DNA of 64,000 nucleotides from an uncultured Gemmatimonadaceae bacterium. Lineage in GTDB: Bacteria; Gemmatimonadota; Gemmatimonadetes; Gemmatimonadales; Gemmatimonadaceae. Below the pieces are notes generated by a model. The model ran no database searches, had not been told where the DNA came from, and saw only the letters and a program-made list of their open reading frames with translations. The translations under genes were made by a program, and so were the position numbers. Shown one piece after another: positions 1-64,000 of this stretch; the stretch's first letter is position 1, and each line of letters starts with the position of its first letter. The stretch lies in assembly GCA_963817955.1 (NCBI GenBank), contig CAWFQK010000002.1, positions 32,001 through 96,000 on the forward strand, given 5' to 3'.

Positions 1-2547
1 GAGCAACGGGAACCACAGCATCAGTCCAACGGCGAGCCCGCCGGCAATTGTCGCCAGCGAGTCGCGCAGCACTACCCACGACACGCGAACGGGCGACGCC
101 CCGAGAGCGAGCCGAACGCCCATCTCATTCGTGCGGCGCGCCACCGAATAGCTGATCACGCCATAGAGGCCGATCGCCGCGAGCAGCAAGGCGAGGATCC
201 CGAAGGCCGCCGCCAAACGCGCAACGAGCCGCTCCCGGGTCAACCCGCGCTCGAGGAGCCCTTCCATGGTCGTGATGTCGCGAATGGGTATGGCGCGGTC
301 AACCGAGGTCAACGCCTGACGCACGCCCGCGATGACGCTCGCCGGATGCTCGGCGGCAACGCGTACTGCGGCACTCGTGACGTATGCTTGAGGGGCTTGC
401 GCGAGCGCGTGAAAAATCATCGGCGCCGGCGATTCGCGGAGCGAGTTGACTCGCGCATCCCGAACGATGCCGACGACGATCCACGGTTGATCGCTCCCGT
501 GACCGAAGCGCGCGCCAACAACGGAATCACTTCCCAGGAATCTCCGCGCCGCGGTCTCGTTCAGGATCACCACAAGCGGAGCGTCCTTCGTGTCCTGCTC
601 GGTGAACGACCGTCCGCGGACGAGCGGGATTCCCACGGTCCTGAACCAATCCGGAGTGACATAGTTTTCCTGGCCGGTCTCTTGACCAGGCGACAATTTG
701 CGCCCGGGTGGCGTGAAGTCACTGGTGGTGCTCGAACCGCTCGCCAAACCATCGACTGACAGACTGGCCGAGCGAACGCCCGGCACGGCGCGCAACGCGC
801 CGAGCAATCGTTCGTACAGCGCGGGTAGCTGCTCGGACTTGTAACCGGGTGCGCGGACATCAAACCTCGCCGTGACCAGGCGCTCGCGCTCGTAGCCCAC
901 GTCGATATGAACGAGATTCTGGAACGTCCGGACGAACACGCCCGCCGACGTCACGAGCAGCAGCGACAGCGCGATCTGGCCGATCACCAGCGCACGGCCG
1001 AGGGGAAGGCGATGTGATCGGCCGCCGGCGACGACTCGGCCGCCGGTCTTGAAGCTGTCGTAGAGATCCGTTCGCGCGGCCCGCATCGCGGGGGCGATAC
1101 CGAACAGAATTCCGGCGAAGAGTGTGATGCCAAACGCGAACGCCAGCACACGACCGTCCAGCGTCGCGTCGAGGGGAATCGCCTGGCCGCCGGTCGAGGC
1201 AAGCCGCAACAGCAGGCGCGTCGTCCACTGGGCTACCGCGAGGCCCAGGGTGCCGCCGACCATCGCCATCGTCAGACTTTCGGTGAGCGCCTGGCGAATC
1301 AACCGGCCGGACTGCGCGCCCAGCGCGATTCGAACGGCAATTTCCTGTGTGCGTGAAGCGCTTCGCGCCAAAAGCAGGCCGGCCAGGTTCGCGCACGTGA
1401 TCACCAGAACCAGTCCAACGCTCACCATCAGCAGCCTCAGAGGATCGCCGAACTGGTCGCGGAGCGGCGAAAAGCCGCGGCGGACCGACTCGAGAACGAG
1501 ACGCTGCTTCAGTCCGTATGCGCGCGACGCCGAGTCGCTCGGGAGGGTCGCGACGAGAAAGTCATGGAATGGTCCCGCCAGCCGCGCCGCCGCCGACCCG
1601 ACCGCCGCCGCCGCCCCCGGCTGACGCGTGACGAGCGTCAGCCACGCGATGCCGTTCTGCGGAAGCCACGGTCTCTCGGTATCCGCGTTCCATGAAGAGG
1701 CATTGCCGTGATACTTCACCTCCTGCTGCATCACGAGCGGCACGTAGACGTCGACAGGAACGCCGACCGTCAAGCCATCGAAGCCGGCGCCCGCGACACC
1801 AACGATCGTTAACAGTGCTCCGTTCAAGTAAACCGTGCGCCCGATCGCCGACGGATCGCGCGCGAACCGCCGTTCCCAGAATCTGTCGCTAATCACGGCG
1901 ACGGGTCCGCCACCAAGCTCGCGGTCGTCGGCGGCGGCGATGACGCGGCCCCGCTGCGCGGGCACTCCGATCACGTGGAAGAAGTCGCGCGAGACGAGCT
2001 GCGCGAAGACGGCTTCTGATTGATCGCCCGCGACGAAGTACATACGCGTGATCGCGCTCATTCCCGCAAGCTGCGTACTGTCCGGCAGCGCGCCCCGCAT
2101 CCGCTGCATCGCGGGATACGAGAGCCGATAGTTGTCTCGTTCGAGACCGTCTCGCTTGAGGGCATAGATCTCGTCTGGCCGTGCGACAGGAAGCGAGCGT
2201 CGCATCAGCGCGTCGGCGATGCTCCAGACCGACGTGTTCGCACCGATGCCGACCGCCAACGTGAATATTGCCGCGACGCTCAAGCCCGGCGTGCGCCGCA
2301 TGGCGCGAAGCGCCTGCCGGACGTCGGTGACGAAGTCCTCGAGCCAGCGCGTCCCGCGCGAGTCGCGCGTGGCCTCTTTTACCTGTTCGACGCCCCCGAG
2401 CTCCACGCGGGCGCGTCGTCGTGCCTCGTGGGGGGACATGCCGTCGCGGATGAAATCGGCGGTGGCCGCGTCTACATGGAAGCGCAACTCCCTGTCCAGA
2501 TCCCGCTCGAGCACGTTGCGCCCGAAGAGTCGCCCGAGCCATGTCAT
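1..2547 (-). CDS. Orphan ABC permease, duplicated MacB/FtsX (ADOP-like); partial, runs off the left edge
   Basis: Not in the ORF track (no stop in window). ATG 2547 overlaps the padR stop (ATGA); reads MTWLGRLFGRNVLERDLDRELRFHV, later LLVLVITCANLAGLL and RTNEMGVRLALGA typical of FtsX domains. Confidence 0.9.
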   Translation of the reverse strand, partial: MTWLGRLFGRNVLERDLDRELRFHVDAATADFIRDGMSPHEARRRARVELGGVEQVKEATRDSRGTRWLEDFVTDVRQALRAMRRTPGLSVAAIFTLAVGIGANTSVWSIADALMRRSLPVARPDEIYALKRDGLERDNYRLSYPAMQRMRGALPDSTQLAGMSAITRMYFVAGDQSEAVFAQLVSRDFFHVIGVPAQRGRVIAAADDRELGGGPVAVISDRFWERRFARDPSAIGRTVYLNGALLTIVGVAGAGFDGLTVGVPVDVYVPLVMQQEVKYHGNASSWNADTERPWLPQNGIAWLTLVTRQPGAAAAVGSAAARLAGPFHDFLVATLPSDSASRAYGLKQRLVLESVRRGFSPLRDQFGDPLRLLMVSVGLVLVITCANLAGLLLARSASRTQEIAVRIALGAQSGRLIRQALTESLTMAMVGGTLGLAVAQWTTRLLLRLASTGGQAIPLDATLDGRVLAFAFGITLFAGILFGIAPAMRAARTDLYDSFKTGGRVVAGGRSHRLPLGRALVIGQIALSLLLVTSAGVFVRTFQNLVHIDVGYERERLVTARFDVRAPGYKSEQLPALYERLLGALRAVPGVRSASLSVDGLASGSSTTSDFTPPGRKLSPGQETGQENYVTPDWFRTVGIPLVRGRSFTEQDTKDAPLVVILNETAARRFLGSDSVVGARFGHGSDQPWIVVGIVRDARVNSLRESPAPMIFHALAQAPQAYVTSAAVRVAAEHPASVIAGVRQALTSVDRAIPIRDITTMEGLLERGLTRERLVARLAAAFGILALLLAAIGLYGVISYSVARRTNEMGVRLALGASPVRVSWVVLRDSLATIAGGLAVGLMLWFPLL

Positions 2548-2876
2548 GTGGATATCCCCAGTATGAGTCCGATTGCGATCGACAGCTCTTTCCATTCGGC
2601 GACTTCTGCCTCGAGCTTGCGCCGGCCCTTGGCACTCAGCCGATAGAACTTGGCCTCGCGGCCGGAGGCCGTGTCGCGCCACTCGGCCTTGAGCACGCCT
2701 TGGTTCTCGAGGCGATGGAGGGCCGGATAGAGCGATCCCTGCGGCACGTTGAGGCGGCCGCCGGACAGCAGCTTCAGTCGATGCACGAGTGCATAACCAT
2801 GCAGAGGCTCGTCCGCGACGGCGCGCATCACGAGCATGTCCAGCGTACCCTGAAGCAATTCGGCTTTTTCGCTCAT
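2544..2876 (-). CDS. PadR family transcriptional regulator (acidobacterial type)
   Basis: LLQGTLDMLV...HGY...QGSLYPALHRLE...AKFYRL; coupled to the permease. Confidence 0.93.
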   Translation of the reverse strand: MSEKAELLQGTLDMLVMRAVADEPLHGYALVHRLKLLSGGRLNVPQGSLYPALHRLENQGVLKAEWRDTASGREAKFYRLSAKGRRKLEAEVAEWKELSIAIGLILGIST

Positions 2877-2920
2877 ACCTAGGCTTCCTTCTGGTCCACA
2901 ACAAGGATATCTAGGTATGA
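2873..2920. promoter_or_regulatory. Inverted repeat over the padR start: candidate operator or RBS-sequestering hairpin
   Basis: TCATACCTAG (2873-2882) and CTAGGTATGA (2911-2920) perfect arms, inner TCCTT/AAGGA. Confidence 0.6.
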
Positions 2921-3119
2921 CACCACCGTCAAGAAAACAGGTTGGGTCAGGCTCGAGGGGACGTCAAGCGACCAGCCCGACCGGTGTACGAGTAGGTGCT
3001 CTCAGAATCAGCCGATCGCTATTCTGTGCGTTGCGGTAGGTCACTGCCAGCAAGATCACGCCGGATGGTCCTGAAGCCGATCTTCTGAACGGCGCGCGCC
3101 CGTCCGCTTTTCAATGCGC

Positions 3120-4877
3120 TCATGACGAAACCTGACTGATTTCCAATGCTCCGGGAGCCCATCCCATCTCACTCAACTGGCGCACCAGCCCAACCACTTC
3201 CGCCTTGTTCACGTGCGCCGGGCAGATGATGAGATCGCCGTCACGCGCCCAGTCGAACGCTCGGCGTATGGCGGCGATCTCGCTTTCTACGGTTTCCACT
3301 TGTTCCTGGCACATGCCGAGGCGTGACAGCTCGTCGGCCAGAATGCGCGGCACTTCGCCGGCCGCGCGCCCACGCAGCATGGAGATCATCTCTTTGATGA
3401 TGACGTGATCGAACGGCATCACCGCGAATGCGGCGCGGGGAAGCGCGCGGATCAACTCATCGCCGCGATTCCCCGCCTGCCCGAGGATCAACAGCCGCCG
3501 CGTGGCGGGAATGGCCATCGCCGTCTTGCACAGCGCCGCCAACCCCTCAGGGTTGTGCGCGAAGTCGATGAGCACCGTCACGCCGCCCAACCGAGTGATC
3601 TGAAGGCGGCCCGGATTGTCAGTGGCCGCGCCGCCGAATGTGGCCAATGCCTCACGCATGGCATCGACCGGAATGCCCACCGCCGCGCCGAGCAGCGTTG
3701 AACCGAGCACGTTCGCGATGTTGTGCGGTGCGGTACCGTTCAAGGTGATCGGCATCGTCGTGACGTCGCCGAGGTCGTGCCAGGCCTTCCCCACGTGCAG
3801 CATCACACGCCCATCACGGACCATCGCCGCGTCTCCGCCGTCCGCGACGTGTACACCGAGTAACGGATGGTCTGGCACAACGGAGAACCAGGACACCTGC
3901 GCTGTCATGCGTTCCGCGAGGGTCACGAGCTGTTCGTCATCTGCGTTGAGCACGAGATGTCCCTCGATAGGAAGCGCTCGCGCGACGACGCTTTTCACCC
4001 AGGCAAGTTCGCTCAAGGCGCGAATGCCATACTCGCCCAAGTGATCGGCCGAGATATTCGTGATGATCGCCGCCGACGCCCGGCTCACGGCAAGTCCTCG
4101 GCGCAGGATCCCGCCACGCGCCGTTTCGAGCACGGCGGCTTCGACCCGCGCGTTGCGCAACACCTCCCGCGCGCCGGCGGGTCCGGAGTAATCGCCCGAG
4201 GCAACCTGTACACCGTTCACCCACACGCCGTCGCTGCAACACCATCCGGCTACCCGACCGGCCGCACGCCACATCGCCGCGACCAGGCGTGTCGTCGTAG
4301 TCTTACCGTTCGTTCCTGTAACGAGCGCGATCGGCACGTCGCGCACCTCGCGCCATGCAATTTCCGCTGCCGGCGGGAGGTCGCCGAATGGCCAGACGCG
4401 TGATCCGTTGCCGCTGCCAAGGCAGAGCGACTGTTCATCAAAGGAGGCCGTGATCCCTGTCGTAACGGCAGTGGCATACGCGTCCGCGAGATGCGGCCGC
4501 GTTCGCCGTTCTGCGTTCGCGGTTGCACGGAGTCGTGTCACTACAGCATCGTCTGGGCGTTCCTCACCGGCCTCGGCGCAGACCCACGCTTGCTCGTTGA
4601 CCTCCGTTGCGCACATGAGCACATCAATCGGCGCCGGAAGAAAAAGACTCGCACCGGCGCGGGTTCGCCTGGCGCGGAGCGCTGCGCGGTCCCAGCCCAA
4701 CGCGCGAGCGAGGCTACGAGCGTGTGTGAACCACGCACCCACCAGCGCGCCGGCGCGAGCCTCGTCGCATGTGACGTCCAGTACAGCGCCGAACCGTCCA
4801 TCATAGAGATTTGGGCCCAACAAGCGACGGGAATCGATAATGGTCGGCGATGGAAATTCGGACGGTTCCACGTTCAA
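3120..4877 (-). CDS. Cyanophycin synthetase-like Mur ligase (N + M domains, no ATP-grasp domain)
   Basis: N-term DSRRLLGPNLY, P-loop VTGTNGKTTT, LETARGG, LNADD, PGR..DFAHNP; overlaps cphA stop. Confidence 0.85.
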   Translation of the reverse strand: MNVEPSEFPSPTIIDSRRLLGPNLYDGRFGAVLDVTCDEARAGALVGAWFTHARSLARALGWDRAALRARRTRAGASLFLPAPIDVLMCATEVNEQAWVCAEAGEERPDDAVVTRLRATANAERRTRPHLADAYATAVTTGITASFDEQSLCLGSGNGSRVWPFGDLPPAAEIAWREVRDVPIALVTGTNGKTTTTRLVAAMWRAAGRVAGWCCSDGVWVNGVQVASGDYSGPAGAREVLRNARVEAAVLETARGGILRRGLAVSRASAAIITNISADHLGEYGIRALSELAWVKSVVARALPIEGHLVLNADDEQLVTLAERMTAQVSWFSVVPDHPLLGVHVADGGDAAMVRDGRVMLHVGKAWHDLGDVTTMPITLNGTAPHNIANVLGSTLLGAAVGIPVDAMREALATFGGAATDNPGRLQITRLGGVTVLIDFAHNPEGLAALCKTAMAIPATRRLLILGQAGNRGDELIRALPRAAFAVMPFDHVIIKEMISMLRGRAAGEVPRILADELSRLGMCQEQVETVESEIAAIRRAFDWARDGDLIICPAHVNKAEVVGLVRQLSEMGWAPGALEISQVSS

Positions 4878-7738
4878 TCGCTCGCACTGCGCGCCAGCAT
4901 CACCCCGCGCTCATCGCGCAGTAGCGTGAGCTCCTCGTTCGCCAACGACCACGTCGTTTGCGGCACGCAACGCAGTACCGACGCCTTGGCCGGATGAGCA
5001 TCATCGGCTGGTGACTCCTCGAGAACCGAGGCACGCGGCACTACGCGCGCGGCGCGCACGGTCGGTACGACGGACGCGCTCTCGCCCGCGTCGGGACAGA
5101 AACTCACGATCTGCTTCCATCCGCGCGCAATCGCGTCGGCAAACAGCACGAGCAGATCTCCAGGCTGACCCATCCGCAGCGCCGCATCAATGGCTTGCAC
5201 CTCATCGACGATCATCGTGATGCGCTCGTCGTGAATGCCCGCCTCGCGTAGCGCGGCCACGAGCAACCGCGGCACATCGTCGTATCCGCGACCGCGGAGT
5301 GCATCGTCACGGCGGCAGATGTAATGGTCGAAGTTCGCCGCTGCGGCCGCTGCCCCAATGGCCGTGATGTCCTCGTCGCGGCGATCGCCCGGCGCGGACA
5401 ATACGCAGATGCGACGACCCATGACTCCCATGCTGTTCGCGAGGTCGCATATCGCACCCACGGCGTGTGCGTTATGCCCGTAGTCGAGGACCACCTTGAA
5501 TGGGTGCTCGTCGTACACGTTGAGACGGCCCGGCGACTGGAAGAACGTCGTGTCGAAGGTGCGAAGGCCGTGCCGAATGTCCTCGAGCTTGACGCCCATG
5601 GAAAACGCCATGGCTGCGGCAAACATCGCGTTCTGCACGTTGAAGGTTGCGCGTCCTTCCAACGTCGCCGGAATCAGGTGCGTCCAGAGCAGGGAGATGT
5701 GGGCGCCACGATCATAGATCGTGATCATCTTTCCGTTCACGCCTGCCTCGATCCCGCAAGCCCGGCCGCCCGCGCGAATGTGTTCGCGCACGAGATCATG
5801 CGCGGGATCCATCGTCACATAACAGACGTACTTGGCGTCCGTATGCGAGGCCATTCGCAGGGTGAGCGGATCGTCGGCATTGAGTACGGCGGTGTCCGTC
5901 GCGATCTCAACGACGGTTCGCTTCACTTCCGCTAGCTGCCAGAGCGCCTCGATCCCGCTCTGCCCAAGGTGATCGGGCTGAATGTTGAGCACCGCGCCCA
6001 CGTCGACATGGCGCATAGCCATCCCGGCTCGTAGCAAGCCGCCGCGCGCGGTCTCGAGCACGGCAACCTCGACCGCCGGATCGCTGAGCACGATGCGGGC
6101 CGACGTCGGGCCGGTCATGTCCCCTTCGACGGTGCGCTGTCCATCGATGTACACGCCATCGGTAGTCGTCAGCCCGACGCGCTTGCCGGCCAACTTGTGA
6201 ATGTGCGCCAGCATCCGCGCTGTGGTCGTCTTGCCGTTCGTGCCCGTGATCGCGGCAATGGGGATCGTACTCGACGTCTGTCCCGGGAAGAGCATGTCGA
6301 TGACCTTGCCCGCTGCGTCGCGTGGACGCCCTTCGCTGGGCGCCATGTGCATGCGGAATCCCGGCGCCGCATTCACCTCGCAAATCGCACCTCCGACATC
6401 CCTGTAAGACTTCGTGATGTCGGGTGACAGGAAGTCCACTCCCCCGATGTCGAGCCCGATCGCCTGGATCGCCCGCACGGCCATCTCCACGTTGTCCGGA
6501 TGCACGGCGTCAGTCATGTCTGTGGCAGTGCCGCCCGTCGATAGATTCGCCGTGAGGCGGAGGTATACATCTTCGCCCGCCGGCGGGACTGTTTCCGGCG
6601 AGTACCTCCGCATTGCAAGCAACCGCATTGCTTGTGCATCGAGCTCGATCTGCGTGAGCACCTTTTCATGCCCAATGCCACGCTGGGGATCGGCGTTCAC
6701 ACTGGCCAGGAGTTCCTGAATGGTGTGCTCGCCGTCGCCAACAACCTTGCCGGGCTCACGTCGGGACACCGCCACCAGCTCGCCGTTCACCACGAGCATG
6801 CGGTGGTCGAGGCCTGTGACGCAACTCTCGACGATCACGCTGTCCGCGACCTCGTGCGCCCGCAGGAAGCCGTCGGTCACCTCCTCCGGCGTTGTGAGGC
6901 CGATCGATACGCCGCGACCATGGTTCCCGTTGTATGGTTTGGTGACCACGGGATAGCCAATGCGTTCAGCCGCCGCCACCGCGTGTACGGCCGACCGCAC
7001 GAGCCGTTGCTTGGGTACTGGAAGGCCGAGACGAGCGAGAATGTGATTGGTCTCTTCCTTGTCTGATGCGAGATCGACCGCGATGTGTGGAGTCCGTCCG
7101 GTGATCGTTGCTTGAATGCGCTGCTGGTGGCAGCCGTAACCAAGCTGGATGAGGCTCTGGTCGTTGAGCCGGATCCATGGAATGTTCCGCTGTTCGGCGG
7201 CATACACGATGCTCGCCGTGCTGGGTCCGAGCGCGCGTCGCTGCGCATAACGGATGAAGTCGTCGCGCCGCGTCGCGAGGTCGAAGGCATGCTTCGCCAC
7301 ACTCGCAGGGCGTAACTCGCAAGGCAGCAGATCGTGCAGCAAGTCGAGCGCGACGTCGGCCGCTTCGATGCCGACGTCTTCCTGTTCGTACTCGAACACC
7401 ACGTCGTAGACGCCGGCGCGCTCCGTTTCGCGCGTCTTGCCGAACGTCACCTTCACGCCGGCAATGTTCTGCAGCTCGATGGCGACGTGTTCCAACACGT
7501 GGCCCAGCCACGTTCCTTCGCCTTCCGTCATGCGGCGTACGAAACCGCCTGCCTCGCCGAATGAGCAGCTGTGTTCTTGCAGACCTGGCAACGCCTCCAG
7601 GAGCGACGAGATGAACCCGTCGCCCAACCGGCGCGTCGGCCACGATTCGAGCGGCCCCAGATCGAGCTCGAGACGGATGACCGGAAAGTGTGCATAGTGG
7701 CTCGGGCCGACATAGGTCGATCGATCGAGAATCTTCAT
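4874..7738 (-). CDS. cphA: Cyanophycin synthetase
   Basis: Start MKILDRSTYVGPS after AGGAG; EHSCS..GHVLEH N domain, ATP-grasp KPYNGNHGRG / EVNAAPG, Mur P-loop ITGTNGKTTT. Confidence 0.95.
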   Translation of the reverse strand: MKILDRSTYVGPSHYAHFPVIRLELDLGPLESWPTRRLGDGFISSLLEALPGLQEHSCSFGEAGGFVRRMTEGEGTWLGHVLEHVAIELQNIAGVKVTFGKTRETERAGVYDVVFEYEQEDVGIEAADVALDLLHDLLPCELRPASVAKHAFDLATRRDDFIRYAQRRALGPSTASIVYAAEQRNIPWIRLNDQSLIQLGYGCHQQRIQATITGRTPHIAVDLASDKEETNHILARLGLPVPKQRLVRSAVHAVAAAERIGYPVVTKPYNGNHGRGVSIGLTTPEEVTDGFLRAHEVADSVIVESCVTGLDHRMLVVNGELVAVSRREPGKVVGDGEHTIQELLASVNADPQRGIGHEKVLTQIELDAQAMRLLAMRRYSPETVPPAGEDVYLRLTANLSTGGTATDMTDAVHPDNVEMAVRAIQAIGLDIGGVDFLSPDITKSYRDVGGAICEVNAAPGFRMHMAPSEGRPRDAAGKVIDMLFPGQTSSTIPIAAITGTNGKTTTARMLAHIHKLAGKRVGLTTTDGVYIDGQRTVEGDMTGPTSARIVLSDPAVEVAVLETARGGLLRAGMAMRHVDVGAVLNIQPDHLGQSGIEALWQLAEVKRTVVEIATDTAVLNADDPLTLRMASHTDAKYVCYVTMDPAHDLVREHIRAGGRACGIEAGVNGKMITIYDRGAHISLLWTHLIPATLEGRATFNVQNAMFAAAMAFSMGVKLEDIRHGLRTFDTTFFQSPGRLNVYDEHPFKVVLDYGHNAHAVGAICDLANSMGVMGRRICVLSAPGDRRDEDITAIGAAAAAANFDHYICRRDDALRGRGYDDVPRLLVAALREAGIHDERITMIVDEVQAIDAALRMGQPGDLLVLFADAIARGWKQIVSFCPDAGESASVVPTVRAARVVPRASVLEESPADDAHPAKASVLRCVPQTTWSLANEELTLLRDERGVMLARSASD

Positions 7739-7739
7739 T

Positions 7740-8576
7740 CTACTCCTCGCTCCCGAACCTGAACACTTCGCCACCATGCGGGTGCCGAGTATGGAGGTTG
7801 AACGTTGCGCCAGGCGCGAGAACATGAACCGTGACCCCGAGCAGGGTGACCGGATCGCCGGGCTGCGACTCGGCGATGGACGAATATTCCACCGCCGACG
7901 GGTCTACGATCGTGACGGCGCCCGCGCCAACCACTTCGAGGGTCTCGTCCGGTCCGATGAACGCGGCCGTGTCTTCGTCCACGCCGAGGCCCACGGCAAA
8001 CGGATTGTACGCGAGTGCGGCGAGCAGGCGTCCCAGTCGATCGCGTTGACGAAAGTGTTGATCGACGATGACACGATTCGTCAATCCAAGGCCCGCGCAC
8101 ATGTTGACCATTCCCATACGAGGCGTGGTCCCTTCCTCGCCGAACGCGATCATGTGCTCGCTCAGGAACGCCGCCCCCGCACTGGTGCCGGCAACGTGAA
8201 CGCCTGCCGCGTTGCGTAGCCGCATCAGCTTCGCGACCGGCGTTCCCCCGAGCGTCGCAGTGAGCTTGAGCTGATTGCCGCCGGTGATGAAGATGCCGGT
8301 TGCGCTGCGCAGCCAATCGAGCCAATCCTCATCGTCGCAGTCGCTGCGTCGCTCGAATCGCAGCGACTTGGAAATCGCTACGCCATGTTTGGCAAAGACG
8401 CCGTCGAAGAATGTACCAATGTCGGGCTCGCTCGATGCCGTTGTGATGACGGCGATGCGCGCATCGCGGCCGCCACTCAGCGCGACGAACCGATCGAGGA
8501 CTGCCTCTTCGCGCAGCTTTCCGCCGATCGGAATGATCCAACCACGTTCGACGCCAGAGTTGAGAGGGGCGAGCAT
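7740..8576 (-). CDS. cphB: Cyanophycinase (peptidase S51)
   Basis: IPIGG, FITGGNQ, GTSAG nucleophile, DQHFRQRDRLGRL, GVDEDTA; directly upstream of cphA. Confidence 0.95.
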   Translation of the reverse strand: MLAPLNSGVERGWIIPIGGKLREEAVLDRFVALSGGRDARIAVITTASSEPDIGTFFDGVFAKHGVAISKSLRFERRSDCDDEDWLDWLRSATGIFITGGNQLKLTATLGGTPVAKLMRLRNAAGVHVAGTSAGAAFLSEHMIAFGEEGTTPRMGMVNMCAGLGLTNRVIVDQHFRQRDRLGRLLAALAYNPFAVGLGVDEDTAAFIGPDETLEVVGAGAVTIVDPSAVEYSSIAESQPGDPVTLLGVTVHVLAPGATFNLHTRHPHGGEVFRFGSEE

Positions 8577-8794
8577 TGTACTAAGGTGACGTGCCCCTGC
8601 CGCATACGGCTAAGGGGCAACTGCAGTACATAGGTAGTACATAGACTGACATTTGCCCTCGGCACATAGACGGACACAGATGGCGGCAGCGACTTCAGCA
8701 ACAGCGGTTGGCTGCCGAACCTTGTATGCGAGACCGATGCCAGCCGGCTCGACGTCCGGCGGTGGCGTGTTTGCGCAATACACTTGTGTCGTCA

Positions 8795-11700
8795 ATGAAT
8801 CCCCACCTCTACGGCAACCCGACGACGGGCCGTCGTATGCGCGTTACGCGCACACGGTCGGCACGAGCGTCCACCCACGCATCGCTCTGGGCCCTGGTCC
8901 TGCTGCTCGGGAGCGGACCGGTCGCGCGCGCCCAGCTGCTCAATTTTCAGCATTACAACGGCGTCGACGGACTGCCGCAGTCCCAGGTCATGGCCATCCA
9001 CCAGGATCGCCTCGGCTATATGTGGTTTGCGACCTATGGCGGACTCGCGCGCTTCAATGGCGACGATTTCCTGGCCTACACGACGCAAGATGGTCTCTCG
9101 TCGAACTCCGTGTCCGATATCGCCGAAGGAGACGACGGGCTCCTTCTCATTGGCACCACACGTGGGCTCTGCACGTTCGATCGCGTGCGCTTCAAATGCC
9201 TCCGTCACCGGGACGGCCTGGCGAACGAGGACGTGCAGACCGTGGCGGCCGATGGCTTCGGCGGCACGTGGGTCAGCACCGATAGCGGCGTCTCGCACGC
9301 CAACCCTGACGGAATTCACAATTACACATGGGCCGATGGGCTCGCCACGGGGCGCGTCCTGCGCGTCGTGGTCGATTCTGAGAAGCGAGTCTGGGTCGCG
9401 AACGAAAGCGGGATCGTTCGCTTCCAGCGCGCCTCCAAGCGGTTCGTCGCCGATTCACTGCTCATGTTCGGCAATGCGACGATTCAGTTCATTGCGCCGG
9501 CACGCGATGGACTGCTGGTCGGTTACGACGGTCGCCTGTTCTTTCGGCATGGGAACGAACTGACCGCGATCGCTCCCGGAAAGATCCCCGCTGGCACCGT
9601 CATGGTGGACGGTGCAATGGGGCGCAACGGGACGATCTGGGTGGCGACGCGTACTGGCGTGCTACGAATCCATGATGGCCAGGTGGATCAATTGGGTCCG
9701 GCAAACGGTCTGCTGTCGCAGATGATCAGTCGCGTGTCGATCGACCGTGACGGCGATGTCTGGTTCGGCACGGACGCCGGCGTGAGCGAGCACGTGCCGG
9801 GGCCGTTCCGCAGCTACACGGCCGCGGAAGGGTTGCCGAGTCCATTCGTGCGTGCGATTGCCTCTGATGCAAAGGGGCGCTTGTGGATCGGGACGCGGAA
9901 TGGCGTCGCGATGCGGGAGGGCGGCGGATTCAAGACGGTCCCGATTGCCGGTATCATCGATCCGCGCGTTTTCAGCTTGGCGTTCGAACCAAGTGGTGGT
10001 TTGCTCGTCGGCACGCGTCAAGGGCTGTATTGGTACAAGGACGGCCGCGTGCGTGCGTATCACGACCCGGATGGACTCCTGGGCGACGCGGCGTTCAGCC
10101 TCCTGGCAGACGGAGGTGCCGGGGTGTGGGTGGGGACGAGACGCGGCATTGCGCGGTGGGAGGCAGGTCGCCTCACTCCGATGAATCTGCCCGAGATCGC
10201 TGCGGCTCAGATCATCTCCATGACGCGCGATTCACGAGGGCGGTTATGGATGGGTCGCCGCGCCGGCGGAATCGCAATTCTCGACCACGACTCGTTGCAG
10301 TTGCTCGGCGCCAATCAGGGCGCCACCAACGAGTCCGTCTGGATGATGCGCGAAGACGCGCAGGGTCGGATGTGGGTCGCCACCGACGGCGACGGTGCGC
10401 TGCGCATCGATGGCCCCACCATTCGTCACATCACGGTGAAGGACGGGCTGGCGAGCAACTTCCTGTGGCAGGTCCTGCCGGATTCGCGCGGAGCGGTCTG
10501 GCTGTTCGGAAACCTCGGCCTCGATCGATTCTCCGGAGAACGTTCGACGCACTACGGGCATGCGAGTGGTCTGCTCGACCTCGAAGGCAGCGCGAATAGT
10601 GCATTCGAAGACACGACGGGAAATCTCTGGTTCGGCACCGGGGCGGGACTCGTCCTCTTCACGCCGGGGCTCGACGTCGTCGACGCCGTCGCCCCTCCAG
10701 TATACGCCGAAGAAGCAACCAACGATGGCGTGCCATTCTCCGCGCAGCCAGACGGCCAACCACCACGCCTGACCCGCGGCGTGATACGGCTCCACTTTGG
10801 CGCGCCCAGCTTTCGCGACCGGTCGGCCATCCACTTTCGCTACCGTCTGATCGGTGCGAGTGATCGTTGGTCTGCACTCACCTCGGAGCGGAGCATCACG
10901 TACGCCGGCTTGAGCCCTGGGAGCTATCAGTTCGAGGTCGTCGCCGTCGAGGGCGGCGCGCAGAGCAAGACGCCGGCGGTTATTACGTTCATCATCACCC
11001 CGGCGTTCTGGCAGGCGTGGTGGTTCCGGCTCCTCTGTATCAGCCTCCTGGTTGGCGGAACGGCGACGGTGCCTACGCTGAGGGCGCGCGTCCTGGAGAA
11101 GGAGCGCCAACGACTGGAGCAGTTGGTGGCGCGACACACGAGCGATCTCGCGGACAAGGCCGCGCGACTCGAACGGTCGAACGGCGACCTCGAGCAATTC
11201 GCGTACATCGCGTCGCACGATCTCCAGGAACCTCTCCGAAAGATCCAGGCGTTCTCCGGCCGCATCGTCACCGGCTACGCTCCAATACTCGACGACCAGG
11301 GTCGCGATTATCTGAGCCGGATTGGCAACGCCGCGGCAAGGATGCAGCAGTTGATCGACGACCTCCTCAGCCTGTCTCGTGTCACGACAAAGCGGAATCC
11401 TCTAGCGCCGGTCGATCTGAACGTGATCGCGCGCGAGGTACTGGGCGATCTGGAGGTCCGCATCCAGACCACCGGCGGTCGTGTCGAGCTCGGCGAGCTG
11501 CCGCGGATCATCGGAGATCCAGTCCAGCTCCGGCAGGTCTTCCAGAACCTCATTGGTAATGCACTCAAGTTCCACCGGAAGGAGCAGGCACCAGTGGTGA
11601 AGGTCAGCGCGGTACCGGGCAATGCGGACACGGTCGATCTCTATTTCGACGACAACGGAATCGGCTTCGACAACAAGGACGCCAATCGCGTCTTCCTTCC

Positions 11701-11881
11701 CTTCCAGCGTCTACACGGCCGACAGGCGTACGAGGGCACCGGCATTGGGCTGGCGATCTGCAAGAAGATCGCTGAACAGCACGGCGGCGTCATTCGAGCG
11801 GAGAGCAAGGCCGGAGAAGGATCGCGGTTCGTGGTGACCCTGCCACTGCACGGTCCAATCGGAGAGAAGCATGCTGCGTGA
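8795..11881 (+). CDS. Sensor histidine kinase with periplasmic beta-propeller repeats and Y_Y_Y domain (start uncertain, 8708-8837)
   Basis: Repeated DGL..N.V..I..D..G.LW.GT..G units, YRLIG..YAGLSPGSYQF, TM helix, ASHDLQEPLRK, NLIGNALKF, GTGIGLAIC. Confidence 0.92.
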   Translation: MNPHLYGNPTTGRRMRVTRTRSARASTHASLWALVLLLGSGPVARAQLLNFQHYNGVDGLPQSQVMAIHQDRLGYMWFATYGGLARFNGDDFLAYTTQDGLSSNSVSDIAEGDDGLLLIGTTRGLCTFDRVRFKCLRHRDGLANEDVQTVAADGFGGTWVSTDSGVSHANPDGIHNYTWADGLATGRVLRVVVDSEKRVWVANESGIVRFQRASKRFVADSLLMFGNATIQFIAPARDGLLVGYDGRLFFRHGNELTAIAPGKIPAGTVMVDGAMGRNGTIWVATRTGVLRIHDGQVDQLGPANGLLSQMISRVSIDRDGDVWFGTDAGVSEHVPGPFRSYTAAEGLPSPFVRAIASDAKGRLWIGTRNGVAMREGGGFKTVPIAGIIDPRVFSLAFEPSGGLLVGTRQGLYWYKDGRVRAYHDPDGLLGDAAFSLLADGGAGVWVGTRRGIARWEAGRLTPMNLPEIAAAQIISMTRDSRGRLWMGRRAGGIAILDHDSLQLLGANQGATNESVWMMREDAQGRMWVATDGDGALRIDGPTIRHITVKDGLASNFLWQVLPDSRGAVWLFGNLGLDRFSGERSTHYGHASGLLDLEGSANSAFEDTTGNLWFGTGAGLVLFTPGLDVVDAVAPPVYAEEATNDGVPFSAQPDGQPPRLTRGVIRLHFGAPSFRDRSAIHFRYRLIGASDRWSALTSERSITYAGLSPGSYQFEVVAVEGGAQSKTPAVITFIITPAFWQAWWFRLLCISLLVGGTATVPTLRARVLEKERQRLEQLVARHTSDLADKAARLERSNGDLEQFAYIASHDLQEPLRKIQAFSGRIVTGYAPILDDQGRDYLSRIGNAAARMQQLIDDLLSLSRVTTKRNPLAPVDLNVIAREVLGDLEVRIQTTGGRVELGELPRIIGDPVQLRQVFQNLIGNALKFHRKEQAPVVKVSAVPGNADTVDLYFDDNGIGFDNKDANRVFLPFQRLHGRQAYEGTGIGLAICKKIAEQHGGVIRAESKAGEGSRFVVTLPLHGPIGEKHAA

Positions 11882-12326
11882 CAGCTCGGGACCTGTCGTC
11901 ATCCTCATGGCTGACGATGACGCGGACGATCGCATGCTCACGCGAGATGCCTTGCACGAGAGTCGCTTGGGCAATCCGTTCCGCGAGGTGGAGGACGGTC
12001 AGGAGCTGATGGACTATCTCCGGCGGGCCGGCAAATACGCGACGGCGGACGCGCCGCGGCCGGGGCTCATCCTGCTCGACCTCAATATGCCGCGCATGAA
12101 TGGGCGCGAGGCGCTCGAGCAGATCAAGAGTGACCCGAATCTCCAGTGCATTCCCGTCATCATCCTCACCACCTCCAAGACGGAAGAAGACGTGCTGCGT
12201 TCATACGGGCTCGGCGCCAACTCGTTCATCACGAAGCCGGTGACATTCGACCGTCTGGTGGAGATCGTTCGCACGCTCGGCACGTACTGGTTCAACATCG
12301 TTCAGCTCCCCGGATCTCCCGTATAA
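11871..12326 (+). CDS. Single-domain response regulator (Rcp1-like)
   Basis: ADDD, LLDLNMP, LTTS, ANSFITKP. Confidence 0.93.
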   Translation: MLRDSSGPVVILMADDDADDRMLTRDALHESRLGNPFREVEDGQELMDYLRRAGKYATADAPRPGLILLDLNMPRMNGREALEQIKSDPNLQCIPVIILTTSKTEEDVLRSYGLGANSFITKPVTFDRLVEIVRTLGTYWFNIVQLPGSPV

Positions 12327-12330
12327 TCGA

Positions 12331-13251
12331 ATGCCTGATTCGCTCGTTCGTGTGCTCCTCGTCGACGACGACGAAGACGACGCCCTCCTCACTCGGGCGA
12401 CGCTCGGCGACGGGTTCGGCTCGCGGGTCACCATGGAATGGGCGGGGACGTATGCGCTGGGCCTCGACAAGCTGACGACGGGCAGCTTCGACGTGGCGCT
12501 GGTCGACTATAATCTTGGCGGGGAGACGGGCATCGAGCTGTTGCGCGCAGCCCAAGCTCGTGGCTGCCGCACGCCGGTCATCATGCTCACGGGTCACTCC
12601 GACCGCGCGACCGATCTCGACGCCATGCACGCCGGCGCGGCCGATTACTTCGTCAAGGGCCGAGTGACCGGCGACATGCTCGAGCGCTCGATTCGCTACG
12701 CGCGCGAGCGTCACCGTCTGCTCGAGGAGATCCGCTCGCTCTCACTGAGAGACCAACTGACCGGGCTCGGCAATCGTCGCGCATTCTTCACGTTCGGCGA
12801 GCAGCGATTGCAGCTCATGGAGCGCGCCGCCTCACTGGGCGTGCTGGTCTTTGCCGACGTTGATGGACTCAAGCAGGTGAATGACACCCTCGGCCATGAG
12901 TCCGGCGACGCCCTCTTGGTCGATGCCGCGCGCGTGCTGTGCGCCACCTTCCGCCGCACCGATCTCATCGCGCGTCTGGGCGGAGACGAGTTCGTCGTGC
13001 TCGCCGACGTATCGGCCAACGAGAATGTGCAGATCATCTTCGATCGGCTGCAGCGGCACGTCGAGCTCCACAACGCAACCCTCGGCGGCGAAGGCTTTCG
13101 CTTGTCGATCAGCGTCGGCGCCAAGTGCTTCACGGGCTCACCCTCCGTCGCGTTGCAGGAGCTCGTCGCCGGGGCCGACGCGCTCATGCTGCAACACAAG
13201 AAGAGCAGACGGGGACTACCGCAGCCCGACGTCAGGCCTTCGGTCCCTTGA
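12331..13251 (+). CDS. REC-GGDEF diguanylate cyclase
   Basis: REC (VDDDEDD, LVDY), DQLTGLGNRR, I-site RRTD five residues before an intact GGDEF. Confidence 0.93.
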   Translation: MPDSLVRVLLVDDDEDDALLTRATLGDGFGSRVTMEWAGTYALGLDKLTTGSFDVALVDYNLGGETGIELLRAAQARGCRTPVIMLTGHSDRATDLDAMHAGAADYFVKGRVTGDMLERSIRYARERHRLLEEIRSLSLRDQLTGLGNRRAFFTFGEQRLQLMERAASLGVLVFADVDGLKQVNDTLGHESGDALLVDAARVLCATFRRTDLIARLGGDEFVVLADVSANENVQIIFDRLQRHVELHNATLGGEGFRLSISVGAKCFTGSPSVALQELVAGADALMLQHKKSRRGLPQPDVRPSVP

Positions 13252-15211
13252 GGTACGCGTCCATCCACCGCACCGTCCGCTCGCGCACGTCGCGCGCGTG
13301 CTCGGGATTTTCGAAGTGGTGTCCCTCGTCCGGATAGACCACGAGTTGCGTCGTGACGCCGGCATGCTGCAGCCCACGCCAGAACTCGAATGATTGAGGC
13401 GCTGGGCATTCCGCGTCGCGCTCGCCGACGACAATGAGCGTCGGTGTCTTTGCATGATCGATGTAGTTGATCGGCGAACTCTTGTCGTACACTGCCTTGT
13501 TCTCGTAGGCCGTGGCGCCGAAGAACGGCACCATCCACTCGCTGATCCCGTTCTCGCCCGTATAGCTCAGCCAATTCGATAGCCCGGCACCGGACACGGC
13601 TGCCTTGAACCGGTGCGTCTGCGTCACCGCCCACATCGTCATGAAGCCGCCGTAGCTCCAGCCGCGAATGCCCAACCGATTGCCATCGACGGGATAGCGG
13701 CGGAGCACTTCGTCGACGCCAGAGAGGATGTCCTGGAGATCGCCGTGGCCGAAGTCCTTGACGTTGGCGCGCGTGAACGCCTCACCCTGTCCGTAGCTGC
13801 CTCGCGGGTTGGGGAGAAACACGAAGTACCCATGCTGCGACTCGATGGCCTCGTAGGAATCGGGGCCGACAAACGCGGGGTGCACCGACGACGACGGGCC
13901 GCCATGCACCTGGACAATCATCGGGTATTTCTTGGACGGATCGAAGTTCGTCGGATATACAAGAAATCCTTGAACGTTGAACGTCCCGCTCTTCCAACGT
14001 ACGCTCACGCCCTTGCCCGCGGCCGGCGCGATGCCGTCGTTGACGTGCGTGACCTGCGTCCACTGCCCGGGTGCGCCAACCCATATCTCCGGTGCCATGC
14101 CAAATGACTCCCGGACCACGGCAACGGCCGACCCGTTGGGCAACGCCGACGCGCCTGCGACCCCGGCCATGGTCCCCGTCGATGTATGCTCATCGCCGGA
14201 CCAGAGCGCTGCGAACGCACCACTCCGCGCATCCACGGTGGCCATCTGCGACCGTCCCTGGGCGTAGCCGGTGACGAGTGCCATGGTCGGGCCAGTCCAG
14301 CTGAACGACGAGATCGAGCTCGTGATGGCCGGCGTGAGATTGCGCGGCGTACCGCCCACGGACGGCACGACGTAGAGGTCACCACCGGTGACGCCCTGGT
14401 CGCTCATCAATCCGCCGATGTACGCGATCAACGATCCGTCCGGAGACCAGCGCGGCTCAGCCAGCTGCGTCTTCGGTTTGGCAATGTCGTGGATCGCGCC
14501 GGTGGCGGCGTCGATGACGGACAGGCGCGCCACCCACCAGTTGTTGTTTCCGGAGCCCCGCGCCTGGCTGACGACGAGTTGCTTGTTATTCGGCGACCAG
14601 TCGTACTCGTAGATGTAGAGATCGGGCGGCGAGATGGGCTTGATGGCACCGGTGGCCAGGTCGACGATTGCCAGATGTTGACGGTCGATGTGCGTGTCCA
14701 TCACCCCTGTATCGCGCGGTGTCGCGGCGAGCGGGCTATTGGCCTGCTCGCTCGCGGTCGAGTAGAGCATGGCCAGGTGGGCACCGTCGGGCGACCACTG
14801 AACGTCGTGGACCGTTCCCGTTGTCGTCGCAATACGGCGGACCGATTCGCCATCGGCAGTCGTGACGAAGATGGCCGGCGACCCATGACTTGTCGTTGCG
14901 AGAATCGCCAGGCTGCGACCGTCCCGCGACCATACGATCTCCGACGCGCTGCCCGGATCAGCATCCGCCATGGCGACGACGTTCGGCCGCCAGCCGCCAC
15001 CTTGCTGATTCGCGATGACGACGCTGCCTCCAGCGGCCTGAATCCGCGACGCCGGGCCAATCCAGGCTACGCGGTGGCCATCGGGTGACAGCGCGACCTC
15101 GGTGAACGAACGCGCGGCGCCGACCGTCTGCGCGCGTGCCGCCGGGACGACGAGTATCGTGGCGAACAACGCGACCCGGGACAGGCCGGCCATGGAACGT
15201 ATCGAAGGCAT
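13232..15211 (-). CDS. Secreted S9 family peptidase (dipeptidyl aminopeptidase/acylaminoacyl peptidase)
   Basis: Signal peptide, WSPDG propeller repeats, HGGP, GWSYGG, GERD, EGHH; start may be 15286 or 15193. Confidence 0.92.
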   Translation of the reverse strand: MPSIRSMAGLSRVALFATILVVPAARAQTVGAARSFTEVALSPDGHRVAWIGPASRIQAAGGSVVIANQQGGGWRPNVVAMADADPGSASEIVWSRDGRSLAILATTSHGSPAIFVTTADGESVRRIATTTGTVHDVQWSPDGAHLAMLYSTASEQANSPLAATPRDTGVMDTHIDRQHLAIVDLATGAIKPISPPDLYIYEYDWSPNNKQLVVSQARGSGNNNWWVARLSVIDAATGAIHDIAKPKTQLAEPRWSPDGSLIAYIGGLMSDQGVTGGDLYVVPSVGGTPRNLTPAITSSISSFSWTGPTMALVTGYAQGRSQMATVDARSGAFAALWSGDEHTSTGTMAGVAGASALPNGSAVAVVRESFGMAPEIWVGAPGQWTQVTHVNDGIAPAAGKGVSVRWKSGTFNVQGFLVYPTNFDPSKKYPMIVQVHGGPSSSVHPAFVGPDSYEAIESQHGYFVFLPNPRGSYGQGEAFTRANVKDFGHGDLQDILSGVDEVLRRYPVDGNRLGIRGWSYGGFMTMWAVTQTHRFKAAVSGAGLSNWLSYTGENGISEWMVPFFGATAYENKAVYDKSSPINYIDHAKTPTLIVVGERDAECPAPQSFEFWRGLQHAGVTTQLVVYPDEGHHFENPEHARDVRERTVRWMDAYLKGPKA

Positions 15212-15282
15212 GGAATGGTCTCGTTTCGAGAGCGACTGCGGGAAGATAGCCATTGGCGCGCAATCCGATTCGACCGGCACTG

Positions 15283-15858
15283 TCACGGGGGCCGGCGACT
15301 GGGCGGTCGCGGTTTGAGATCGATCTCCTTCAGCCGTTGGAGCTCGAGCCGCAGCGCGCGCAGTTGCTCATCGTGGTCGCGCAGATCGGATTCCAGACGC
15401 GCCGTATTTCGCCGGAGCAGGTCGGCCCTCGCCGTCGTGGAATCCAGAATGGCGCGAAGCTGCTGCACCTCGGCCGTCCGCGCGGCGATCTTCGACTCGA
15501 GCTCGCGCCGGAGCGCGGTGTTACTGTCGCGGGCGCGCAAGAGCGCGTCCATGTCGGCGAGCCGGTCGGTCGCGTCGGCGCGATATCGGGTATTCGGAAA
15601 CTGAAATAGCAGTCGCCGGAAGAGCCCGCGCGCCCGATCGGGGTCATACGTTGGACGCGACGGCGTGCCATAGAGAATCCCGGCGAGGTACACAGCACGT
15701 TCGTCATGCAGCAGCGCCGAGTCGGTGCTGAACGTCCGCGCGGCATCGGACCACCGCTGCGCGGCGAGCTCGCGATCGAACTGCCGCGGCGCGCACGCCG
15801 TGGCGCTCACCACCACCGCGCCTATCGATACGATGGCAATGCGGACAGCGCCCATCAT
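15283..15858 (-). CDS. Helical/coiled-coil lipoprotein coupled to the kinase (QseG/YfhG-like by context)
   Basis: Lipobox VSATAC, TPR-like segment (ARGLFRRLLFQFPNT), C-terminal coiled coil ending LKEID. Confidence 0.7.
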   Translation of the reverse strand: MMGAVRIAIVSIGAVVVSATACAPRQFDRELAAQRWSDAARTFSTDSALLHDERAVYLAGILYGTPSRPTYDPDRARGLFRRLLFQFPNTRYRADATDRLADMDALLRARDSNTALRRELESKIAARTAEVQQLRAILDSTTARADLLRRNTARLESDLRDHDEQLRALRLELQRLKEIDLKPRPPSRRPP

Positions 15859-17441
15859 GCGATCCGCTCGCTGCCACCAACCGGTGCCGGTCCGAGCACC
15901 GCGTCCGGCGCGTCCGGCGCATCCGCCGCGCCGGCCGCGCCGGCCGCGCCGGGGAGCAGCACGCAGAACAGGCTGCCGCTCGGCTCATTGTCGGTCACCC
16001 AGATCGCGCCACCATGTGCCGCGACGATTTCGCGACAGATCGTGAGCCCGAGACCGACGCCGTGCCCATGCGCGGCGCGTCCAGCCTCGGTTTGATAGAA
16101 GCGCGCGAAGATCCGCTCCTTTTCGTCGTCCGGAATACCAGGACCATCGTCGGCGACAGAGAGCAGTACCGCACCGCCGCGCATACCGCTCCTGCGCACC
16201 GCGGCCGACTGCTCCGCCGGCACGCGGTCGCCCCCCGACGGCCATTCGGCAATACGCACCCGAACGGCTCCGCCGGGCGGAGAGAACTTGATCGCATTCT
16301 CGAGCAGGTTGTCGAGCACCTGGGCAAGGCCAGTCGCATCGCCGCGTACGAGCAATCGCCGGTGCGGTTCCGTGAGCGACAAACGGAAACCACGTTGTGT
16401 CCGCGCCGCATCGGCACGCTCCAGCGGACCCTTCACGAGTTGCATCACGTCGAGCATCTGCAAATCGGGCTCGAGGCCGGCCTCGATGCGCGACAGGTCG
16501 AGCAACTTGGTCACCATGGAGGATAACCGGCGCCCGCTGGCCAGATTGAGCTCGAGCAGTTGGCGCTGTTTGGCAGACAATGGCCCAGCCACTTCGTCGA
16601 GTAGGGCACCGATCGTCTCGTGCATCGAGGAGAGCGGAGTCTTGAGGTCGTGCGATACCTTCGCCACGAAATCGCGCTTCATGCGATCCAGCTCGTCCAA
16701 CCGCTCGGTCATCGAGTTGAAGTCCCGCGCCACCTGCGCGAACTCGTCGCCGCCCGTGGTGTCGAGCCGATAGCCGAACCGCCCCGCCGACACCTCGCGC
16801 GTCCCCTCGGCGAGGCGGCCAAGCGGTCCGACGATCGAGCGAACGAGCAGCGCGGACAGCAGCAGGCTGAGGACCAACGCCCCGAGCGCCGCCAGCCAAG
16901 ACACCCGCTCGGCATTGCGAGCCGATCGTTCCGACGCGCTCAGTTCGCGGCTCATCGCATCCTGCGATGCGGCGCTCAACTGTTGTGTCTCCGTGCGAAC
17001 CTGCTCGAGCGTCTGCTGCAGCATCGGCACCGACGCACGCCCCGCAGCCGTCGACGCATACTCGAAATTGGACAGACGCTGCGCCCGCGCCTCCACCGTT
17101 CGCCAGTCCGCGGCCAGCGGCGTGAGCGACGCCCGTTCCGCGGCGCTCAGCGGGATGGAATCGAGGTGCCGGAGCTGGCGTCCATACGCGCGCGACGATT
17201 CCAGGAATTTGCCGAGATACCCACGATCCCGGGTCACGAGGAATTTCTCGGCATCGCTACTCATCTGCGTGATGCGGGCGAGCTGATCGGTCGAGGACAC
17301 GCGGAGCCGAGACGAAATCTCGGTGAGTGCGTGCCCGCCATCCACGACGCCCCGGATTGTCCGCATGTGATACACGACGACCGCCGCGAGCAACGCGATG
17401 TAGACTGCGAATGCCGCCCGCAGCCGCGCGGCGACGCTCAT
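15855..17441 (-). CDS. HAMP histidine kinase
   Basis: ATG 17441 overlaps regulator stop; two TMs, HAMP, VSHDLKTPL, NLLENAIKF, DDGPG, GVGLGL. Confidence 0.93.
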   Translation of the reverse strand: MSVAARLRAAFAVYIALLAAVVVYHMRTIRGVVDGGHALTEISSRLRVSSTDQLARITQMSSDAEKFLVTRDRGYLGKFLESSRAYGRQLRHLDSIPLSAAERASLTPLAADWRTVEARAQRLSNFEYASTAAGRASVPMLQQTLEQVRTETQQLSAASQDAMSRELSASERSARNAERVSWLAALGALVLSLLLSALLVRSIVGPLGRLAEGTREVSAGRFGYRLDTTGGDEFAQVARDFNSMTERLDELDRMKRDFVAKVSHDLKTPLSSMHETIGALLDEVAGPLSAKQRQLLELNLASGRRLSSMVTKLLDLSRIEAGLEPDLQMLDVMQLVKGPLERADAARTQRGFRLSLTEPHRRLLVRGDATGLAQVLDNLLENAIKFSPPGGAVRVRIAEWPSGGDRVPAEQSAAVRRSGMRGGAVLLSVADDGPGIPDDEKERIFARFYQTEAGRAAHGHGVGLGLTICREIVAAHGGAIWVTDNEPSGSLFCVLLPGAAGAAGAADAPDAPDAVLGPAPVGGSERIA

Positions 17442-18805
17442 TCGTCCAGGCCGTACGTCCGCAGTTTGTTGCGGATCGTCTTGACGTCCAGCCCGAGCTG
17501 TCGCGCCGCCTCGGCTTTGTTGTGTCCGACTCGTTCCAATGTTTGGAGAATGAGCAAGCGCTCTGCTTCGGCCAACGTGGTACCCGCCGGCAACGTCAGC
17601 GTTGGACGAACGCCCTGACGCAACGCCTGCAAGTAGGGCGGTAGATGGCGCGGCTCGATCCATCCGGCGCGGGCCACGATCGTGGCGCGCTCGATGACAT
17701 TGCGTAGCTCCCGCACGTTCCCGGGCCACGCATGGGCCTCGAGCAACTCGCGTGCGGCGTCGCCGACGCCCTCGACGTCCAGCGAATGCTTCCGCCCAAA
17801 CTCACGCACGAAGTGCTGCGCCAACAGCGGAACGTCCTCGATCCGTTCGCGAAGCGAAGGGAGCGCAATCTCGAACACCGTGAGCCGATAGTAGAGATCT
17901 TCTCGAAGCCGTCCCTCACGAATCGCCTGCGCAGGCGGTCGATTGGTCGCCGCGAGCACCCGAACGTCGAATGCGATATCACGGCTGCCCCCAAGCCGGC
18001 GGGCGTGCCCGTCCTCGAGCACACGCAGCAGCTTGGGCTGCAACGCCATCGGCATATCCGCGATCTCATCGAGAAAGAGCGTCCCGCCGTTCGCCATCTC
18101 GAACACACCGGGACGTGAGCGCGTGGCCCCGGTGAACGCGCCCTGTTCGTGGCCGAACACCTCGCTCTCGATCAGCCCTTCAGGAATGGCGGCGGTGTTG
18201 ATTGCCACGAACGGCTTGTCGCGACGATCGCTGAAGGCGTGAATCGCGCGGGCGGCCACCTCCTTTCCGGTGCCGCTCTCGCCGGTGAGGATCGCCGATG
18301 CGTTGCTCGACGCCAGCGATTCGATCGTGCGATGCAACTCGCGCATCGACCGACTCTGACCTACCATGCGGCCGTCGCCGCTCTGCCGGTCGAGCCGCGT
18401 CTCCAACGATCGGCTCTCATGCCGCCGCCGAACGCCCGCAGCGGTGACTTCGAGCAGCGCGAAGAGTGTGACGTAGTCGAGCGGCTTCGTCAGGAAATCG
18501 GCCGCCCCGGACTTCATTGCCTCGACGGCACCGTCGACGTTGCCGTGCGCCGTGATCATCACGACGGGCAGGCGTTCGTCCTGCCGTTTGATGCGCTTGA
18601 GCAACTCCATGCCCGAGCTGCCCGGCAGCACGAGATCGCAAAGGACCAGATCGGGCCGCTGGCGATCGATCTCGCGCTCTGCCTCGGCTGCATCTCCCAC
18701 CGTGCGCACGTCATGCCCCCAGTCGGCGAGGCGAAGTGACAGCACTTCGCGCAGCGCCGGCTCATCGTCGATCACCAGAACGGCAAGGCGGGGGAGATCC
18801 ATCAT
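17438..18805 (-). CDS. Sigma54-dependent response regulator (NtrC/AtoC family bEBP)
   Basis: REC, GESGTGKE, GAFTGA, LFLDEI, WPGNVREL, Fis-type HTH. Confidence 0.95.
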   Translation of the reverse strand: MMDLPRLAVLVIDDEPALREVLSLRLADWGHDVRTVGDAAEAEREIDRQRPDLVLCDLVLPGSSGMELLKRIKRQDERLPVVMITAHGNVDGAVEAMKSGAADFLTKPLDYVTLFALLEVTAAGVRRRHESRSLETRLDRQSGDGRMVGQSRSMRELHRTIESLASSNASAILTGESGTGKEVAARAIHAFSDRRDKPFVAINTAAIPEGLIESEVFGHEQGAFTGATRSRPGVFEMANGGTLFLDEIADMPMALQPKLLRVLEDGHARRLGGSRDIAFDVRVLAATNRPPAQAIREGRLREDLYYRLTVFEIALPSLRERIEDVPLLAQHFVREFGRKHSLDVEGVGDAARELLEAHAWPGNVRELRNVIERATIVARAGWIEPRHLPPYLQALRQGVRPTLTLPAGTTLAEAERLLILQTLERVGHNKAEAARQLGLDVKTIRNKLRTYGLDE

Positions 18806-18920
18806 CGTAATCTGATGGCGGAGCGGCATGTAATGAAGCCGCTCACCATCTCCGCTGCACAACAGCCCCGGAACGCCGTCGGTGGCGTCCGGGGCCGCTG
18901 AACCGCTCACACGATGTCCG

Positions 18921-19838
18921 TCAGGATCGAACAATGATCAGAAAACGCGACGGCTCCCAGAACTGCTCGGGCTGGTTGATTGTCAGTCCGCCTGCAATCT
19001 TGCCGTCTTTTTGCGCCTGAGGGGCCGCATAGGATGGATTCTGGCGAGACAAGATCTCGTATTGTCCTTCGGGCAACTTGATCGTGCGATCGGAGAGACG
19101 ATCGATCTTCGTGAAGTTGCTCGGATCGAGTTCGCGTGCCGGCGCCACGGACCGCGATCCGACGAGCAGGAACCGCTTCTGCCCCTCTGCCACGAGAATG
19201 CCCTTCTTGAGCAGTTCGTCCCGCGTACCGACCACATAGTAGGCAGTATTCTTCTCCGCCGTCAGGCGGCCCACCGTGTCCACGAGTGCAATACGCACGT
19301 GGCTGAGCGTATCGACCGTTGTGTTGAGCAATGCGATCTGCGCCGTCTGCTTGTCGATCACGGTCTGGAACTCGGCCCGCTGGTGTTCCGCCGATTGCTG
19401 GAGATCGGCAACCTGCTTCTCGTAATCCGTGACCTGGGCAATGAGTCCTGAATCCTGCTTCGACAGTCGTTGGGCCTGCGCGCGAGTACTCGCCAGGCGC
19501 GACTGCACGGAATCCAGACGAGCGACGAGATGGCTGATACGGGCGACGATCGCCTTGCGCTGGTCGTTGACCTGTGCGGACTCGTCGGCGGTCTCCAATT
19601 GCGCCGTCGTCTTGTTCGCGAGCGACCGCGCTTTGGCGAGCTCCGTGTTGATCTCGCCGACGAACTTCGTCGACGTCATCACCTCGTCGAGCAAGTCCTT
19701 GCGCACGTTGGCAAGTGAATCCACGCGCAGCGAGTCGGCGTGAGCCAGCGTGCCGAGTTGCTGTTGTGTGTTGTCATTGCAGGCCGCCACGGCAATGACG
19801 GACATCAACACGAGCGGGGCTACCGGGGAGAGTCTCAC
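18921..19838 (-). CDS. Coiled-coil lipoprotein resembling the Bacteroidota Cbp1-like family
   Basis: GTG with GAAGGTGA RBS, lipobox VAAC, long coiled coil then NTAYYVVGTRDELLKKGIL...PEQFW. Confidence 0.65.
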   Translation of the reverse strand: MRLSPVAPLVLMSVIAVAACNDNTQQQLGTLAHADSLRVDSLANVRKDLLDEVMTSTKFVGEINTELAKARSLANKTTAQLETADESAQVNDQRKAIVARISHLVARLDSVQSRLASTRAQAQRLSKQDSGLIAQVTDYEKQVADLQQSAEHQRAEFQTVIDKQTAQIALLNTTVDTLSHVRIALVDTVGRLTAEKNTAYYVVGTRDELLKKGILVAEGQKRFLLVGSRSVAPARELDPSNFTKIDRLSDRTIKLPEGQYEILSRQNPSYAAPQAQKDGKIAGGLTINQPEQFWEPSRFLIIVRS

Positions 19839-19940
19839 GCGTCACCTTCATCGGTCAGGGTGGACGGGTGAGCGCCAGACGAGCATGCTCACCCTGTCAT
19901 GGTGCGACCAACGAAACGCCGGCCGCACGTCCCTACCAAG

Positions 19941-19956
19941 GGCAACTATGGTACCT
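19941..19956 (-). promoter_or_regulatory. Sigma54 -24/-12 promoter
   Basis: AGGTACCATAGTTGCC = GG-N10-GC with TTGC, upstream of the bEBP-containing cluster. Confidence 0.65.
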
Positions 19957-20040
19957 GCTCAGCATAATATGCAAATGCCTTACTGCCATAGTGTTACAGC
20001 ATTTCGTCGATCGGTGGGCGCAGCAGACATGACGGGAACA

Positions 20041-20053
20041 GGGAAATTTTCCC
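20041..20053. promoter_or_regulatory. Candidate bEBP enhancer palindrome
   Basis: GGGAAA-T-TTTCCC about 85-100 bp upstream of the sigma54 site, with an AT-rich stretch in between. Confidence 0.5.
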
Positions 20054-20095
20054 GGTTATGAAATGGAGGGTGCGCCCCTTCGCCGCCGCGGCCTC

Positions 20096-21784
20096 TCAAT
20101 ACCTCCACCACGGCGTAGTCGTGCCCGCCGGCATCTTCCGCAGCCCGTACTCGGCCATTTCTCGCAGACGATCCGCGCTCGTTCCAGGCCCGCTCCAGCA
20201 GTGCGGCTTCTGATCGCCGTACACGAAGTACCCCTCGTAATGCGGATTCTGCGTGGTCTTCATCCACGCTTCCAACTCACGCGTCGCCCGATCGAGGAAG
20301 AAGCTATCCATGTTGCCGACGTAGACGTGGATCTTGTCGACGAGTTTGGGCCCGACGGTGCTCCAGTTGCGCTGCAGGTAGTACAGCAAGTCGTAGTTGT
20401 CGTGCCAATACGGCGTCACGGTGTGGTCGATCACACCGGTGCGCGAATCGACCGCCGGTTTGAAGTAGCCGTCACTGCCGATTGGCCCGAAGACCGCCTG
20501 CCAGATGTCCTGCTGGCCCGTACCCGAGCGCCCGTGCGTGCCGTTGACGAGCTCCATCCAGTACCGCTGCTGCGCCGTCTGCCGAATCGAGCCGTCAACC
20601 TCTCGCGAGTTGACCGTCGGTGTGAGCTGCCACTCGCTGTAGTTCTTGTAGAAGGCGTTCGCATCCTTGTACATGTTCACGCCTTCGACGTCGGTAAACG
20701 TCACGGGATCGGGACAGGACGACCACGTGCCACCGAAGAAATCTGGATGCAAGATCTGGAGCGCGAGCGACTCCCATCCGCCGGTTGATCCACCAGACAA
20801 CCATCTCGCCCAGGGCTCCTTGATCACCCGGTATCGCTTCTCCACCTCCGGGATGAGCTCATTCATGATGGCGTCGCCGTACGGCCCCATGTTGACGCTG
20901 TTCACGGCGTACGAATCGTCGAAATACGGCGTGGGGTGCTGGAACGTCACTGCAATGAGGCGCGGAAAGGCATCGCCCAACCACTGCTCGCGGAAGGACG
21001 GACCGGCGGGTCCACGGCCGCGTCCGCCGGCAGCTGCGTCAAATCCATACGGTGCGCCGAGGCCGAAGTGACCCTGGATGTAGTTCACCGGATAGCTGAA
21101 CGTGGACGTCGCGTAGTCGCGCGGCAGCAATACTGTGGCGCCAAGGTAGATCGGACGTCCCCAGAACTTTGAGAGCGAGGGGCTGCGGAACTTGAAGCGT
21201 TGGACGTATTCGTTGTCCGCCGGAACTTGGATGGGAGGAATGACCTTGTCGGCGACGAGCCTCACCACGGCGTTGGTCGTTGGATCCAGGTGCACCTTTT
21301 GCGGCGTGCCGTAGATGTTGCCAGGCGACCGTGGCCAGTTCTGTCCTTCCCACTGGTCGTCGTGCATCCAGAGCACGTGCCCATCGGCACGTTTGAACTC
21401 GGAGTAGACGTTCACGAACGGCTGAACCCAGTAGTCACCCGCCGGAACGTCTGCCATGTCGAACACGGGCGTTCCGAGATCCTTGCCGTCGATGACGGCG
21501 GGTGCACCGGGCGCGAGGCGCTCCACGTCGTGCCCGAACAACGGCGTCCCAACGCGGCCGACCAGCGTCCGCGGCTCGCGAGAGCTGTCGCGGGTAATGA
21601 TCGCGTACACCCGGCCCGTGAGGGGCTCGGCGCGCACCGATGCCGGCACCCGAACCTCGAACCGGATTCGTGCGCGTCCCGAGGGACCCGGCAGGATAAC
21701 CGACGTTTGCGCGGCGGCGATGCCTGCCATCACCAGCGACGTGAACACAGCCAGCGCCAGAAGGCGATTGCGAAACGAGGGCAC
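20096..21784 (-). CDS. Secreted putative esterase (enterochelin esterase-like alpha/beta hydrolase)
   Basis: Signal peptide, FRSPSLSKFWGRPI, GPYGDAIMNELIPEVE, GGSTGG. Confidence 0.85.
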   Translation of the reverse strand: MPSFRNRLLALAVFTSLVMAGIAAAQTSVILPGPSGRARIRFEVRVPASVRAEPLTGRVYAIITRDSSREPRTLVGRVGTPLFGHDVERLAPGAPAVIDGKDLGTPVFDMADVPAGDYWVQPFVNVYSEFKRADGHVLWMHDDQWEGQNWPRSPGNIYGTPQKVHLDPTTNAVVRLVADKVIPPIQVPADNEYVQRFKFRSPSLSKFWGRPIYLGATVLLPRDYATSTFSYPVNYIQGHFGLGAPYGFDAAAGGRGRGPAGPSFREQWLGDAFPRLIAVTFQHPTPYFDDSYAVNSVNMGPYGDAIMNELIPEVEKRYRVIKEPWARWLSGGSTGGWESLALQILHPDFFGGTWSSCPDPVTFTDVEGVNMYKDANAFYKNYSEWQLTPTVNSREVDGSIRQTAQQRYWMELVNGTHGRSGTGQQDIWQAVFGPIGSDGYFKPAVDSRTGVIDHTVTPYWHDNYDLLYYLQRNWSTVGPKLVDKIHVYVGNMDSFFLDRATRELEAWMKTTQNPHYEGYFVYGDQKPHCWSGPGTSADRLREMAEYGLRKMPAGTTTPWWRY

Positions 21785-22019
21785 GAGGGCAGCTCCAGTC
21801 GTAAGGGCTTACGCGCCTCGCGGCCACCAGCGTGCGTCGCGAGACATAGCAGACTTGGCCGTAGTATATCCGTCCCGCTCGATATTGCGAGCGACTCGGC
21901 CGTCCCTGTGCCATAGCCGGCGATCAGTCGTCCCTTTGGACAGGCCTCGGGCTACTACTCTGTACCCGGTGGTGCCCTTCCATGAACGCCGGTGCAACCG
22001 GCAGACGGTGTACTTCGCG

Positions 22020-23204
22020 ATGTCGCGATCAGGTTTGCTGGCGCTCCGTTGGTTGTGGGTGTTGATCGGCGACACGCCGTTGCGCAATTGCGGATGGCGC
22101 ACGCGACTTTGTCTCGGCGTCTTACTGCTCCACGGTTGTGGTTCGCCGCAGCCGCTGGGGATCGGCGTCGTCCTCGACGACGACGGCGCACGCGGCGCTC
22201 TCCTCGCGGCCAAGGACATCAATGCCGCTGGCGGTATCAGGGGGCAGCCACTTCACCTGCACGTCATTCGCGGGCTCTCCAGCACCTCCGCGCGCGACGC
22301 ACTCACCGCCGCTGACAGCCTTGCGACGGACCAGGATATGCTTGCGGTGGTCGGCCACACCAACAGCAGTGCGAGTATCGCCGCGGCACAGGTGTACAAT
22401 GAGCATCACATCACGCAGATCGCGCCAACCACGACCGCGCCAGTCTATAGCGAGGCTGGGCCATACAGCTTTCGTCTGGTGGCGAGCGACGTACATCAGG
22501 GGGCGTTTCTCGGCGAGCTCATACTCGCCGATTCGTCGCGTTCGCGGACGGCTTTACTGTACGTGAATGATGACTACGGTCGTGCGTTGCGAGCGACGTT
22601 TGTGCAGAGTCTCGCGGCGCACGGGATTGCGCCTGCGTACGAGGCTCCGTACGCGGAAGCGGCTGGCTTCACGGACGTCGCCGATGTGGCGAGCGCGATC
22701 GCGAGGTCCAAGGCACAGGTGCTCGTGTGGGTGGGGCGATCGGCCGAACTCCAGATCTTGCTGCCGCCACTGCGCAAACTGGTACCGGCCATCCGCGTGA
22801 TCGCCAGCGACGGGTTCGGCGGCCCACGTTCCGCCGATTTTCGGTCGCAGATACTGCTTGGAGTACGCTATGTGCGTTTCGTGGATCTGGACAGCACCCC
22901 CCGCACTCGCCTTCTCATAGCGCGAAACCAACAGGAGAACGCCCAGTTCACCGATCAGTTCCCGCTGGCGTATGATGCGGTCATGCTGCTGGCGGAAGCG
23001 ATCCGCAGCGCGGGTCCCGACCGCGAGCGGATCAGAGACTACGTGGCCGGGCTGGGAACTGCGCGCCCAGCGTTCGCGGGGATCACCGGTCCGATCTCGT
23101 TCGACCGGAACAGAAATCCGCCGCCATCGTACCATTTGAAGGAAGTCACCGCGACTGGCTCGCGAGCGATTTCACTTCCCCCCGGCATGCAACGCATCCC
23201 ATGA
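22020..23204 (+). CDS. LivK-like periplasmic binding lipoprotein (start uncertain)
   Basis: LHGC lipobox, INAAGGI, VVGHTNSS, NDDYG, GITGPISFD. Confidence 0.85.
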   Translation: MSRSGLLALRWLWVLIGDTPLRNCGWRTRLCLGVLLLHGCGSPQPLGIGVVLDDDGARGALLAAKDINAAGGIRGQPLHLHVIRGLSSTSARDALTAADSLATDQDMLAVVGHTNSSASIAAAQVYNEHHITQIAPTTTAPVYSEAGPYSFRLVASDVHQGAFLGELILADSSRSRTALLYVNDDYGRALRATFVQSLAAHGIAPAYEAPYAEAAGFTDVADVASAIARSKAQVLVWVGRSAELQILLPPLRKLVPAIRVIASDGFGGPRSADFRSQILLGVRYVRFVDLDSTPRTRLLIARNQQENAQFTDQFPLAYDAVMLLAEAIRSAGPDRERIRDYVAGLGTARPAFAGITGPISFDRNRNPPPSYHLKEVTATGSRAISLPPGMQRIP

Positions 23205-25204
23205 TTCGAGCGGCGGCACGGAAGCAGTCGCTCCGTGGGGTAATGCTGGTCACGGCCATCGCCTTCGGGTCCCTGCTCATCGCATCCATGGGACTCCTCC
23301 TGTCCCTCTCGGCGTCGATTCGGCAGGCGCTGGATAGAAGCACCGAGCAATTGATGGTGGAGCAGCGCATCGCTGATCGAATCGTCAGCGCATCGTACGG
23401 ACAACAGCTCGCTGCGTACCGGGTGCTCGAATCACCTCGCGCCTCATCGCTCCAGGAGTTTCGCGCGCACGGCGAGGAGGCCTATGCCGGGATCCGCCAG
23501 TATCTCCTGCGACCACTTCCGCTGTCGGCGCGGCTGAAGGTGGAAACGATCAAGGAGGCGCATCAGGACTTCGAGGTCGCCGCGCAGCATGCATTCGATT
23601 TGGCGCTGGGCGGCGAGCCGGGGGCGGCCCGGGCGCGAACCCAGACCGTCACGGACAAGGCAGCCAAGATCGAGGGGGCAGTCGGCAGCTTCATGGCCGA
23701 TCGTGAGCAGAACCGCTTGGAGCTTCGCGCAGGGCAGGAGGCGGCGCTGCAGCGTCTGCAGCGAGCCATGATCGCCTTGACCATCGCCCTGGCCGTGGCA
23801 GCGCTCATTCTCGCTAGCGTGCTACGGCGTCTCGTCATGTTGCCGATCTACGATCTGGCAACGGCGGTGCGGGCGTTGGGCGCCGGCGCCGATCTCGTGC
23901 GCGTCGCCCCACAGCGCTACCGAGAATTTCAATTGCTCGCGGACAGCTTCGACGGCATGGCCGAGAAAGTCCATGACGCGCGCGCCGAAGTGCAAACGCG
24001 CAATCAGGAATTGCTCAAGGCCATGGAAGACATGCAGCACCTGCAGCGCGAGCTCGTGCAGCACGAAAAGTTGAGCGCCATGGGCGAGATGCTTGCCGGG
24101 CTGGCGCACGAGCTCAACAACCCGCTCGCGGCCATTCTCGGCATCGCAGAGTGCCTCAAGCTCGACCTTTCCGAGTCAAATGGTCGAGCAGGACGCGGTA
24201 CAGTCGCGGCGTTGATCGACCCGCTCGTTGCCGAATCGCTTCGGGCGCGAGACCTGGTTCGAAACCTCTTGCACTTTTCGCGAGCATCGGAATCGCAGCT
24301 CGAGAGCGTCCGGCTTTCGAGGGCGATGGAGTTAGCGATCAGTCTTCGGCGTCACGTGTTCGTGCAGAACGGGAAGACCATCGATGTTGACGTCGCGCCC
24401 GATCTCTACGTCGTCGCCCACCAGCAGAAGCTGGAGCTGGCGATCATCAATCTCATGAACAACGCGCTCGACGCCATGTCTGGCGCGCCGGGCTGCGCGC
24501 TGCACATCCAAGCACATCGCACAGAGAACATCGTGGTGATTGTGTTTCAGGACGAAGGACCGGGGTTCCTTCGGCCGGAACGCGTGTTCGAGCCGTTCTA
24601 TACGACGAAACCAGTCGGTTCCGGCACGGGACTCGGGTTGTCACTCGTGCATCGCTTCGTCGAACAGTTCGGGGGGACGGTGTCGGCAGAGAATGCCAGA
24701 CCGACAGGAGCGCGTGTCACGATCCGCCTGATCGCCGCCCCGGCCCCGACAGCCGAGCCCGGGCACTCGGACCAGATCAGGACGCCTGGCGGCTCCGACG
24801 TCGAGCCGTCGGTGTCGATCCGTCCCAGAATTCTCATCGTGGACGACGAGCAGACCATTTGCGAAGTGCAACGGCGGATGTTGCGGCAACTGGCGGTGGA
24901 CGTCGAGACGGTGGCGAGCGGCGAGGAAGCGTGCGCAAAGCTGCGCCAGGGACCGTACGACCTGATCATCACGGACTTGCGGATGCCAGGTCCGGTGGAT
25001 GGCCGAGAGTTGATCGAATGGATCGCGCGCGAGCGGCCGGAACTTGCTTCGCGGACCCTCGTGGCAACCGGCGAACTCATGGATCTCCCGGGCAGAGTGG
25101 TGTCGACGATTCCTGACGAGCAGATGATACAGAAGCCGTTCGACCGCGCTGACTACCTGTTTCGTGTGAAGCGAGCGCTGACGAGCACCGCCTCCCCAGC
25201 ATAG
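23201..25204 (+). CDS. Hybrid histidine kinase (helical sensor, HAMP, HisKA, HATPase, REC)
   Basis: EKLSAMGEMLAGLAHELNNPL, FYTTK, GTGLGL, C-terminal IVDDE..DLRMP; ATGA overlap with binding protein. Confidence 0.92.
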   Translation: MIRAAARKQSLRGVMLVTAIAFGSLLIASMGLLLSLSASIRQALDRSTEQLMVEQRIADRIVSASYGQQLAAYRVLESPRASSLQEFRAHGEEAYAGIRQYLLRPLPLSARLKVETIKEAHQDFEVAAQHAFDLALGGEPGAARARTQTVTDKAAKIEGAVGSFMADREQNRLELRAGQEAALQRLQRAMIALTIALAVAALILASVLRRLVMLPIYDLATAVRALGAGADLVRVAPQRYREFQLLADSFDGMAEKVHDARAEVQTRNQELLKAMEDMQHLQRELVQHEKLSAMGEMLAGLAHELNNPLAAILGIAECLKLDLSESNGRAGRGTVAALIDPLVAESLRARDLVRNLLHFSRASESQLESVRLSRAMELAISLRRHVFVQNGKTIDVDVAPDLYVVAHQQKLELAIINLMNNALDAMSGAPGCALHIQAHRTENIVVIVFQDEGPGFLRPERVFEPFYTTKPVGSGTGLGLSLVHRFVEQFGGTVSAENARPTGARVTIRLIAAPAPTAEPGHSDQIRTPGGSDVEPSVSIRPRILIVDDEQTICEVQRRMLRQLAVDVETVASGEEACAKLRQGPYDLIITDLRMPGPVDGRELIEWIARERPELASRTLVATGELMDLPGRVVSTIPDEQMIQKPFDRADYLFRVKRALTSTASPA

Positions 25205-26153
25205 AAACATCGACCGGACTTCCCTCTCGGCTTCTCGGGGACTCGGCGAGGACGCCAGCTGATCGCGTCGGCGCCGGCCGTAAGTACTCCTCGAGAAACG
25301 CACCGACGCGGCGCTCGTACTCCGGCGTCTCATACGCGTACATGTCCTCATGGGTCGCTCCCGGAACCGCCCAGAACGACTTCGGCTCGGGCGCACGCGC
25401 ATACAGGGACTCGGCCTCCGCGATCGGCGTGTAGGGATCTGCCGTACCCGATATGAGCAGCAGCGGTGCGTGGATCTGTCCGATGTGCGCGATTGGCTGC
25501 AGTTCCGATTCTGTGACGCCGGTTTCCTCTCTGATGAGTCCGATCGCCGCCGAGGTGAAGCTCCTCGCGATCCCGCCGACGGGACCGAGCCATGTGCCGA
25601 GTCGATTGCTCACCGCCTGGCGAATCGTCGGATACACCGACTCGAAGACGAATGCGTCCGCCGGGAGCGGTCCGTCCCCGAGCAGGCTCGCCGCACCACC
25701 CATGGAGACGCCGATCACGCCAATGCGATCCGACGGTACATGCGCCCGCAAGTAGCGCATCGCGGCGGCGGCATCGAAGCTCTCGAGCGCGCCATAGGTG
25801 ACGTGTGCACCAGATGACTCGCCTTCCGCCTGAAAATCGGGAGCGAGCACGGTGAAGCCAAGCTTGTGCAGGAATAGCGCGCGGGCGCGCATGCTCGTGC
25901 GGTCTGCTCCAATGCCGTGGAGCAGTAGCACCGCGCCGGCGCCAGCGCGGCCGCGCGCAAACCAGGCGTGAATGGTGCTTCCCGACGCGCTGGCGAACGC
26001 GACATTCTCCGCACCAAGTGATTTCGGCGGCGCGGCCACCGAATGCTGCGCCGGTGCGCTGATCAGGGAGCACCCGGCCGACGCCAATGCCGCCACGAAC
26101 GCCACCGCGAGGGCAGCACGCTGTAAGTTGGGTCGTGGGGCGCGGGGTGTCAT
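25077..26153 (-). CDS. Alpha/beta hydrolase lipoprotein
   Basis: Lipobox SAGC, LLHG, GVSMGG, GTAD, GATH. Confidence 0.88.
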   Translation of the reverse strand: MTPRAPRPNLQRAALAVAFVAALASAGCSLISAPAQHSVAAPPKSLGAENVAFASASGSTIHAWFARGRAGAGAVLLLHGIGADRTSMRARALFLHKLGFTVLAPDFQAEGESSGAHVTYGALESFDAAAAMRYLRAHVPSDRIGVIGVSMGGAASLLGDGPLPADAFVFESVYPTIRQAVSNRLGTWLGPVGGIARSFTSAAIGLIREETGVTESELQPIAHIGQIHAPLLLISGTADPYTPIAEAESLYARAPEPKSFWAVPGATHEDMYAYETPEYERRVGAFLEEYLRPAPTRSAGVLAESPRSREGSPVDVSMLGRRCSSALASHETGSQRGRTASVSSARQESSTPLCPGDP

Positions 26154-26165
26154 GGTTGAACTATT

Positions 26166-26181
26166 TGCAGAGTGGGTGCCA
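26166..26181 (-). promoter_or_regulatory. Sigma54 -24/-12 promoter
   Basis: TGGCACCCACTCTGCA = TGGCAC, GG-N10-GC. Confidence 0.6.
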
Positions 26182-26213
26182 TCTTGGAATTCAGCGAGTC
26201 ACGTCCTTGTCGT

Positions 26214-27239
26214 ATGCTGCCGCTGGCACGTAGAACTGCCGCGGGCATACGTCGTCGGATCCTCACCGCGTGCGTCACCGCTGGACTCGCGGCGGCGGCA
26301 CAACTCGCTTCGGCACAGGCGGCTACATCGTCATACACCAGTTCCGTCGCCGCGATCGCTCGGCGACAGGCGATAGACGACAGCATTGCCGTGCCCGGCG
26401 CGCGAAGCATTCTGCTGACGAGCGGCGCGCCCGCACCGCGCGTGATCGTGCTGCTGCACGGCCTCACCGACTCGCCGCGACAATTCGAGGCATTCGCCTA
26501 TCTGCTGCACGCTGACGGGAACAACGTCTATGTGCCGCGCCTGCCGCAGCACGGACTGCGTGGCGGTGACGTTCGCGCGCTGTCCGCGCTCACCGTCGGC
26601 CAGCTAGAGGGAGTCGCCGATTCCGTGGTAACCGAGGCGCGCGGACTCGGCGATTCGGTAATCGTCGTCGGCTTGAGCATGGGCGCGACGATGGGCGCCT
26701 GGATCGTTCAGCACCGGGAAGTGGAGCGCGCGGTGCTGATCGCGCCGGCGATCGAGTTGGCGATGATTCCCTCGTTGCTCCAACGCCCGCTGATCGGGTT
26801 GGCCGATCGCTTGCCGAGCGTGACGCGACGATCGCCACGCGACACCACGCGACCCGACCGAGAAGTGGGATTCAACTCGCGCGCGGCGGCAGAGATCTTC
26901 GAGCTCGGACGGTCAGTCCTTGGTGAGGCCGGCCGCGATGCTCCGCAAACGCGCAACATCGTCCTGCTGGTGAACGCCGCCGATCGCACGGTGAAAGCAT
27001 CGGCGGCGGAATCGCTCGCGCGCGATTGGTCCAGGCATGGCGCGAACCTATCGGTATTCGAGCTTCCGGACTCCTTGCGCCTTCCACACAACATCATCGA
27101 TGCGCGGCGTGGACGGATTGGAGGTGACGCGGTGCTCGCGCTGCTGCGGGAACTCTCGTACGGCTGGTTGCCGGCGGCCATGGCTCGGCGCATCGCGCTC
27201 GGTAGCAGAGCTGGCGTAGGAGCACGATCGAGTCCTTGA
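26214..27239 (+). CDS. Secreted alpha/beta hydrolase (carboxylesterase/lysophospholipase-like)
   Basis: Signal-like N-term, LLHGLTDSP, PRLPQHG, GLSMG, AADRTV, PH; start 26172 or 26214. Confidence 0.85.
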   Translation: MLPLARRTAAGIRRRILTACVTAGLAAAAQLASAQAATSSYTSSVAAIARRQAIDDSIAVPGARSILLTSGAPAPRVIVLLHGLTDSPRQFEAFAYLLHADGNNVYVPRLPQHGLRGGDVRALSALTVGQLEGVADSVVTEARGLGDSVIVVGLSMGATMGAWIVQHREVERAVLIAPAIELAMIPSLLQRPLIGLADRLPSVTRRSPRDTTRPDREVGFNSRAAAEIFELGRSVLGEAGRDAPQTRNIVLLVNAADRTVKASAAESLARDWSRHGANLSVFELPDSLRLPHNIIDARRGRIGGDAVLALLRELSYGWLPAAMARRIALGSRAGVGARSSP

Positions 27240-27254
27240 TCATTAATGGCGATG

Positions 27255-27270
27255 CGGCACGCCGCGTGCT
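27255..27270 (+). promoter_or_regulatory. Sigma54 -24/-12 promoter
   Basis: CGGCACGCCGCGTGCT = GGCACG, GG-N10-GC. Confidence 0.5.
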
Positions 27271-27283
27271 CGTCAACGATCAT

Positions 27284-27952
27284 ATGAGAGTCCGCTTTCT
27301 GAATCGTCGCGATGCAGGCCGACGGCTGGCCGCTGAGCTCCGCTCCTCCTATGGCGGGCGGTCGGACCTCATCGTGTTGGCGTTGCCGCGCGGCGGAGTT
27401 CCCGTCGCGTTCGAGATCGCCGAGGCGCTGCACGCGCCGCTGGATGTCTTCGTCGTTCGAAAGCTCGGCCTTCCGTGGCACGAAGAGCTGGCCATGGGCG
27501 CACTCGCCAGCGGAGGCGTACGCGTGCTCGACGAAGATCTGATTCGCGTCGCCCGCGTGAGCGACGAAGAGATTCGGCGCGTCACGGCCGTGGAGCAGGC
27601 AGAATTGGAGCGCCGAGAGCGGCAGTACCGCGGTGACCGTCCATTCCCCGATCTGTCCGGCAAGACCGTCATTCTCGTCGATGACGGGCTCGCGACTGGC
27701 TCGACCATGCGGGCCGGGGTCGCCGCGGTGCGACAGGAAGGACCGTCGCGCGTCGTCGTGGCGGTTCCAGTAGCCGCGCGCGAAACGTGCGACGCATTCA
27801 GCGACATCGCTGATGACATCATCTGCGCTGAAACGCCTGAGCCGTTTCAAGCGGTCGGCTTGTGGTACGAGGACTTCTCACAGACCACCGACGACGAGGT
27901 GCACGAGCTACTCGAGCAAGCGGGCCACGCCCTCGGCACACATTCCTCCTGA
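27284..27952 (+). CDS. Type I phosphoribosyltransferase
   Basis: MRVRFLNRRDAGRRLA, LPRGGVPV, PRPP loop VDDGLATGST, FSQTTDDEV. Confidence 0.92.
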   Translation: MRVRFLNRRDAGRRLAAELRSSYGGRSDLIVLALPRGGVPVAFEIAEALHAPLDVFVVRKLGLPWHEELAMGALASGGVRVLDEDLIRVARVSDEEIRRVTAVEQAELERRERQYRGDRPFPDLSGKTVILVDDGLATGSTMRAGVAAVRQEGPSRVVVAVPVAARETCDAFSDIADDIICAETPEPFQAVGLWYEDFSQTTDDEVHELLEQAGHALGTHSS

Positions 27953-27968
27953 TTCCGACTGAGGCGAT

Positions 27969-28673
27969 ATGCCCGCATACGATGATGACCGACTGGAGCG
28001 CACGGTTTCGATTTCCACGGGGACGGTCACGCTCCATGGAACACTCGGCGCGCCTCCCGACGCGAGAGGGGTTATCCTCTTTGCGCACGGCAGCGGCAGT
28101 AGCCGGTTCAGCTCACGAAATCGATTCGTTGCGCGGGTATTGCGCGACGCTGGACTCGGGACGTTGCTGCTCGATTTGCTGTCGCGGAGTGAGGAAGAGG
28201 TCGACGAGGTCACGCGCCATCACCGCTTCGACATTCCGATGTTGGCCGACCGTCTCGTCGCCGCCCTCGAATGGCTCAAAGACGAGTCGAGCACTGCCGA
28301 CCTTCCGGTTGGGTTATTCGGCGCGAGCACTGGCGGCGGCGCTGCACTAGTGGCCGCCGCGCTGCGGCCCGATCGGGTCGGCGCGGTAGTCTCACGCGGT
28401 GGCCGGCCGGATCTCGCCGGCGAATCATTACCGCTGGTTGAAGCACCGACGCTGCTGATCGTCGGCGGCAACGACGACGTCGTGATCACGCTGAATGAGC
28501 GCGCACGCGACCAGATGCGCGCGGAGGTTCGTCTCGACATTGTCCCCGGCGCCACCCACCTGTTCGAGGAGGCCGGCGCGCTCGAACAGGTGGCCGGGTT
28601 GGCCCGAGACTGGTTCCTGCTGCACCTGCATCCCGTGGAACGGAGCGCGCGCGCGCCCGGGAGAAGCGCCTGA
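27969..28673 (+). CDS. Dienelactone hydrolase family protein
   Basis: FAHGSGSSRFS, FGASTG, SRGGRPDLA, GATHLFEE; usual partner of this PRTase. Confidence 0.92.
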   Translation: MPAYDDDRLERTVSISTGTVTLHGTLGAPPDARGVILFAHGSGSSRFSSRNRFVARVLRDAGLGTLLLDLLSRSEEEVDEVTRHHRFDIPMLADRLVAALEWLKDESSTADLPVGLFGASTGGGAALVAAALRPDRVGAVVSRGGRPDLAGESLPLVEAPTLLIVGGNDDVVITLNERARDQMRAEVRLDIVPGATHLFEEAGALEQVAGLARDWFLLHLHPVERSARAPGRSA

Positions 28674-28869
28674 AGATGCAAGGTGCATGATGCTTACACC
28701 CTACGTCGGCAGGGCGCTGGTAGCGGTCGGAGGGCTCGCGACCATCCCGGCGGCCCACTTTGTCGTTCGGAGCCGTCGAGCATCCACGGCCCAGAGTGCC
28801 AGTGGCGCCGCGTCCTTACTCTGATCATTCACACACGGATTTGATTGCCGCAACGTGCCGTGCCGATCG

Positions 28870-29190
28870 ATGATCGACGATCCACCTGAATCTCTGGACC
28901 CTCGTCGTCGCTGGTCGGCGCGAGTCACGGCGCGCAGTGATGCACTCGATCTCGAGCGCAGTGTGTTCACCTGGAAGGATCCGCGTCGCATTGCCCTGTC
29001 GCTCAAGCGGTCCGCGGAGCGGAGCCATCGCCGCAAGAGCGAGCCGTACCGGTCGGCCATGTCGATGCTGACGTTCTACATCAACAGAGCGGGCAGCAAC
29101 CTTGGGGCCGGACAGCGCGATGTCCTGGAACGCGCCAAGATCGAGTTACGGAAAGTGTTCAAGCGTTCCACCGCCCATCGCGACCGATAG
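28870..29190 (+). CDS. DUF3175 family protein
   Basis: RWSARVT..SDALDLE..VFT, PYRSAMSMLTFYINRAG. Confidence 0.85.
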   Translation: MIDDPPESLDPRRRWSARVTARSDALDLERSVFTWKDPRRIALSLKRSAERSHRRKSEPYRSAMSMLTFYINRAGSNLGAGQRDVLERAKIELRKVFKRSTAHRDR

Positions 29191-29272
29191 CACCACAGGT
29201 TCACTCGCCCTCGCAACCATCGCGGGAATGAATCTGGCAGTGCGGACCACCTGAACCTCCAACGCCTCGATC

Positions 29273-29647
29273 ATGACGACGCCGAGAAAGCGCGCAAGCC
29301 GGAAGACCGGCGGCCCGAGCAGGGCCGCTGATGATTCGACTACGGAATCCGCGACCGCACGGGAGGACCGCGAAGTCGGTCTGGCCATGACTACAGAGAT
29401 GCTATCGATTGAGATGTCAGCTTCTTCGGATAGTCTTGACGCTACGATCCGATACCGAGCCTATGAGCTCTTTCTGGCGCGGGGGGCCGTCAGCGGTGAT
29501 GCGCTCGCCGACTGGTTCGAGGCCGAACGCCAGGTGCTGTCCGCACGGGACACGAGACACGAGACACGGGACGCGGGACACGAGACACAAGACACGGGCG
29601 AGGGACACGAGACACGGGACACGAGACACGGGACACGCAACGCGTAG
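29273..29647 (+). CDS. DUF2934 family protein with repeat-encoded tail
   Basis: IRYRAYELFLARG...DWFEAE. Confidence 0.8.
   Translation: MTTPRKRASRKTGGPSRAADDSTTESATAREDREVGLAMTTEMLSIEMSASSDSLDATIRYRAYELFLARGAVSGDALADWFEAERQVLSARDTRHETRDAGHETQDTGEGHETRDTRHGTRNA
29544..29640 (+). repeat. Heptamer tandem repeat (CACGRGA) x ~14
   Basis: cacggga/cacgaga units, one 6-nt unit at 29600. Confidence 0.95.
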
Positions 29648-29664
29648 CTCACCCGCGCCACGCG

Positions 29665-30762
29665 ATGCCACGACTCTCGCAAGTCCGCGCGGCCGCCTAC
29701 ACCATTCCGACAGATCGTCCCGAGTCCGACGGGACCATCGAGTGGCACTCGACGACGATCGTCGTGGTCGATGTCACGGCGGCCGATACTGTTGGAACAG
29801 GGTACGCGTACGGCGCAGCAGCCGCCGCTGCAGTCGTGCACGACACACTGCAAGACCTGATTGTCGGCATGGACAGTGTGGATACGGCTGCCGCATCGAT
29901 CCGCATGTGGCAAGCTGTGCGCAACATCGGCCGCCCCGGAATTGCCGCGACCGCAATCAGCGCCGTCGATATCGCACTCTGGGACCTCAAGGCCAAGCTG
30001 CTCGACCTCCCACTCGCCAGCCTCCTTGGGAAAGCTCGTCAGAGCATTCCCGCCTACGGCAGCGGCGGATTCACGTCGTATACCACTGGAGAGCTGTGTG
30101 CACAGCTCGCGGGGTGGGCGTCGAGTGGTGCGCGCGCGGTGAAGATGAAGGTGGGCCGCGAACCTGGGTTTGATCCACAACGCGTTGGGGCCGCTCGCGC
30201 CGCCATTGGTCCCTCCGTCGATCTGTTCGTCGATGCCAACGGAGCGTATACGCGCGCTCAAGCGGCCAAGCTCGCTGAAGCCTTTCACGAGCACGGCGTA
30301 ACCTGGTTCGAGGAGCCGGTGAGCTCGGACGACCTCGACGGCTTGCGCGCGCTGCGCGGCATGGTGCCGGCCGGCATGCGAATCGCCGCCGGCGAGTACG
30401 GATATGACTCGGGCTACTTTCACCGAATGCTCAACGCGGGTGCCGTCGACGTCCTGCAGGCCGACGCCACCCGGTGCGGCGGCGTCACCGGATTCATGCA
30501 GGCAGCAGCGATCTGCGACGCGTTCGGCGCGCCCCTCTCCGCGCACACGGCGCCGTCGCTGCACACACATCTGTGCTGCGCTGCGTCACGCGCGCTCAAC
30601 GTCGAGTATTTCCATGACCACGCTCGCATCGAGACGATGCTGTTCGACGGCGCTCGCGTTCCGGTCGATGGACAGTTGACCCCCGATCTCTCACGCCCAG
30701 GGCTGGGCCTGGAATTCAAACGCGTCGATGCCGAGCGTCTCGACAAGGTCCCGCGGCACTAA
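29665..30762 (+). CDS. Mandelate racemase/muconate lactonizing enzyme (enolase superfamily)
   Basis: SAVDIALWDLKAK, KMK, VDANG, WFEEP, AAGEY. Confidence 0.92.
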   Translation: MPRLSQVRAAAYTIPTDRPESDGTIEWHSTTIVVVDVTAADTVGTGYAYGAAAAAAVVHDTLQDLIVGMDSVDTAAASIRMWQAVRNIGRPGIAATAISAVDIALWDLKAKLLDLPLASLLGKARQSIPAYGSGGFTSYTTGELCAQLAGWASSGARAVKMKVGREPGFDPQRVGAARAAIGPSVDLFVDANGAYTRAQAAKLAEAFHEHGVTWFEEPVSSDDLDGLRALRGMVPAGMRIAAGEYGYDSGYFHRMLNAGAVDVLQADATRCGGVTGFMQAAAICDAFGAPLSAHTAPSLHTHLCCAASRALNVEYFHDHARIETMLFDGARVPVDGQLTPDLSRPGLGLEFKRVDAERLDKVPRH

Positions 30763-30777
30763 GATCTGCAACGCAAT

Positions 30778-30793
30778 CGGTACGCTTCTTGTA
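30778..30793 (+). promoter_or_regulatory. Sigma54-like promoter (-12 GT variant)
   Basis: CGGTACGCTTCTTGTA; near-identical copy at 46781. Confidence 0.55.
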
Positions 30794-30872
30794 GACCGGC
30801 TCCCACCATCGCCCGCCGCACGATGGCTCGTCATGCGGCGTGGCGGATCATGCGCTCCATCGGGAGGAAACA

Positions 30873-32627
30873 ATGACCGCTACCGTCGCCGGCCTGCTCG
30901 TCGAACGACTCATCGCTTGGGGCGTCGACACCATTTTCGGCTTCCCGGGGGACGGCATCGATGGACTGTTCGAGTCACTCCGCACACACGCGAAGGAGAT
31001 TCGCTTTGTCCAAGTGCGACATGAGGAGGCCGCCGCGTTCGCCGCGTGTGGGTACGCCAAGTACACCGGACGCCTCGGCGTGTGTCTCGCGACGTCGGGC
31101 CCCGGCGGCATCCATCTCCTGAACGGATTGTACGATGCCAAGTGTGACGGACAGCCCGTGCTCGCCATTACTGGACACACGTTCCACGACCTGATCGGCA
31201 TGCATTACCAGCAGGACGTGGATCTCGACAAGCTCTTCATGGACGTCGCCGCGTTCAACCAGCGCGTCATGGGCCCGGCCCATGTGCAGAACGTCGTCGA
31301 CGAAGCGATCAAGACCGCGCTCGCCCAGCACACCGTCTCGCACATTACGATTCCGAAAGACATTCAGCAATGGAAGACAGACGACGGCCGCCGCTCCGAA
31401 GCCAATGTCAGCCGTCACAGCGCGGATCTCTACGCCGCCGTTCATTCGATTCCGCCAGAGGACCTCATCCGTCAGGCGGCAGAGATCATCAATGCTGGCA
31501 AGAAGGTCGCGATCCTCGCTGGCCGCGGTTGCCTCGGGGCGCGCGACGAAGTGCTGCAGCTCGCTGAAAAGGTCGGCGGTCCTATTGTGAAGCCGTTGTT
31601 GGGCAAGGCCGTCGTCCCCGACGACAGCGAGTACACCACCGGCGGCATCGGTCTGCTCGGCACCTCGCCATCACAGGACGCGCTCGCGGAATGCGATACG
31701 CTCATGATCGCCGGCAGCGGGTTTCCCTACATGGAGTTCTATCCGAAGCCCGGCCAAGCCAAGGGCATTCAGATCGACATCGATCCGACACGCATCGGGC
31801 TGCGGTTCAACGCCGATGTCGGACTGGTCGGAGACTGCCGCACCGTGCTGCGCGCGCTCCTGCCGCTCGTCGAGCACAAGAGAAAACGCGGATTCCTCGA
31901 GGAGTCGCAACGGCGGATGAAAGACTGGCGCGGGCTGATGGAAGAGCGTGGCACCCGCGGCGACATGCCGATGAAGCCGCAGGTCGTGACGTATCACCTG
32001 AACAAACTGCTTGCCGACGACGCGATTGTCTCGGCGGACAGCGGAACGATCGCGACCTGGGCCGCGAGGTACATCGACATCCGTGGCACCATGCAGTTCT
32101 CGCTGTCCGGCGCCCTCGCCACGATGGCGAACGGCCTGCCCTACAGCATTGGTGCCGCGGTCGCATACCCGAAGCGCCAGGTCGTGTGCATCGTCGGTGA
32201 CGGCGGCTTCACGATGTTGATGGGCGAGCTCGCGACGCTCGTCAAATACAACCTGAACGTCAAGGTCATCATCATCAAGAACAACGTCCTCGGCATGATC
32301 AAGTGGGAGCAGATGGTACTCGAGGGCAATCCACAGTACGGAGTCGAGTTGCAGCCGATCGACTTCGAGGCATACGCGAAGGCGTGCGGCGCCGGCGGCT
32401 TCACCGTCGAGAAGCCGAAGGACGTTGAGAAAACATTGAAGGCGGCGCTCGCCTATCCCGGACCTGCCGTCGTGCAAGCCCTCGTGGACGCCAACGAAGC
32501 GCCGATGCCCGGCAAGATCTCGACCAAGCAGGCGCTGCACTTCACCAAGGCGCTGATGCGCGGCGAGAAGGACCGTTTGGGCATCATCAAGACGCTGCTC
32601 GAAGACGAGGTGCGCGAAGTCATCTAA
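30873..32627 (+). CDS. ThDP-dependent pyruvate oxidase/dehydrogenase (PoxB-like)
   Basis: GGGAGG RBS; FGFPGDG, VRHEE, SGPG, GDGGF..NN ThDP motif. Confidence 0.9.
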   Translation: MTATVAGLLVERLIAWGVDTIFGFPGDGIDGLFESLRTHAKEIRFVQVRHEEAAAFAACGYAKYTGRLGVCLATSGPGGIHLLNGLYDAKCDGQPVLAITGHTFHDLIGMHYQQDVDLDKLFMDVAAFNQRVMGPAHVQNVVDEAIKTALAQHTVSHITIPKDIQQWKTDDGRRSEANVSRHSADLYAAVHSIPPEDLIRQAAEIINAGKKVAILAGRGCLGARDEVLQLAEKVGGPIVKPLLGKAVVPDDSEYTTGGIGLLGTSPSQDALAECDTLMIAGSGFPYMEFYPKPGQAKGIQIDIDPTRIGLRFNADVGLVGDCRTVLRALLPLVEHKRKRGFLEESQRRMKDWRGLMEERGTRGDMPMKPQVVTYHLNKLLADDAIVSADSGTIATWAARYIDIRGTMQFSLSGALATMANGLPYSIGAAVAYPKRQVVCIVGDGGFTMLMGELATLVKYNLNVKVIIIKNNVLGMIKWEQMVLEGNPQYGVELQPIDFEAYAKACGAGGFTVEKPKDVEKTLKAALAYPGPAVVQALVDANEAPMPGKISTKQALHFTKALMRGEKDRLGIIKTLLEDEVREVI

Positions 32628-32632
32628 GATTT

Positions 32633-35611
32633 ATGACACGCATTCCCCAGCTCCCCGTCCCACGGCGCACCCCGAAGGGGCACCACGCGCCACCGCCGAC
32701 ATCTCCGCGGCCGGACGCGGTCGATGCCCGTTCGCTTGGGATCGACATCGCAGGACTCGAGCGTCATCTCAGGTCCACTGTGCGCGGAGAAGTGCGCTTC
32801 AGTGACGGCGATCGCGCACTCTATTCAACGGACGCTTCGAATTATCGGCAGATCCCTGTTGGCATCGTGTTGCCACGTGACGCTGACGACGTCGTCGCGA
32901 CCGTGGCCGCATGCCGACAGTTCGGCGCGCCGATCGTTTCGCGCGGTGGCGCAACCGATCTCGCCGGCTCCACGTGCAATGCCGCTGTGGTCATGGACAT
33001 GAGCAAGTACATGAACCACGTGGTCGAGATCAACTGGGACAAGCAATGGGCGTGTGTCGAGCCGGGAACCGTCCTCGACGATCTCCGCAATAGGGCGGAG
33101 GAACGGCATCTCACGTTCGGTCCTGATCCAGCCACGCACGCGCGCAACACGATCGGTGGAATGGTCGGCAACAACTCGTGCGGCATGCACGCGCAGATGG
33201 CGGGCAAGGTCGAGGAGAATACCCTCGCCCTGGAGATTCTGACCTACGACGGCGAACGCATGTGGGTGGGGCCCACGAGCGACGGCGAGCTGGAGTCGAT
33301 CATCAATTCCGGCGGTGTGCGCGGCGAGATCTATTCACGGCTCAAAGCCATCCGCGACAACTATGGTGATCTCATCCGGAAGCGCTTTCCTCGCATCCCA
33401 CGGCTCGTGTCGGGGTACCCGCTTCACCAGCTGCTGCCGGAACACGGGTTCAACGTCGCGCGTGCGCTCGTCGGTACCGAGAGCACCTGCGTCACGGTGC
33501 TCCAGGCGAAATTGCGGCTCGTGCCAAGCCCTCGCGTGCGCACACTCGTCATAGTCGCCTACGACGACATCTTCACCGCGGGCGACCACGTCGCCTTCTG
33601 TAACGAGTACAAGCCGATCGCCCTGGAAGGCATCGACTCGAGCATGTTCCGGTACATGCACGACAAAGGCATGTCGACGTCGGGGAGAGCGCTCTTTCCC
33701 GACGGCAATGCGTGGCTGGTCGTGGAATTCGGGGGCGAATCGAAGGATGAGGCGGCCGACGCGGCGCACCGGCTCATGCGCGCGCTCGCGCAGAAGACCA
33801 ACCGCCCGATGAAGCTGTTCGAGGATTCGAAACAGGAGCACCTCGTATGGCAGATCCGCGAGGCCGGTCTCGGCTCGACGTCCAAAATTCCTCATGACCC
33901 GGATTTCTATCCTGGCTGGGAAGACTCGGCCGTCGCGCCCGAGGACGTCGGCAACTACCTGCGCGATTTGCAGCAGCTGTTCGATCGGTACGGGTATACC
34001 GCCTCGCTCTACGGCCACTTTGGCCAGGGCTGCATTCATTGCAGCATCGACTTCGACTTGTACACGGCAGAGGGCATCGATCGCTGGAAGCGGTTTCTGA
34101 CCGAGGCCGCGCACCTCGTGACCTCGTACGGCGGCTCACTCTCCGGCGAACACGGCGACGGGCAGGCCCGCGGCAGCCTGTTGCCGATCATGTTCGGCGA
34201 CGAGATCGTGCAGGCGTTTCGCGAATTCAAGGCGGCGTGGGATCCGCGCGGTCAGATGAATCCGGGCAAGGTGGTCGACGCATATCCCGTCGATAAGAAT
34301 CTGCGATGGGGCACGCATTACCACCCCTGGGAGCCCGCGACCCACTTCTCGTTTCAGGACGACCGCGGCAGCTTCGCGTACGCCGCCAACCGCTGCGTGG
34401 GCACCGGCAAATGCCGCAAGCACGACAGCGGCACCATGTGCCCGAGCTACATGGCGACACGCGAGGAGAAGCACTCCACGCGAGGTCGTTCGCGGCTGCT
34501 GTTCGAGATGCTGGAGGGCAATCCCTTGACCGACGGATGGAAGGATGCCGCAGTCAAGGAGGCGCTCGACCTGTGCCTCGCATGCAAGGCCTGCCGCGGG
34601 GAATGCCCCGTGAACGTGGACATGGCGACGTACAAGGCGGAGTTCCTGTCGCACTACTATGAGGGTCGGCCCCGCCCCGTCGCCGCCTACGCCTTTGGGT
34701 TGATGCACCGCTGGGCGCGCGTGGCGTCGCACATGCCGCGTGTCGCGAACTTCTTCACCCAGACTCCTTGGCTGGGGAGCCTCGCCAAGAGAAGCCTGTC
34801 GATAGCACCGGAGCGGCGCATCCCACCGTTCGCACGGCACACGTTCCGGCATTGGTATCGTCACCGCACCGCCCGCAATCCGGACGGCCCGCCCGTCATG
34901 CTGTGGCCGGACACGTGGAACAACTACTTCCTTCCGGAGACGGCGCATGCCGCGGTCGAAGTCCTCGAGGCCGCGGGGTTCCAGGTCCTCATCCCGCCCC
35001 GCCCGCTCTGTTGCGGGCGCCCATTGTACGACTACGGCATGCTCGGCACCGCCGAAAAGCTCTTGCGCGGGATCCTGCGGACGCTCGCACCCCACATTCG
35101 CGCCGGCACGCCCGTCGTCGGACTCGAGCCAAGTTGCGTGTCCGTGTTCCGCGACGAACTCGTCAACCTGTTTCCGAACGACGACGACGCCAAGCGAATG
35201 CGGGACCAGACATTCCTGCTCGGCGAATTCCTGGCCGACAAGGCGTCACACTTGTCGCTCCCTGCGCTCCGTCGGAAGGCCGTCGTGCATGGCCACTGTC
35301 ACGACAAGTCGGTGCTGGCATTTGACCGTCAGCGGAAGGTCCTGGATGCCATCGGCCTCGATTACACCGTGCTCGATTCCGGCTGTTGCGGAATGGCGGG
35401 TGCGTTCGGCTACGAAAAGGGCGAGCACTACCGCGTTTCGATCGCATGCGGCGAGCGAGTACTGTTGCCCGCCGTGCGGTCGGCGGCCGCCGACACGTTG
35501 ATCGTGGCCGACGGCTTCAGTTGCCGCGAACAGATCGTTCAAACCACCAACCGTCGTGCCGTGCACCTCGCCGAGGTGTTGAAGATGGCACTCGATCAGA
35601 GGACCGCATGA
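32633..35611 (+). CDS. FAD-linked oxidase with FeS and CCG domains (YdiJ/D-2-hydroxyacid dehydrogenase-like)
   Basis: GEHGDG, CVGTGKC, CLACKACRGECP, CCGRP, CCGMAG. Confidence 0.92.
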   Translation: MTRIPQLPVPRRTPKGHHAPPPTSPRPDAVDARSLGIDIAGLERHLRSTVRGEVRFSDGDRALYSTDASNYRQIPVGIVLPRDADDVVATVAACRQFGAPIVSRGGATDLAGSTCNAAVVMDMSKYMNHVVEINWDKQWACVEPGTVLDDLRNRAEERHLTFGPDPATHARNTIGGMVGNNSCGMHAQMAGKVEENTLALEILTYDGERMWVGPTSDGELESIINSGGVRGEIYSRLKAIRDNYGDLIRKRFPRIPRLVSGYPLHQLLPEHGFNVARALVGTESTCVTVLQAKLRLVPSPRVRTLVIVAYDDIFTAGDHVAFCNEYKPIALEGIDSSMFRYMHDKGMSTSGRALFPDGNAWLVVEFGGESKDEAADAAHRLMRALAQKTNRPMKLFEDSKQEHLVWQIREAGLGSTSKIPHDPDFYPGWEDSAVAPEDVGNYLRDLQQLFDRYGYTASLYGHFGQGCIHCSIDFDLYTAEGIDRWKRFLTEAAHLVTSYGGSLSGEHGDGQARGSLLPIMFGDEIVQAFREFKAAWDPRGQMNPGKVVDAYPVDKNLRWGTHYHPWEPATHFSFQDDRGSFAYAANRCVGTGKCRKHDSGTMCPSYMATREEKHSTRGRSRLLFEMLEGNPLTDGWKDAAVKEALDLCLACKACRGECPVNVDMATYKAEFLSHYYEGRPRPVAAYAFGLMHRWARVASHMPRVANFFTQTPWLGSLAKRSLSIAPERRIPPFARHTFRHWYRHRTARNPDGPPVMLWPDTWNNYFLPETAHAAVEVLEAAGFQVLIPPRPLCCGRPLYDYGMLGTAEKLLRGILRTLAPHIRAGTPVVGLEPSCVSVFRDELVNLFPNDDDAKRMRDQTFLLGEFLADKASHLSLPALRRKAVVHGHCHDKSVLAFDRQRKVLDAIGLDYTVLDSGCCGMAGAFGYEKGEHYRVSIACGERVLLPAVRSAAADTLIVADGFSCREQIVQTTNRRAVHLAEVLKMALDQRTA

Positions 35612-36600
35612 GTGAAGTCATCGTTGTCACGGGAGCCTCGGCCGGGCTTGGCCGGGCCATCGTCCAGCGTTTCGCGCGCGACGGATGTGCTATCGGATTG
35701 ATCGCGCGTGGTCCCGATCGCCTGGAGAGCGCACGCGCCGAGGTGGAAGCGCTCGGTGGAACGGCGTTGGCGCTGCCGCTGGACGTCGCCGATGCCGACG
35801 CGGTCGAGGCGGCAGCGGAGCGCGTGGAACGCGAGCTCGGGCCGATCGACGTGTGGATCAACAACGCCATGGTGTCGGTGTACTCGCCGATCAAGCAGAT
35901 GACGGCGGCGGAGTTCCGCCGCGTGACCGAGGTCACGTATCTGGGCTACGTACATGGGACCCTGGCCGCGCTCTAGCGCATGCTGCCACGCAACCGGGGA
36001 ATCATCATCCAGGTCGGGTCAGCACTGGCGCACCGCAGCATTCCGCTCCAATCGGCGTATTGCGCGTCGAAACACGCGATCATGGGTCTTCACGAATCCT
36101 TATTGAGCGAGCTCCTCCACGACGGGAGTCGCGTGCGTACGACCATGGTGCAGATGCCCGCGATGAACACACCGCAGTTCGATTGGGCAAAGAGTCGCTT
36201 GCGAAACCAGACGCAACCCGTCCCTCCGATCTTCCAGCCTGAAGTGGGGGCGGACGCGGTGCACCATGTCGTTCGTCACGACGTCGGTCGCGAGTTTCTT
36301 GTCGCGTGGCCGACCACCGAAGCCGTGTTGGGGGAGAAGATTGTGCCGGGATATATCGATCGCAAGCTCGCGCGAGGCGGATACCAGGGCGAGCAGACCG
36401 GCGAGCCGGCGGATCCGGATCGGCCGAACAACCTCTGGAATCCTGTGGCGGGCGATTTCGCCGCGCACGGGCGGTTCGACGACCGCTCCCACGACGTGAG
36501 CGTTGAGCTGTGGGTTGCCAAGCGGAAACCGTGGTTGATGGTCGGCGGCGCGTTGATGCTGGGTGCGGCGCTCGCCGCACGTCGGACCGACCAGCAATGA
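35608..36600 (+). pseudogene. SDR oxidoreductase interrupted by in-frame TAG at 35974-35976
   Basis: TGASAGLG, NNA, GTLAAL*RMLPRNRG, YCASK; both halves share one frame. Confidence 0.85.
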
Positions 36601-38984
36601 TCGCGGCGCGCGGTGTAGCGCCAGGCGGTCCCGGGATTGCCCCTCGCTGGACGTCCAGCGCCAAGGCAGGCGTTGGCACGGCACTCGGCGCGCGCAGCAT
36701 GGTCTGGTTCACCATCTCGCATGGCATCGTGAACGAGGTCTACTACCCGCGCGTCGATCAGGCCGACATTCGCGACATGGGCATGATCGTGACCGCCGAG
36801 CCGGACTTCTTCGCGGAAGAACAGCGGCACACGCATACGGCGCTCGACCTGATCGCGCCCGGCGTGCCGGGATTTCACGTCACAAATACGTGTGCGCGCG
36901 GCCGGTTTCGTATTCACAAGACGCTGATCACCGATCCCGATCGCGACGTCCTGCTGCAAGCCACGGAGTTCGTGCCGGTGATCGGTTCGCTGGACGATTA
37001 CCGCTTGTTCGTCCTGCTCGCGCCGCACCTCGCGAATCAGGGAGAGGGCAATGATGCGTGTGTCGGCGAGTACAAGGGCATTCCCATGCTGTTCGCGCAG
37101 CGCGAGAGCGCCGCACTGGCACTGAGTTGCTCGGCGGACTTTGCCGCGCTGAGCTGTGGCTACGTCGGCGTGAACGACGGTTGGCAGCAGCTTGCGCGTG
37201 CCCGTCATTTGACGGAATGTTATGCCGCTGCGCACGACGGGAACGTTGCCGTGACGGCCGAGATTGATCTCAGCCACAGCAACGGCCGCTTCGTCCTGGC
37301 ACTTGCATTCGGCCGTGATCAGGACGAAGCGGCCCATGCGGCGCGCGCGTCGTTACTCGCGGACTTCAACGACACGTGCAACAGCTTCGTCGCCGGATGG
37401 CGGTCGTTCCACGCTCGTTCGCGGCGGCTCTCGCACAACGACGACATCGCGACGGAGTACGGACTCAGCGTGGCGATCTTGCAGTCGCATGAAGACAAGG
37501 TTCGTCGGGGCGCATTCATCGCGAGCCTCTCGATCCCGTGGGGCAACGAGCGCGGCGATCACGACCTGGGCGGATACCATGTAGTGTGGCCGCGCGATCT
37601 CGTCGAGGTCGGCGGCGGGCTCCTGGCCGCGGGCCACACGGACTCGGCGCGCTACGCCCTGCATTACCTCATGACCACTCAGGAGGCCGACGGCCATTGG
37701 CCGCAGAACATGTGGCTGGACGGACGCGCCTACTGGACCGGCAATCAACTCGATGAAACAGCGTCCCCCATTCTGCTCGCCGATCAACTGCGTCGCCGCC
37801 GCGCCCTCGAGAGCTTGAATGTATGGCCGATGGTCCGCCGCGCCGCGGGATATCTCGCTCGCAACGGTCCCGTGACCCCGGAGGACCGATGGGAGGAGGA
37901 CGGCGGCTACTCCACGTTCACCCTCGCTGTCGAGATCGCGGCGCTGCTCGCGGCCGCCGACTTTGCCGATCTCGAGCACGATGAAGCGGCCGCGAGATAC
38001 CTCCGGGAGACGGCGGACATCTGGAATTCGTCGCTCGAACGATGGCTCTATGTCACCGGCACCGCCCTCGCCGCACACGTTGGCGTCAATGGCTACTACG
38101 TCCGTCTTGCACCGTCAACCGTTCGAGACGGCGACTCCACGATCGCCGTAGCCAATCAACCCCCTGGTAGCGACCGAATACGCTATGACGACATGGTGAG
38201 TCCGGACGCCCTGGCCCTGGTCCGCTTCGGCCTTCGCGCGGCGGACGACGAGCGGATTCTGAACACGGTGCGCGTCATCGATCGCCTGTTATGCACGGAC
38301 ACCCCCACCGGGCCGATCTGGCACCGGTATAACGACGATGGATATGGCGAGCACGAGGATGGTGCGAGCTTCGACGGCACGGGTATCGGACGGGGATGGC
38401 CGCTGCTCGCCGGCGAGCGAGCACATTACGAGCTCGCCGCCGGCCGCGCGGATCGCGCGGCCCACCTGCTCGAAGTCATGCGACGACAGACGGGGCTTGG
38501 CGGGCTCATACCTGAGCAGGTGTGGGACGCTGCCGACATCCCCGAGCAAGGTTTGATCGCCGGCTGCCCGACCGGCTCCGGCATGCCACTCGTGTGGGCG
38601 CATGCCGAATTTGTAAAGCTCGCGCGATCGCTTCACGACGGCCGCGTCTTCGACACGCCGCCGCAAACCACGAAACGCTACATCAGGTCGCGGATCCCAT
38701 GCCGGATGGCGACATGGCGATTCAACAACAAGATCCGCGCGATCGCGTCTGGACACAGCCTTCGGCTCGAAGCACAGGCTCCGTTCATGGTCCACTGGTC
38801 CGTCGACGCGTGGCGCTCCCCTCAAGACAGCGAGGGAACCGACACCACGTTGGGCATGTGGTTTGTCGATCTACCGACCGACTCACTTCCCGTGGGCGCT
38901 GCCGTGTCCTTCACGTTCTATTGGCCCGAAGCTCGCCGCTGGGAGGGAACAGACTTCGTCGTGCGAATCGAAGACCGGCCATAG
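36597..38984 (+). CDS. GH15 glucoamylase/glucodextranase
   Basis: APGGPG..WT..K.GVG, VWPRD, DRWEE, LIPEQ, PLVWAHAE. Confidence 0.93.
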   Translation: MIAARGVAPGGPGIAPRWTSSAKAGVGTALGARSMVWFTISHGIVNEVYYPRVDQADIRDMGMIVTAEPDFFAEEQRHTHTALDLIAPGVPGFHVTNTCARGRFRIHKTLITDPDRDVLLQATEFVPVIGSLDDYRLFVLLAPHLANQGEGNDACVGEYKGIPMLFAQRESAALALSCSADFAALSCGYVGVNDGWQQLARARHLTECYAAAHDGNVAVTAEIDLSHSNGRFVLALAFGRDQDEAAHAARASLLADFNDTCNSFVAGWRSFHARSRRLSHNDDIATEYGLSVAILQSHEDKVRRGAFIASLSIPWGNERGDHDLGGYHVVWPRDLVEVGGGLLAAGHTDSARYALHYLMTTQEADGHWPQNMWLDGRAYWTGNQLDETASPILLADQLRRRRALESLNVWPMVRRAAGYLARNGPVTPEDRWEEDGGYSTFTLAVEIAALLAAADFADLEHDEAAARYLRETADIWNSSLERWLYVTGTALAAHVGVNGYYVRLAPSTVRDGDSTIAVANQPPGSDRIRYDDMVSPDALALVRFGLRAADDERILNTVRVIDRLLCTDTPTGPIWHRYNDDGYGEHEDGASFDGTGIGRGWPLLAGERAHYELAAGRADRAAHLLEVMRRQTGLGGLIPEQVWDAADIPEQGLIAGCPTGSGMPLVWAHAEFVKLARSLHDGRVFDTPPQTTKRYIRSRIPCRMATWRFNNKIRAIASGHSLRLEAQAPFMVHWSVDAWRSPQDSEGTDTTLGMWFVDLPTDSLPVGAAVSFTFYWPEARRWEGTDFVVRIEDRP

Positions 38985-38996
38985 GAACCTTGGACC

Positions 38997-39647
38997 ATGG
39001 CTGCGCTCTTTCCGCCCTGGGCAAATGTGCTCGCGCGAGGTTCGCTCATCGCCGCGGCCATTGCCCTCGTCGGCCTGCCCGTCGCCCTCATGGCGTGGGT
39101 GCGCACGCCCAACGCGGTCCGTCGATACCAGCCTGTCGCGCAACCGGTTCCGTTCGATCATCGCGTGCACGTCACCGGCGAACACATCGATTGTCGGTAC
39201 TGTCACTTCTCCGTCGAGCGCTCATCGACCGCCGGGATCCCGCCGACGGTCACGTGTATGCCCTGTCACAGTGAGACCTGGTTGAGCTCGAGCACCCTGG
39301 CTCCGGTACGCCGAAGCATGGAGACGAATCAGCCCCTGCGCTGGAATCGCGTGACGTCGCTGCCCGGCTTCGTCTATTTCAATCACGCGATCCACGTCAA
39401 CAAAGGCGTTGGATGTGAGACCTGTCACGGTCGCGTGGACCAGATGGGCGCGGTCTATCAGGCCGAGCCGCTGACGATGAACTGGTGCGTGTCGTGTCAT
39501 CGCGATCCTGCCGCGCAACTTCGGCCGCTCTCGGAGATCACGGCGATGGGCTACGTGCCCGCCGAATCACAACGCACCCTGGGTAGCCGCCTCGTTCGCG
39601 AGTATCACGTGCGGCAGTTGACCAACTGCTCCACCTGCCACCGGTGA
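38997..39647 (+). CDS. actA: Alternative complex III pentaheme cytochrome c
   Basis: TM anchor, five CxxCH (CRYCH, CMPCH, CETCH, CVSCH, CSTCH). Confidence 0.93.
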   Translation: MAALFPPWANVLARGSLIAAAIALVGLPVALMAWVRTPNAVRRYQPVAQPVPFDHRVHVTGEHIDCRYCHFSVERSSTAGIPPTVTCMPCHSETWLSSSTLAPVRRSMETNQPLRWNRVTSLPGFVYFNHAIHVNKGVGCETCHGRVDQMGAVYQAEPLTMNWCVSCHRDPAAQLRPLSEITAMGYVPAESQRTLGSRLVREYHVRQLTNCSTCHR

Positions 39648-39651
39648 GCGC

Positions 39652-42507
39652 ATGCACCATCACGATCCCCATCATGACCATGACCATGACCACGACCACG
39701 ACCACGACCATGACGACGATGTAACGCGCCGAAGCTTCCTCAAGGCGGCGCTCGGCGCGAGCATGGCGGCGCTCGCCGGTCTTGATGGGTGCACGCGCAT
39801 GCCAGCGGAGAAGATCTTCCCGTATGTCAACCAGCCGCCCGAGCTGACACCCGGCGTTGCGGTACACTACGCGACGTCAATGGTGCTCGACGGGTATGCG
39901 ACCGGGCTGATCGTCGAAGCACATGAAGGCCGGCCGACGAAGATCGAGGGGAATCCCGACCACCCCGCCAGCCTCGGTGCGTCCGGCATGCTCGAGCAGG
40001 CATCGCTGCTGCAGCTCTATGACCCGGACCGCGCGAGTCGCGTGCGATCCGGATCGTCAACGGAGAGTTGGCCAGCCTTCGCGTCGGCAATGGCCCCCTC
40101 GGCATTGCGGCCACGCGTCGGCGCGCGAGGCGCAGGGTTGGCATTGCTGCTCGAGCCAACCTCGTCGCCACTCATTGCCGCGCGAGTCGACGCACTGCAC
40201 ACGATCTATCCCGACATGCGCGTCTTCTACTACGCGCCCTTGCAAGCGGGCACCAGCGATGCGGCATTCACGAGTGCCGGCGTGATCCCGCAATTCGCCA
40301 TTCGCGATGCCAGGGTCATCCTCAGCGCCGGATCGGACTTCCTCGCCACGGGTCCATTCCATCTTCGTTACGCACGCGACTTCGCCGATGGACGACGCGT
40401 TCCGGCCAGTGGCATGAACCGGCTGTACGTAGCGGAGTGTGATTACACCGTGACGGGAGGCGCGGCGGACCACCGACTCCCGTGTCGACCGGAAGATCTC
40501 GAGTCCCTGCTGGAGTCTGTGCTCACCCTCCTACGTGGCGGCACCGGCACGTCAGCGTGGAGCACTGCCGTGGGCGCCGACTTGAAGGCGAATGCCGGGC
40601 GAAGCCTCGTCATTGCCGGTGAACGCCAACGCCCGCGCGTGCACGCGCTCGTCGCAGCGATCAATGATACGCTTGGCAACACGGGACGAACCGTTTGGTT
40701 CACGCGATCGTTGCTCCCGGGTGCGGGTGAGGCGAACGCGTCGATCTCCGCATTGGCCGGCGCCATCGCTGGTGGCGGGATCGACACGCTCGTGTGCATC
40801 GGCGGCAATCCGTCATACGCGACCCCGGGCGCGCTGCAGTTTTCGACGCTGCTCCGCCGCGTGCCGAACACCGCGTACGTCGGGCTCTATGAGAACGAGA
40901 CTGCGCGCGACTCCAAATGGTTCGTACCCGCCTCGCATTATCTCGAATCGTGGGGCGACGCGCGCGCCTACGATGGCACGTACTCCATCGTTCAGCCCCT
41001 GGTCCAACCGCTTCACGGCGGCAAGTCACCAGCCGACGTGCTGTCCGCATTGGCGGGCCAACCTTCGGTCGATTCCCGCGTGCTGCTACGCGATGTCGCA
41101 TTCAAGAATGATGTCGAGGCGACGGACGCGGGTTGGGCGGCCGCGCTCGGTCGCGGATTTGTCGTTGGGCCGGCGCTTTCGCACGTCACGGCTGTCCCGC
41201 GTGCCGAGTTGCTCATGCCAAGAGGCGGCACGGCAAGTGAAGCCGGCGCCCTCACGATCGTCTTCGAGCGAGACGCACGGGTGCACGATGGGTCGTTTGC
41301 CAACAACGGATGGCTGCAGGAGCTCCCGGATCCGATCACCAAGCTCACGTGGGACAACGCGGCGCTGCTGAATCCTCGAGACGCCGGGCGACTGGGGGTC
41401 TCGACCGGCGACGTCGTCCAGTTGTCGCACGGCAGTGCTTCGCTCCGCATACCAGCGATCGTCGTCCCCGGACACGCGGCAGGCGCGGCGACGGTGCGTT
41501 TCGGGTACGGGCGAGCGGGAGCGGAGTCCGTGGCGCGCGGTGTAGGTGTGAATGTCAACGTCCTGTGGCCAGCCCCGGACATGTTCGTGCTGAGCGACGT
41601 CGCGATCGCTCGGGCACCGGGTGGCGAACATCACGACTTCGCGATCACGCAATGGCATTGGACCATGGAAGGGCGCGGCCAAGCGAGAGAGGGTACGCTC
41701 GCGGCGTACCAGGCGGGGCATGGCGCGAACGTCAGGCGACAGCGACGTACGCTCACGATCTATGATCCGCCGCACCGTCTGGACGCGCCTCAACAGTGGG
41801 CGATGACGATCGATCTCGGGACCTGCATCGGCTGCAGCGCCTGCGTCGTGGCCTGCCAATCAGAGAACAACATTCCCGTCGTCGGTCCGGAGGATGTCGC
41901 CAAGTCTCGCGAGATGCAATGGCTCCGCATCGATCGCTACCTCGAAGGTCCCGAGGATGATCCGCGTGCGATCACGCAGCCGATGCTCTGCCAGCATTGC
42001 GAGAATGCGCCGTGCGAGTACGTGTGCCCGGTGGGCGCCACGACACACAGCGCCGATGGACTCAACGAGATGGTGTACAATCGATGCGTCGGCACGCGGT
42101 TCTGCTCGAACAACTGCCCGTACAAGGTGCGGCGCTTCAACTGGTTTGACTACAACGCACGCCTGAGCGAGACGGAGCAGCTCGGCAAGAACCCGGACGT
42201 CACGGTGCGCGAACGCGGCGTGATGGAGAAATGCACGTTTTGCGTGCAACGCATTCGCGAGGCAGAGATCGCGTCCGGAATTGACGGCCGGCCTCTCCGC
42301 GGGAGCGAGGTCAGGACGGCGTGCCAGCAGGCTTGTCCAACGAACGCGATCGTGTTCGGGTCCCTCACCGAGCCTGATTCTCCAGTCGTCCGCCAGCGCG
42401 ACGACCCGCGGGCGTATGCCGTGCTCGCCGAGCTCGGCACTGTTCCGCGCATCGAATACTTGGCCCGTGTGCGCAACGTGAACCCTGCATTGGAGCCGCG
42501 CGCGTGA
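39652..42507 (+). CDS. actB: Alternative complex III molybdopterin-like/FeS subunit
   Basis: TRRSFLK Tat motif, [53 protein letters not shown]. Confidence 0.93.
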
Positions 42508-43925
42508 GTATCGCCGTCCGACCCGTATCGGGATCCTCCACTCATGGCAGCGATCAGTGGCCGGTGATGCGTGGCCAACCGGCGGCGGGGGCGCTGACAG
42601 ACCATCTCCTCGCCCCCTTATGGCGCACATCGCCGGCCTGGTGGTTTCTCTTCGGCCTGTCGTCGCTGGGCACGCTGCTCCTGCTCGTGACCGTCACGTA
42701 CACGGTTGCGAGAGGAATTGGCGTCTGGGGCAACAACATCCCGGTCGCATGGGCGTTCGCGATTACGAACTTCGTCTGGTGGATCGGGATCGGTCACGCC
42801 GGCACGTTCATCTCGGCATTTCTCATCCTGCTCAACCAGCGTTGGCGCGGCTCCATCAATCGCGTCGCCGAGGCGATGACGATCTTCGCGCTCGTCAACG
42901 CGGCGCTGTTCCCGGTGCTGCACCTCGGACGGCCGTGGTTCTTCTACTGGCTCGTTCCCTACCCGGCCACGATGAACGTGTGGCCGAACTTCAAGAGTGC
43001 GTTGCCGTGGGACGTCTCGGCGGTCACGACGTACTTCACGGTGTCACTGCTCTTCTGGTATCTCGGGTTGGTGCCGGATCTGGCGTCGGCGCGCGATACG
43101 GCGCCGACGCGGGCCAAGCGGCTCATCTACGGCGTGTTTGCCATGGGCTGGCGCGGTTCCAGCTTTCAGTGGCAGCGGCATCGCGTGGCCTACATACTGC
43201 TCGCGGGCCTTGCTACCCCGCTCGTCATTTCGGTGCACAGCGTCGTGAGCCTCGACTTCAGTATCGCGCAGTTGCCTGGCTGGCACTCGACGATCTTCCC
43301 GCCGTACTTCGTCGTCGGTGCCATCTACTCCGGGCTGGCGATGGTATTCGTGCTGTTGCTGCCGGTGCGCCGCGCGTTTGCGTTGCATGACATCATCACC
43401 AAGGCGCACCTCGACGCAATGGCCAAGCTGATGCTGACGATGGGCCTCATGCTCACGTACAGCTACGTCATCGAGACGTTCATGGCGTGGTACAGTGACA
43501 ACGCGGCCGAACGATACACGTATCTCATTGCTCGCCCGGCAGGTCCGTACGCCATCGCCTATTGGATCATGACTGTGCTCAACGTCGGTACGCCTCAGCT
43601 CTTCTGGGTGCGCCGGTTTCGCACGAGCCCTGCGGTCTTGTTCGTCGCCTCGATCGGCATTCTGGTCGGCATGTGGATGGAACGGTTCATCATCATCGTC
43701 ACGTCGCTCAATCGCGACTTTCTCACGTCGAGCTGGCACCTCTACGTGCCAACGTGGGTGGACTGGGGCATCCTTACGGGTAGTCTCGGACTGTTTGGCT
43801 TCCTGTTCCTCCTGTTCGTGCGGTTCGTTCCGAGCGTGGCGATCAGCGAAGTGAAGGCACTGAGTATCAAGCTCGCCGCTAGCGCCGCTGCAGCACAGCG
43901 CGCCGGGAAGCCGAACGATGCGTGA
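42504..43925 (+). CDS. actC: Alternative complex III NrfD-like quinol-binding subunit
   Basis: [26 protein letters not shown]. Confidence 0.93.
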
Positions 43926-44457
43926 TCGAACGTGGAGCAGTGGCGCCTATCTCGCCGAGTTCGGGTCGGCAGACGAGGCTCGGCGCGCCATCCAGGCGCT
44001 CGAAGAACATGGCTACACAGGCATCGAGACGTATTCGCCCGTCCCGATCACGCACGGGCTGAAGCAGAGCAGGTCTCGACTTCCCATAGTGGTCTTTCTC
44101 GCCGGACTGGGCGGCGGCATCGCGAGCTATGCAATTCAATGGTATGCCGACGCCTACGCGTACCCACTCGACATCGGCGGCCGACCCGCCCACGCCGTTC
44201 CCGCCTTCATCATTCCGACGTTCGAGGGCACGGTACTGTGCGCAGCACTTGCTGCTTTCTTTGGATTCTTCGTCATCACACGACTGCCGCAGCCATATCA
44301 TCCCGTGTTCGAGATCGATGGATTCGAGCGCGCCACCGTCGATCGCTACTGGATCGCAGTCGATGCAGCCGATCACCGCTCTTCTCCGGACCTGACCCCG
44401 CGGGAGCTCTATCGGCTCGATCCGCTTCGAGTGGTCACGCTCGAGGCCGCGACATGA
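43918..44457 (+). CDS. actD: Alternative complex III subunit (DUF3341)
   Basis: YSPVP..GL, IGGRP..PAF..PTFE. Confidence 0.9.
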
Positions 44458-45098
44458 CCCGAACGCTGCGCTGGCCGGTCGTGATCCTTGTCGCGCTCGT
44501 GGCAGGATGTACAGCGTCCCGCGAACGCGAGCGCGTCGACTTCGAGCGAATGCGTATCCAGCAACGATACGGCCTGTACGGCGCGAGCAGGGTCTTTTCC
44601 AACGGGCAGAGCATGCAGCAGCCACCAGCAGGGACGGTGAGCCGTGAGGCAGCAGCACAGATGCTCAGCACCGGCATAGATGAAGCGGATTCAGCGTCCA
44701 CAGTCAGCGTGACCACCATTCCCTTGCCTGTGACACCGGCCTTGTTGGACCGCGGCCGAAACCGCTTCGCCATCTATTGTGCAGTGTGCCACGGCGCGGG
44801 GGGCTTTGGAGGCAGCCTCGTCGCGGCGAACATGGGCCAGCCACGTCCGCCGTCGCTGCGCACGGCCATGATGCGCACGCATCCAGTGGGATACATCTTC
44901 GGTGTGGCAACGCACGGCAAGGGGCGCATGCCCCCGTACGCGCCGCAACTCACGCCTGACGATCGCTGGGCGATTGTCGCGTACATTCGGCAACTGCAGG
45001 CGACTGGAGCGCTGACGCCTGACGAACGCGCCGACTCGCTCCGCGCCCAACAACTCCGTACGATCGATTCGATCGCGGCGGCGGAGCGTCCGCGATGA
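44454..45098 (+). CDS. actE: Alternative complex III monoheme cytochrome c lipoprotein
   Basis: ATG 44454, lipobox VAGC, CAVCH, GRMP, DRWAIVAYIR. Confidence 0.9.
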   Translation: MTRTLRWPVVILVALVAGCTASRERERVDFERMRIQQRYGLYGASRVFSNGQSMQQPPAGTVSREAAAQMLSTGIDEADSASTVSVTTIPLPVTPALLDRGRNRFAIYCAVCHGAGGFGGSLVAANMGQPRPPSLRTAMMRTHPVGYIFGVATHGKGRMPPYAPQLTPDDRWAIVAYIRQLQATGALTPDERADSLRAQQLRTIDSIAAAERPR

Positions 45099-46255
45099 AG
45101 GCCCCGCTGCCGACATCATGGATCCGTGTTGCGCTCGTTGGCGCAATCTGCATGATCGTGGGTTTCATCGTCGCGCCTGCGCGCGCAGCCGCCGCCTACC
45201 TCGTCGCGTATGGTGCCTGCGTCGGCGTGGCACTCGGCGCGCTGGCCCTCGTGATGATCGCGCGAGTCACAGCCGCCAATTGGTTCGTTGCCATTCGCCG
45301 GCAGGCGGAGCAGATCATGGCGACCTTGCCGGTGTTTGCGCTGCTGCTCATACCGGTGCTGCTGTCGAGTCGTCTCCTCTACCGATGGACCGCGCCGAAT
45401 GAGCGGCTGCCCGAAACGACTCGCGTGGCGGTTCACGCCACGGCGGCGTATTTGAACACCCCGTTCTTCGTGGTGCGAGCGCTCGTCTATTTCGGCGTAT
45501 GGATACTCATTTCCACGTTGCTGCGGCGTGCCTCGCTGGCACAGGATCGCGGGGATTCGCCGGCGCTCGAGCGACGCATGTACGTGGTGAGCGCCATCGG
45601 GTTGGTCGCGTTTGCGTTCACCGTGAGCTTCGCGGCCTTCGACTGGTTCATGTCATTGTCGCCAGGATGGTACTCGACGATTTACGGCATCGATTACTTC
45701 GCCGGGGCCATGGTCGGCGCGCTGGCACTCGTCACCGTTATTGTCGCGGCCGAGCGCCGCCATGGCGTGCTGCCGTCTGAGATCGGCTCCGATCACTTCC
45801 ATGCGCTTGCCAAACTGCTGCTCACCTTCGTGTTGTTCTGGGTCTACATCGGCTTCGCGCAATTGATCGTGATCTGGAGCGCTGAGATCCCCGCAGAGCG
45901 CGGCTGGTACGCATTGCGCATGCGTGGCGGTTGGCGCGTACTCGGCGCGATCGTGCTGCTCGGCCACTTCGCCCTTCCCTTCTGTGCGCTGCTCGTCCGC
46001 GCCATCAAACGCAGCCCAAGCGCGATGGCGATCATTGGGGCGTGCCTGCTCGTCGTGCACTATCTCGACATGTATTGGGTGGCCATGCCCGACGCGCCGT
46101 TTACCGGCGGGTGGGGTGTGGCGCTCGACGCTGGCGCATTGCTGTTCATCGCCGGCACTGCCGGTGCCACATGGGTGATACGGCGTGCCGGCGAGCCGAG
46201 CGTCGCCGAGGGCGATCCGCGATTGCCCGACTCGCTCCAGTACTCCGTCGAATAG
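45095..46255 (+). CDS. actF: Alternative complex III membrane subunit
   Basis: YLN.PFF, DWFMSL.PGWYST, Q..VIW...P.E. Confidence 0.88.
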   Translation: MKAPLPTSWIRVALVGAICMIVGFIVAPARAAAAYLVAYGACVGVALGALALVMIARVTAANWFVAIRRQAEQIMATLPVFALLLIPVLLSSRLLYRWTAPNERLPETTRVAVHATAAYLNTPFFVVRALVYFGVWILISTLLRRASLAQDRGDSPALERRMYVVSAIGLVAFAFTVSFAAFDWFMSLSPGWYSTIYGIDYFAGAMVGALALVTVIVAAERRHGVLPSEIGSDHFHALAKLLLTFVLFWVYIGFAQLIVIWSAEIPAERGWYALRMRGGWRVLGAIVLLGHFALPFCALLVRAIKRSPSAMAIIGACLLVVHYLDMYWVAMPDAPFTGGWGVALDAGALLFIAGTAGATWVIRRAGEPSVAEGDPRLPDSLQYSVE

Positions 46256-46264
46256 AGGCTGGCG

Positions 46265-46765
46265 ATGAAGGTGAGGCGCGCGCTCTTTTCCGGTGTCATC
46301 GGATCCGTACTCGTCCTGATTCTCGTGTGGATGGGCGGCAGGCTCGGCGACGCCGACGCCGACCTCGCGGCATTGACTGCCGCTGTGCTGTTCCGAAACG
46401 CCGCTGGCGCCGCTTGGGTCGGAGGGTTCGTCGCACAACTCATCGTCGGCGCGATCGCCGGCGTGGTGTACTGCGGAATCTTCGAGCTCGTGACCGAGCG
46501 CGCGGGTGCGTGGATCGGCCTCGCGGTCGCGATTCCGCACGCGATCATCGCGGGCCTCGCCGTCGGCTTTCTGCCGGCACACCGGATGCTCGATGCAGGC
46601 GTCGCGCCTCCGGGTGCATTTTATGAGTTTCGTGGTGCTTGGTGCATCGCGGCCTTCGTGCTCGCCCACCTTGCGTTTGGATGCTCGATCGGCGCCATGT
46701 ATGGGCAAACGACACACACCTACGCTCGCGTGCGACGGCATTGGGCCGAGGCGTCACGCGTCTGA
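46265..46765 (+). CDS. Hypothetical multi-TM membrane protein
   Basis: About four hydrophobic helices, two intramembrane His, GAGG RBS. Confidence 0.7.
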   Translation: MKVRRALFSGVIGSVLVLILVWMGGRLGDADADLAALTAAVLFRNAAGAAWVGGFVAQLIVGAIAGVVYCGIFELVTERAGAWIGLAVAIPHAIIAGLAVGFLPAHRMLDAGVAPPGAFYEFRGAWCIAAFVLAHLAFGCSIGAMYGQTTHTYARVRRHWAEASRV

Positions 46766-46780
46766 TGAGGCTCGGCGGGT

Positions 46781-46796
46781 CGGTATGCTTTTTGTA
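46781..46796 (+). promoter_or_regulatory. Sigma54-like promoter (-12 GT variant)
   Basis: CGGTATGCTTTTTGTA; near-identical to 30778. Confidence 0.55.
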
Positions 46797-46858
46797 CATC
46801 GACGGTTCTCGCCGCAACCCGGCACTTCCACCCGGGCCTGCCGCTTTGGAGCGCTATC

Positions 46859-48757
46859 GTGACATCGATTGCCGACCGGATCAGTGAGGATGATCTCGCC
46901 CTCGAGCACCGACTCACCGATCTGTGGCAAACACCGCACAATTGGCTTGGGTGGCTGTCCACGGTCGATCACAAGACGCTTGGCAAGCGGTACATCTATA
47001 CGGCCTTTGGATTCTTCTTCCTCGGCGGTGTCGAAGCCACGATCATGCGCACCCAGTTGGCGCGCCCGGACAATCACCTCCTGTCACCCGGCGTGTACAA
47101 CCAGCTCATGACGATGCACGGCGTGACGATGATGTTCCTCTTCGTTCAGCCGGTGCTCTCGGGCTTCAGTTTCTATCTCACCCCGCTGATGATCGGTGCG
47201 CGCGAGTTGGCGTTTCCGCGGTTGAACGCGTTCAGCTATTACGTGTTCCTGCTCGCTGGCGTGTTCATGTACGCGAGCTTCGCCGTTGGACAGGCCCCGA
47301 ACGCCGGATGGTTCAACTACACCCCGCTCGCGAGCGTGAACTACAACCCCGGCTTCAACATCGACTTCTACTGCCTGGGACTGATGTTCCTGGGGATCGC
47401 GACAACCGTCGGATCCGCGAACTCGATCGTCACGATTCTCAAGCTTCGCGCGCCTGGCATGTCGATCGACCGCATGCCGCTGTTCATGTGGAGCTCGTTG
47501 ACGGTATCGGTGGCGGTGATCTTCTGCATGCCCCCACTCACCGCCGCGCTCGGCTTCCTCGAGTTGGAGCGCCGCTGGCACTTCGTGTTCTTCGACCCCA
47601 CGCATGGCGGATCTGCACTCCTCTGGCAGCACCTCTTCTGGGTGTTTGGTCATCCGTGGGTGTACGTCGTATTTCTGCCGGCCACGGGAATGCTCTCGAT
47701 GGTCATTCCCACGTTCTGCCGTCGGCCAATGGTCGGACACGTCTACATGGCTCTGGCGACGGTCGCGACTGGGCTGATCGGCTTCGGCGTATGGGTTCAC
47801 CACATGTTCGCGACCGGACTGCCGCAACTGTCCATGAGCTTCTTCGGGGCCGCGAGCATGACCGTCTCCATTCCCAGCGCGGTCACGATCTTTGGCTGGC
47901 TGGCCACGATGTGGTACGGCCGCGTGGTGTTCGCCACGCCAATGCTGTTCGCAATGGGGTTCATCTTTCAGTTCGTCATCGGAGGTATCAGTGGTGTGAT
48001 GACGGCCGCCGTGCCGTTCGATTGGCAGGTGACCGACACCTACTTCATCGTCGCGCACATTCACTACGTTCTCGCCGGCGGCACGCTGTTCGGCGTGATG
48101 GCGGCGATCTACTACTGGGCGCCGAAGATGTTCGGCGTCATGATGAGCGAAGCGCTCGGGAAGCTGAGCTTCTGGCTGATGTTCATCGGTTTCAACGTCG
48201 CCTTTTTTCCGATGCACATCAGTGGGCTCATCGGCATGCCACGCCGCGTGTACACCTACAGCGCCGCCAGCGGGTTCGCGTCGATGAATCTGCTCTCGAC
48301 GATCGGGACCTATATCCTCGCCGTCGGACTCCTGGTCACGCTCTGGAACTTCATTCGGAGCCGTCTCGCGGGCGCCCCCGCCGCCAGCAACCCATGGGGT
48401 GCGGCGTCGCTCGAGTGGCTCACGGCATCACCACCAGAGCATTTCGACTTTGCTCATATTCCTGTCGTTCACTCGCGTGAGCCACTCTGGGATGGCGGCT
48501 ACTCGCAAGGGCCCGCCTTTGACGAGGCGCGGCTCACGCCGCGCACGTCCGCGCTCGACGCGACGCTCGAGGAGCCGGTGGTGATGCCGACCGACAGCGT
48601 GTGGAGCATCCTCATGCCGTTCACCCTGCTGCTCGCCTGTGCGGCGCTGCTCGTGCATTCGTACACCTGGGCAGCGATCGGAGCCGCCGCGACTCTAATC
48701 TGCATGGCGCGCTGGATGTGGCCGAGTTCCGCGCGGGTGCTGAAGACTGAAGTATGA
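46859..48757 (+). CDS. ctaD: Heme-copper oxidase subunit I (atypical A-like)
   Basis: DHK, MHG, GHPWVY, VHHM, AHIHY, GMPRR; two extra C-terminal TMs. Confidence 0.93.
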   Translation: MTSIADRISEDDLALEHRLTDLWQTPHNWLGWLSTVDHKTLGKRYIYTAFGFFFLGGVEATIMRTQLARPDNHLLSPGVYNQLMTMHGVTMMFLFVQPVLSGFSFYLTPLMIGARELAFPRLNAFSYYVFLLAGVFMYASFAVGQAPNAGWFNYTPLASVNYNPGFNIDFYCLGLMFLGIATTVGSANSIVTILKLRAPGMSIDRMPLFMWSSLTVSVAVIFCMPPLTAALGFLELERRWHFVFFDPTHGGSALLWQHLFWVFGHPWVYVVFLPATGMLSMVIPTFCRRPMVGHVYMALATVATGLIGFGVWVHHMFATGLPQLSMSFFGAASMTVSIPSAVTIFGWLATMWYGRVVFATPMLFAMGFIFQFVIGGISGVMTAAVPFDWQVTDTYFIVAHIHYVLAGGTLFGVMAAIYYWAPKMFGVMMSEALGKLSFWLMFIGFNVAFFPMHISGLIGMPRRVYTYSAASGFASMNLLSTIGTYILAVGLLVTLWNFIRSRLAGAPAASNPWGAASLEWLTASPPEHFDFAHIPVVHSREPLWDGGYSQGPAFDEARLTPRTSALDATLEEPVVMPTDSVWSILMPFTLLLACAALLVHSYTWAAIGAAATLICMARWMWPSSARVLKTEV

Positions 48758-49323
48758 GTACTCTCAAGTCGCAGGTCGGCTGGTGGGGCATGGTCATCTT
48801 TCTCCTCAACGAGGGGGCGCTCTTCGCGTCACTGCTCGCCAGCTACTTCTATCTCGGCCTCGCGAACGCATTCTGGCCCCCCGCGGGAACACCGAAACCG
48901 GGGCTCACGCTGCCGCTCATCATGACGGCCGTCCTGCTCTCCAGCAGCGTCGTCTGCATCCTCGCCGAGCGAGCGCACACCCGCGGCAACAAGCCCGCGT
49001 ACCGGGCCGGCACGCTCGCGACCATGCTGCTCGGCCTCGTCTTCCTGCTGATCCAGGCGCGCGAGTACCACAATAAGCTCCAGCATGCCGGCCCAACCGG
49101 CCATGCGTACGAATCGATCTTCTTCACGATTACGGGCCTGCACGGGGCGCACGTCGCGTTTGGCCTGCTGTTCCTGGGCTGGGCGTTGCTGCGCGAGTGG
49201 CGCGGCACGGCGCCGCCTCGCCGCTCGCTCGCGATCAAGAATGCGTCGGCCTATTGGCACTTCGTCGACGGCGTGTGGCTGGCAATCCTGACGTCGCTGT
49301 ACCTCTCGCCGCGTTGGTACTAG
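48754..49323 (+). CDS. ctaE: Cytochrome c oxidase subunit III (short form)
   Basis: FLLNE, TGLHGAHV, YWHFVD. Confidence 0.92.
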   Translation: MSTLKSQVGWWGMVIFLLNEGALFASLLASYFYLGLANAFWPPAGTPKPGLTLPLIMTAVLLSSSVVCILAERAHTRGNKPAYRAGTLATMLLGLVFLLIQAREYHNKLQHAGPTGHAYESIFFTITGLHGAHVAFGLLFLGWALLREWRGTAPPRRSLAIKNASAYWHFVDGVWLAILTSLYLSPRWY

Positions 49324-49332
49324 GAGCCGCTC

Positions 49333-49761
49333 ATGACTGCCTCGCAAGCAACGCATGAAGCACGGCTGCAGGACCTGCCCGTCGGACTCACACGCTTGTG
49401 GGCTGGCGTTCTTGCCGCACCAATCGCTTGGGTCTTGATGGAAATGGTCGGCTACTATTTGGCAGCGCGGAGCTGCGAGCCGGGCACCGGCGGCGTTCCC
49501 TTGCTCGGCACCGCCGCGCCGCGCGTCACGCAGGTGGTGTTGGACGTCGTCGCGCTCGCGGCGGCGGTGTTTGGCCTGGTGCTCTCGATCGGAAGCCGGC
49601 GTGCCCTACAGCCGCAGCCCCCCCGTGACTCGACACCCGAACAGGGCCGCGCCCATTTCATGGCGCTCGTCGGTGTCTTCACGAGCGCACTCTTTATCGG
49701 CGGAATCGTCCTGTTCGGCATCCCGCCCTTTCTCGTGAACGCCTGCAGCCAGGCCCGCTGA
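49333..49761 (+). CDS. Hypothetical 3-TM protein of the oxidase cluster
   Basis: AGGAG RBS, AP.AW, two Cys, three TMs. Confidence 0.75.
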   Translation: MTASQATHEARLQDLPVGLTRLWAGVLAAPIAWVLMEMVGYYLAARSCEPGTGGVPLLGTAAPRVTQVVLDVVALAAAVFGLVLSIGSRRALQPQPPRDSTPEQGRAHFMALVGVFTSALFIGGIVLFGIPPFLVNACSQAR

Positions 49762-50921
49762 TGATCGCGGCCGCGTTGGCGCTGACGGCGCTCGTCTATG
49801 CACTTGGGCTGAGGGCCGCGTGGACGCGTGCCGGGAACGGGCGCGGTATCACGCGAGCGCAAGCGGCAGTATTCGCGGCGGGGCTGTTCGTCATTGCGGC
49901 GGCATTGCTGTCACCCCTCGACGCCATGGCTGATGATTTGTTCTCCGCGCACATGGTGCAACACCTCCTGCTTGCCGTCGTCGCGCCGCCCTTGTTGGTA
50001 TTCGGGGCGCCGTTCACCGCGGTCGTCTGGGCACTGCCGTTCCACCGGCGCCTCGCGGTCGTCCGTTTCGTTCAGCGTCGGACGGCTCTGCGCGCGCTAT
50101 GGCTCACGATAACGGCCCCCCGCCTCGGCTGGCTCCTACACCTTGTTGCGATGTGGGCGTGGCACGCACCGGCGCTGTTCCAGATGGCACTGCATAACGA
50201 CGCCATCCACGCAGCCGAGCATCTGTCGTTCGTAGGCACCGGCGTGCTCGTTTGGTGGCCAATCGCTCATCCGCGAACGGCGCGCCGTACGGCATACGCG
50301 CTTGGCATCGCAACGCTGTTCCTGACCGCGATGCAGACCGGCGTGCTCGGCGCACTCATCGCACTGTCGCACCACGTGCTCTATCCCGCGCAGGCAGCCG
50401 GCGCCGCGCGATGGGGACTATCGGCCATGGACGATCAAACGCTGGCGGGACTGATCATGTGGGTGCCCGGTGGACTGCTGTACGTGGCGGCGATGAGCGT
50501 GTTGTTCGTGAAGTGGCTGCAGCCAGCGAAGCCACGTCATGCGCCTGCACGTCTCGCGCCCTCGCTCGCGAGTTCCATTCTGGTGATGATCGTCATCACT
50601 GCCACGGCGTGCTCGGGCACCGACGTGAGCGTCGTTCCCGGGGGAGACGTCAGCCGCGGCAAACACGCGATTGAAGCGACGGGCTGCGGCGCCTGTCATA
50701 CGATCAGCGGCGTTCCGAACGCACACGGCGAGGTCGGCCCCCCACTCACCGGCATCGCTCGGCGCTCCATCATCGCGGGCGAACTCGCGAACACGCCGGA
50801 CAACATGATACGCTGGATCCAGAATCCGCAGTCGGTCGAGCCGAACACGGCGATGCCGAACCTCGGTGTCAATGCGCAGGCGGCGCGGGACATCACGGCC
50901 TACCTGTTCACGTTGCGCTGA
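49761..50921 (+). CDS. ctaG: Caa3_CtaG assembly factor fused to a cytochrome c domain
   Basis: SAHMVQH, WH, EH, DQ..AGLIMW then CGACH...AMP in one frame. Confidence 0.85.
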   Translation: MIAAALALTALVYALGLRAAWTRAGNGRGITRAQAAVFAAGLFVIAAALLSPLDAMADDLFSAHMVQHLLLAVVAPPLLVFGAPFTAVVWALPFHRRLAVVRFVQRRTALRALWLTITAPRLGWLLHLVAMWAWHAPALFQMALHNDAIHAAEHLSFVGTGVLVWWPIAHPRTARRTAYALGIATLFLTAMQTGVLGALIALSHHVLYPAQAAGAARWGLSAMDDQTLAGLIMWVPGGLLYVAAMSVLFVKWLQPAKPRHAPARLAPSLASSILVMIVITATACSGTDVSVVPGGDVSRGKHAIEATGCGACHTISGVPNAHGEVGPPLTGIARRSIIAGELANTPDNMIRWIQNPQSVEPNTAMPNLGVNAQAARDITAYLFTLR

Positions 50922-50933
50922 GCGACGAGTGAT

Positions 50934-51924
50934 ATGATCCGGATCCGCCACGGTAGCGTGCTCCTGGCGCTGGTCGTCGCCACGTCGTGCGGAACGCCAC
51001 TGTCGATGTTTTCGACAGCGAGCGAGTCTGCGGAGCGCATCTCGAGGCTCGCATGGTTCATGATTGTCCTGTCCGCAGTGATCTTCGTCGCCGTGGTGGC
51101 GATCATGGCCGCGGCGGCGATCCGCAATCGGGCGCGCAATCCAGCGGACGTTGATCTCACCGATCCGGGCGCTGGGTGGATCGTTTGGGGCGGCGCGGTG
51201 CTGCCGGGCATCGTGTTGCTGGCAACCTTCACCGTCGCGATGGCGGCGATGGGCCGCTTTCCTGCGTCGCGGCCCGTTGTGACGATTCACGTCACGGCAC
51301 ACCAGTGGTGGTGGCAAGCGGATTATGAGTTCCCGCAAGTGTCCCAGCAGTTCCACACGGCGAACGAATTTCACATTCCGGTTGGGCGCCCGGTGCGCTT
51401 CATCCTCACCAGCGCCGACGTCATCCACAGCTTCTGGGTGCCACAACTGCAAGGCAAGCTCGACGTGATCCCGGGCGACACAAATGATCTTCGGCTCATT
51501 GCCAGGCGCGCGGGACGATACGCCGGCGCGTGCGCCGAGTACTGTGGAGCGCAACACGCACACATGGGGTTCACGGTGGTCGCCGAAGACAGCGCATCGT
51601 TCGCACGTTGGGCCGCCGGGCAGCTCGCCAATGGAGCGCAACCGAAGGATTCACTCACAGCCGAAGGGCAGAGGCTGTTCGTTACTGGTCCGTGCGCATC
51701 GTGTCACACGGTTCGCGGGACACCAGCGTTCGGACAAGTCGGGCCGGACCTCACACACGTCGGCGGTCGTCTCACGATCGCCGCGGGCACGCTGCCGAAC
51801 ACGCTCGGGAATATCGAAGGCTGGATCGCCAATCCCCAATCGCTCAAGCCGGAAACCAAGATGCCAACGTTGAACGTGTACACCGGAGCGCAACTTCGCG
51901 CCCTGGCCAGCTACATATCGAGCC

Positions 51925-51932
<8 letters not shown>
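50934..51932 (+). CDS. ctaC: Cytochrome c oxidase subunit II with C-terminal cytochrome c (caa3 type)
   Basis: QWWW, DVIHSFWVP, CAEYCGAQHAHM CuA motif, CASCH..KMP. Confidence 0.94.
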
Positions 51933-52827
<895 letters not shown>

Positions 52828-52840
52828 GACGCGGGGGGCG

Positions 52841-52856
52841 TGCAACAGCTGTACCG
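52841..52856 (-). promoter_or_regulatory. Sigma54 -24/-12 promoter
   Basis: CGGTACAGCTGTTGCA = GG-N10-GC with TTGCA. Confidence 0.7.
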
Positions 52857-53023
52857 GGGAGTCGGACGGGCAGATGCGAGATGACAGGCGTCTGAGTTTG
52901 GGCGGCGACGATAGGGCTGCTCTTCCTACACCTACTATCCGATCGGGCGACAGATGGTGCGTGGATTGGAGTCCGTGTGTTGACCGGCGCGATATCGCTG
53001 GCTGCTCCGTAGCGGTCGGCCCA

Positions 53024-53127
53024 CCGGTCGGCGAGTTTCGAGTTGCCAGTTGTGAGTGATGCGTGGTGCGTTTTTTACAACTCACAACTCACGACTCACA
53101 ACTGGACACCCGAACCTCGCCGACCGG
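53024..53127. repeat. Inverted repeat with 34-bp arms
   Basis: 53024-53057 vs 53094-53127, 30 of 34 positions complementary. Confidence 0.9.
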
Positions 53128-53173
53128 CGATAGTGGCCTGCGAGCCAAGCGCCCTGGTGCACATGACCCGTAT

Positions 53174-53233
53174 ACTCACAACGCACAACTCACAACTCAC
53201 AACTCACAACTCACAACTCACAACTGACAACTG
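53174..53233 (+). repeat. Heptamer tandem repeat (ACAACTC) x ~8
   Basis: Read directly; further units at 53077-53105. Confidence 0.95.
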
Positions 53234-53245
53234 ACCACCCGCGAT

Positions 53246-53296
53246 GCCTGTCATCCTGAGCGAAGGCCTGTCATCCTGAGCGAAGCGAAGGATCTC
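53246..53296 (+). repeat. REP-like element with exact 20-bp tandem duplication
   Basis: GCCTGTCATCCTGAGCGAAG x2 then CGAAGGATCT; resembles TGTCATCCTGAGCGAAGCGAAGGATC REP-type repeats. Confidence 0.75.
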
Positions 53297-53451
53297 CATG
53301 TCGTCTGCGCGATGCGCGTACGACGTGCACGTGAACGCACCAATATGTCTCCTGACGCGGGAGAGTCTCCCGCCAGCGGATGCAACACGCCTGTCCGGAT
53401 TGTCATGCGTGCTCGATGCCGAGCGGCGTTGCGCTGGCACCGTAAGTCCAG

Positions 53452-53973
53452 TCAGGGACGGATGTCGACAACGGGCGTGCCGGCGTGGGTTCGGGCGTAC
53501 TCGAGGATCAGTCGGTCGGTCGTGACGAGTGGCACGCCGTCGAGCTGCGCCATCGCCATCAGCATGCGATCGGCCGGATCATTGTGCGCCGTGCCGGCGA
53601 GCCGCGTGCTTTGGAGGAGGACCGGTCGCGTGAGCGGGCGAAAGCGAATGCCCGGAGCTTGCTCGGCACGTTGAAGCCACACGGCGACATCCACGGCGAA
53701 GGTGAGCTTCCCCTTCGCCGCTTTGACGGCGACCTCCCAATACGAGATGTCGCACACGAAGAGCCGCGAATGCGCCCCGCTTCGGTCGAGGAGCGCCGTG
53801 ACCCCCGGTGCGAAGTGCGCGGCGTCCCCCGTGACGTGCCAGATCCAGACGTGCGTATCGAGGAGAAGCGGGCCGTCATACGTGGCAAGGTCCGTCGGTG
53901 TCCAGACGCGCGCCCCTGGGTCGGCGGTTGGCCCCGAGCGGCCTGCGGCGCCGCGCGTCGGTGGATGCCTCAC
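53452..53973 (-). CDS. vapC: PIN-domain toxin
   Basis: GTG overlapping antitoxin stop; LLLDTHVWIW, SYWE, DPADR, VTTD. Confidence 0.9.
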   Translation of the reverse strand: MRHPPTRGAAGRSGPTADPGARVWTPTDLATYDGPLLLDTHVWIWHVTGDAAHFAPGVTALLDRSGAHSRLFVCDISYWEVAVKAAKGKLTFAVDVAVWLQRAEQAPGIRFRPLTRPVLLQSTRLAGTAHNDPADRMLMAMAQLDGVPLVTTDRLILEYARTHAGTPVVDIRP

Positions 53974-54260
53974 CCGAGGTCGCCCCATGCCTCGAAGTCG
54001 GGCTCGACGATGTCCTCGTGCGCGAGCAGCGTGCCGCGCATGAAACCGAACGCACTCGGCGCCCGGGTGTCCGGCGGCACCACCTTCGCCACAATCTCGC
54101 CACGCTTCGTCACTACGACCTCGATCTCCTGGTCGTGGACTTGATCGAGGAGCTGCAGACAGGTGTCCTTGAAGACGCCGGCCTTCACCTCGATCACGTC
54201 GTGGGCGTCGAGACCGGTCGAAGCCGCTGGCGATGGCAGTTTCTTGTGCGATACGGCCAT
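53970..54260 (-). CDS. Phd/YefM family antitoxin
   Basis: GGAGGAGG RBS; AGVFK..CL.LLDQV, VVTKRGEIVAKVVP. Confidence 0.9.
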   Translation of the reverse strand: MAVSHKKLPSPAASTGLDAHDVIEVKAGVFKDTCLQLLDQVHDQEIEVVVTKRGEIVAKVVPPDTRAPSAFGFMRGTLLAHEDIVEPDFEAWGDLG

Positions 54261-54284
54261 GTGTGTCCTCCTCCAGTGACGATC

Positions 54285-54324
54285 GGCCACGTTGTTGTGG
54301 CCATAGCCATGATACCACGGCCAT
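54285..54324. promoter_or_regulatory. Candidate TA operator
   Basis: GGCCAC-N6-GTGGCC palindrome plus repeated RGCCAT hexamers. Confidence 0.45.
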
Positions 54325-54453
54325 ATGCGGGGATCAAGGACAACCTTAGGGGGATGACCGGCTCAGGAGAGGTTCTATAGTCGGCTCTGGCGACTTCATG
54401 CGTATCGCTTCGTTTAACCCCGTTCGTAGCCGCATCTGAGAGAGCCGCTCAAC

Positions 54454-56967
54454 TCATCGAGCCGGCGAGCGACGAGTGCGCCCGGTCGGCTCCGTCGTCT
54501 GCGCTTTCGGCCGATCCTTCGCATCCACTCGCAACGGAACGCCCCTCGAGTCCCCAGTCATTGCCGGTGCGAAAACCTGGCCTTCCAACGTGCGAGCCAG
54601 ATCGTCGAGTCTCGTGGCCGTCGCCACCTGCTTCGCCGTCACAAACACCGCCTCGGCGTCAGCCTGCCTTCCTTTCGCACGCAGCACCTCGGCAAGCTCC
54701 GCGCCCATGAAGACGTAGAGCGATGCGATCCCCACCGACGGCCGATCGACCCATTGCCCTTCGCGCACGATGGAGTGCTGTCCGACGAACACATCGTTCC
54801 ACAACGACTGCGATCGCGAGAGATCGAACCAACCGTCGCCCTCAATCATGAGCGTATCCTTGGCGGCTGCTCCATTGGCCGGCGGCACGAACAGCTTCGC
54901 CGCGAGCCCCTGCGTCAGCACGTTGTCTTCCAACCCCAACGACCGCGGATATCCGCCAGCCGACCGCGCGAAGTAGATGGGACGCGCCGGCCATGAATCC
55001 TGGATCATGCGCAGCACCACCGCGTCGGCGCGCTCCAACACGCCGTGCTCGAGATGCCGCGGGTCTATCGTGGCGCGGATGCCGTGCGCCGAGAACAGCA
55101 CGGGCTGCGGCAACTCGTAGTACGCTGGAATCGCGTCCGCTTCGTCGAGCGACATGTGGATGGGCGGCGTCGTTGGTTTGGCCCACTGTGTATTCCGATA
55201 GATTGCCGGCCCCTTCGCGGCGTCGTACGCGTAGATCGGACGGCGAATCATCTGACGCACGTACCAATCGGTATTGAGCAGCGACGTGCACGCGACGACG
55301 ACGTCCCGCCTGATGCCTTCGACTTCCTGCGCGTACCAGAGCGGAAACGTGTCGTTGTCGCCGACGGTGATCAGCACACCGTACGGCTCGACGGAGTTGA
55401 GCATGTCGGCGGCAACGTCGCGGGTAGCATGGTGCGACGCTCGCGACGCCGCTGCCCAATTGCTCGCCAACGGGACGAACGCCAGCGCCAGCACGGGAGA
55501 TGCCGCAATCCAACTTCGCCCTGACGGCGACGCATGCGTTGCCTTGCTGTCACTCGCACCGATCAATCCGGCGATCGCCTCCCACAGGTACACGAGCCCG
55601 AGCGCCGCCCATACGCCCCAGGCCGAGAAGCTCCAGAGGAAGAAGTAGTCGCGATCGCGCACTTCGTGCAGCGATTGCGACCCCGGGTCCTGCGACCAGC
55701 CCAGCTTGAAGTTCAGATAATAGATCAGCAGGAGCGTCATCGTGAACATGAGCGAACCAAAGTACCAGAAACTGCTCCGGTCGCGCCCGTAGTGCGCTCC
55801 CGCGCCGATGAGGCCGAGCATGAGGAACGACGCCGCCATCAGCGCTTGGGCGAGCGCATGGTCACCGCGCGCATCGCGAATCCACTGCCATTTGAAATAC
55901 ATCCACCACATTCCGATCTGCTCGCCGAACGACGCCTGCCTGTCGGAGAGTTCGGGCTTTCCGTATTGGCCACGGTTGAAGTTGTACATGAAGGCGCGGT
56001 ACGTGTCCTTCGACAGCGTGCACGACAGCTCGAGTTTCGTGCGACACGCCGTGGGCTCGCCCTCGTTCAATGCGGGCGACTGCGCGGCCCGGATGGGTTG
56101 TGTCGCGAATGGCGTGAGTCCCACAACGAGCATGACCGCGCAAACGAGCAACAGTCTCCACCGGAGCAGCGTCGTCGGCCGCCGCACGAGGACCGCGAGC
56201 GCCACGGCCGGCGCGGGAAGCATTCCCGCCATGTGATTCGCGTAGCCCAGTCCGCAGAGATACGCGATCATCACGAGCAGGCGATCCGCGCGAGCATCGT
56301 CCGGTTGCGCCGACCATCGCACCGCCAGCCACGAGATGAGCGCAATGCCAAGCAGCGACACCGTGTACACCTTCTCGTTCACCACGGATTGATTCCAGAC
56401 GGTGAACGCCGTCGCACCGATGATCGCTCCCAACACCGCACCCGCAATGCGCAGCCGACGCGACTTCAGCCATGCGGCCAGCACATGTTCGGTGACGAGG
56501 AACCACAGGCCTGCCGACGCGGCGCTCGACAGCGCGGCGAGGAGGTTGACCCGCGCTGCCACCGAGCCGGCGAGGGGCAACAGCGAGAACACGTGCCCGA
56601 TGATGACGAAGAACGGGTTGCCCGGCGGATGCGGCAAGCCGAACGCGTACGCCGCGGCGATGTACTCGCTCGTGTCCCACATCGCCGTGGACGGCGCCAT
56701 GGTGAGCCAGTACAGCCCGAACACCGCGAGGGCGACGATCGCCGCTGACCCATAGGACGGTCCATCGCCGCTCGGAACCCGACGCTCGACTGGCCCGGTC
56801 CACCAAATCGCGAGTGGGACGAGCGCGCAGTAGGCGACCGCGAGCAGGAACGCCGACATCGTCGTGCCGCCCGCCACGAGATCGGCGAACCCGGCCGTGA
56901 AGACGAGACCGGTGACGACGAAGAGATAAGTTTTTCTCTCTCTTGGGCGGGACACAAGGATTTTCAT
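54454..56967 (-). CDS. DUF2723 (TMEM260-like) membrane glycosyltransferase
   Basis: WDTSEY..HPPGNP, VRDRDYFF, GDNDTFPLWY. Confidence 0.88.
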   Translation of the reverse strand: MKILVSRPRERKTYLFVVTGLVFTAGFADLVAGGTTMSAFLLAVAYCALVPLAIWWTGPVERRVPSGDGPSYGSAAIVALAVFGLYWLTMAPSTAMWDTSEYIAAAYAFGLPHPPGNPFFVIIGHVFSLLPLAGSVAARVNLLAALSSAASAGLWFLVTEHVLAAWLKSRRLRIAGAVLGAIIGATAFTVWNQSVVNEKVYTVSLLGIALISWLAVRWSAQPDDARADRLLVMIAYLCGLGYANHMAGMLPAPAVALAVLVRRPTTLLRWRLLLVCAVMLVVGLTPFATQPIRAAQSPALNEGEPTACRTKLELSCTLSKDTYRAFMYNFNRGQYGKPELSDRQASFGEQIGMWWMYFKWQWIRDARGDHALAQALMAASFLMLGLIGAGAHYGRDRSSFWYFGSLMFTMTLLLIYYLNFKLGWSQDPGSQSLHEVRDRDYFFLWSFSAWGVWAALGLVYLWEAIAGLIGASDSKATHASPSGRSWIAASPVLALAFVPLASNWAAASRASHHATRDVAADMLNSVEPYGVLITVGDNDTFPLWYAQEVEGIRRDVVVACTSLLNTDWYVRQMIRRPIYAYDAAKGPAIYRNTQWAKPTTPPIHMSLDEADAIPAYYELPQPVLFSAHGIRATIDPRHLEHGVLERADAVVLRMIQDSWPARPIYFARSAGGYPRSLGLEDNVLTQGLAAKLFVPPANGAAAKDTLMIEGDGWFDLSRSQSLWNDVFVGQHSIVREGQWVDRPSVGIASLYVFMGAELAEVLRAKGRQADAEAVFVTAKQVATATRLDDLARTLEGQVFAPAMTGDSRGVPLRVDAKDRPKAQTTEPTGRTRRSPAR

Positions 56968-56987
56968 AAGCGTTTTGGAATTCCGAG

Positions 56988-58259
56988 CTACTGCTCGCGA
57001 ATGATGGTCGAGAGCGCCGGCTGCTCGCCGCGCTCACGGAGCGCGTAGCGCGCCCAGGCGCGCACGCGCGGATTCGGATCGAGCTCGGCGGCCGTACGCG
57101 CCACCGCGACGGAGTCGGCCCGCTGCGCCAAGCCGAGCACCGCGTACGCGCGCGATTCCCACCGCGCGTCGAGCATCAAGCTGGTCAACACGGCGCGCGT
57201 TGGCGCGAGCTGCACCGCGCTCATGGGTCCGGCAACGACGAGAGTGGCAAGTGACGCGGCCGTCACCCAGCCGCGTGCCAACGGCCGCACGTCGTGATGC
57301 GTGTCCAGCACCGCGGCGAGCCGCATCCGCAATCCTGCACGTGCCGCCAGCGCGAGCGCCGCCTCGCGCGAGCGATGTGCTGGTCTCAGCGACGCCGCGG
57401 CAGCCACGAGCAACTCGGCGTAGTCGCTCCGCCGCACGCCGGCGCCGATGACGCGATCGTCGCATGCGATCTCGCAGTCCGCCCGGAGCTGGCGCACGAT
57501 CCACCACACGCCGGGGTGAAAGCAAAAGAGCGCGCACACCCCGCGGCCAGCGAGGTTGAACACCCAGTCCGCCGTGCGCACGTGCGACAGCTCATGCATC
57601 AACACCATTCGACGTTCCGACTCGCTCCACCGGTTTGCGCTTGCTGGCAGCACGACGACCGGGCGAAGGAATCCCCACGTCATCGGCATGACCGCAGCGG
57701 GATCGACGAACAGCTCGACGCGGCGGGACATGTCGAGCGTCGCCTGCACGTCACGGATCAGGCTCGCCCACGCGTGGCCGTTTGCGCGCGTGGCTCGGCG
57801 CAGCCGCCGACGCGCCCGTACGGACGCGACCATTGTAGGGACGAGCACTGCGACCACGCCGGCGAGATACACGAACAGGAGAATGCGCACGATACCGCTG
57901 CCATCAGCCGCCGAGCCGAACGTTGGCGCCGACGCAACTTGAAGCCGCCCCAGTTCGACGAGCGGCGCGGCGAGCGCGGGCGGAACGACCCACGCCATCC
58001 AATGCATGCTGATCCCGAGCGAACCAAACGGGAGACAGAGCGGAAGCAGCCGTCCAAGGAACACGAGCAACAGCGCCACGATCGCCGACCGCCACACCAG
58101 AGACCGCGCCTCGGCGCTCGCGTGTCGGAGCAGCAACGCCGCGATGCCGGCGGCAACGAGCGGCACGGTCACGAGCAGCGCCACCGTGTACACGGCTGCC
58201 ACCGTGTACGCGCTGTTTGCCTGGGTCGTGAGTAACGCCGCCGTCGAGCCGCTCACCAT
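56988..58259 (-). CDS. BlaR1-like M56 metallopeptidase with short HEAT-like C-terminus
   Basis: PMTWGFLRP, HELSH, FHP, EIACD, DPNPRVRAWA. Confidence 0.9.
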   Translation of the reverse strand: MVSGSTAALLTTQANSAYTVAAVYTVALLVTVPLVAAGIAALLLRHASAEARSLVWRSAIVALLLVFLGRLLPLCLPFGSLGISMHWMAWVVPPALAAPLVELGRLQVASAPTFGSAADGSGIVRILLFVYLAGVVAVLVPTMVASVRARRRLRRATRANGHAWASLIRDVQATLDMSRRVELFVDPAAVMPMTWGFLRPVVVLPASANRWSESERRMVLMHELSHVRTADWVFNLAGRGVCALFCFHPGVWWIVRQLRADCEIACDDRVIGAGVRRSDYAELLVAAAASLRPAHRSREAALALAARAGLRMRLAAVLDTHHDVRPLARGWVTAASLATLVVAGPMSAVQLAPTRAVLTSLMLDARWESRAYAVLGLAQRADSVAVARTAAELDPNPRVRAWARYALRERGEQPALSTIIREQ

Positions 58260-58264
58260 TATCC

Positions 58265-58660
58265 CTATTGATCCTCAGCCCGGAGGCGCTTCACGGCCAT
58301 CGTTATCTGCTTGCGCTCTTCCGGCGACAGCGGCCGGTCAGATTCTTCGAGCAGCGCGGCGACGGCCGCGGTGCGCGACCCATCGAAGAACGTACCAATG
58401 AGGTGGCGAACCGCCGACCGCTGCGCCACGCTGCGTGGCGTGGTCGGATGATACACGTGCCGCGGCCCTTCCTTCTTGTGGCGCAGCTGTCCCTTGTCTT
58501 CGAGAATCCGCAGCAGCGTACGCACGGCGGCTAGCACGACCGGCGGGTCCGGGAGTTGCTCGTGGATTTCGGCCGCTGTGGCATGACCATGGCGATAGAC
58601 GACATCCATGATCTGACTTTCGCGGCGGCTGAGGTGGTTCGGGGTGGATGGCTTGGGCAT
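58265..58660 (-). CDS. BlaI/MecI/CopY family repressor
   Basis: LSRRESQIMD, VRTLLRILEDKG, FFDGS. Confidence 0.92.
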   Translation of the reverse strand: MPKPSTPNHLSRRESQIMDVVYRHGHATAAEIHEQLPDPPVVLAAVRTLLRILEDKGQLRHKKEGPRHVYHPTTPRSVAQRSAVRHLIGTFFDGSRTAAVAALLEESDRPLSPEERKQITMAVKRLRAEDQ

Positions 58661-58662
58661 GC

Positions 58663-58715
58663 GATAAAAAGTTGTCACCTGGAGACAATATTTTGTCAGA
58701 ACAGCGGAAAGTCAA
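58663..58715 (-). promoter_or_regulatory. Sigma70-like promoter with two candidate repressor operators
   Basis: TTGACT-17-AATATT on minus; GAYAA-N4-TTGTC at 58663 and 58684. Confidence 0.6.
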
Positions 58716-58798
58716 TGGACATCTGAGGGCTATCGGTCAGAACCATTGAGGGTGAGGCAGGACGGGGCACGAGTTCTGAACAGAAAGGCCCTGGGCAA

Positions 58799-59620
58799 TC
58801 AACGATGTCTTCTCACTCCGGCCCCCGCTTTCCGCTCGTCGAGCTCGCGGTGAAGGTTGCGCACTTCCACTGATGAGTCGCCCGCACGTAATCGAAGGCG
58901 CGACGCGATGCGGGGGTTCGTCTGCACCATGTCACCCGTACCCGACAGCGCAAACACACTCGCGGCCCGAACCGACGGGCTGTCGTCGACCATCGCAGAC
59001 TCGATGAACGGCACCAGATCCTCGGGATCGGATGTTCGCATCAGCGACTCGAGCGCCTCGATTCGCATCGTCTCGGCACCACGCCGAAACGCGCCGACGA
59101 GCACATGACGTACTGCCGTTGTCGTGTCGGCGAGTTGCCCCAGCGCAACGACCGCCGCGATGGCACTTGAATCATCGCGTTGCGCCACTGCGATCAAGGG
59201 TTGCTCCACCAACGCAAGCGCTGCGTGCGGAGCAGAACCAAGTGCCCGCGCCGCGAGCGCGCGTGTCGCCGCATCTGGACCACTTACCAGCGCAGCGATG
59301 ACGTCATCAAGACACTTTCCGCCGCGGACAACTCGGACGAGCGCAGGTAGAGCGCTCGCCCGGACTGCGGTATCTCGCATGCGCCGCGAGAGTGCCGCGC
59401 ACGGCACGGGCTGCGGCCAGTCGGACGTTCCCAGGCTGTATCGATCGAGCGCAGCGACGCGCCGCTCGACGTCGGCCGCGTCGAGATCTTCCGTCCACTG
59501 TGGCACATCGCTGAGCTCGTGATCCACCTCAGCCGCAAGCGCGCACACGATCGTAACGCCGAGTCCGGCGAAGAGCAGCCGCATCGCGATCGGCACGCGC
59601 GCGCACCCGCGCGGACGCAT
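58799..59620 (-). CDS. Membrane-anchored or secreted HEAT-repeat protein
   Basis: N-terminal hydrophobic segment; RALAARALG, DDSPSVRAASVFAL, DSSVEVR. Confidence 0.7.
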   Translation of the reverse strand: MRPRGCARVPIAMRLLFAGLGVTIVCALAAEVDHELSDVPQWTEDLDAADVERRVAALDRYSLGTSDWPQPVPCAALSRRMRDTAVRASALPALVRVVRGGKCLDDVIAALVSGPDAATRALAARALGSAPHAALALVEQPLIAVAQRDDSSAIAAVVALGQLADTTTAVRHVLVGAFRRGAETMRIEALESLMRTSDPEDLVPFIESAMVDDSPSVRAASVFALSGTGDMVQTNPRIASRLRLRAGDSSVEVRNLHRELDERKAGAGVRRHR

Positions 59621-59640
59621 TGGCGTGCCTTCCCGACCTC

Positions 59641-62049
59641 TTAGAACGACGCCTTGAGCCGCAGTTGAATGCTCCGCGGCCGACCGACCGACGCGCCACT
59701 GAAGAACGCGCCCTTCAACAAGTACTTCTTATTAAGCACGTTGTCGACGTACACTTCCGGCTGGAATACCGAGCCGCGGAGGATGAACGTATAGCCCGCC
59801 GACGCGTTGAAGATCATGCTCGGCGGCACATGCGTGCCTGCGTTGAAGTCGAACAGACCGGTTCCGTACTCGCAGCCACACTCCGCTGGGTCCTTGCCGT
59901 TCGTGAGGCCGGAGCCGTACGTCGTCGTGCCGCTGACGTAAAACCGGTTCGGCGAATACGTCAGGTTGCCAACGATGGAGAGCCGCTGGTCGTGATCGAG
60001 ATCAAAGAACGGCGACGACGGTGGTGCGTCAGGGAAGAACCCGCCGGTGACGTTGCCGAACCCGTAGGCATGGTTGAGCGCCGCATTGATGTACCCGCTC
60101 ACCGGACCGTTCGGCCGGTACTCGATCACGCTCTCCAGCCCGGTGATTTGAATGTGCGTGATGTTCACGTCGGTCACGATGTTCGACCCCGGCACGGTGT
60201 TATCGTCGATCCCCGGATCGCTCCGCTTGTGGTAGACTGAGAGCTTCGTGACAAACCCACTCGATGGAAAGCGCTGAATGAGGCCGGCCTCGAAGAAATG
60301 ATCGCGCTCGGGCACAGTACCTTGATTCACTTCCCCGCCCTGCGCCGCGCTCGTGATGGCACGTAGGTCTTCGATGTTCGTCGGCATGAACAGCCGACCA
60401 TAGTAGCCGTAGACCGTCGTCGACGTCGAAGGGTAGAGATTCAGCCGGAATCGCGGACTGACCTGCGACTGCGCCGATTCGTTCGGAGCCTGATGGGTAT
60501 CGTATCGCACGCCAGTGCGGATCTCGGCCCATTTCGCGGGCGACCACGCCGTCTGAGCGTACGCGCCGACGTCGTGGCCGCTCAGGCCCGAGTTCGATTG
60601 TGGCCCCACCACGCCCATGCTGTTGAACGTCGAGAAATCCTCATGCCCCGATGTCTGAGATGCCAGGGTGCCGAACTTGAATTCGAGCTCGTTTGCCGGG
60701 CGGATCGAGTAGTCCAGCTTCACGCCATAGATGTTGGCGTTCCGGTTCTCCGCGATGCTGAAGGTATCCTTCACGTCCGGGTAGAACACGAACTGCGGCT
60801 GATCCTTTGGATCAGGGTTGTAGTGAAGGCTCGCGTTCCGATAGAAGAAGCCCGCGAACAGCTCCGACGCGGCGCGGCCTTCCGCGTTCGTCGTGCTTTG
60901 ATGGTGCCACCCGAGGTTGATGAAGCTGTTCTGATCCTTCTGATGATCGTTCTGGAATGTGCCGCCAGACGAGTCGAACGGCACGGCAAAGTTCGTCTGT
61001 GACGTGTTCATGTCGAGCGCGAATACGTCGTTCACGCTCGGCGCATACTGCACTTTCCCGAATCCGTAATAGTCCGTGCCATTGTTATGGAAATTGACGA
61101 TGCGATCGCCCGTGGTGTCGAATACCACCGGATCGAGCCGCATGTCGCTGGACTGGCGCGCGCCCGACACGAAGAAGCCCCACGGCCCTGAATTCGTGCT
61201 CGCGGTCAGTGACTGCCCGTTGAAGCCCGTGGGACCGACGGTCGTGCCGCTCTGAAACGTTCCGGCGAAAGTGCTCGCGCTCCCGTGGAAGCCGCCCGAC
61301 GGAATCTTTGTCGTGACGTTCACGACCGCCGCAATGCGGCCGCCATATTCGGCGTCCCACCCGCCAGTCTGGAAATTGATCTGCTTGACGACTTCCGGAT
61401 CGAATAGCTCGTTGAGCGATCCCGAGATGCCTGGGGGCACCGGGACGCCGTCGATGTAGTACGTATACTCGGCGTGCTGCCCGCGAATGTGCACTTCTCC
61501 GGTAGGCGCGCGCGCAGCGCCGGCGATGGACTCCTGAAGGATCTGCGAGGTCGTGTTCGTCGGCGCGCCGTGATAGTCGTTCTGCTTGAAGACTTGATCA
61601 CCGGTGCGTGTGTCCACCGCGATCGCCGCTGTCGCCGTGACGTGCATTGCTTCCAGATTCAGCCCGATCGGTGACATCGCGAAATTCATCGATTGCGTCG
61701 TCGTGCTGGCCCCGATCGTTACTGGCCGACTCATTGGCCGGAAACCGAGCATATGCACGCTCAGCGTGTAGCTCCCCGGTGCGACGTTATGGATCGTAAA
61801 CTGGCCGAAGGTGTTCGTCACGGTGTTGCTCACGACGTTTCCCCGCGTGCTCGTGAGGCTCACCTCCGCCGACTGGAGTGGTTGTCCGGTCGTGCTGTCG
61901 GTGACGGTTCCGGTTACGTTGGCGTTCGCGTATATCGCAACCGCTCGAACCGATGCGGTCAACGGTGCACGCGCCGCCTGCGCGACAGGAAACGGGCCGA
62001 GAATCGCCAGCACGGCGACAACTCGGCGCATCGACAATCGATGAGTCAT
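59641..62049 (-). CDS. TonB-dependent receptor with carboxypeptidase-regulatory-like N-domain
   Basis: Signal, GTVTD..GQPL, HIRG, YYIDG, GG.DAEYG, C-terminal F; AAGGA RBS. Confidence 0.9.
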   Translation of the reverse strand: MTHRLSMRRVVAVLAILGPFPVAQAARAPLTASVRAVAIYANANVTGTVTDSTTGQPLQSAEVSLTSTRGNVVSNTVTNTFGQFTIHNVAPGSYTLSVHMLGFRPMSRPVTIGASTTTQSMNFAMSPIGLNLEAMHVTATAAIAVDTRTGDQVFKQNDYHGAPTNTTSQILQESIAGAARAPTGEVHIRGQHAEYTYYIDGVPVPPGISGSLNELFDPEVVKQINFQTGGWDAEYGGRIAAVVNVTTKIPSGGFHGSASTFAGTFQSGTTVGPTGFNGQSLTASTNSGPWGFFVSGARQSSDMRLDPVVFDTTGDRIVNFHNNGTDYYGFGKVQYAPSVNDVFALDMNTSQTNFAVPFDSSGGTFQNDHQKDQNSFINLGWHHQSTTNAEGRAASELFAGFFYRNASLHYNPDPKDQPQFVFYPDVKDTFSIAENRNANIYGVKLDYSIRPANELEFKFGTLASQTSGHEDFSTFNSMGVVGPQSNSGLSGHDVGAYAQTAWSPAKWAEIRTGVRYDTHQAPNESAQSQVSPRFRLNLYPSTSTTVYGYYGRLFMPTNIEDLRAITSAAQGGEVNQGTVPERDHFFEAGLIQRFPSSGFVTKLSVYHKRSDPGIDDNTVPGSNIVTDVNITHIQITGLESVIEYRPNGPVSGYINAALNHAYGFGNVTGGFFPDAPPSSPFFDLDHDQRLSIVGNLTYSPNRFYVSGTTTYGSGLTNGKDPAECGCEYGTGLFDFNAGTHVPPSMIFNASAGYTFILRGSVFQPEVYVDNVLNKKYLLKGAFFSGASVGRPRSIQLRLKASF

Positions 62050-62225
62050 TGGTGTCCTTGAGGTCGGTCGGATTTGACGAACCGACTCCTTGGTCGGCCG
62101 ATGACCTATGCTACGCAGGCCCGTGACGCGAGCGCGGATGATTTCAACGTGCAGTCACTCAGGGCGCGCGGTTGGTCGTATGTCGCCAACGAATGGTTGA
62201 TGGGCTCAACAGGTCGCTGCCGCGC

Positions 62226-64000
62226 TCACCACGCCTTGTACCGCAGCTCGGCGTAGATCGTTCGCCCCTGTCCAGGCGACGCCTGGCCGCCTGATTCCAG
62301 CTCGCGATAGGTGGTATTGAACAGGTTTCGCGCGCTAATCATGACGTCGGTCTTCGGCCGCAGAGTGAGGCCGGCTGTGATATTCACCAGGAGGTAGGCC
62401 GAACGGGTGATTCCCGGCTCTTCAAACGGAGTGTACGGGCCCTGAAAGTTGCCGCCAAGCTGACCGAACCAACGCGCGTGCGGAACGTTGATGTCGATCA
62501 GCGCGGTGCCGACATACTTCGACGTATTGAAGATCGGGACGCCCGTGTAGTCATTTCCGTCGTTGGGGTCCACGAAGTTCGTGTAGAACCCATGAAGGAT
62601 CGTGAAGTCGGTTGTCGCCTTGACACCGCGTGCAATTTCGGCATGCGCCGAAACGTCGAGTCCGTCGCGCCGGCTCTGTCCGCCGCCCACGACCGTGTTG
62701 AGCGCGGGATCAAAGCTCTGCTCGTTCGATACGTCCATGCGAAAGAGCGATGCATCCATCGAGAGACGGCCCTCGTCGAGCTTCACACCTGTCTCATAAT
62801 CCCATACGGTGATGAACGGCAGCGTGGGATCGGTGATGACGCCATCGGTTTGCCGAAACCCACGGGAGACGTTCGCGAACAGCCCGACCCCGGCCTGACC
62901 GATGGCGCCGAAGGGCCGAACCATGACACCGATCTTCGGCGAGAAGATGCCCTTGCTGTGCTGGCTGTCGTAGAGCCGGTTGACTACCAGATTGCCGCTG
63001 GTGTCGGTGACCGGTTGTCGCACGGCGGTCGAGAGTTGGTCCACTCGGCCCCCGAGATCGATGCGCACGAAGCGGCTGACGTCGAAGCCGGATTGAAGGT
63101 AGATGCCGCCCGAGAGTTGGCGCGCGGGCAGCGCGAGCGCCAGCGGCACCGAATCCACATGGAAGCCGGTGGAGGCTTCGGCGTAGTTCTGATACGTCGC
63201 TCGGCTGAAGCGCGTGTCGGCACCGATGGTGATGTCCACCCCGGATGCCGCGTACGTCATCGCTGTCGTTGCGCCTACCCCGGAGCGGCTGTCGTACTCC
63301 CGGGTTTCAGCCCCCGTGCCTTCGGTGAGCCCGCCGAGCCCGGGCGGAGTGCTCAGCCAGAATTGCCAGAATCCCTGCTGCGCGTACACAGTCGTGCGCC
63401 ACTCCAACGACGAGCCGATGAACGAGCGAATGCTCACGCGTTCCTGGGCATGACGCTTGAAGCCCTCGTCATTGAAATTCGAGACGAAGTTGTAGTGGCC
63501 CGCGTTGTAGAGCGTGGTGTCGAGAAACCCCGGGGAGCGATACGACGTGAGATACCCGTCAGCGGCAGCGTCGATCGTCGTGTTTTGGCTGAGGTCGTGC
63601 ACGGTCGCCGCATGCAGATGGCCGTACTGGTTCTCCGAGTTCGGTCGCCATCCATCTTCGCGAAATCCCTGGATGGCGAGGACTCCGCCCGAGGTGCCGT
63701 GATCGAAACCCGTAATGGCATACCCGTGGCCGTTCCCGAACGACCCGCCGCCACCGGAGAGCTCCCCACCGTCGTACCGATCCAGCGTGCGCACGTTCAT
63801 CACTCCCCCGAACGCGAAGTTGCCGTACAGTGCGCTCGTGGGCCCTTTGAGCACGTCGATGCCGGTGATGATCTGCGGAAAGAGCAGGTTCAGATCGTTG
63901 TATCCTTCCGAGTGCCCGTTCACCGACTCGTTGTTCGGAACACCGTCGATGTAGAGCGCGAGATCAGTCGAATGATCCGAGCTGAACCCTCTGATTGACA
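62226..64000 (-). CDS. TonB-dependent receptor, partial (start beyond the right edge)
   Basis: RGFSSDHSTD, DGVPNN..NGHSEGY, KGP.SALYG, NLFN, C-terminal W. Confidence 0.9.
   Translation of the reverse strand, partial: SIRGFSSDHSTDLALYIDGVPNNESVNGHSEGYNDLNLLFPQIITGIDVLKGPTSALYGNFAFGGVMNVRTLDRYDGGELSGGGGSFGNGHGYAITGFDHGTSGGVLAIQGFREDGWRPNSENQYGHLHAATVHDLSQNTTIDAAADGYLTSYRSPGFLDTTLYNAGHYNFVSNFNDEGFKRHAQERVSIRSFIGSSLEWRTTVYAQQGFWQFWLSTPPGLGGLTEGTGAETREYDSRSGVGATTAMTYAASGVDITIGADTRFSRATYQNYAEASTGFHVDSVPLALALPARQLSGGIYLQSGFDVSRFVRIDLGGRVDQLSTAVRQPVTDTSGNLVVNRLYDSQHSKGIFSPKIGVMVRPFGAIGQAGVGLFANVSRGFRQTDGVITDPTLPFITVWDYETGVKLDEGRLSMDASLFRMDVSNEQSFDPALNTVVGGGQSRRDGLDVSAHAEIARGVKATTDFTILHGFYTNFVDPNDGNDYTGVPIFNTSKYVGTALIDINVPHARWFGQLGGNFQGPYTPFEEPGITRSAYLLVNITAGLTLRPKTDVMISARNLFNTTYRELESGGQASPGQGRTIYAELRYKAW

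Follow-up and report, generated by a model that had tools for sequence, protein, structure and literature searches.

A conserved tryptophan-bearing clade of A-family heme-copper oxidases, found in an alternative complex III operon of an uncultured Gemmatimonadaceae bacterium

The analysed window, a stretch of 64,000 nucleotides from an uncultured Gemmatimonadaceae bacterium, contains the gene of an A-family heme-copper oxidase subunit I (CoxI, or CtaD) with tryptophan at the position of E286 and threonine at the position of K362 (R. sphaeroides numbering). A-family oxidases carry out most aerobic respiration, and these two residues anchor almost every mechanistic model of their proton delivery and pumping. 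The gene belongs to a natural, conserved, and widespread lineage, here called W-type, that lacks E286, K362, the entry glutamate of subunit II, and a Tyr-Ser substitute, and that keeps the O2 site and the mouth of the D-channel. Gene integrity, residue identities, conservation, phylogeny, and gene context were computed; from these we infer the proton route, electrogenicity, and O2 as the substrate. Our preferred reading, which we give about an even chance, is that of a functional, accessory cytochrome c:O2 oxidoreductase of the caa3 type from a distinct A-family subclade, in which proton delivery would be rewired and free of carboxylates. In its source, a soil bacterium, the enzyme would most likely serve as an accessory O2 reductase. 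The presence of the lineage in cultured bacteria makes the minimum needs of a heme-copper oxidase for moving protons testable by genetics and biochemistry, and the question matters for how much energy is gained through two respiratory branches common in soil, the ACIII-linked one (where ACIII is alternative complex III) and the one linked to lanthanide/PQQ dehydrogenases.

The coxI reading frame codes for 632 residues and has no internal stops (Table 1). Residues 41–486 match PF00115 (COX1) in Pfam (E = 2.6e-146), the TIGR02891 (CtaD_CoxA) score of 670.8 bits is right at the cut-off of 670.75, and QoxB-type profiles align up to residue 616; the C-terminus is extended by two helices equivalent to the beginning of subunit III. 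Both these profiles and the position in the tree, among A-type subunits I, place CoxI in the A family. The solved mycobacterial CtaD (7rh5_R, E = 2.8e-139) is about 50% identical over residues 33–548 with few short gaps, and the two channel motifs align without any: FWFFGHPEVY of helix VI corresponds to FWVFGHPWVY in CoxI, and VPTGIKFFNW of helix VIII to IPSAVTIFGW.

Table 1. Genes of the ACIII-caa3 operon and codons of key CoxI residues (positions within the window)
Feature	Positions	Strand	Basis
ActA, ACIII pentaheme cytochrome c	38997..39647	+	five CxxCH; Pfam Cytochrome_C7
ActB, ACIII molybdopterin-like and 4Fe-4S subunit	39652..42507	+	ACIII B chains; Pfam Fer4, Molydop_binding
ActC, NrfD-type membrane subunit	42504..43925	+	PF03916 NrfD, E = 3.2e-23; overlaps ActB stop by 4 bases
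ActD/ActE fusion, membrane part and monoheme cytochrome c	43932..45098	+	single CxxCH, residue 283
ActF, second NrfD-like membrane subunit	45095..46255	+	similarity to ActC; no Pfam match
orf166, small membrane protein, about four hydrophobic segments	46265..46765	+	hydropathy
CoxI (CtaD), W-type A-family heme-copper oxidase subunit I	46859..48757	+	profile, structure-chain, and residue matches
Codon of Q97 (I112 position, helix II, directly before P98)	47147..47149	+	alignment column
Codon of F105 (N121 position)	47171..47173	+	residue mapping
Codon of E116 (D132 position, D-channel mouth)	47204..47206	+	residue mapping
TGG codon of W267 (E286 position)	47657..47659	+	DNA read and alignment
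Codon of T343 (K362 position)	47885..47887	+	alignment and mapping
CoxIII, short form, final five helices of PF00510	48754..49323	+	PF00510, E = 5.3e-28
orf142, small membrane protein	49333..49761	+	position after coxIII
CtaG (caa3-type copper-insertion factor) with fused cytochrome c domain	49761..50921	+	PF09678, E = 2.9e-56; PF00034
CoxII, CuA site and fused cytochrome c domain (subunit IIc), without the TM2 Glu at the K-channel entrance	50934..51932	+	TIGR02866

The R. sphaeroides numbering was transferred through sequence P0254, whose offset to 1m56_A is constant at +8 from residue 96 onward. The preliminary description had reported that the six histidine ligands and the cross-link tyrosine are kept and that four channel positions are changed, and the mapping agrees throughout. 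The ligands are H87 (H102), H265 (H284), H314 and H315 (H333 and H334), H400 (H419), and H402 (H421), and the tyrosine is Y269 (Y288). W267 occupies the E286 site in the helix VI motif FGHPWVY, T343 the K362 site 78 residues after H265, F105 the N121 site, and E116 the D132 site. For the tryptophan and the threonine the observation is borne out by alignment, codon, and conservation among homologs. The accompanying claim that the D-channel glutamate and the K-channel lysine are missing stands for both residues, but the D-channel itself is partly retained, with N139, S142, N207, and Y33 kept as N123, S126, N188, and Y45, and S201 replaced by T182. Compared with the D-channel set of P. denitrificans (Pd) in PMC3084760 (D124, N199, N113, N131, Y35, S134, S193, and E278), CoxI is identical at N199, N131, Y35, and S134, conservatively changed at D124 (Glu) and S193 (Thr), and altered outright at N113 (Phe) and E278 (Trp). 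The K-channel set (Pd K354, T351, S291, and Y280, plus E78 of subunit II) is incomplete in the CoxI/CoxII pair: K354 is replaced by T343 and T351 by S340, with S280 (at the S291 position) and Y269 retained. CoxI has neither the glutamate of the A1 subtype (GHPWVY for GHPEVY) nor the helix VI Tyr-Ser of the A2 subtype (F263-G264 in the place of YSHPxVY).

HPWVY is shared by all 120 of the nearest 90%-identity cluster representatives, which are 66–100% identical to CoxI, and is carried across several phyla and classes; with this conservation and a TGG codon, sequencing error or chance as the source of the motif can be rejected. The W-type sequences are monophyletic in an IQ-TREE phylogeny (13 of 13 tips, UFBoot 91) and in a second tree (68 of 68 tips, SH-like support 0.70). 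Rooting on A2 sequences leaves the clade nested among E/K A1-type sequences, inside an A-type lineage that lost the lysine (K to Q), and outside every characterised clade. Hence, the possibly uncharacterised subfamily of the preliminary description is real and conserved, and is neither A1 nor A2. Together, the conservation of HPWVY and the monophyly of the clade point to purifying selection on the W-type subunit I. The motif occurs in 25 of 401 sampled genomes of Gemmatimonadota and in 23 of 121 of Burkholderiaceae (the family of Trinickia diaoshuihuensis), with zero control matches, and W-type oxidases are also found in Caulobacterales and Hyphomicrobiales. Cultured soil bacteria that carry them include Trinickia spp. 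and Paraburkholderia kururiensis. A search of the literature other than subscription journals found no description of a W-type variant or of tryptophan at the E286 site. Further intact cases of glutamate loss at position 286 are L020, P0150, and P0163.

Across 151 W-clade sequences, H284, H333, H334, H419, and Y288 never vary; H421 is kept in 150 (glutamine in the other), and H102 in 147, the remaining four being alignment gaps. The mouth of the D-channel is nearly as constant. Position 132 is Asp or Glu in 147 sequences, and N139 (147, the other four being gaps), N207 (150), and S142 (146) are far more frequent than among the 62 lysine-less relatives, where they are found in 36, 25, and 24 sequences, respectively. 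The exit/loading-site residues R481 and R482 are present in 150 of 151, as is D407. The position of K362 is variable (83 Gln, 49 Thr, 9 Ala, 5 Ser, 3 Gly, and two others) and is a lysine in none of the 151; alanine or glycine stands there in Burkholderiaceae and some alphaproteobacterial members. In helix VI, the CuB histidine is preceded by Phe and by Gly or Ala in all 151 sequences, and by tyrosine in none. No compensating carboxylate for E286 emerges, as no intramembrane Asp or Glu is found among the W-clade residues with a conservation of 85% or more that are rare in canonical sequences. Helices II and IV are enriched in polar residues. The column of Q97 is glutamine in 119 of 151 W-clade sequences and methionine in 72 of 88 canonical ones; another W subgroup has Ser, Leu, or Met in this column and a tyrosine two residues earlier, at the V110 position.

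The loss of the K-path extends to the second subunit. CoxII scores 160.5 with TIGR02866 (cut-off 147.7), its translation contains the CuA motif (HSFWVP ... CAEYCGAQHAHM) and the heme motif CASCH, and its best solved match is subunit II of the T. thermophilus caa3 oxidase (2yev_B, E = 2.5e-44, residues 42–332). The K-entry glutamate of subunit II is found in all 38 canonical loci and in none of 18 W loci or 12 E/nonK loci. With no lysine at position 362 and no entry glutamate, the loss is coherent across two subunits. The same double loss (Pd K354 and COX2 E78) is described for lysine-less A-family enzymes, namely the aa3 encoded in the rus operon of acidophilic iron oxidisers, its relatives, and the "modified/KC/hybrid" K-channel classes (PMC8239418), and the K-to-Q lineage in which the W clade is nested is of this general kind. 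In the tables of that work (Degli Esposti et al. 2021), the Gemmatimonadetes entries have a full K-channel, and no tabulated enzyme, the lysine-less A-type ones included, is reported without the D-channel Glu or Tyr.

The better-known A-family enzymes frame these differences. With the A1 aa3/caa3 oxidases (R. sphaeroides 1M56, P. denitrificans 1AR1, mycobacterial CtaD 7RH5/6ADQ, and the canonical enzyme of the same genome) the W-type shares the PF00115/TIGR02891 fold family, the six histidines, the cross-link tyrosine, a CuA subunit II, subunit III, N139, S142, N207, Y33, and R481/R482/D407; it differs by Trp for E286, Thr for K362, Phe for N121, Glu for D132, and the missing K-entry glutamate. 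The A2 caa3 oxidases (T. thermophilus 2YEV, whose 2yev_A matches CoxI at E = 9.4e-131, and R. marinus) likewise have no glutamate at the end of the D-channel and have a subunit IIc with cytochrome c, but the Tyr-Ser that defines A2, one helix turn before the CuB histidine, is missing in the W clade. A2 enzymes keep K362, and the caa3 of R. marinus partners ACIII. The ACIII-oxidase operon of the window resembles the "superoperons" of ACIII and A2 caa3 (PMC8407424) and the clusters of PMC5928083.

This operon has 11 genes, spaced by −4 to 12 bases, with the exception of 93 bases ahead of coxI. Measured against the ACIII subunit list of PMC5928083, it codes for the pentaheme ActA, ActB, the NrfD-type pair ActC/ActF, ActD, and the monoheme ActE, the last two apparently fused. 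ActA matches the NCBIfam QrcA-like model (E = 1.8e-22) under the cut-off of the model. The best solved relatives of ActB are 6lod_B (E = 5.7e-232), 6f0k_B, and 6btm_B, annotated "Alternative Complex III subunit B" (E = 1.8e-142). In the fusion, residues 272–355 match Cytochrome_CBB3/Cytochrom_C. ActF has about nine hydrophobic segments and shares 27% identity with ActC across 293 aligned positions (BLASTP E = 2e-12); in solved ACIII, the ActC subunit has the quinol site. CoxIII covers positions 78–255 of the 258 of PF00510, its start overlapping the coxI stop by 4 bases, and the CtaG fusion has one CxxCH, at residue 309. The CuA site and fused cytochrome c of CoxII, the caa3-type CtaG, and a heme A synthase (CtaA) gene in the genome suggest by sequence a caa3-type enzyme. 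Between positions 38500 and 52500, a scan for promoters gave 0 promoter-like sites, and one for terminators gave 8, against 7.1 ± 2.7 in shuffles.

The other terminal oxidases of the genome are a canonical caa3 (locus L001, with GHPEVY and the lysine) and a cbb3. No PQQ dehydrogenase match was found in the source genome (94% complete); elsewhere, PQQ methanol/ethanol-type dehydrogenases adjoin W-type oxidases in 13 of 24 loci, such as the one in Phenylobacterium (TIGR03075, 589.9 bits for a cut-off of 480). The ACIII operon here and the dehydrogenase neighbors elsewhere argue for a real respiratory role of the W-type oxidase. The "XoxF3 systems" of Voutsinos et al. 2024 (PMC10875860) have the same module of CoxII, CoxI, CoxIII, a small hypothetical protein, and CtaG, there next to a dehydrogenase of the PQQ methanol/ethanol family, whereas in the window the module adjoins the ACIII genes, in a genome with no such match. 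The main text of that work does not discuss proton channels (the word "proton" occurs 0 times).

By analogy with known ACIII-caa3 systems, electrons would pass from menaquinol through ACIII (ActC, ActB, ActA, and ActE) to the cytochrome c domain of CoxII and to CuA, and on through heme a to heme a3/CuB with its His-Tyr cofactor and to O2. The intact active site, including the cross-link tyrosine whose absence marks NO reductases (PMC11214002), supports reading the enzyme as an O2 reductase. As for protons, the canonical K-path would be dismantled, with Thr or Gln for K362 and the entry glutamate of subunit II gone, and the canonical end of the D-path would be occupied by the tryptophan. Protons are predicted to enter from the cytoplasm through the D-channel mouth (E116, N123, S126, N188, Y45, and T182) and to reach the active site by a relay of water, hydroxyl, and amide groups without a carboxylate. 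Candidate members of the relay are the side chains of S104, S101, and Q97, which would share a face of helix II, and T182-T183 of helix IV, all placed by helical periodicity; in the sister subgroup, the tyrosine at the V110 position would act in place of Q97. The near-invariance of the mouth and of R481/R482/D407 argues for continued cytoplasmic proton uptake and against a channel-less enzyme. One would then expect charge separation to be kept and proton pumping to be reduced or absent. Of the two inferences of the preliminary description, a non-pumping and a differently wired O2 reductase, the second is the better half.

Several observations weigh on this relay. In the A1 enzymes of R. sphaeroides and P. 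denitrificans, replacement of E286 or K362 nearly abolishes turnover, which leaves a relay that has no protonatable group as a proposal. Glutamine is unable to carry a proton itself; at the I112 position that Q97 occupies, an E286A/I112E rescue experiment was reportedly made by Aagaard et al. in 2000. F105 could narrow the neck of the channel, Q97 is not clade-wide, and the Ser/Thr ladder of helix VIII would offer a competing route. On a reading that we consider unlikely, W-type oxidases may still pump, through a carboxylate-free "A3" gating with no protonatable end of the D-channel (neither Glu nor Tyr-Ser) and no K-channel lysine. If they do, the glutamate "valve" central to current pumping models would be dispensable, and the A family would have a third, carboxylate-free solution to gating.

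The helix VIII ladder leads to the rival that fares best, although we consider it unlikely. All protons would use a single lysine-less K-analogue channel as in the B family, made of S333, S337, S340, and T343 of helix VIII, T301 and T304 of helix VII, and Y269, and the D-channel would be a structural relic shut by the tryptophan; with ba3 as the guide, such an enzyme would pump about half as much as A1 enzymes and might have a higher affinity for O2. The ba3 oxidase (T. thermophilus 1EHK) has by family definition no glutamate at the E286 position (PMC3084760), and B-type enzymes have Thr at Pd K354 and Ser at Pd T351 (T359 in R. sphaeroides; PMC3084760, PMC8239418), exactly as T343 and S340 of CoxI. 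S352 and S359 are each found in 149 of 151 W-clade sequences, Ser at the A356 position has weighted frequencies of 0.81 and 0.58 in two W subgroups (canonical Ala, 0.92), and Thr has 0.91 at position 320 and 1.00 and 0.91 at position 323. The transition from A to B has also been described as a loss of the D-channel (PMC11214002). However, the third B-type marker, Tyr at Pd S291, is absent, S280 being retained; the subunit II glutamate, which ba3 also uses, is missing; and position 362 varies across the clade. An almost invariant D-mouth would be surprising in a relic. The W clade is moreover nested in the A-type tree, and the match of 1ehk_A to CoxI (E = 1.4e-11) is far weaker than those of A-type chains (1e-139).

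The same mouth weakens the reading of a non-electrogenic O2 reductase, which would take its chemical protons from the periplasm as cNOR does and serve to scavenge O2, to balance redox state, or to drain electrons quickly from ACIII or periplasmic dehydrogenases. In its favor are the absence of the two canonical key residues and of the subunit II glutamate, and the canonical caa3 and cbb3 of the host, which would make a low-yield branch affordable. By spacing, the aromatic residue of the NOR signature H-X-(Arom)-X-E (PMC3084760) would correspond to W267. Yet the D-mouth and R481/R482/D407 would lack a reason to persist, and no acidic residue specific to the W clade lies along a periplasmic path. 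In systems linked to PQQ dehydrogenases, the W-type oxidase would, by analogy with established methylotroph bioenergetics, be the sole coupling site for those electrons, and a non-electrogenic enzyme would squander it. On this balance, we regard such an enzyme as quite improbable.

A main substrate other than O2, for example NO or peroxide-type chemistry, is very improbable. The aromatic residue at the E286 position recalls the NOR motif (PMC3084760), and proton channels are altered in several NOR families as well (PMC11214002). Of the first motif, however, HPWVY has only the aromatic residue, and the second (H-H-X-Arom-Arom-X17-E) is absent, CoxI reading HHMFA and having no Glu at the 17-residue spacing. 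The cross-link tyrosine and all three CuB histidines are invariant, the NOR glutamate at the Y288 position is absent, and CuA, heme c, and a CtaG of the caa3 type indicate a copper enzyme. Finally, a decaying or inactive paralogue, which the replacement of two residues essential in model enzymes and the two other oxidases of the genome might suggest, can be practically dismissed given the open frame, the complete ligands, the conserved operon partners, and the spread of the clade over phyla and classes; a pseudogene is contradicted by the conservation of the motif.

The operon also contains two small membrane proteins, for which Pfam and NCBIfam gave no family with a threshold as loose as E ≤ 1. 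For orf166, tblastn gave no match in other loci. A homolog of orf142 follows coxIII in 6 of 24 W loci and in 2 of 14 E/Q loci (tblastn), and its nearest ESM-Atlas clusters are hypothetical proteins of about 137 residues from Gemmatimonadota, Acidobacteriota, and Pseudomonadota. This protein fits the conserved hypothetical of about 110–130 residues described between CoxIII and CtaG in PMC10875860 and is probably the fourth subunit of the oxidase or an assembly partner.

The gene under study, coxI, is an open frame of 632 residues (translation), of which 41-486 match Pfam COX1 (E = 2.6e-146). Its score against the NCBIfam model of cytochrome c oxidase subunit I, TIGR02891, is 670.8 bits, exactly the curated cut-off (670.75). 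The best solved relative is the mycobacterial CtaD (7rh5_R, E = 2.8e-139); B. subtilis aa3-600 and T. thermophilus caa3 (2yev_A, 9.4e-131) rank next, with ba3 chains reaching only about 1e-11; the closest proteins are named by their source as Gemmatimonadaceae or Gemmatimonadales MAG proteins. The alignment with 7rh5_R is gapless at both motifs, FWVFGHPWVY lying under FWFFGHPEVY and IPSAVTIFGW under VPTGIKFFNW, and the motif DNA (GGT CAT CCG TGG GTG TAC) has TGG as the Trp codon. R. sphaeroides numbering was carried over through the database protein P0254, set in a 332-sequence MAFFT alignment, with a constant offset of +8 to 1m56_A from residue 96 on. In this alignment the six His ligands (H87, H265, H314, H315, H400, and H402) and the cross-link Tyr (Y269) are kept, as the preliminary description had it, and the replacements it proposed are borne out: W267 stands at E286, T343 at K362, F105 at N121, and E116 at D132. 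It had missed the remaining D-channel, which is present as N123 (N139), S126 (S142), N188 (N207), Y45 (Y33), and T182 (S201).

The A-family sequences with Trp at the E286 site (the W clade, 151 sequences) never have Lys at position 362, where one finds Q (83), T (49), A (9), S (5), G (3), and two others. Among loci recovered by a CuA-motif filter, which do not include the Burkholderiaceae, the subunit II TM2 Glu at the K-channel opening occurs in all 38 canonical loci (Glu286 and Lys362), in none of 18 W loci, and in none of 12 with Glu and no Lys. The Tyr-Ser pair of A2 enzymes is also absent, position 282 being F throughout (151/151) and position 283 either G (139) or A (12). A scan for residues with at least 85% weighted conservation in the W clade and less than 15% in canonical enzymes returned R32, S120, W286, T323, S359, A365, R374, T401, W408, and two C-terminal positions, with no membrane-embedded carboxylate among them. 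Judged from these residues, the canonical K-path is dismantled in both subunits and the end of the D-path is filled by Trp.

The preliminary description had suspected an uncharacterised subfamily and named a tree and a motif search as checks. With FastTree (213 sequences, filtered below 85% identity, 517 core columns), all 68 W tips fall in one clade with no foreign tip within (SH-like support 0.70). An IQ-TREE analysis (LG+G4, 1000 ultrafast bootstraps) used 68 sequences picked from the 213 by identity thinning: 13 W, 29 with Glu and no Lys, 16 canonical, 4 other, and 6 A2 as outgroup. The W clade (UFBoot 91) has as sister (98) a pair of sequences, one of Acidimicrobiales with Glu and Gln, the other of Actinomycetota with Gln and with Leu in place of Glu; beyond these come more Lys-to-Gln sequences (100, 98) and then canonical ones, including the host caa3 (100). 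The W sequences are thus one clade inside a Lys-to-Gln lineage, and the A2 rooting implies that Lys was lost first and Glu second. Other intact Glu-less enzymes of the Lys-less lineage are L020 (Leu), P0150 (Ala), and P0163 (Leu). Five further proteins of this lineage, all database representatives (P0153, P0169, P0182, P0211, and P0273), keep the heme a ligand H102 and have lost at least one CuB His ligand and the Tyr, P0211 and P0273 also lacking H419; these may derive from heme-copper oxidases and serve another function, or be decayed copies.

Conservation at the mouth of the D-channel is higher in the W clade than among the Lys-less relatives, with N139 in 147/151 (the rest gaps) versus 36/62, N207 in 150/151 versus 25/62, and S142 in 146/151 versus 24/62. 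Within the W clade, Y33 is found in 145/151, T at position 201 in 150/151, E or D at position 132 in 123 and 24, respectively, and R481, R482, and D407 in 150/151 each. Four positions vary together and divide the clade into two subgroups: the larger (128 sequences, this gene included) has F110, Q112, F121, and E132, and the smaller (23 sequences, some Gemmatimonadales and all proteobacterial members) has Y110, S/L/M112, N121, and D132. In the gene's own numbering, Q97, S101, and S104/F105 lie at i, i+4, and i+7/8 of helix II, a periodicity suggesting a common face (S101 corresponds to 116 or 117, given a one-residue gap in the stretch). In R. sphaeroides, E286 can reportedly be replaced by a Glu relocated to position 112; if so, Q97, at that position, would be especially interesting. 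Further polar residues are T182-T183 in helix IV, S333, S337, S340, and T343 in helix VIII (i, i+4, i+7, and i+10), and T301 and T304 in helix VII, their canonical counterparts being M/T and an invariant I. In the nearest Glu/Gln sisters (loci L026 and L020), a buried Glu occupies the T301 site (position 320, canonical Met/Thr) and may be what makes up there for the loss of Lys.

The sequence evidence speaks for an active O2 reductase: the His-Tyr-CuB site is intact, CuA and heme c domains and a caa3-type CtaG are present, and purifying selection is strong. PMC11214002 marks NO reductases by an absent Tyr; contrary to this mark, the cross-link Tyr is invariant in the W clade. The K-path is gone and Trp stands at the D-path end, yet the D-mouth is nearly invariant, which favours uptake through it. 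We give even chances to a scheme in which protons would enter from the cytoplasm through the D-mouth and be relayed onward solely by water, hydroxyl, and amide groups, with charge separation retained and pumping reduced or lost. The strongest rival to this scheme is a K-analogue without Lys along helix VIII, as in B-type enzymes, whose Thr and Ser (PMC3084760, PMC8239418) are matched by T343 and S340; however, position 362 is unconserved in the W clade, an entry Glu is lacking, and the third B-type marker does not hold. Supply from the periplasm, as in cNOR, has a low probability and fits poorly with the conserved D-mouth, even if the NOR motif H-X-Arom-X-E (PMC3084760) seems to place its aromatic residue at the spacing of W267.

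The motif search showed that HPWVY recurs in multiple lineages. It is shared by all 120 top-ranking representatives of 90%-identity clusters (identity 66-100%), where the Lys position is Q in 61, T in 40, and unmatched by the pattern in 19. The best 150 representatives of 50%-identity clusters include 8 with HPWVY, 105 with HP[ED]VY, 16 with the A2 motif, and 21 others or fragments. Among 80 loci from species-representative genomes, a biased sample since they were fetched by peptide patterns from the query, 24 have HPWVY: Gemmatimonadota MAGs, MAGs of Caulobacterales, Phenylobacterium, and Asticcacaulis, Hyphomicrobiales and other alphaproteobacterial MAGs, and Burkholderiaceae, with Trinickia diaoshuihuensis, T. 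dabaoshanensis, Trinickia sp. NRRL B-1857, and Paraburkholderia kururiensis as cultured carriers. Of the 401 Gemmatimonadota genomes sampled, 25, host included, have a match to a degenerate DNA pattern for W-x-F-[G/A]-H-P-W-V-Y; all belong to two families within a single order (11/93 and 13/166, host not counted), and the 141 genomes of the other ten families gave none. The same pattern matched 23 of 121 genomes sampled in the family of T. diaoshuihuensis (G401), and the reversed pattern, used as control, gave zero matches in both surveys. One 9.8-Mb assembly of the latter family (G476) has five matches, of which four, identical over the 27 matched bases, lie on small contigs; this could reflect a mixed-strain assembly or a repeated island.

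Lys-less A-family oxidases are already in print (PMC8239418 and its bioRxiv version), as are ACIII-oxidase operons and XoxF3-oxidase clusters; the supplement of PMC8239418 gives no significant D-channel change for the enzymes it covers. In the openly searchable literature, no A-family clade was found that has Trp for the D-channel Glu and lacks Tyr-Ser, and subscription-only titles may list the variant. Because cultured carriers make it testable, the variant is of real interest for bioenergetics.

The gene belongs to an operon of eleven plus-strand genes (38997 to 51932), with gaps between -4 and 12 bases, apart from the one ahead of coxI (93 bases).

Genes of the ACIII-oxidase operon and an upstream fusion gene (positions in the window)
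Product	Place	Position	Strand	Remarks
992-aa fusion	upstream of the operon	32633-35611		FAD-linked oxidase, 4Fe-4S dicluster, and CCG domains
ActA	gene 1		+	five CxxCH motifs
ActB	gene 2		+	best solved relatives ACIII B subunits 6lod_B, 6f0k_B, 6btm_B
ActC	gene 3		+	NrfD family
ActD/ActE fusion	gene 4		+	one CxxCH
ActF	gene 5		+	27% identity with ActC, E = 2e-12
orf166	between actF and coxI	46265-46765	+	about four hydrophobic segments
CoxI	gene 7	46859-48757	+	heme-copper oxidase subunit I
CoxIII	gene 8		+	five-helix form
orf142	after coxIII	49333-49761	+	small membrane protein
CtaG with C-terminal cytochrome c domain		49761-50921	+	caa3-type assembly factor; CxxCH at residue 309
CoxII	gene 11		+	complete CuA motif, fused cytochrome c

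This arrangement is already known, as PMC5928083 (ACIII gene clusters followed by oxidase clusters; ACIII-caa3 supercomplexes) and PMC8407424 (ACIII-A2 caa3 'superoperons') describe such clusters; what is unusual is the oxidase type. CoxII has subunit IIc of T. thermophilus caa3 as best solved relative. For orf166 no family was found, nor any tblastn match in other ACIII-oxidase loci, and it could encode a lineage-specific ACIII or supercomplex subunit. The product of orf142 is probably a fourth subunit, so far undescribed, in this lineage of oxidases: by tblastn it follows coxIII in W-type and Lys-to-Gln oxidase operons (L005, L006, L007, L015, L018, L019, L020, and L032), and its ESM-Atlas neighbours are hypothetical proteins of ~137 aa from Gemmatimonadota, Acidobacteriota, and Pseudomonadota. 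A copper-insertion factor bearing heme c is unusual; tblastn covers the whole CtaG-cytochrome c fusion in Gemmatimonadales (L016, L019) and Chloroflexia (L033, L069). The GlcD-GlcF-type-like fusion upstream is separated from the operon by a glucodextranase-like gene.

Neighbours of the oxidases were counted from tblastn matches with E <= 1e-8 and a query coverage of at least 40%. PQQ dehydrogenase adjoins the W-type oxidase in 13/24 loci and ACIII in 3/24, neither is found in 8/24 within the locus DNA covered, and none of 14 Glu/Gln loci has either; near-duplicates (L012/L013, L014/L015) make these counts non-independent. The Phenylobacterium dehydrogenase scores above the curated cut-off of TIGR03075 (methanol/ethanol family). 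The PQQ-linked loci share the architecture of the 'XoxF3 system' of PMC10875860, including a small hypothetical gene between CoxIII and CtaG; proton channels are not discussed in the text of that paper. Unlike that system, the host genome (4.53 Mb, 94% complete) gave no match to PQQ dehydrogenase, and its W-type oxidase module is joined to ACIII.

The host has four COX1-family matches, the W-type coxI among them. A canonical caa3 subunit I (FGHPEVY and IPTGVKIF) adjoins a gene for a CuA-cytochrome c subunit II, and there are also a cbb3-type CcoN-CcoO fusion, three cytochrome b genes, a second ActB-like gene, and a heme A synthase gene. The host's respiratory chain is thus highly branched, and the W-type enzyme makes up one of its branches. 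Three examined carriers have 4, 6, and 5 COX1-family genes, so it is accessory there too. The fourth host match, L004 (C1:379766-380137), is a short fragment in a 188-aa open frame, covering profile positions 3-143 (E = 3.9e-9).
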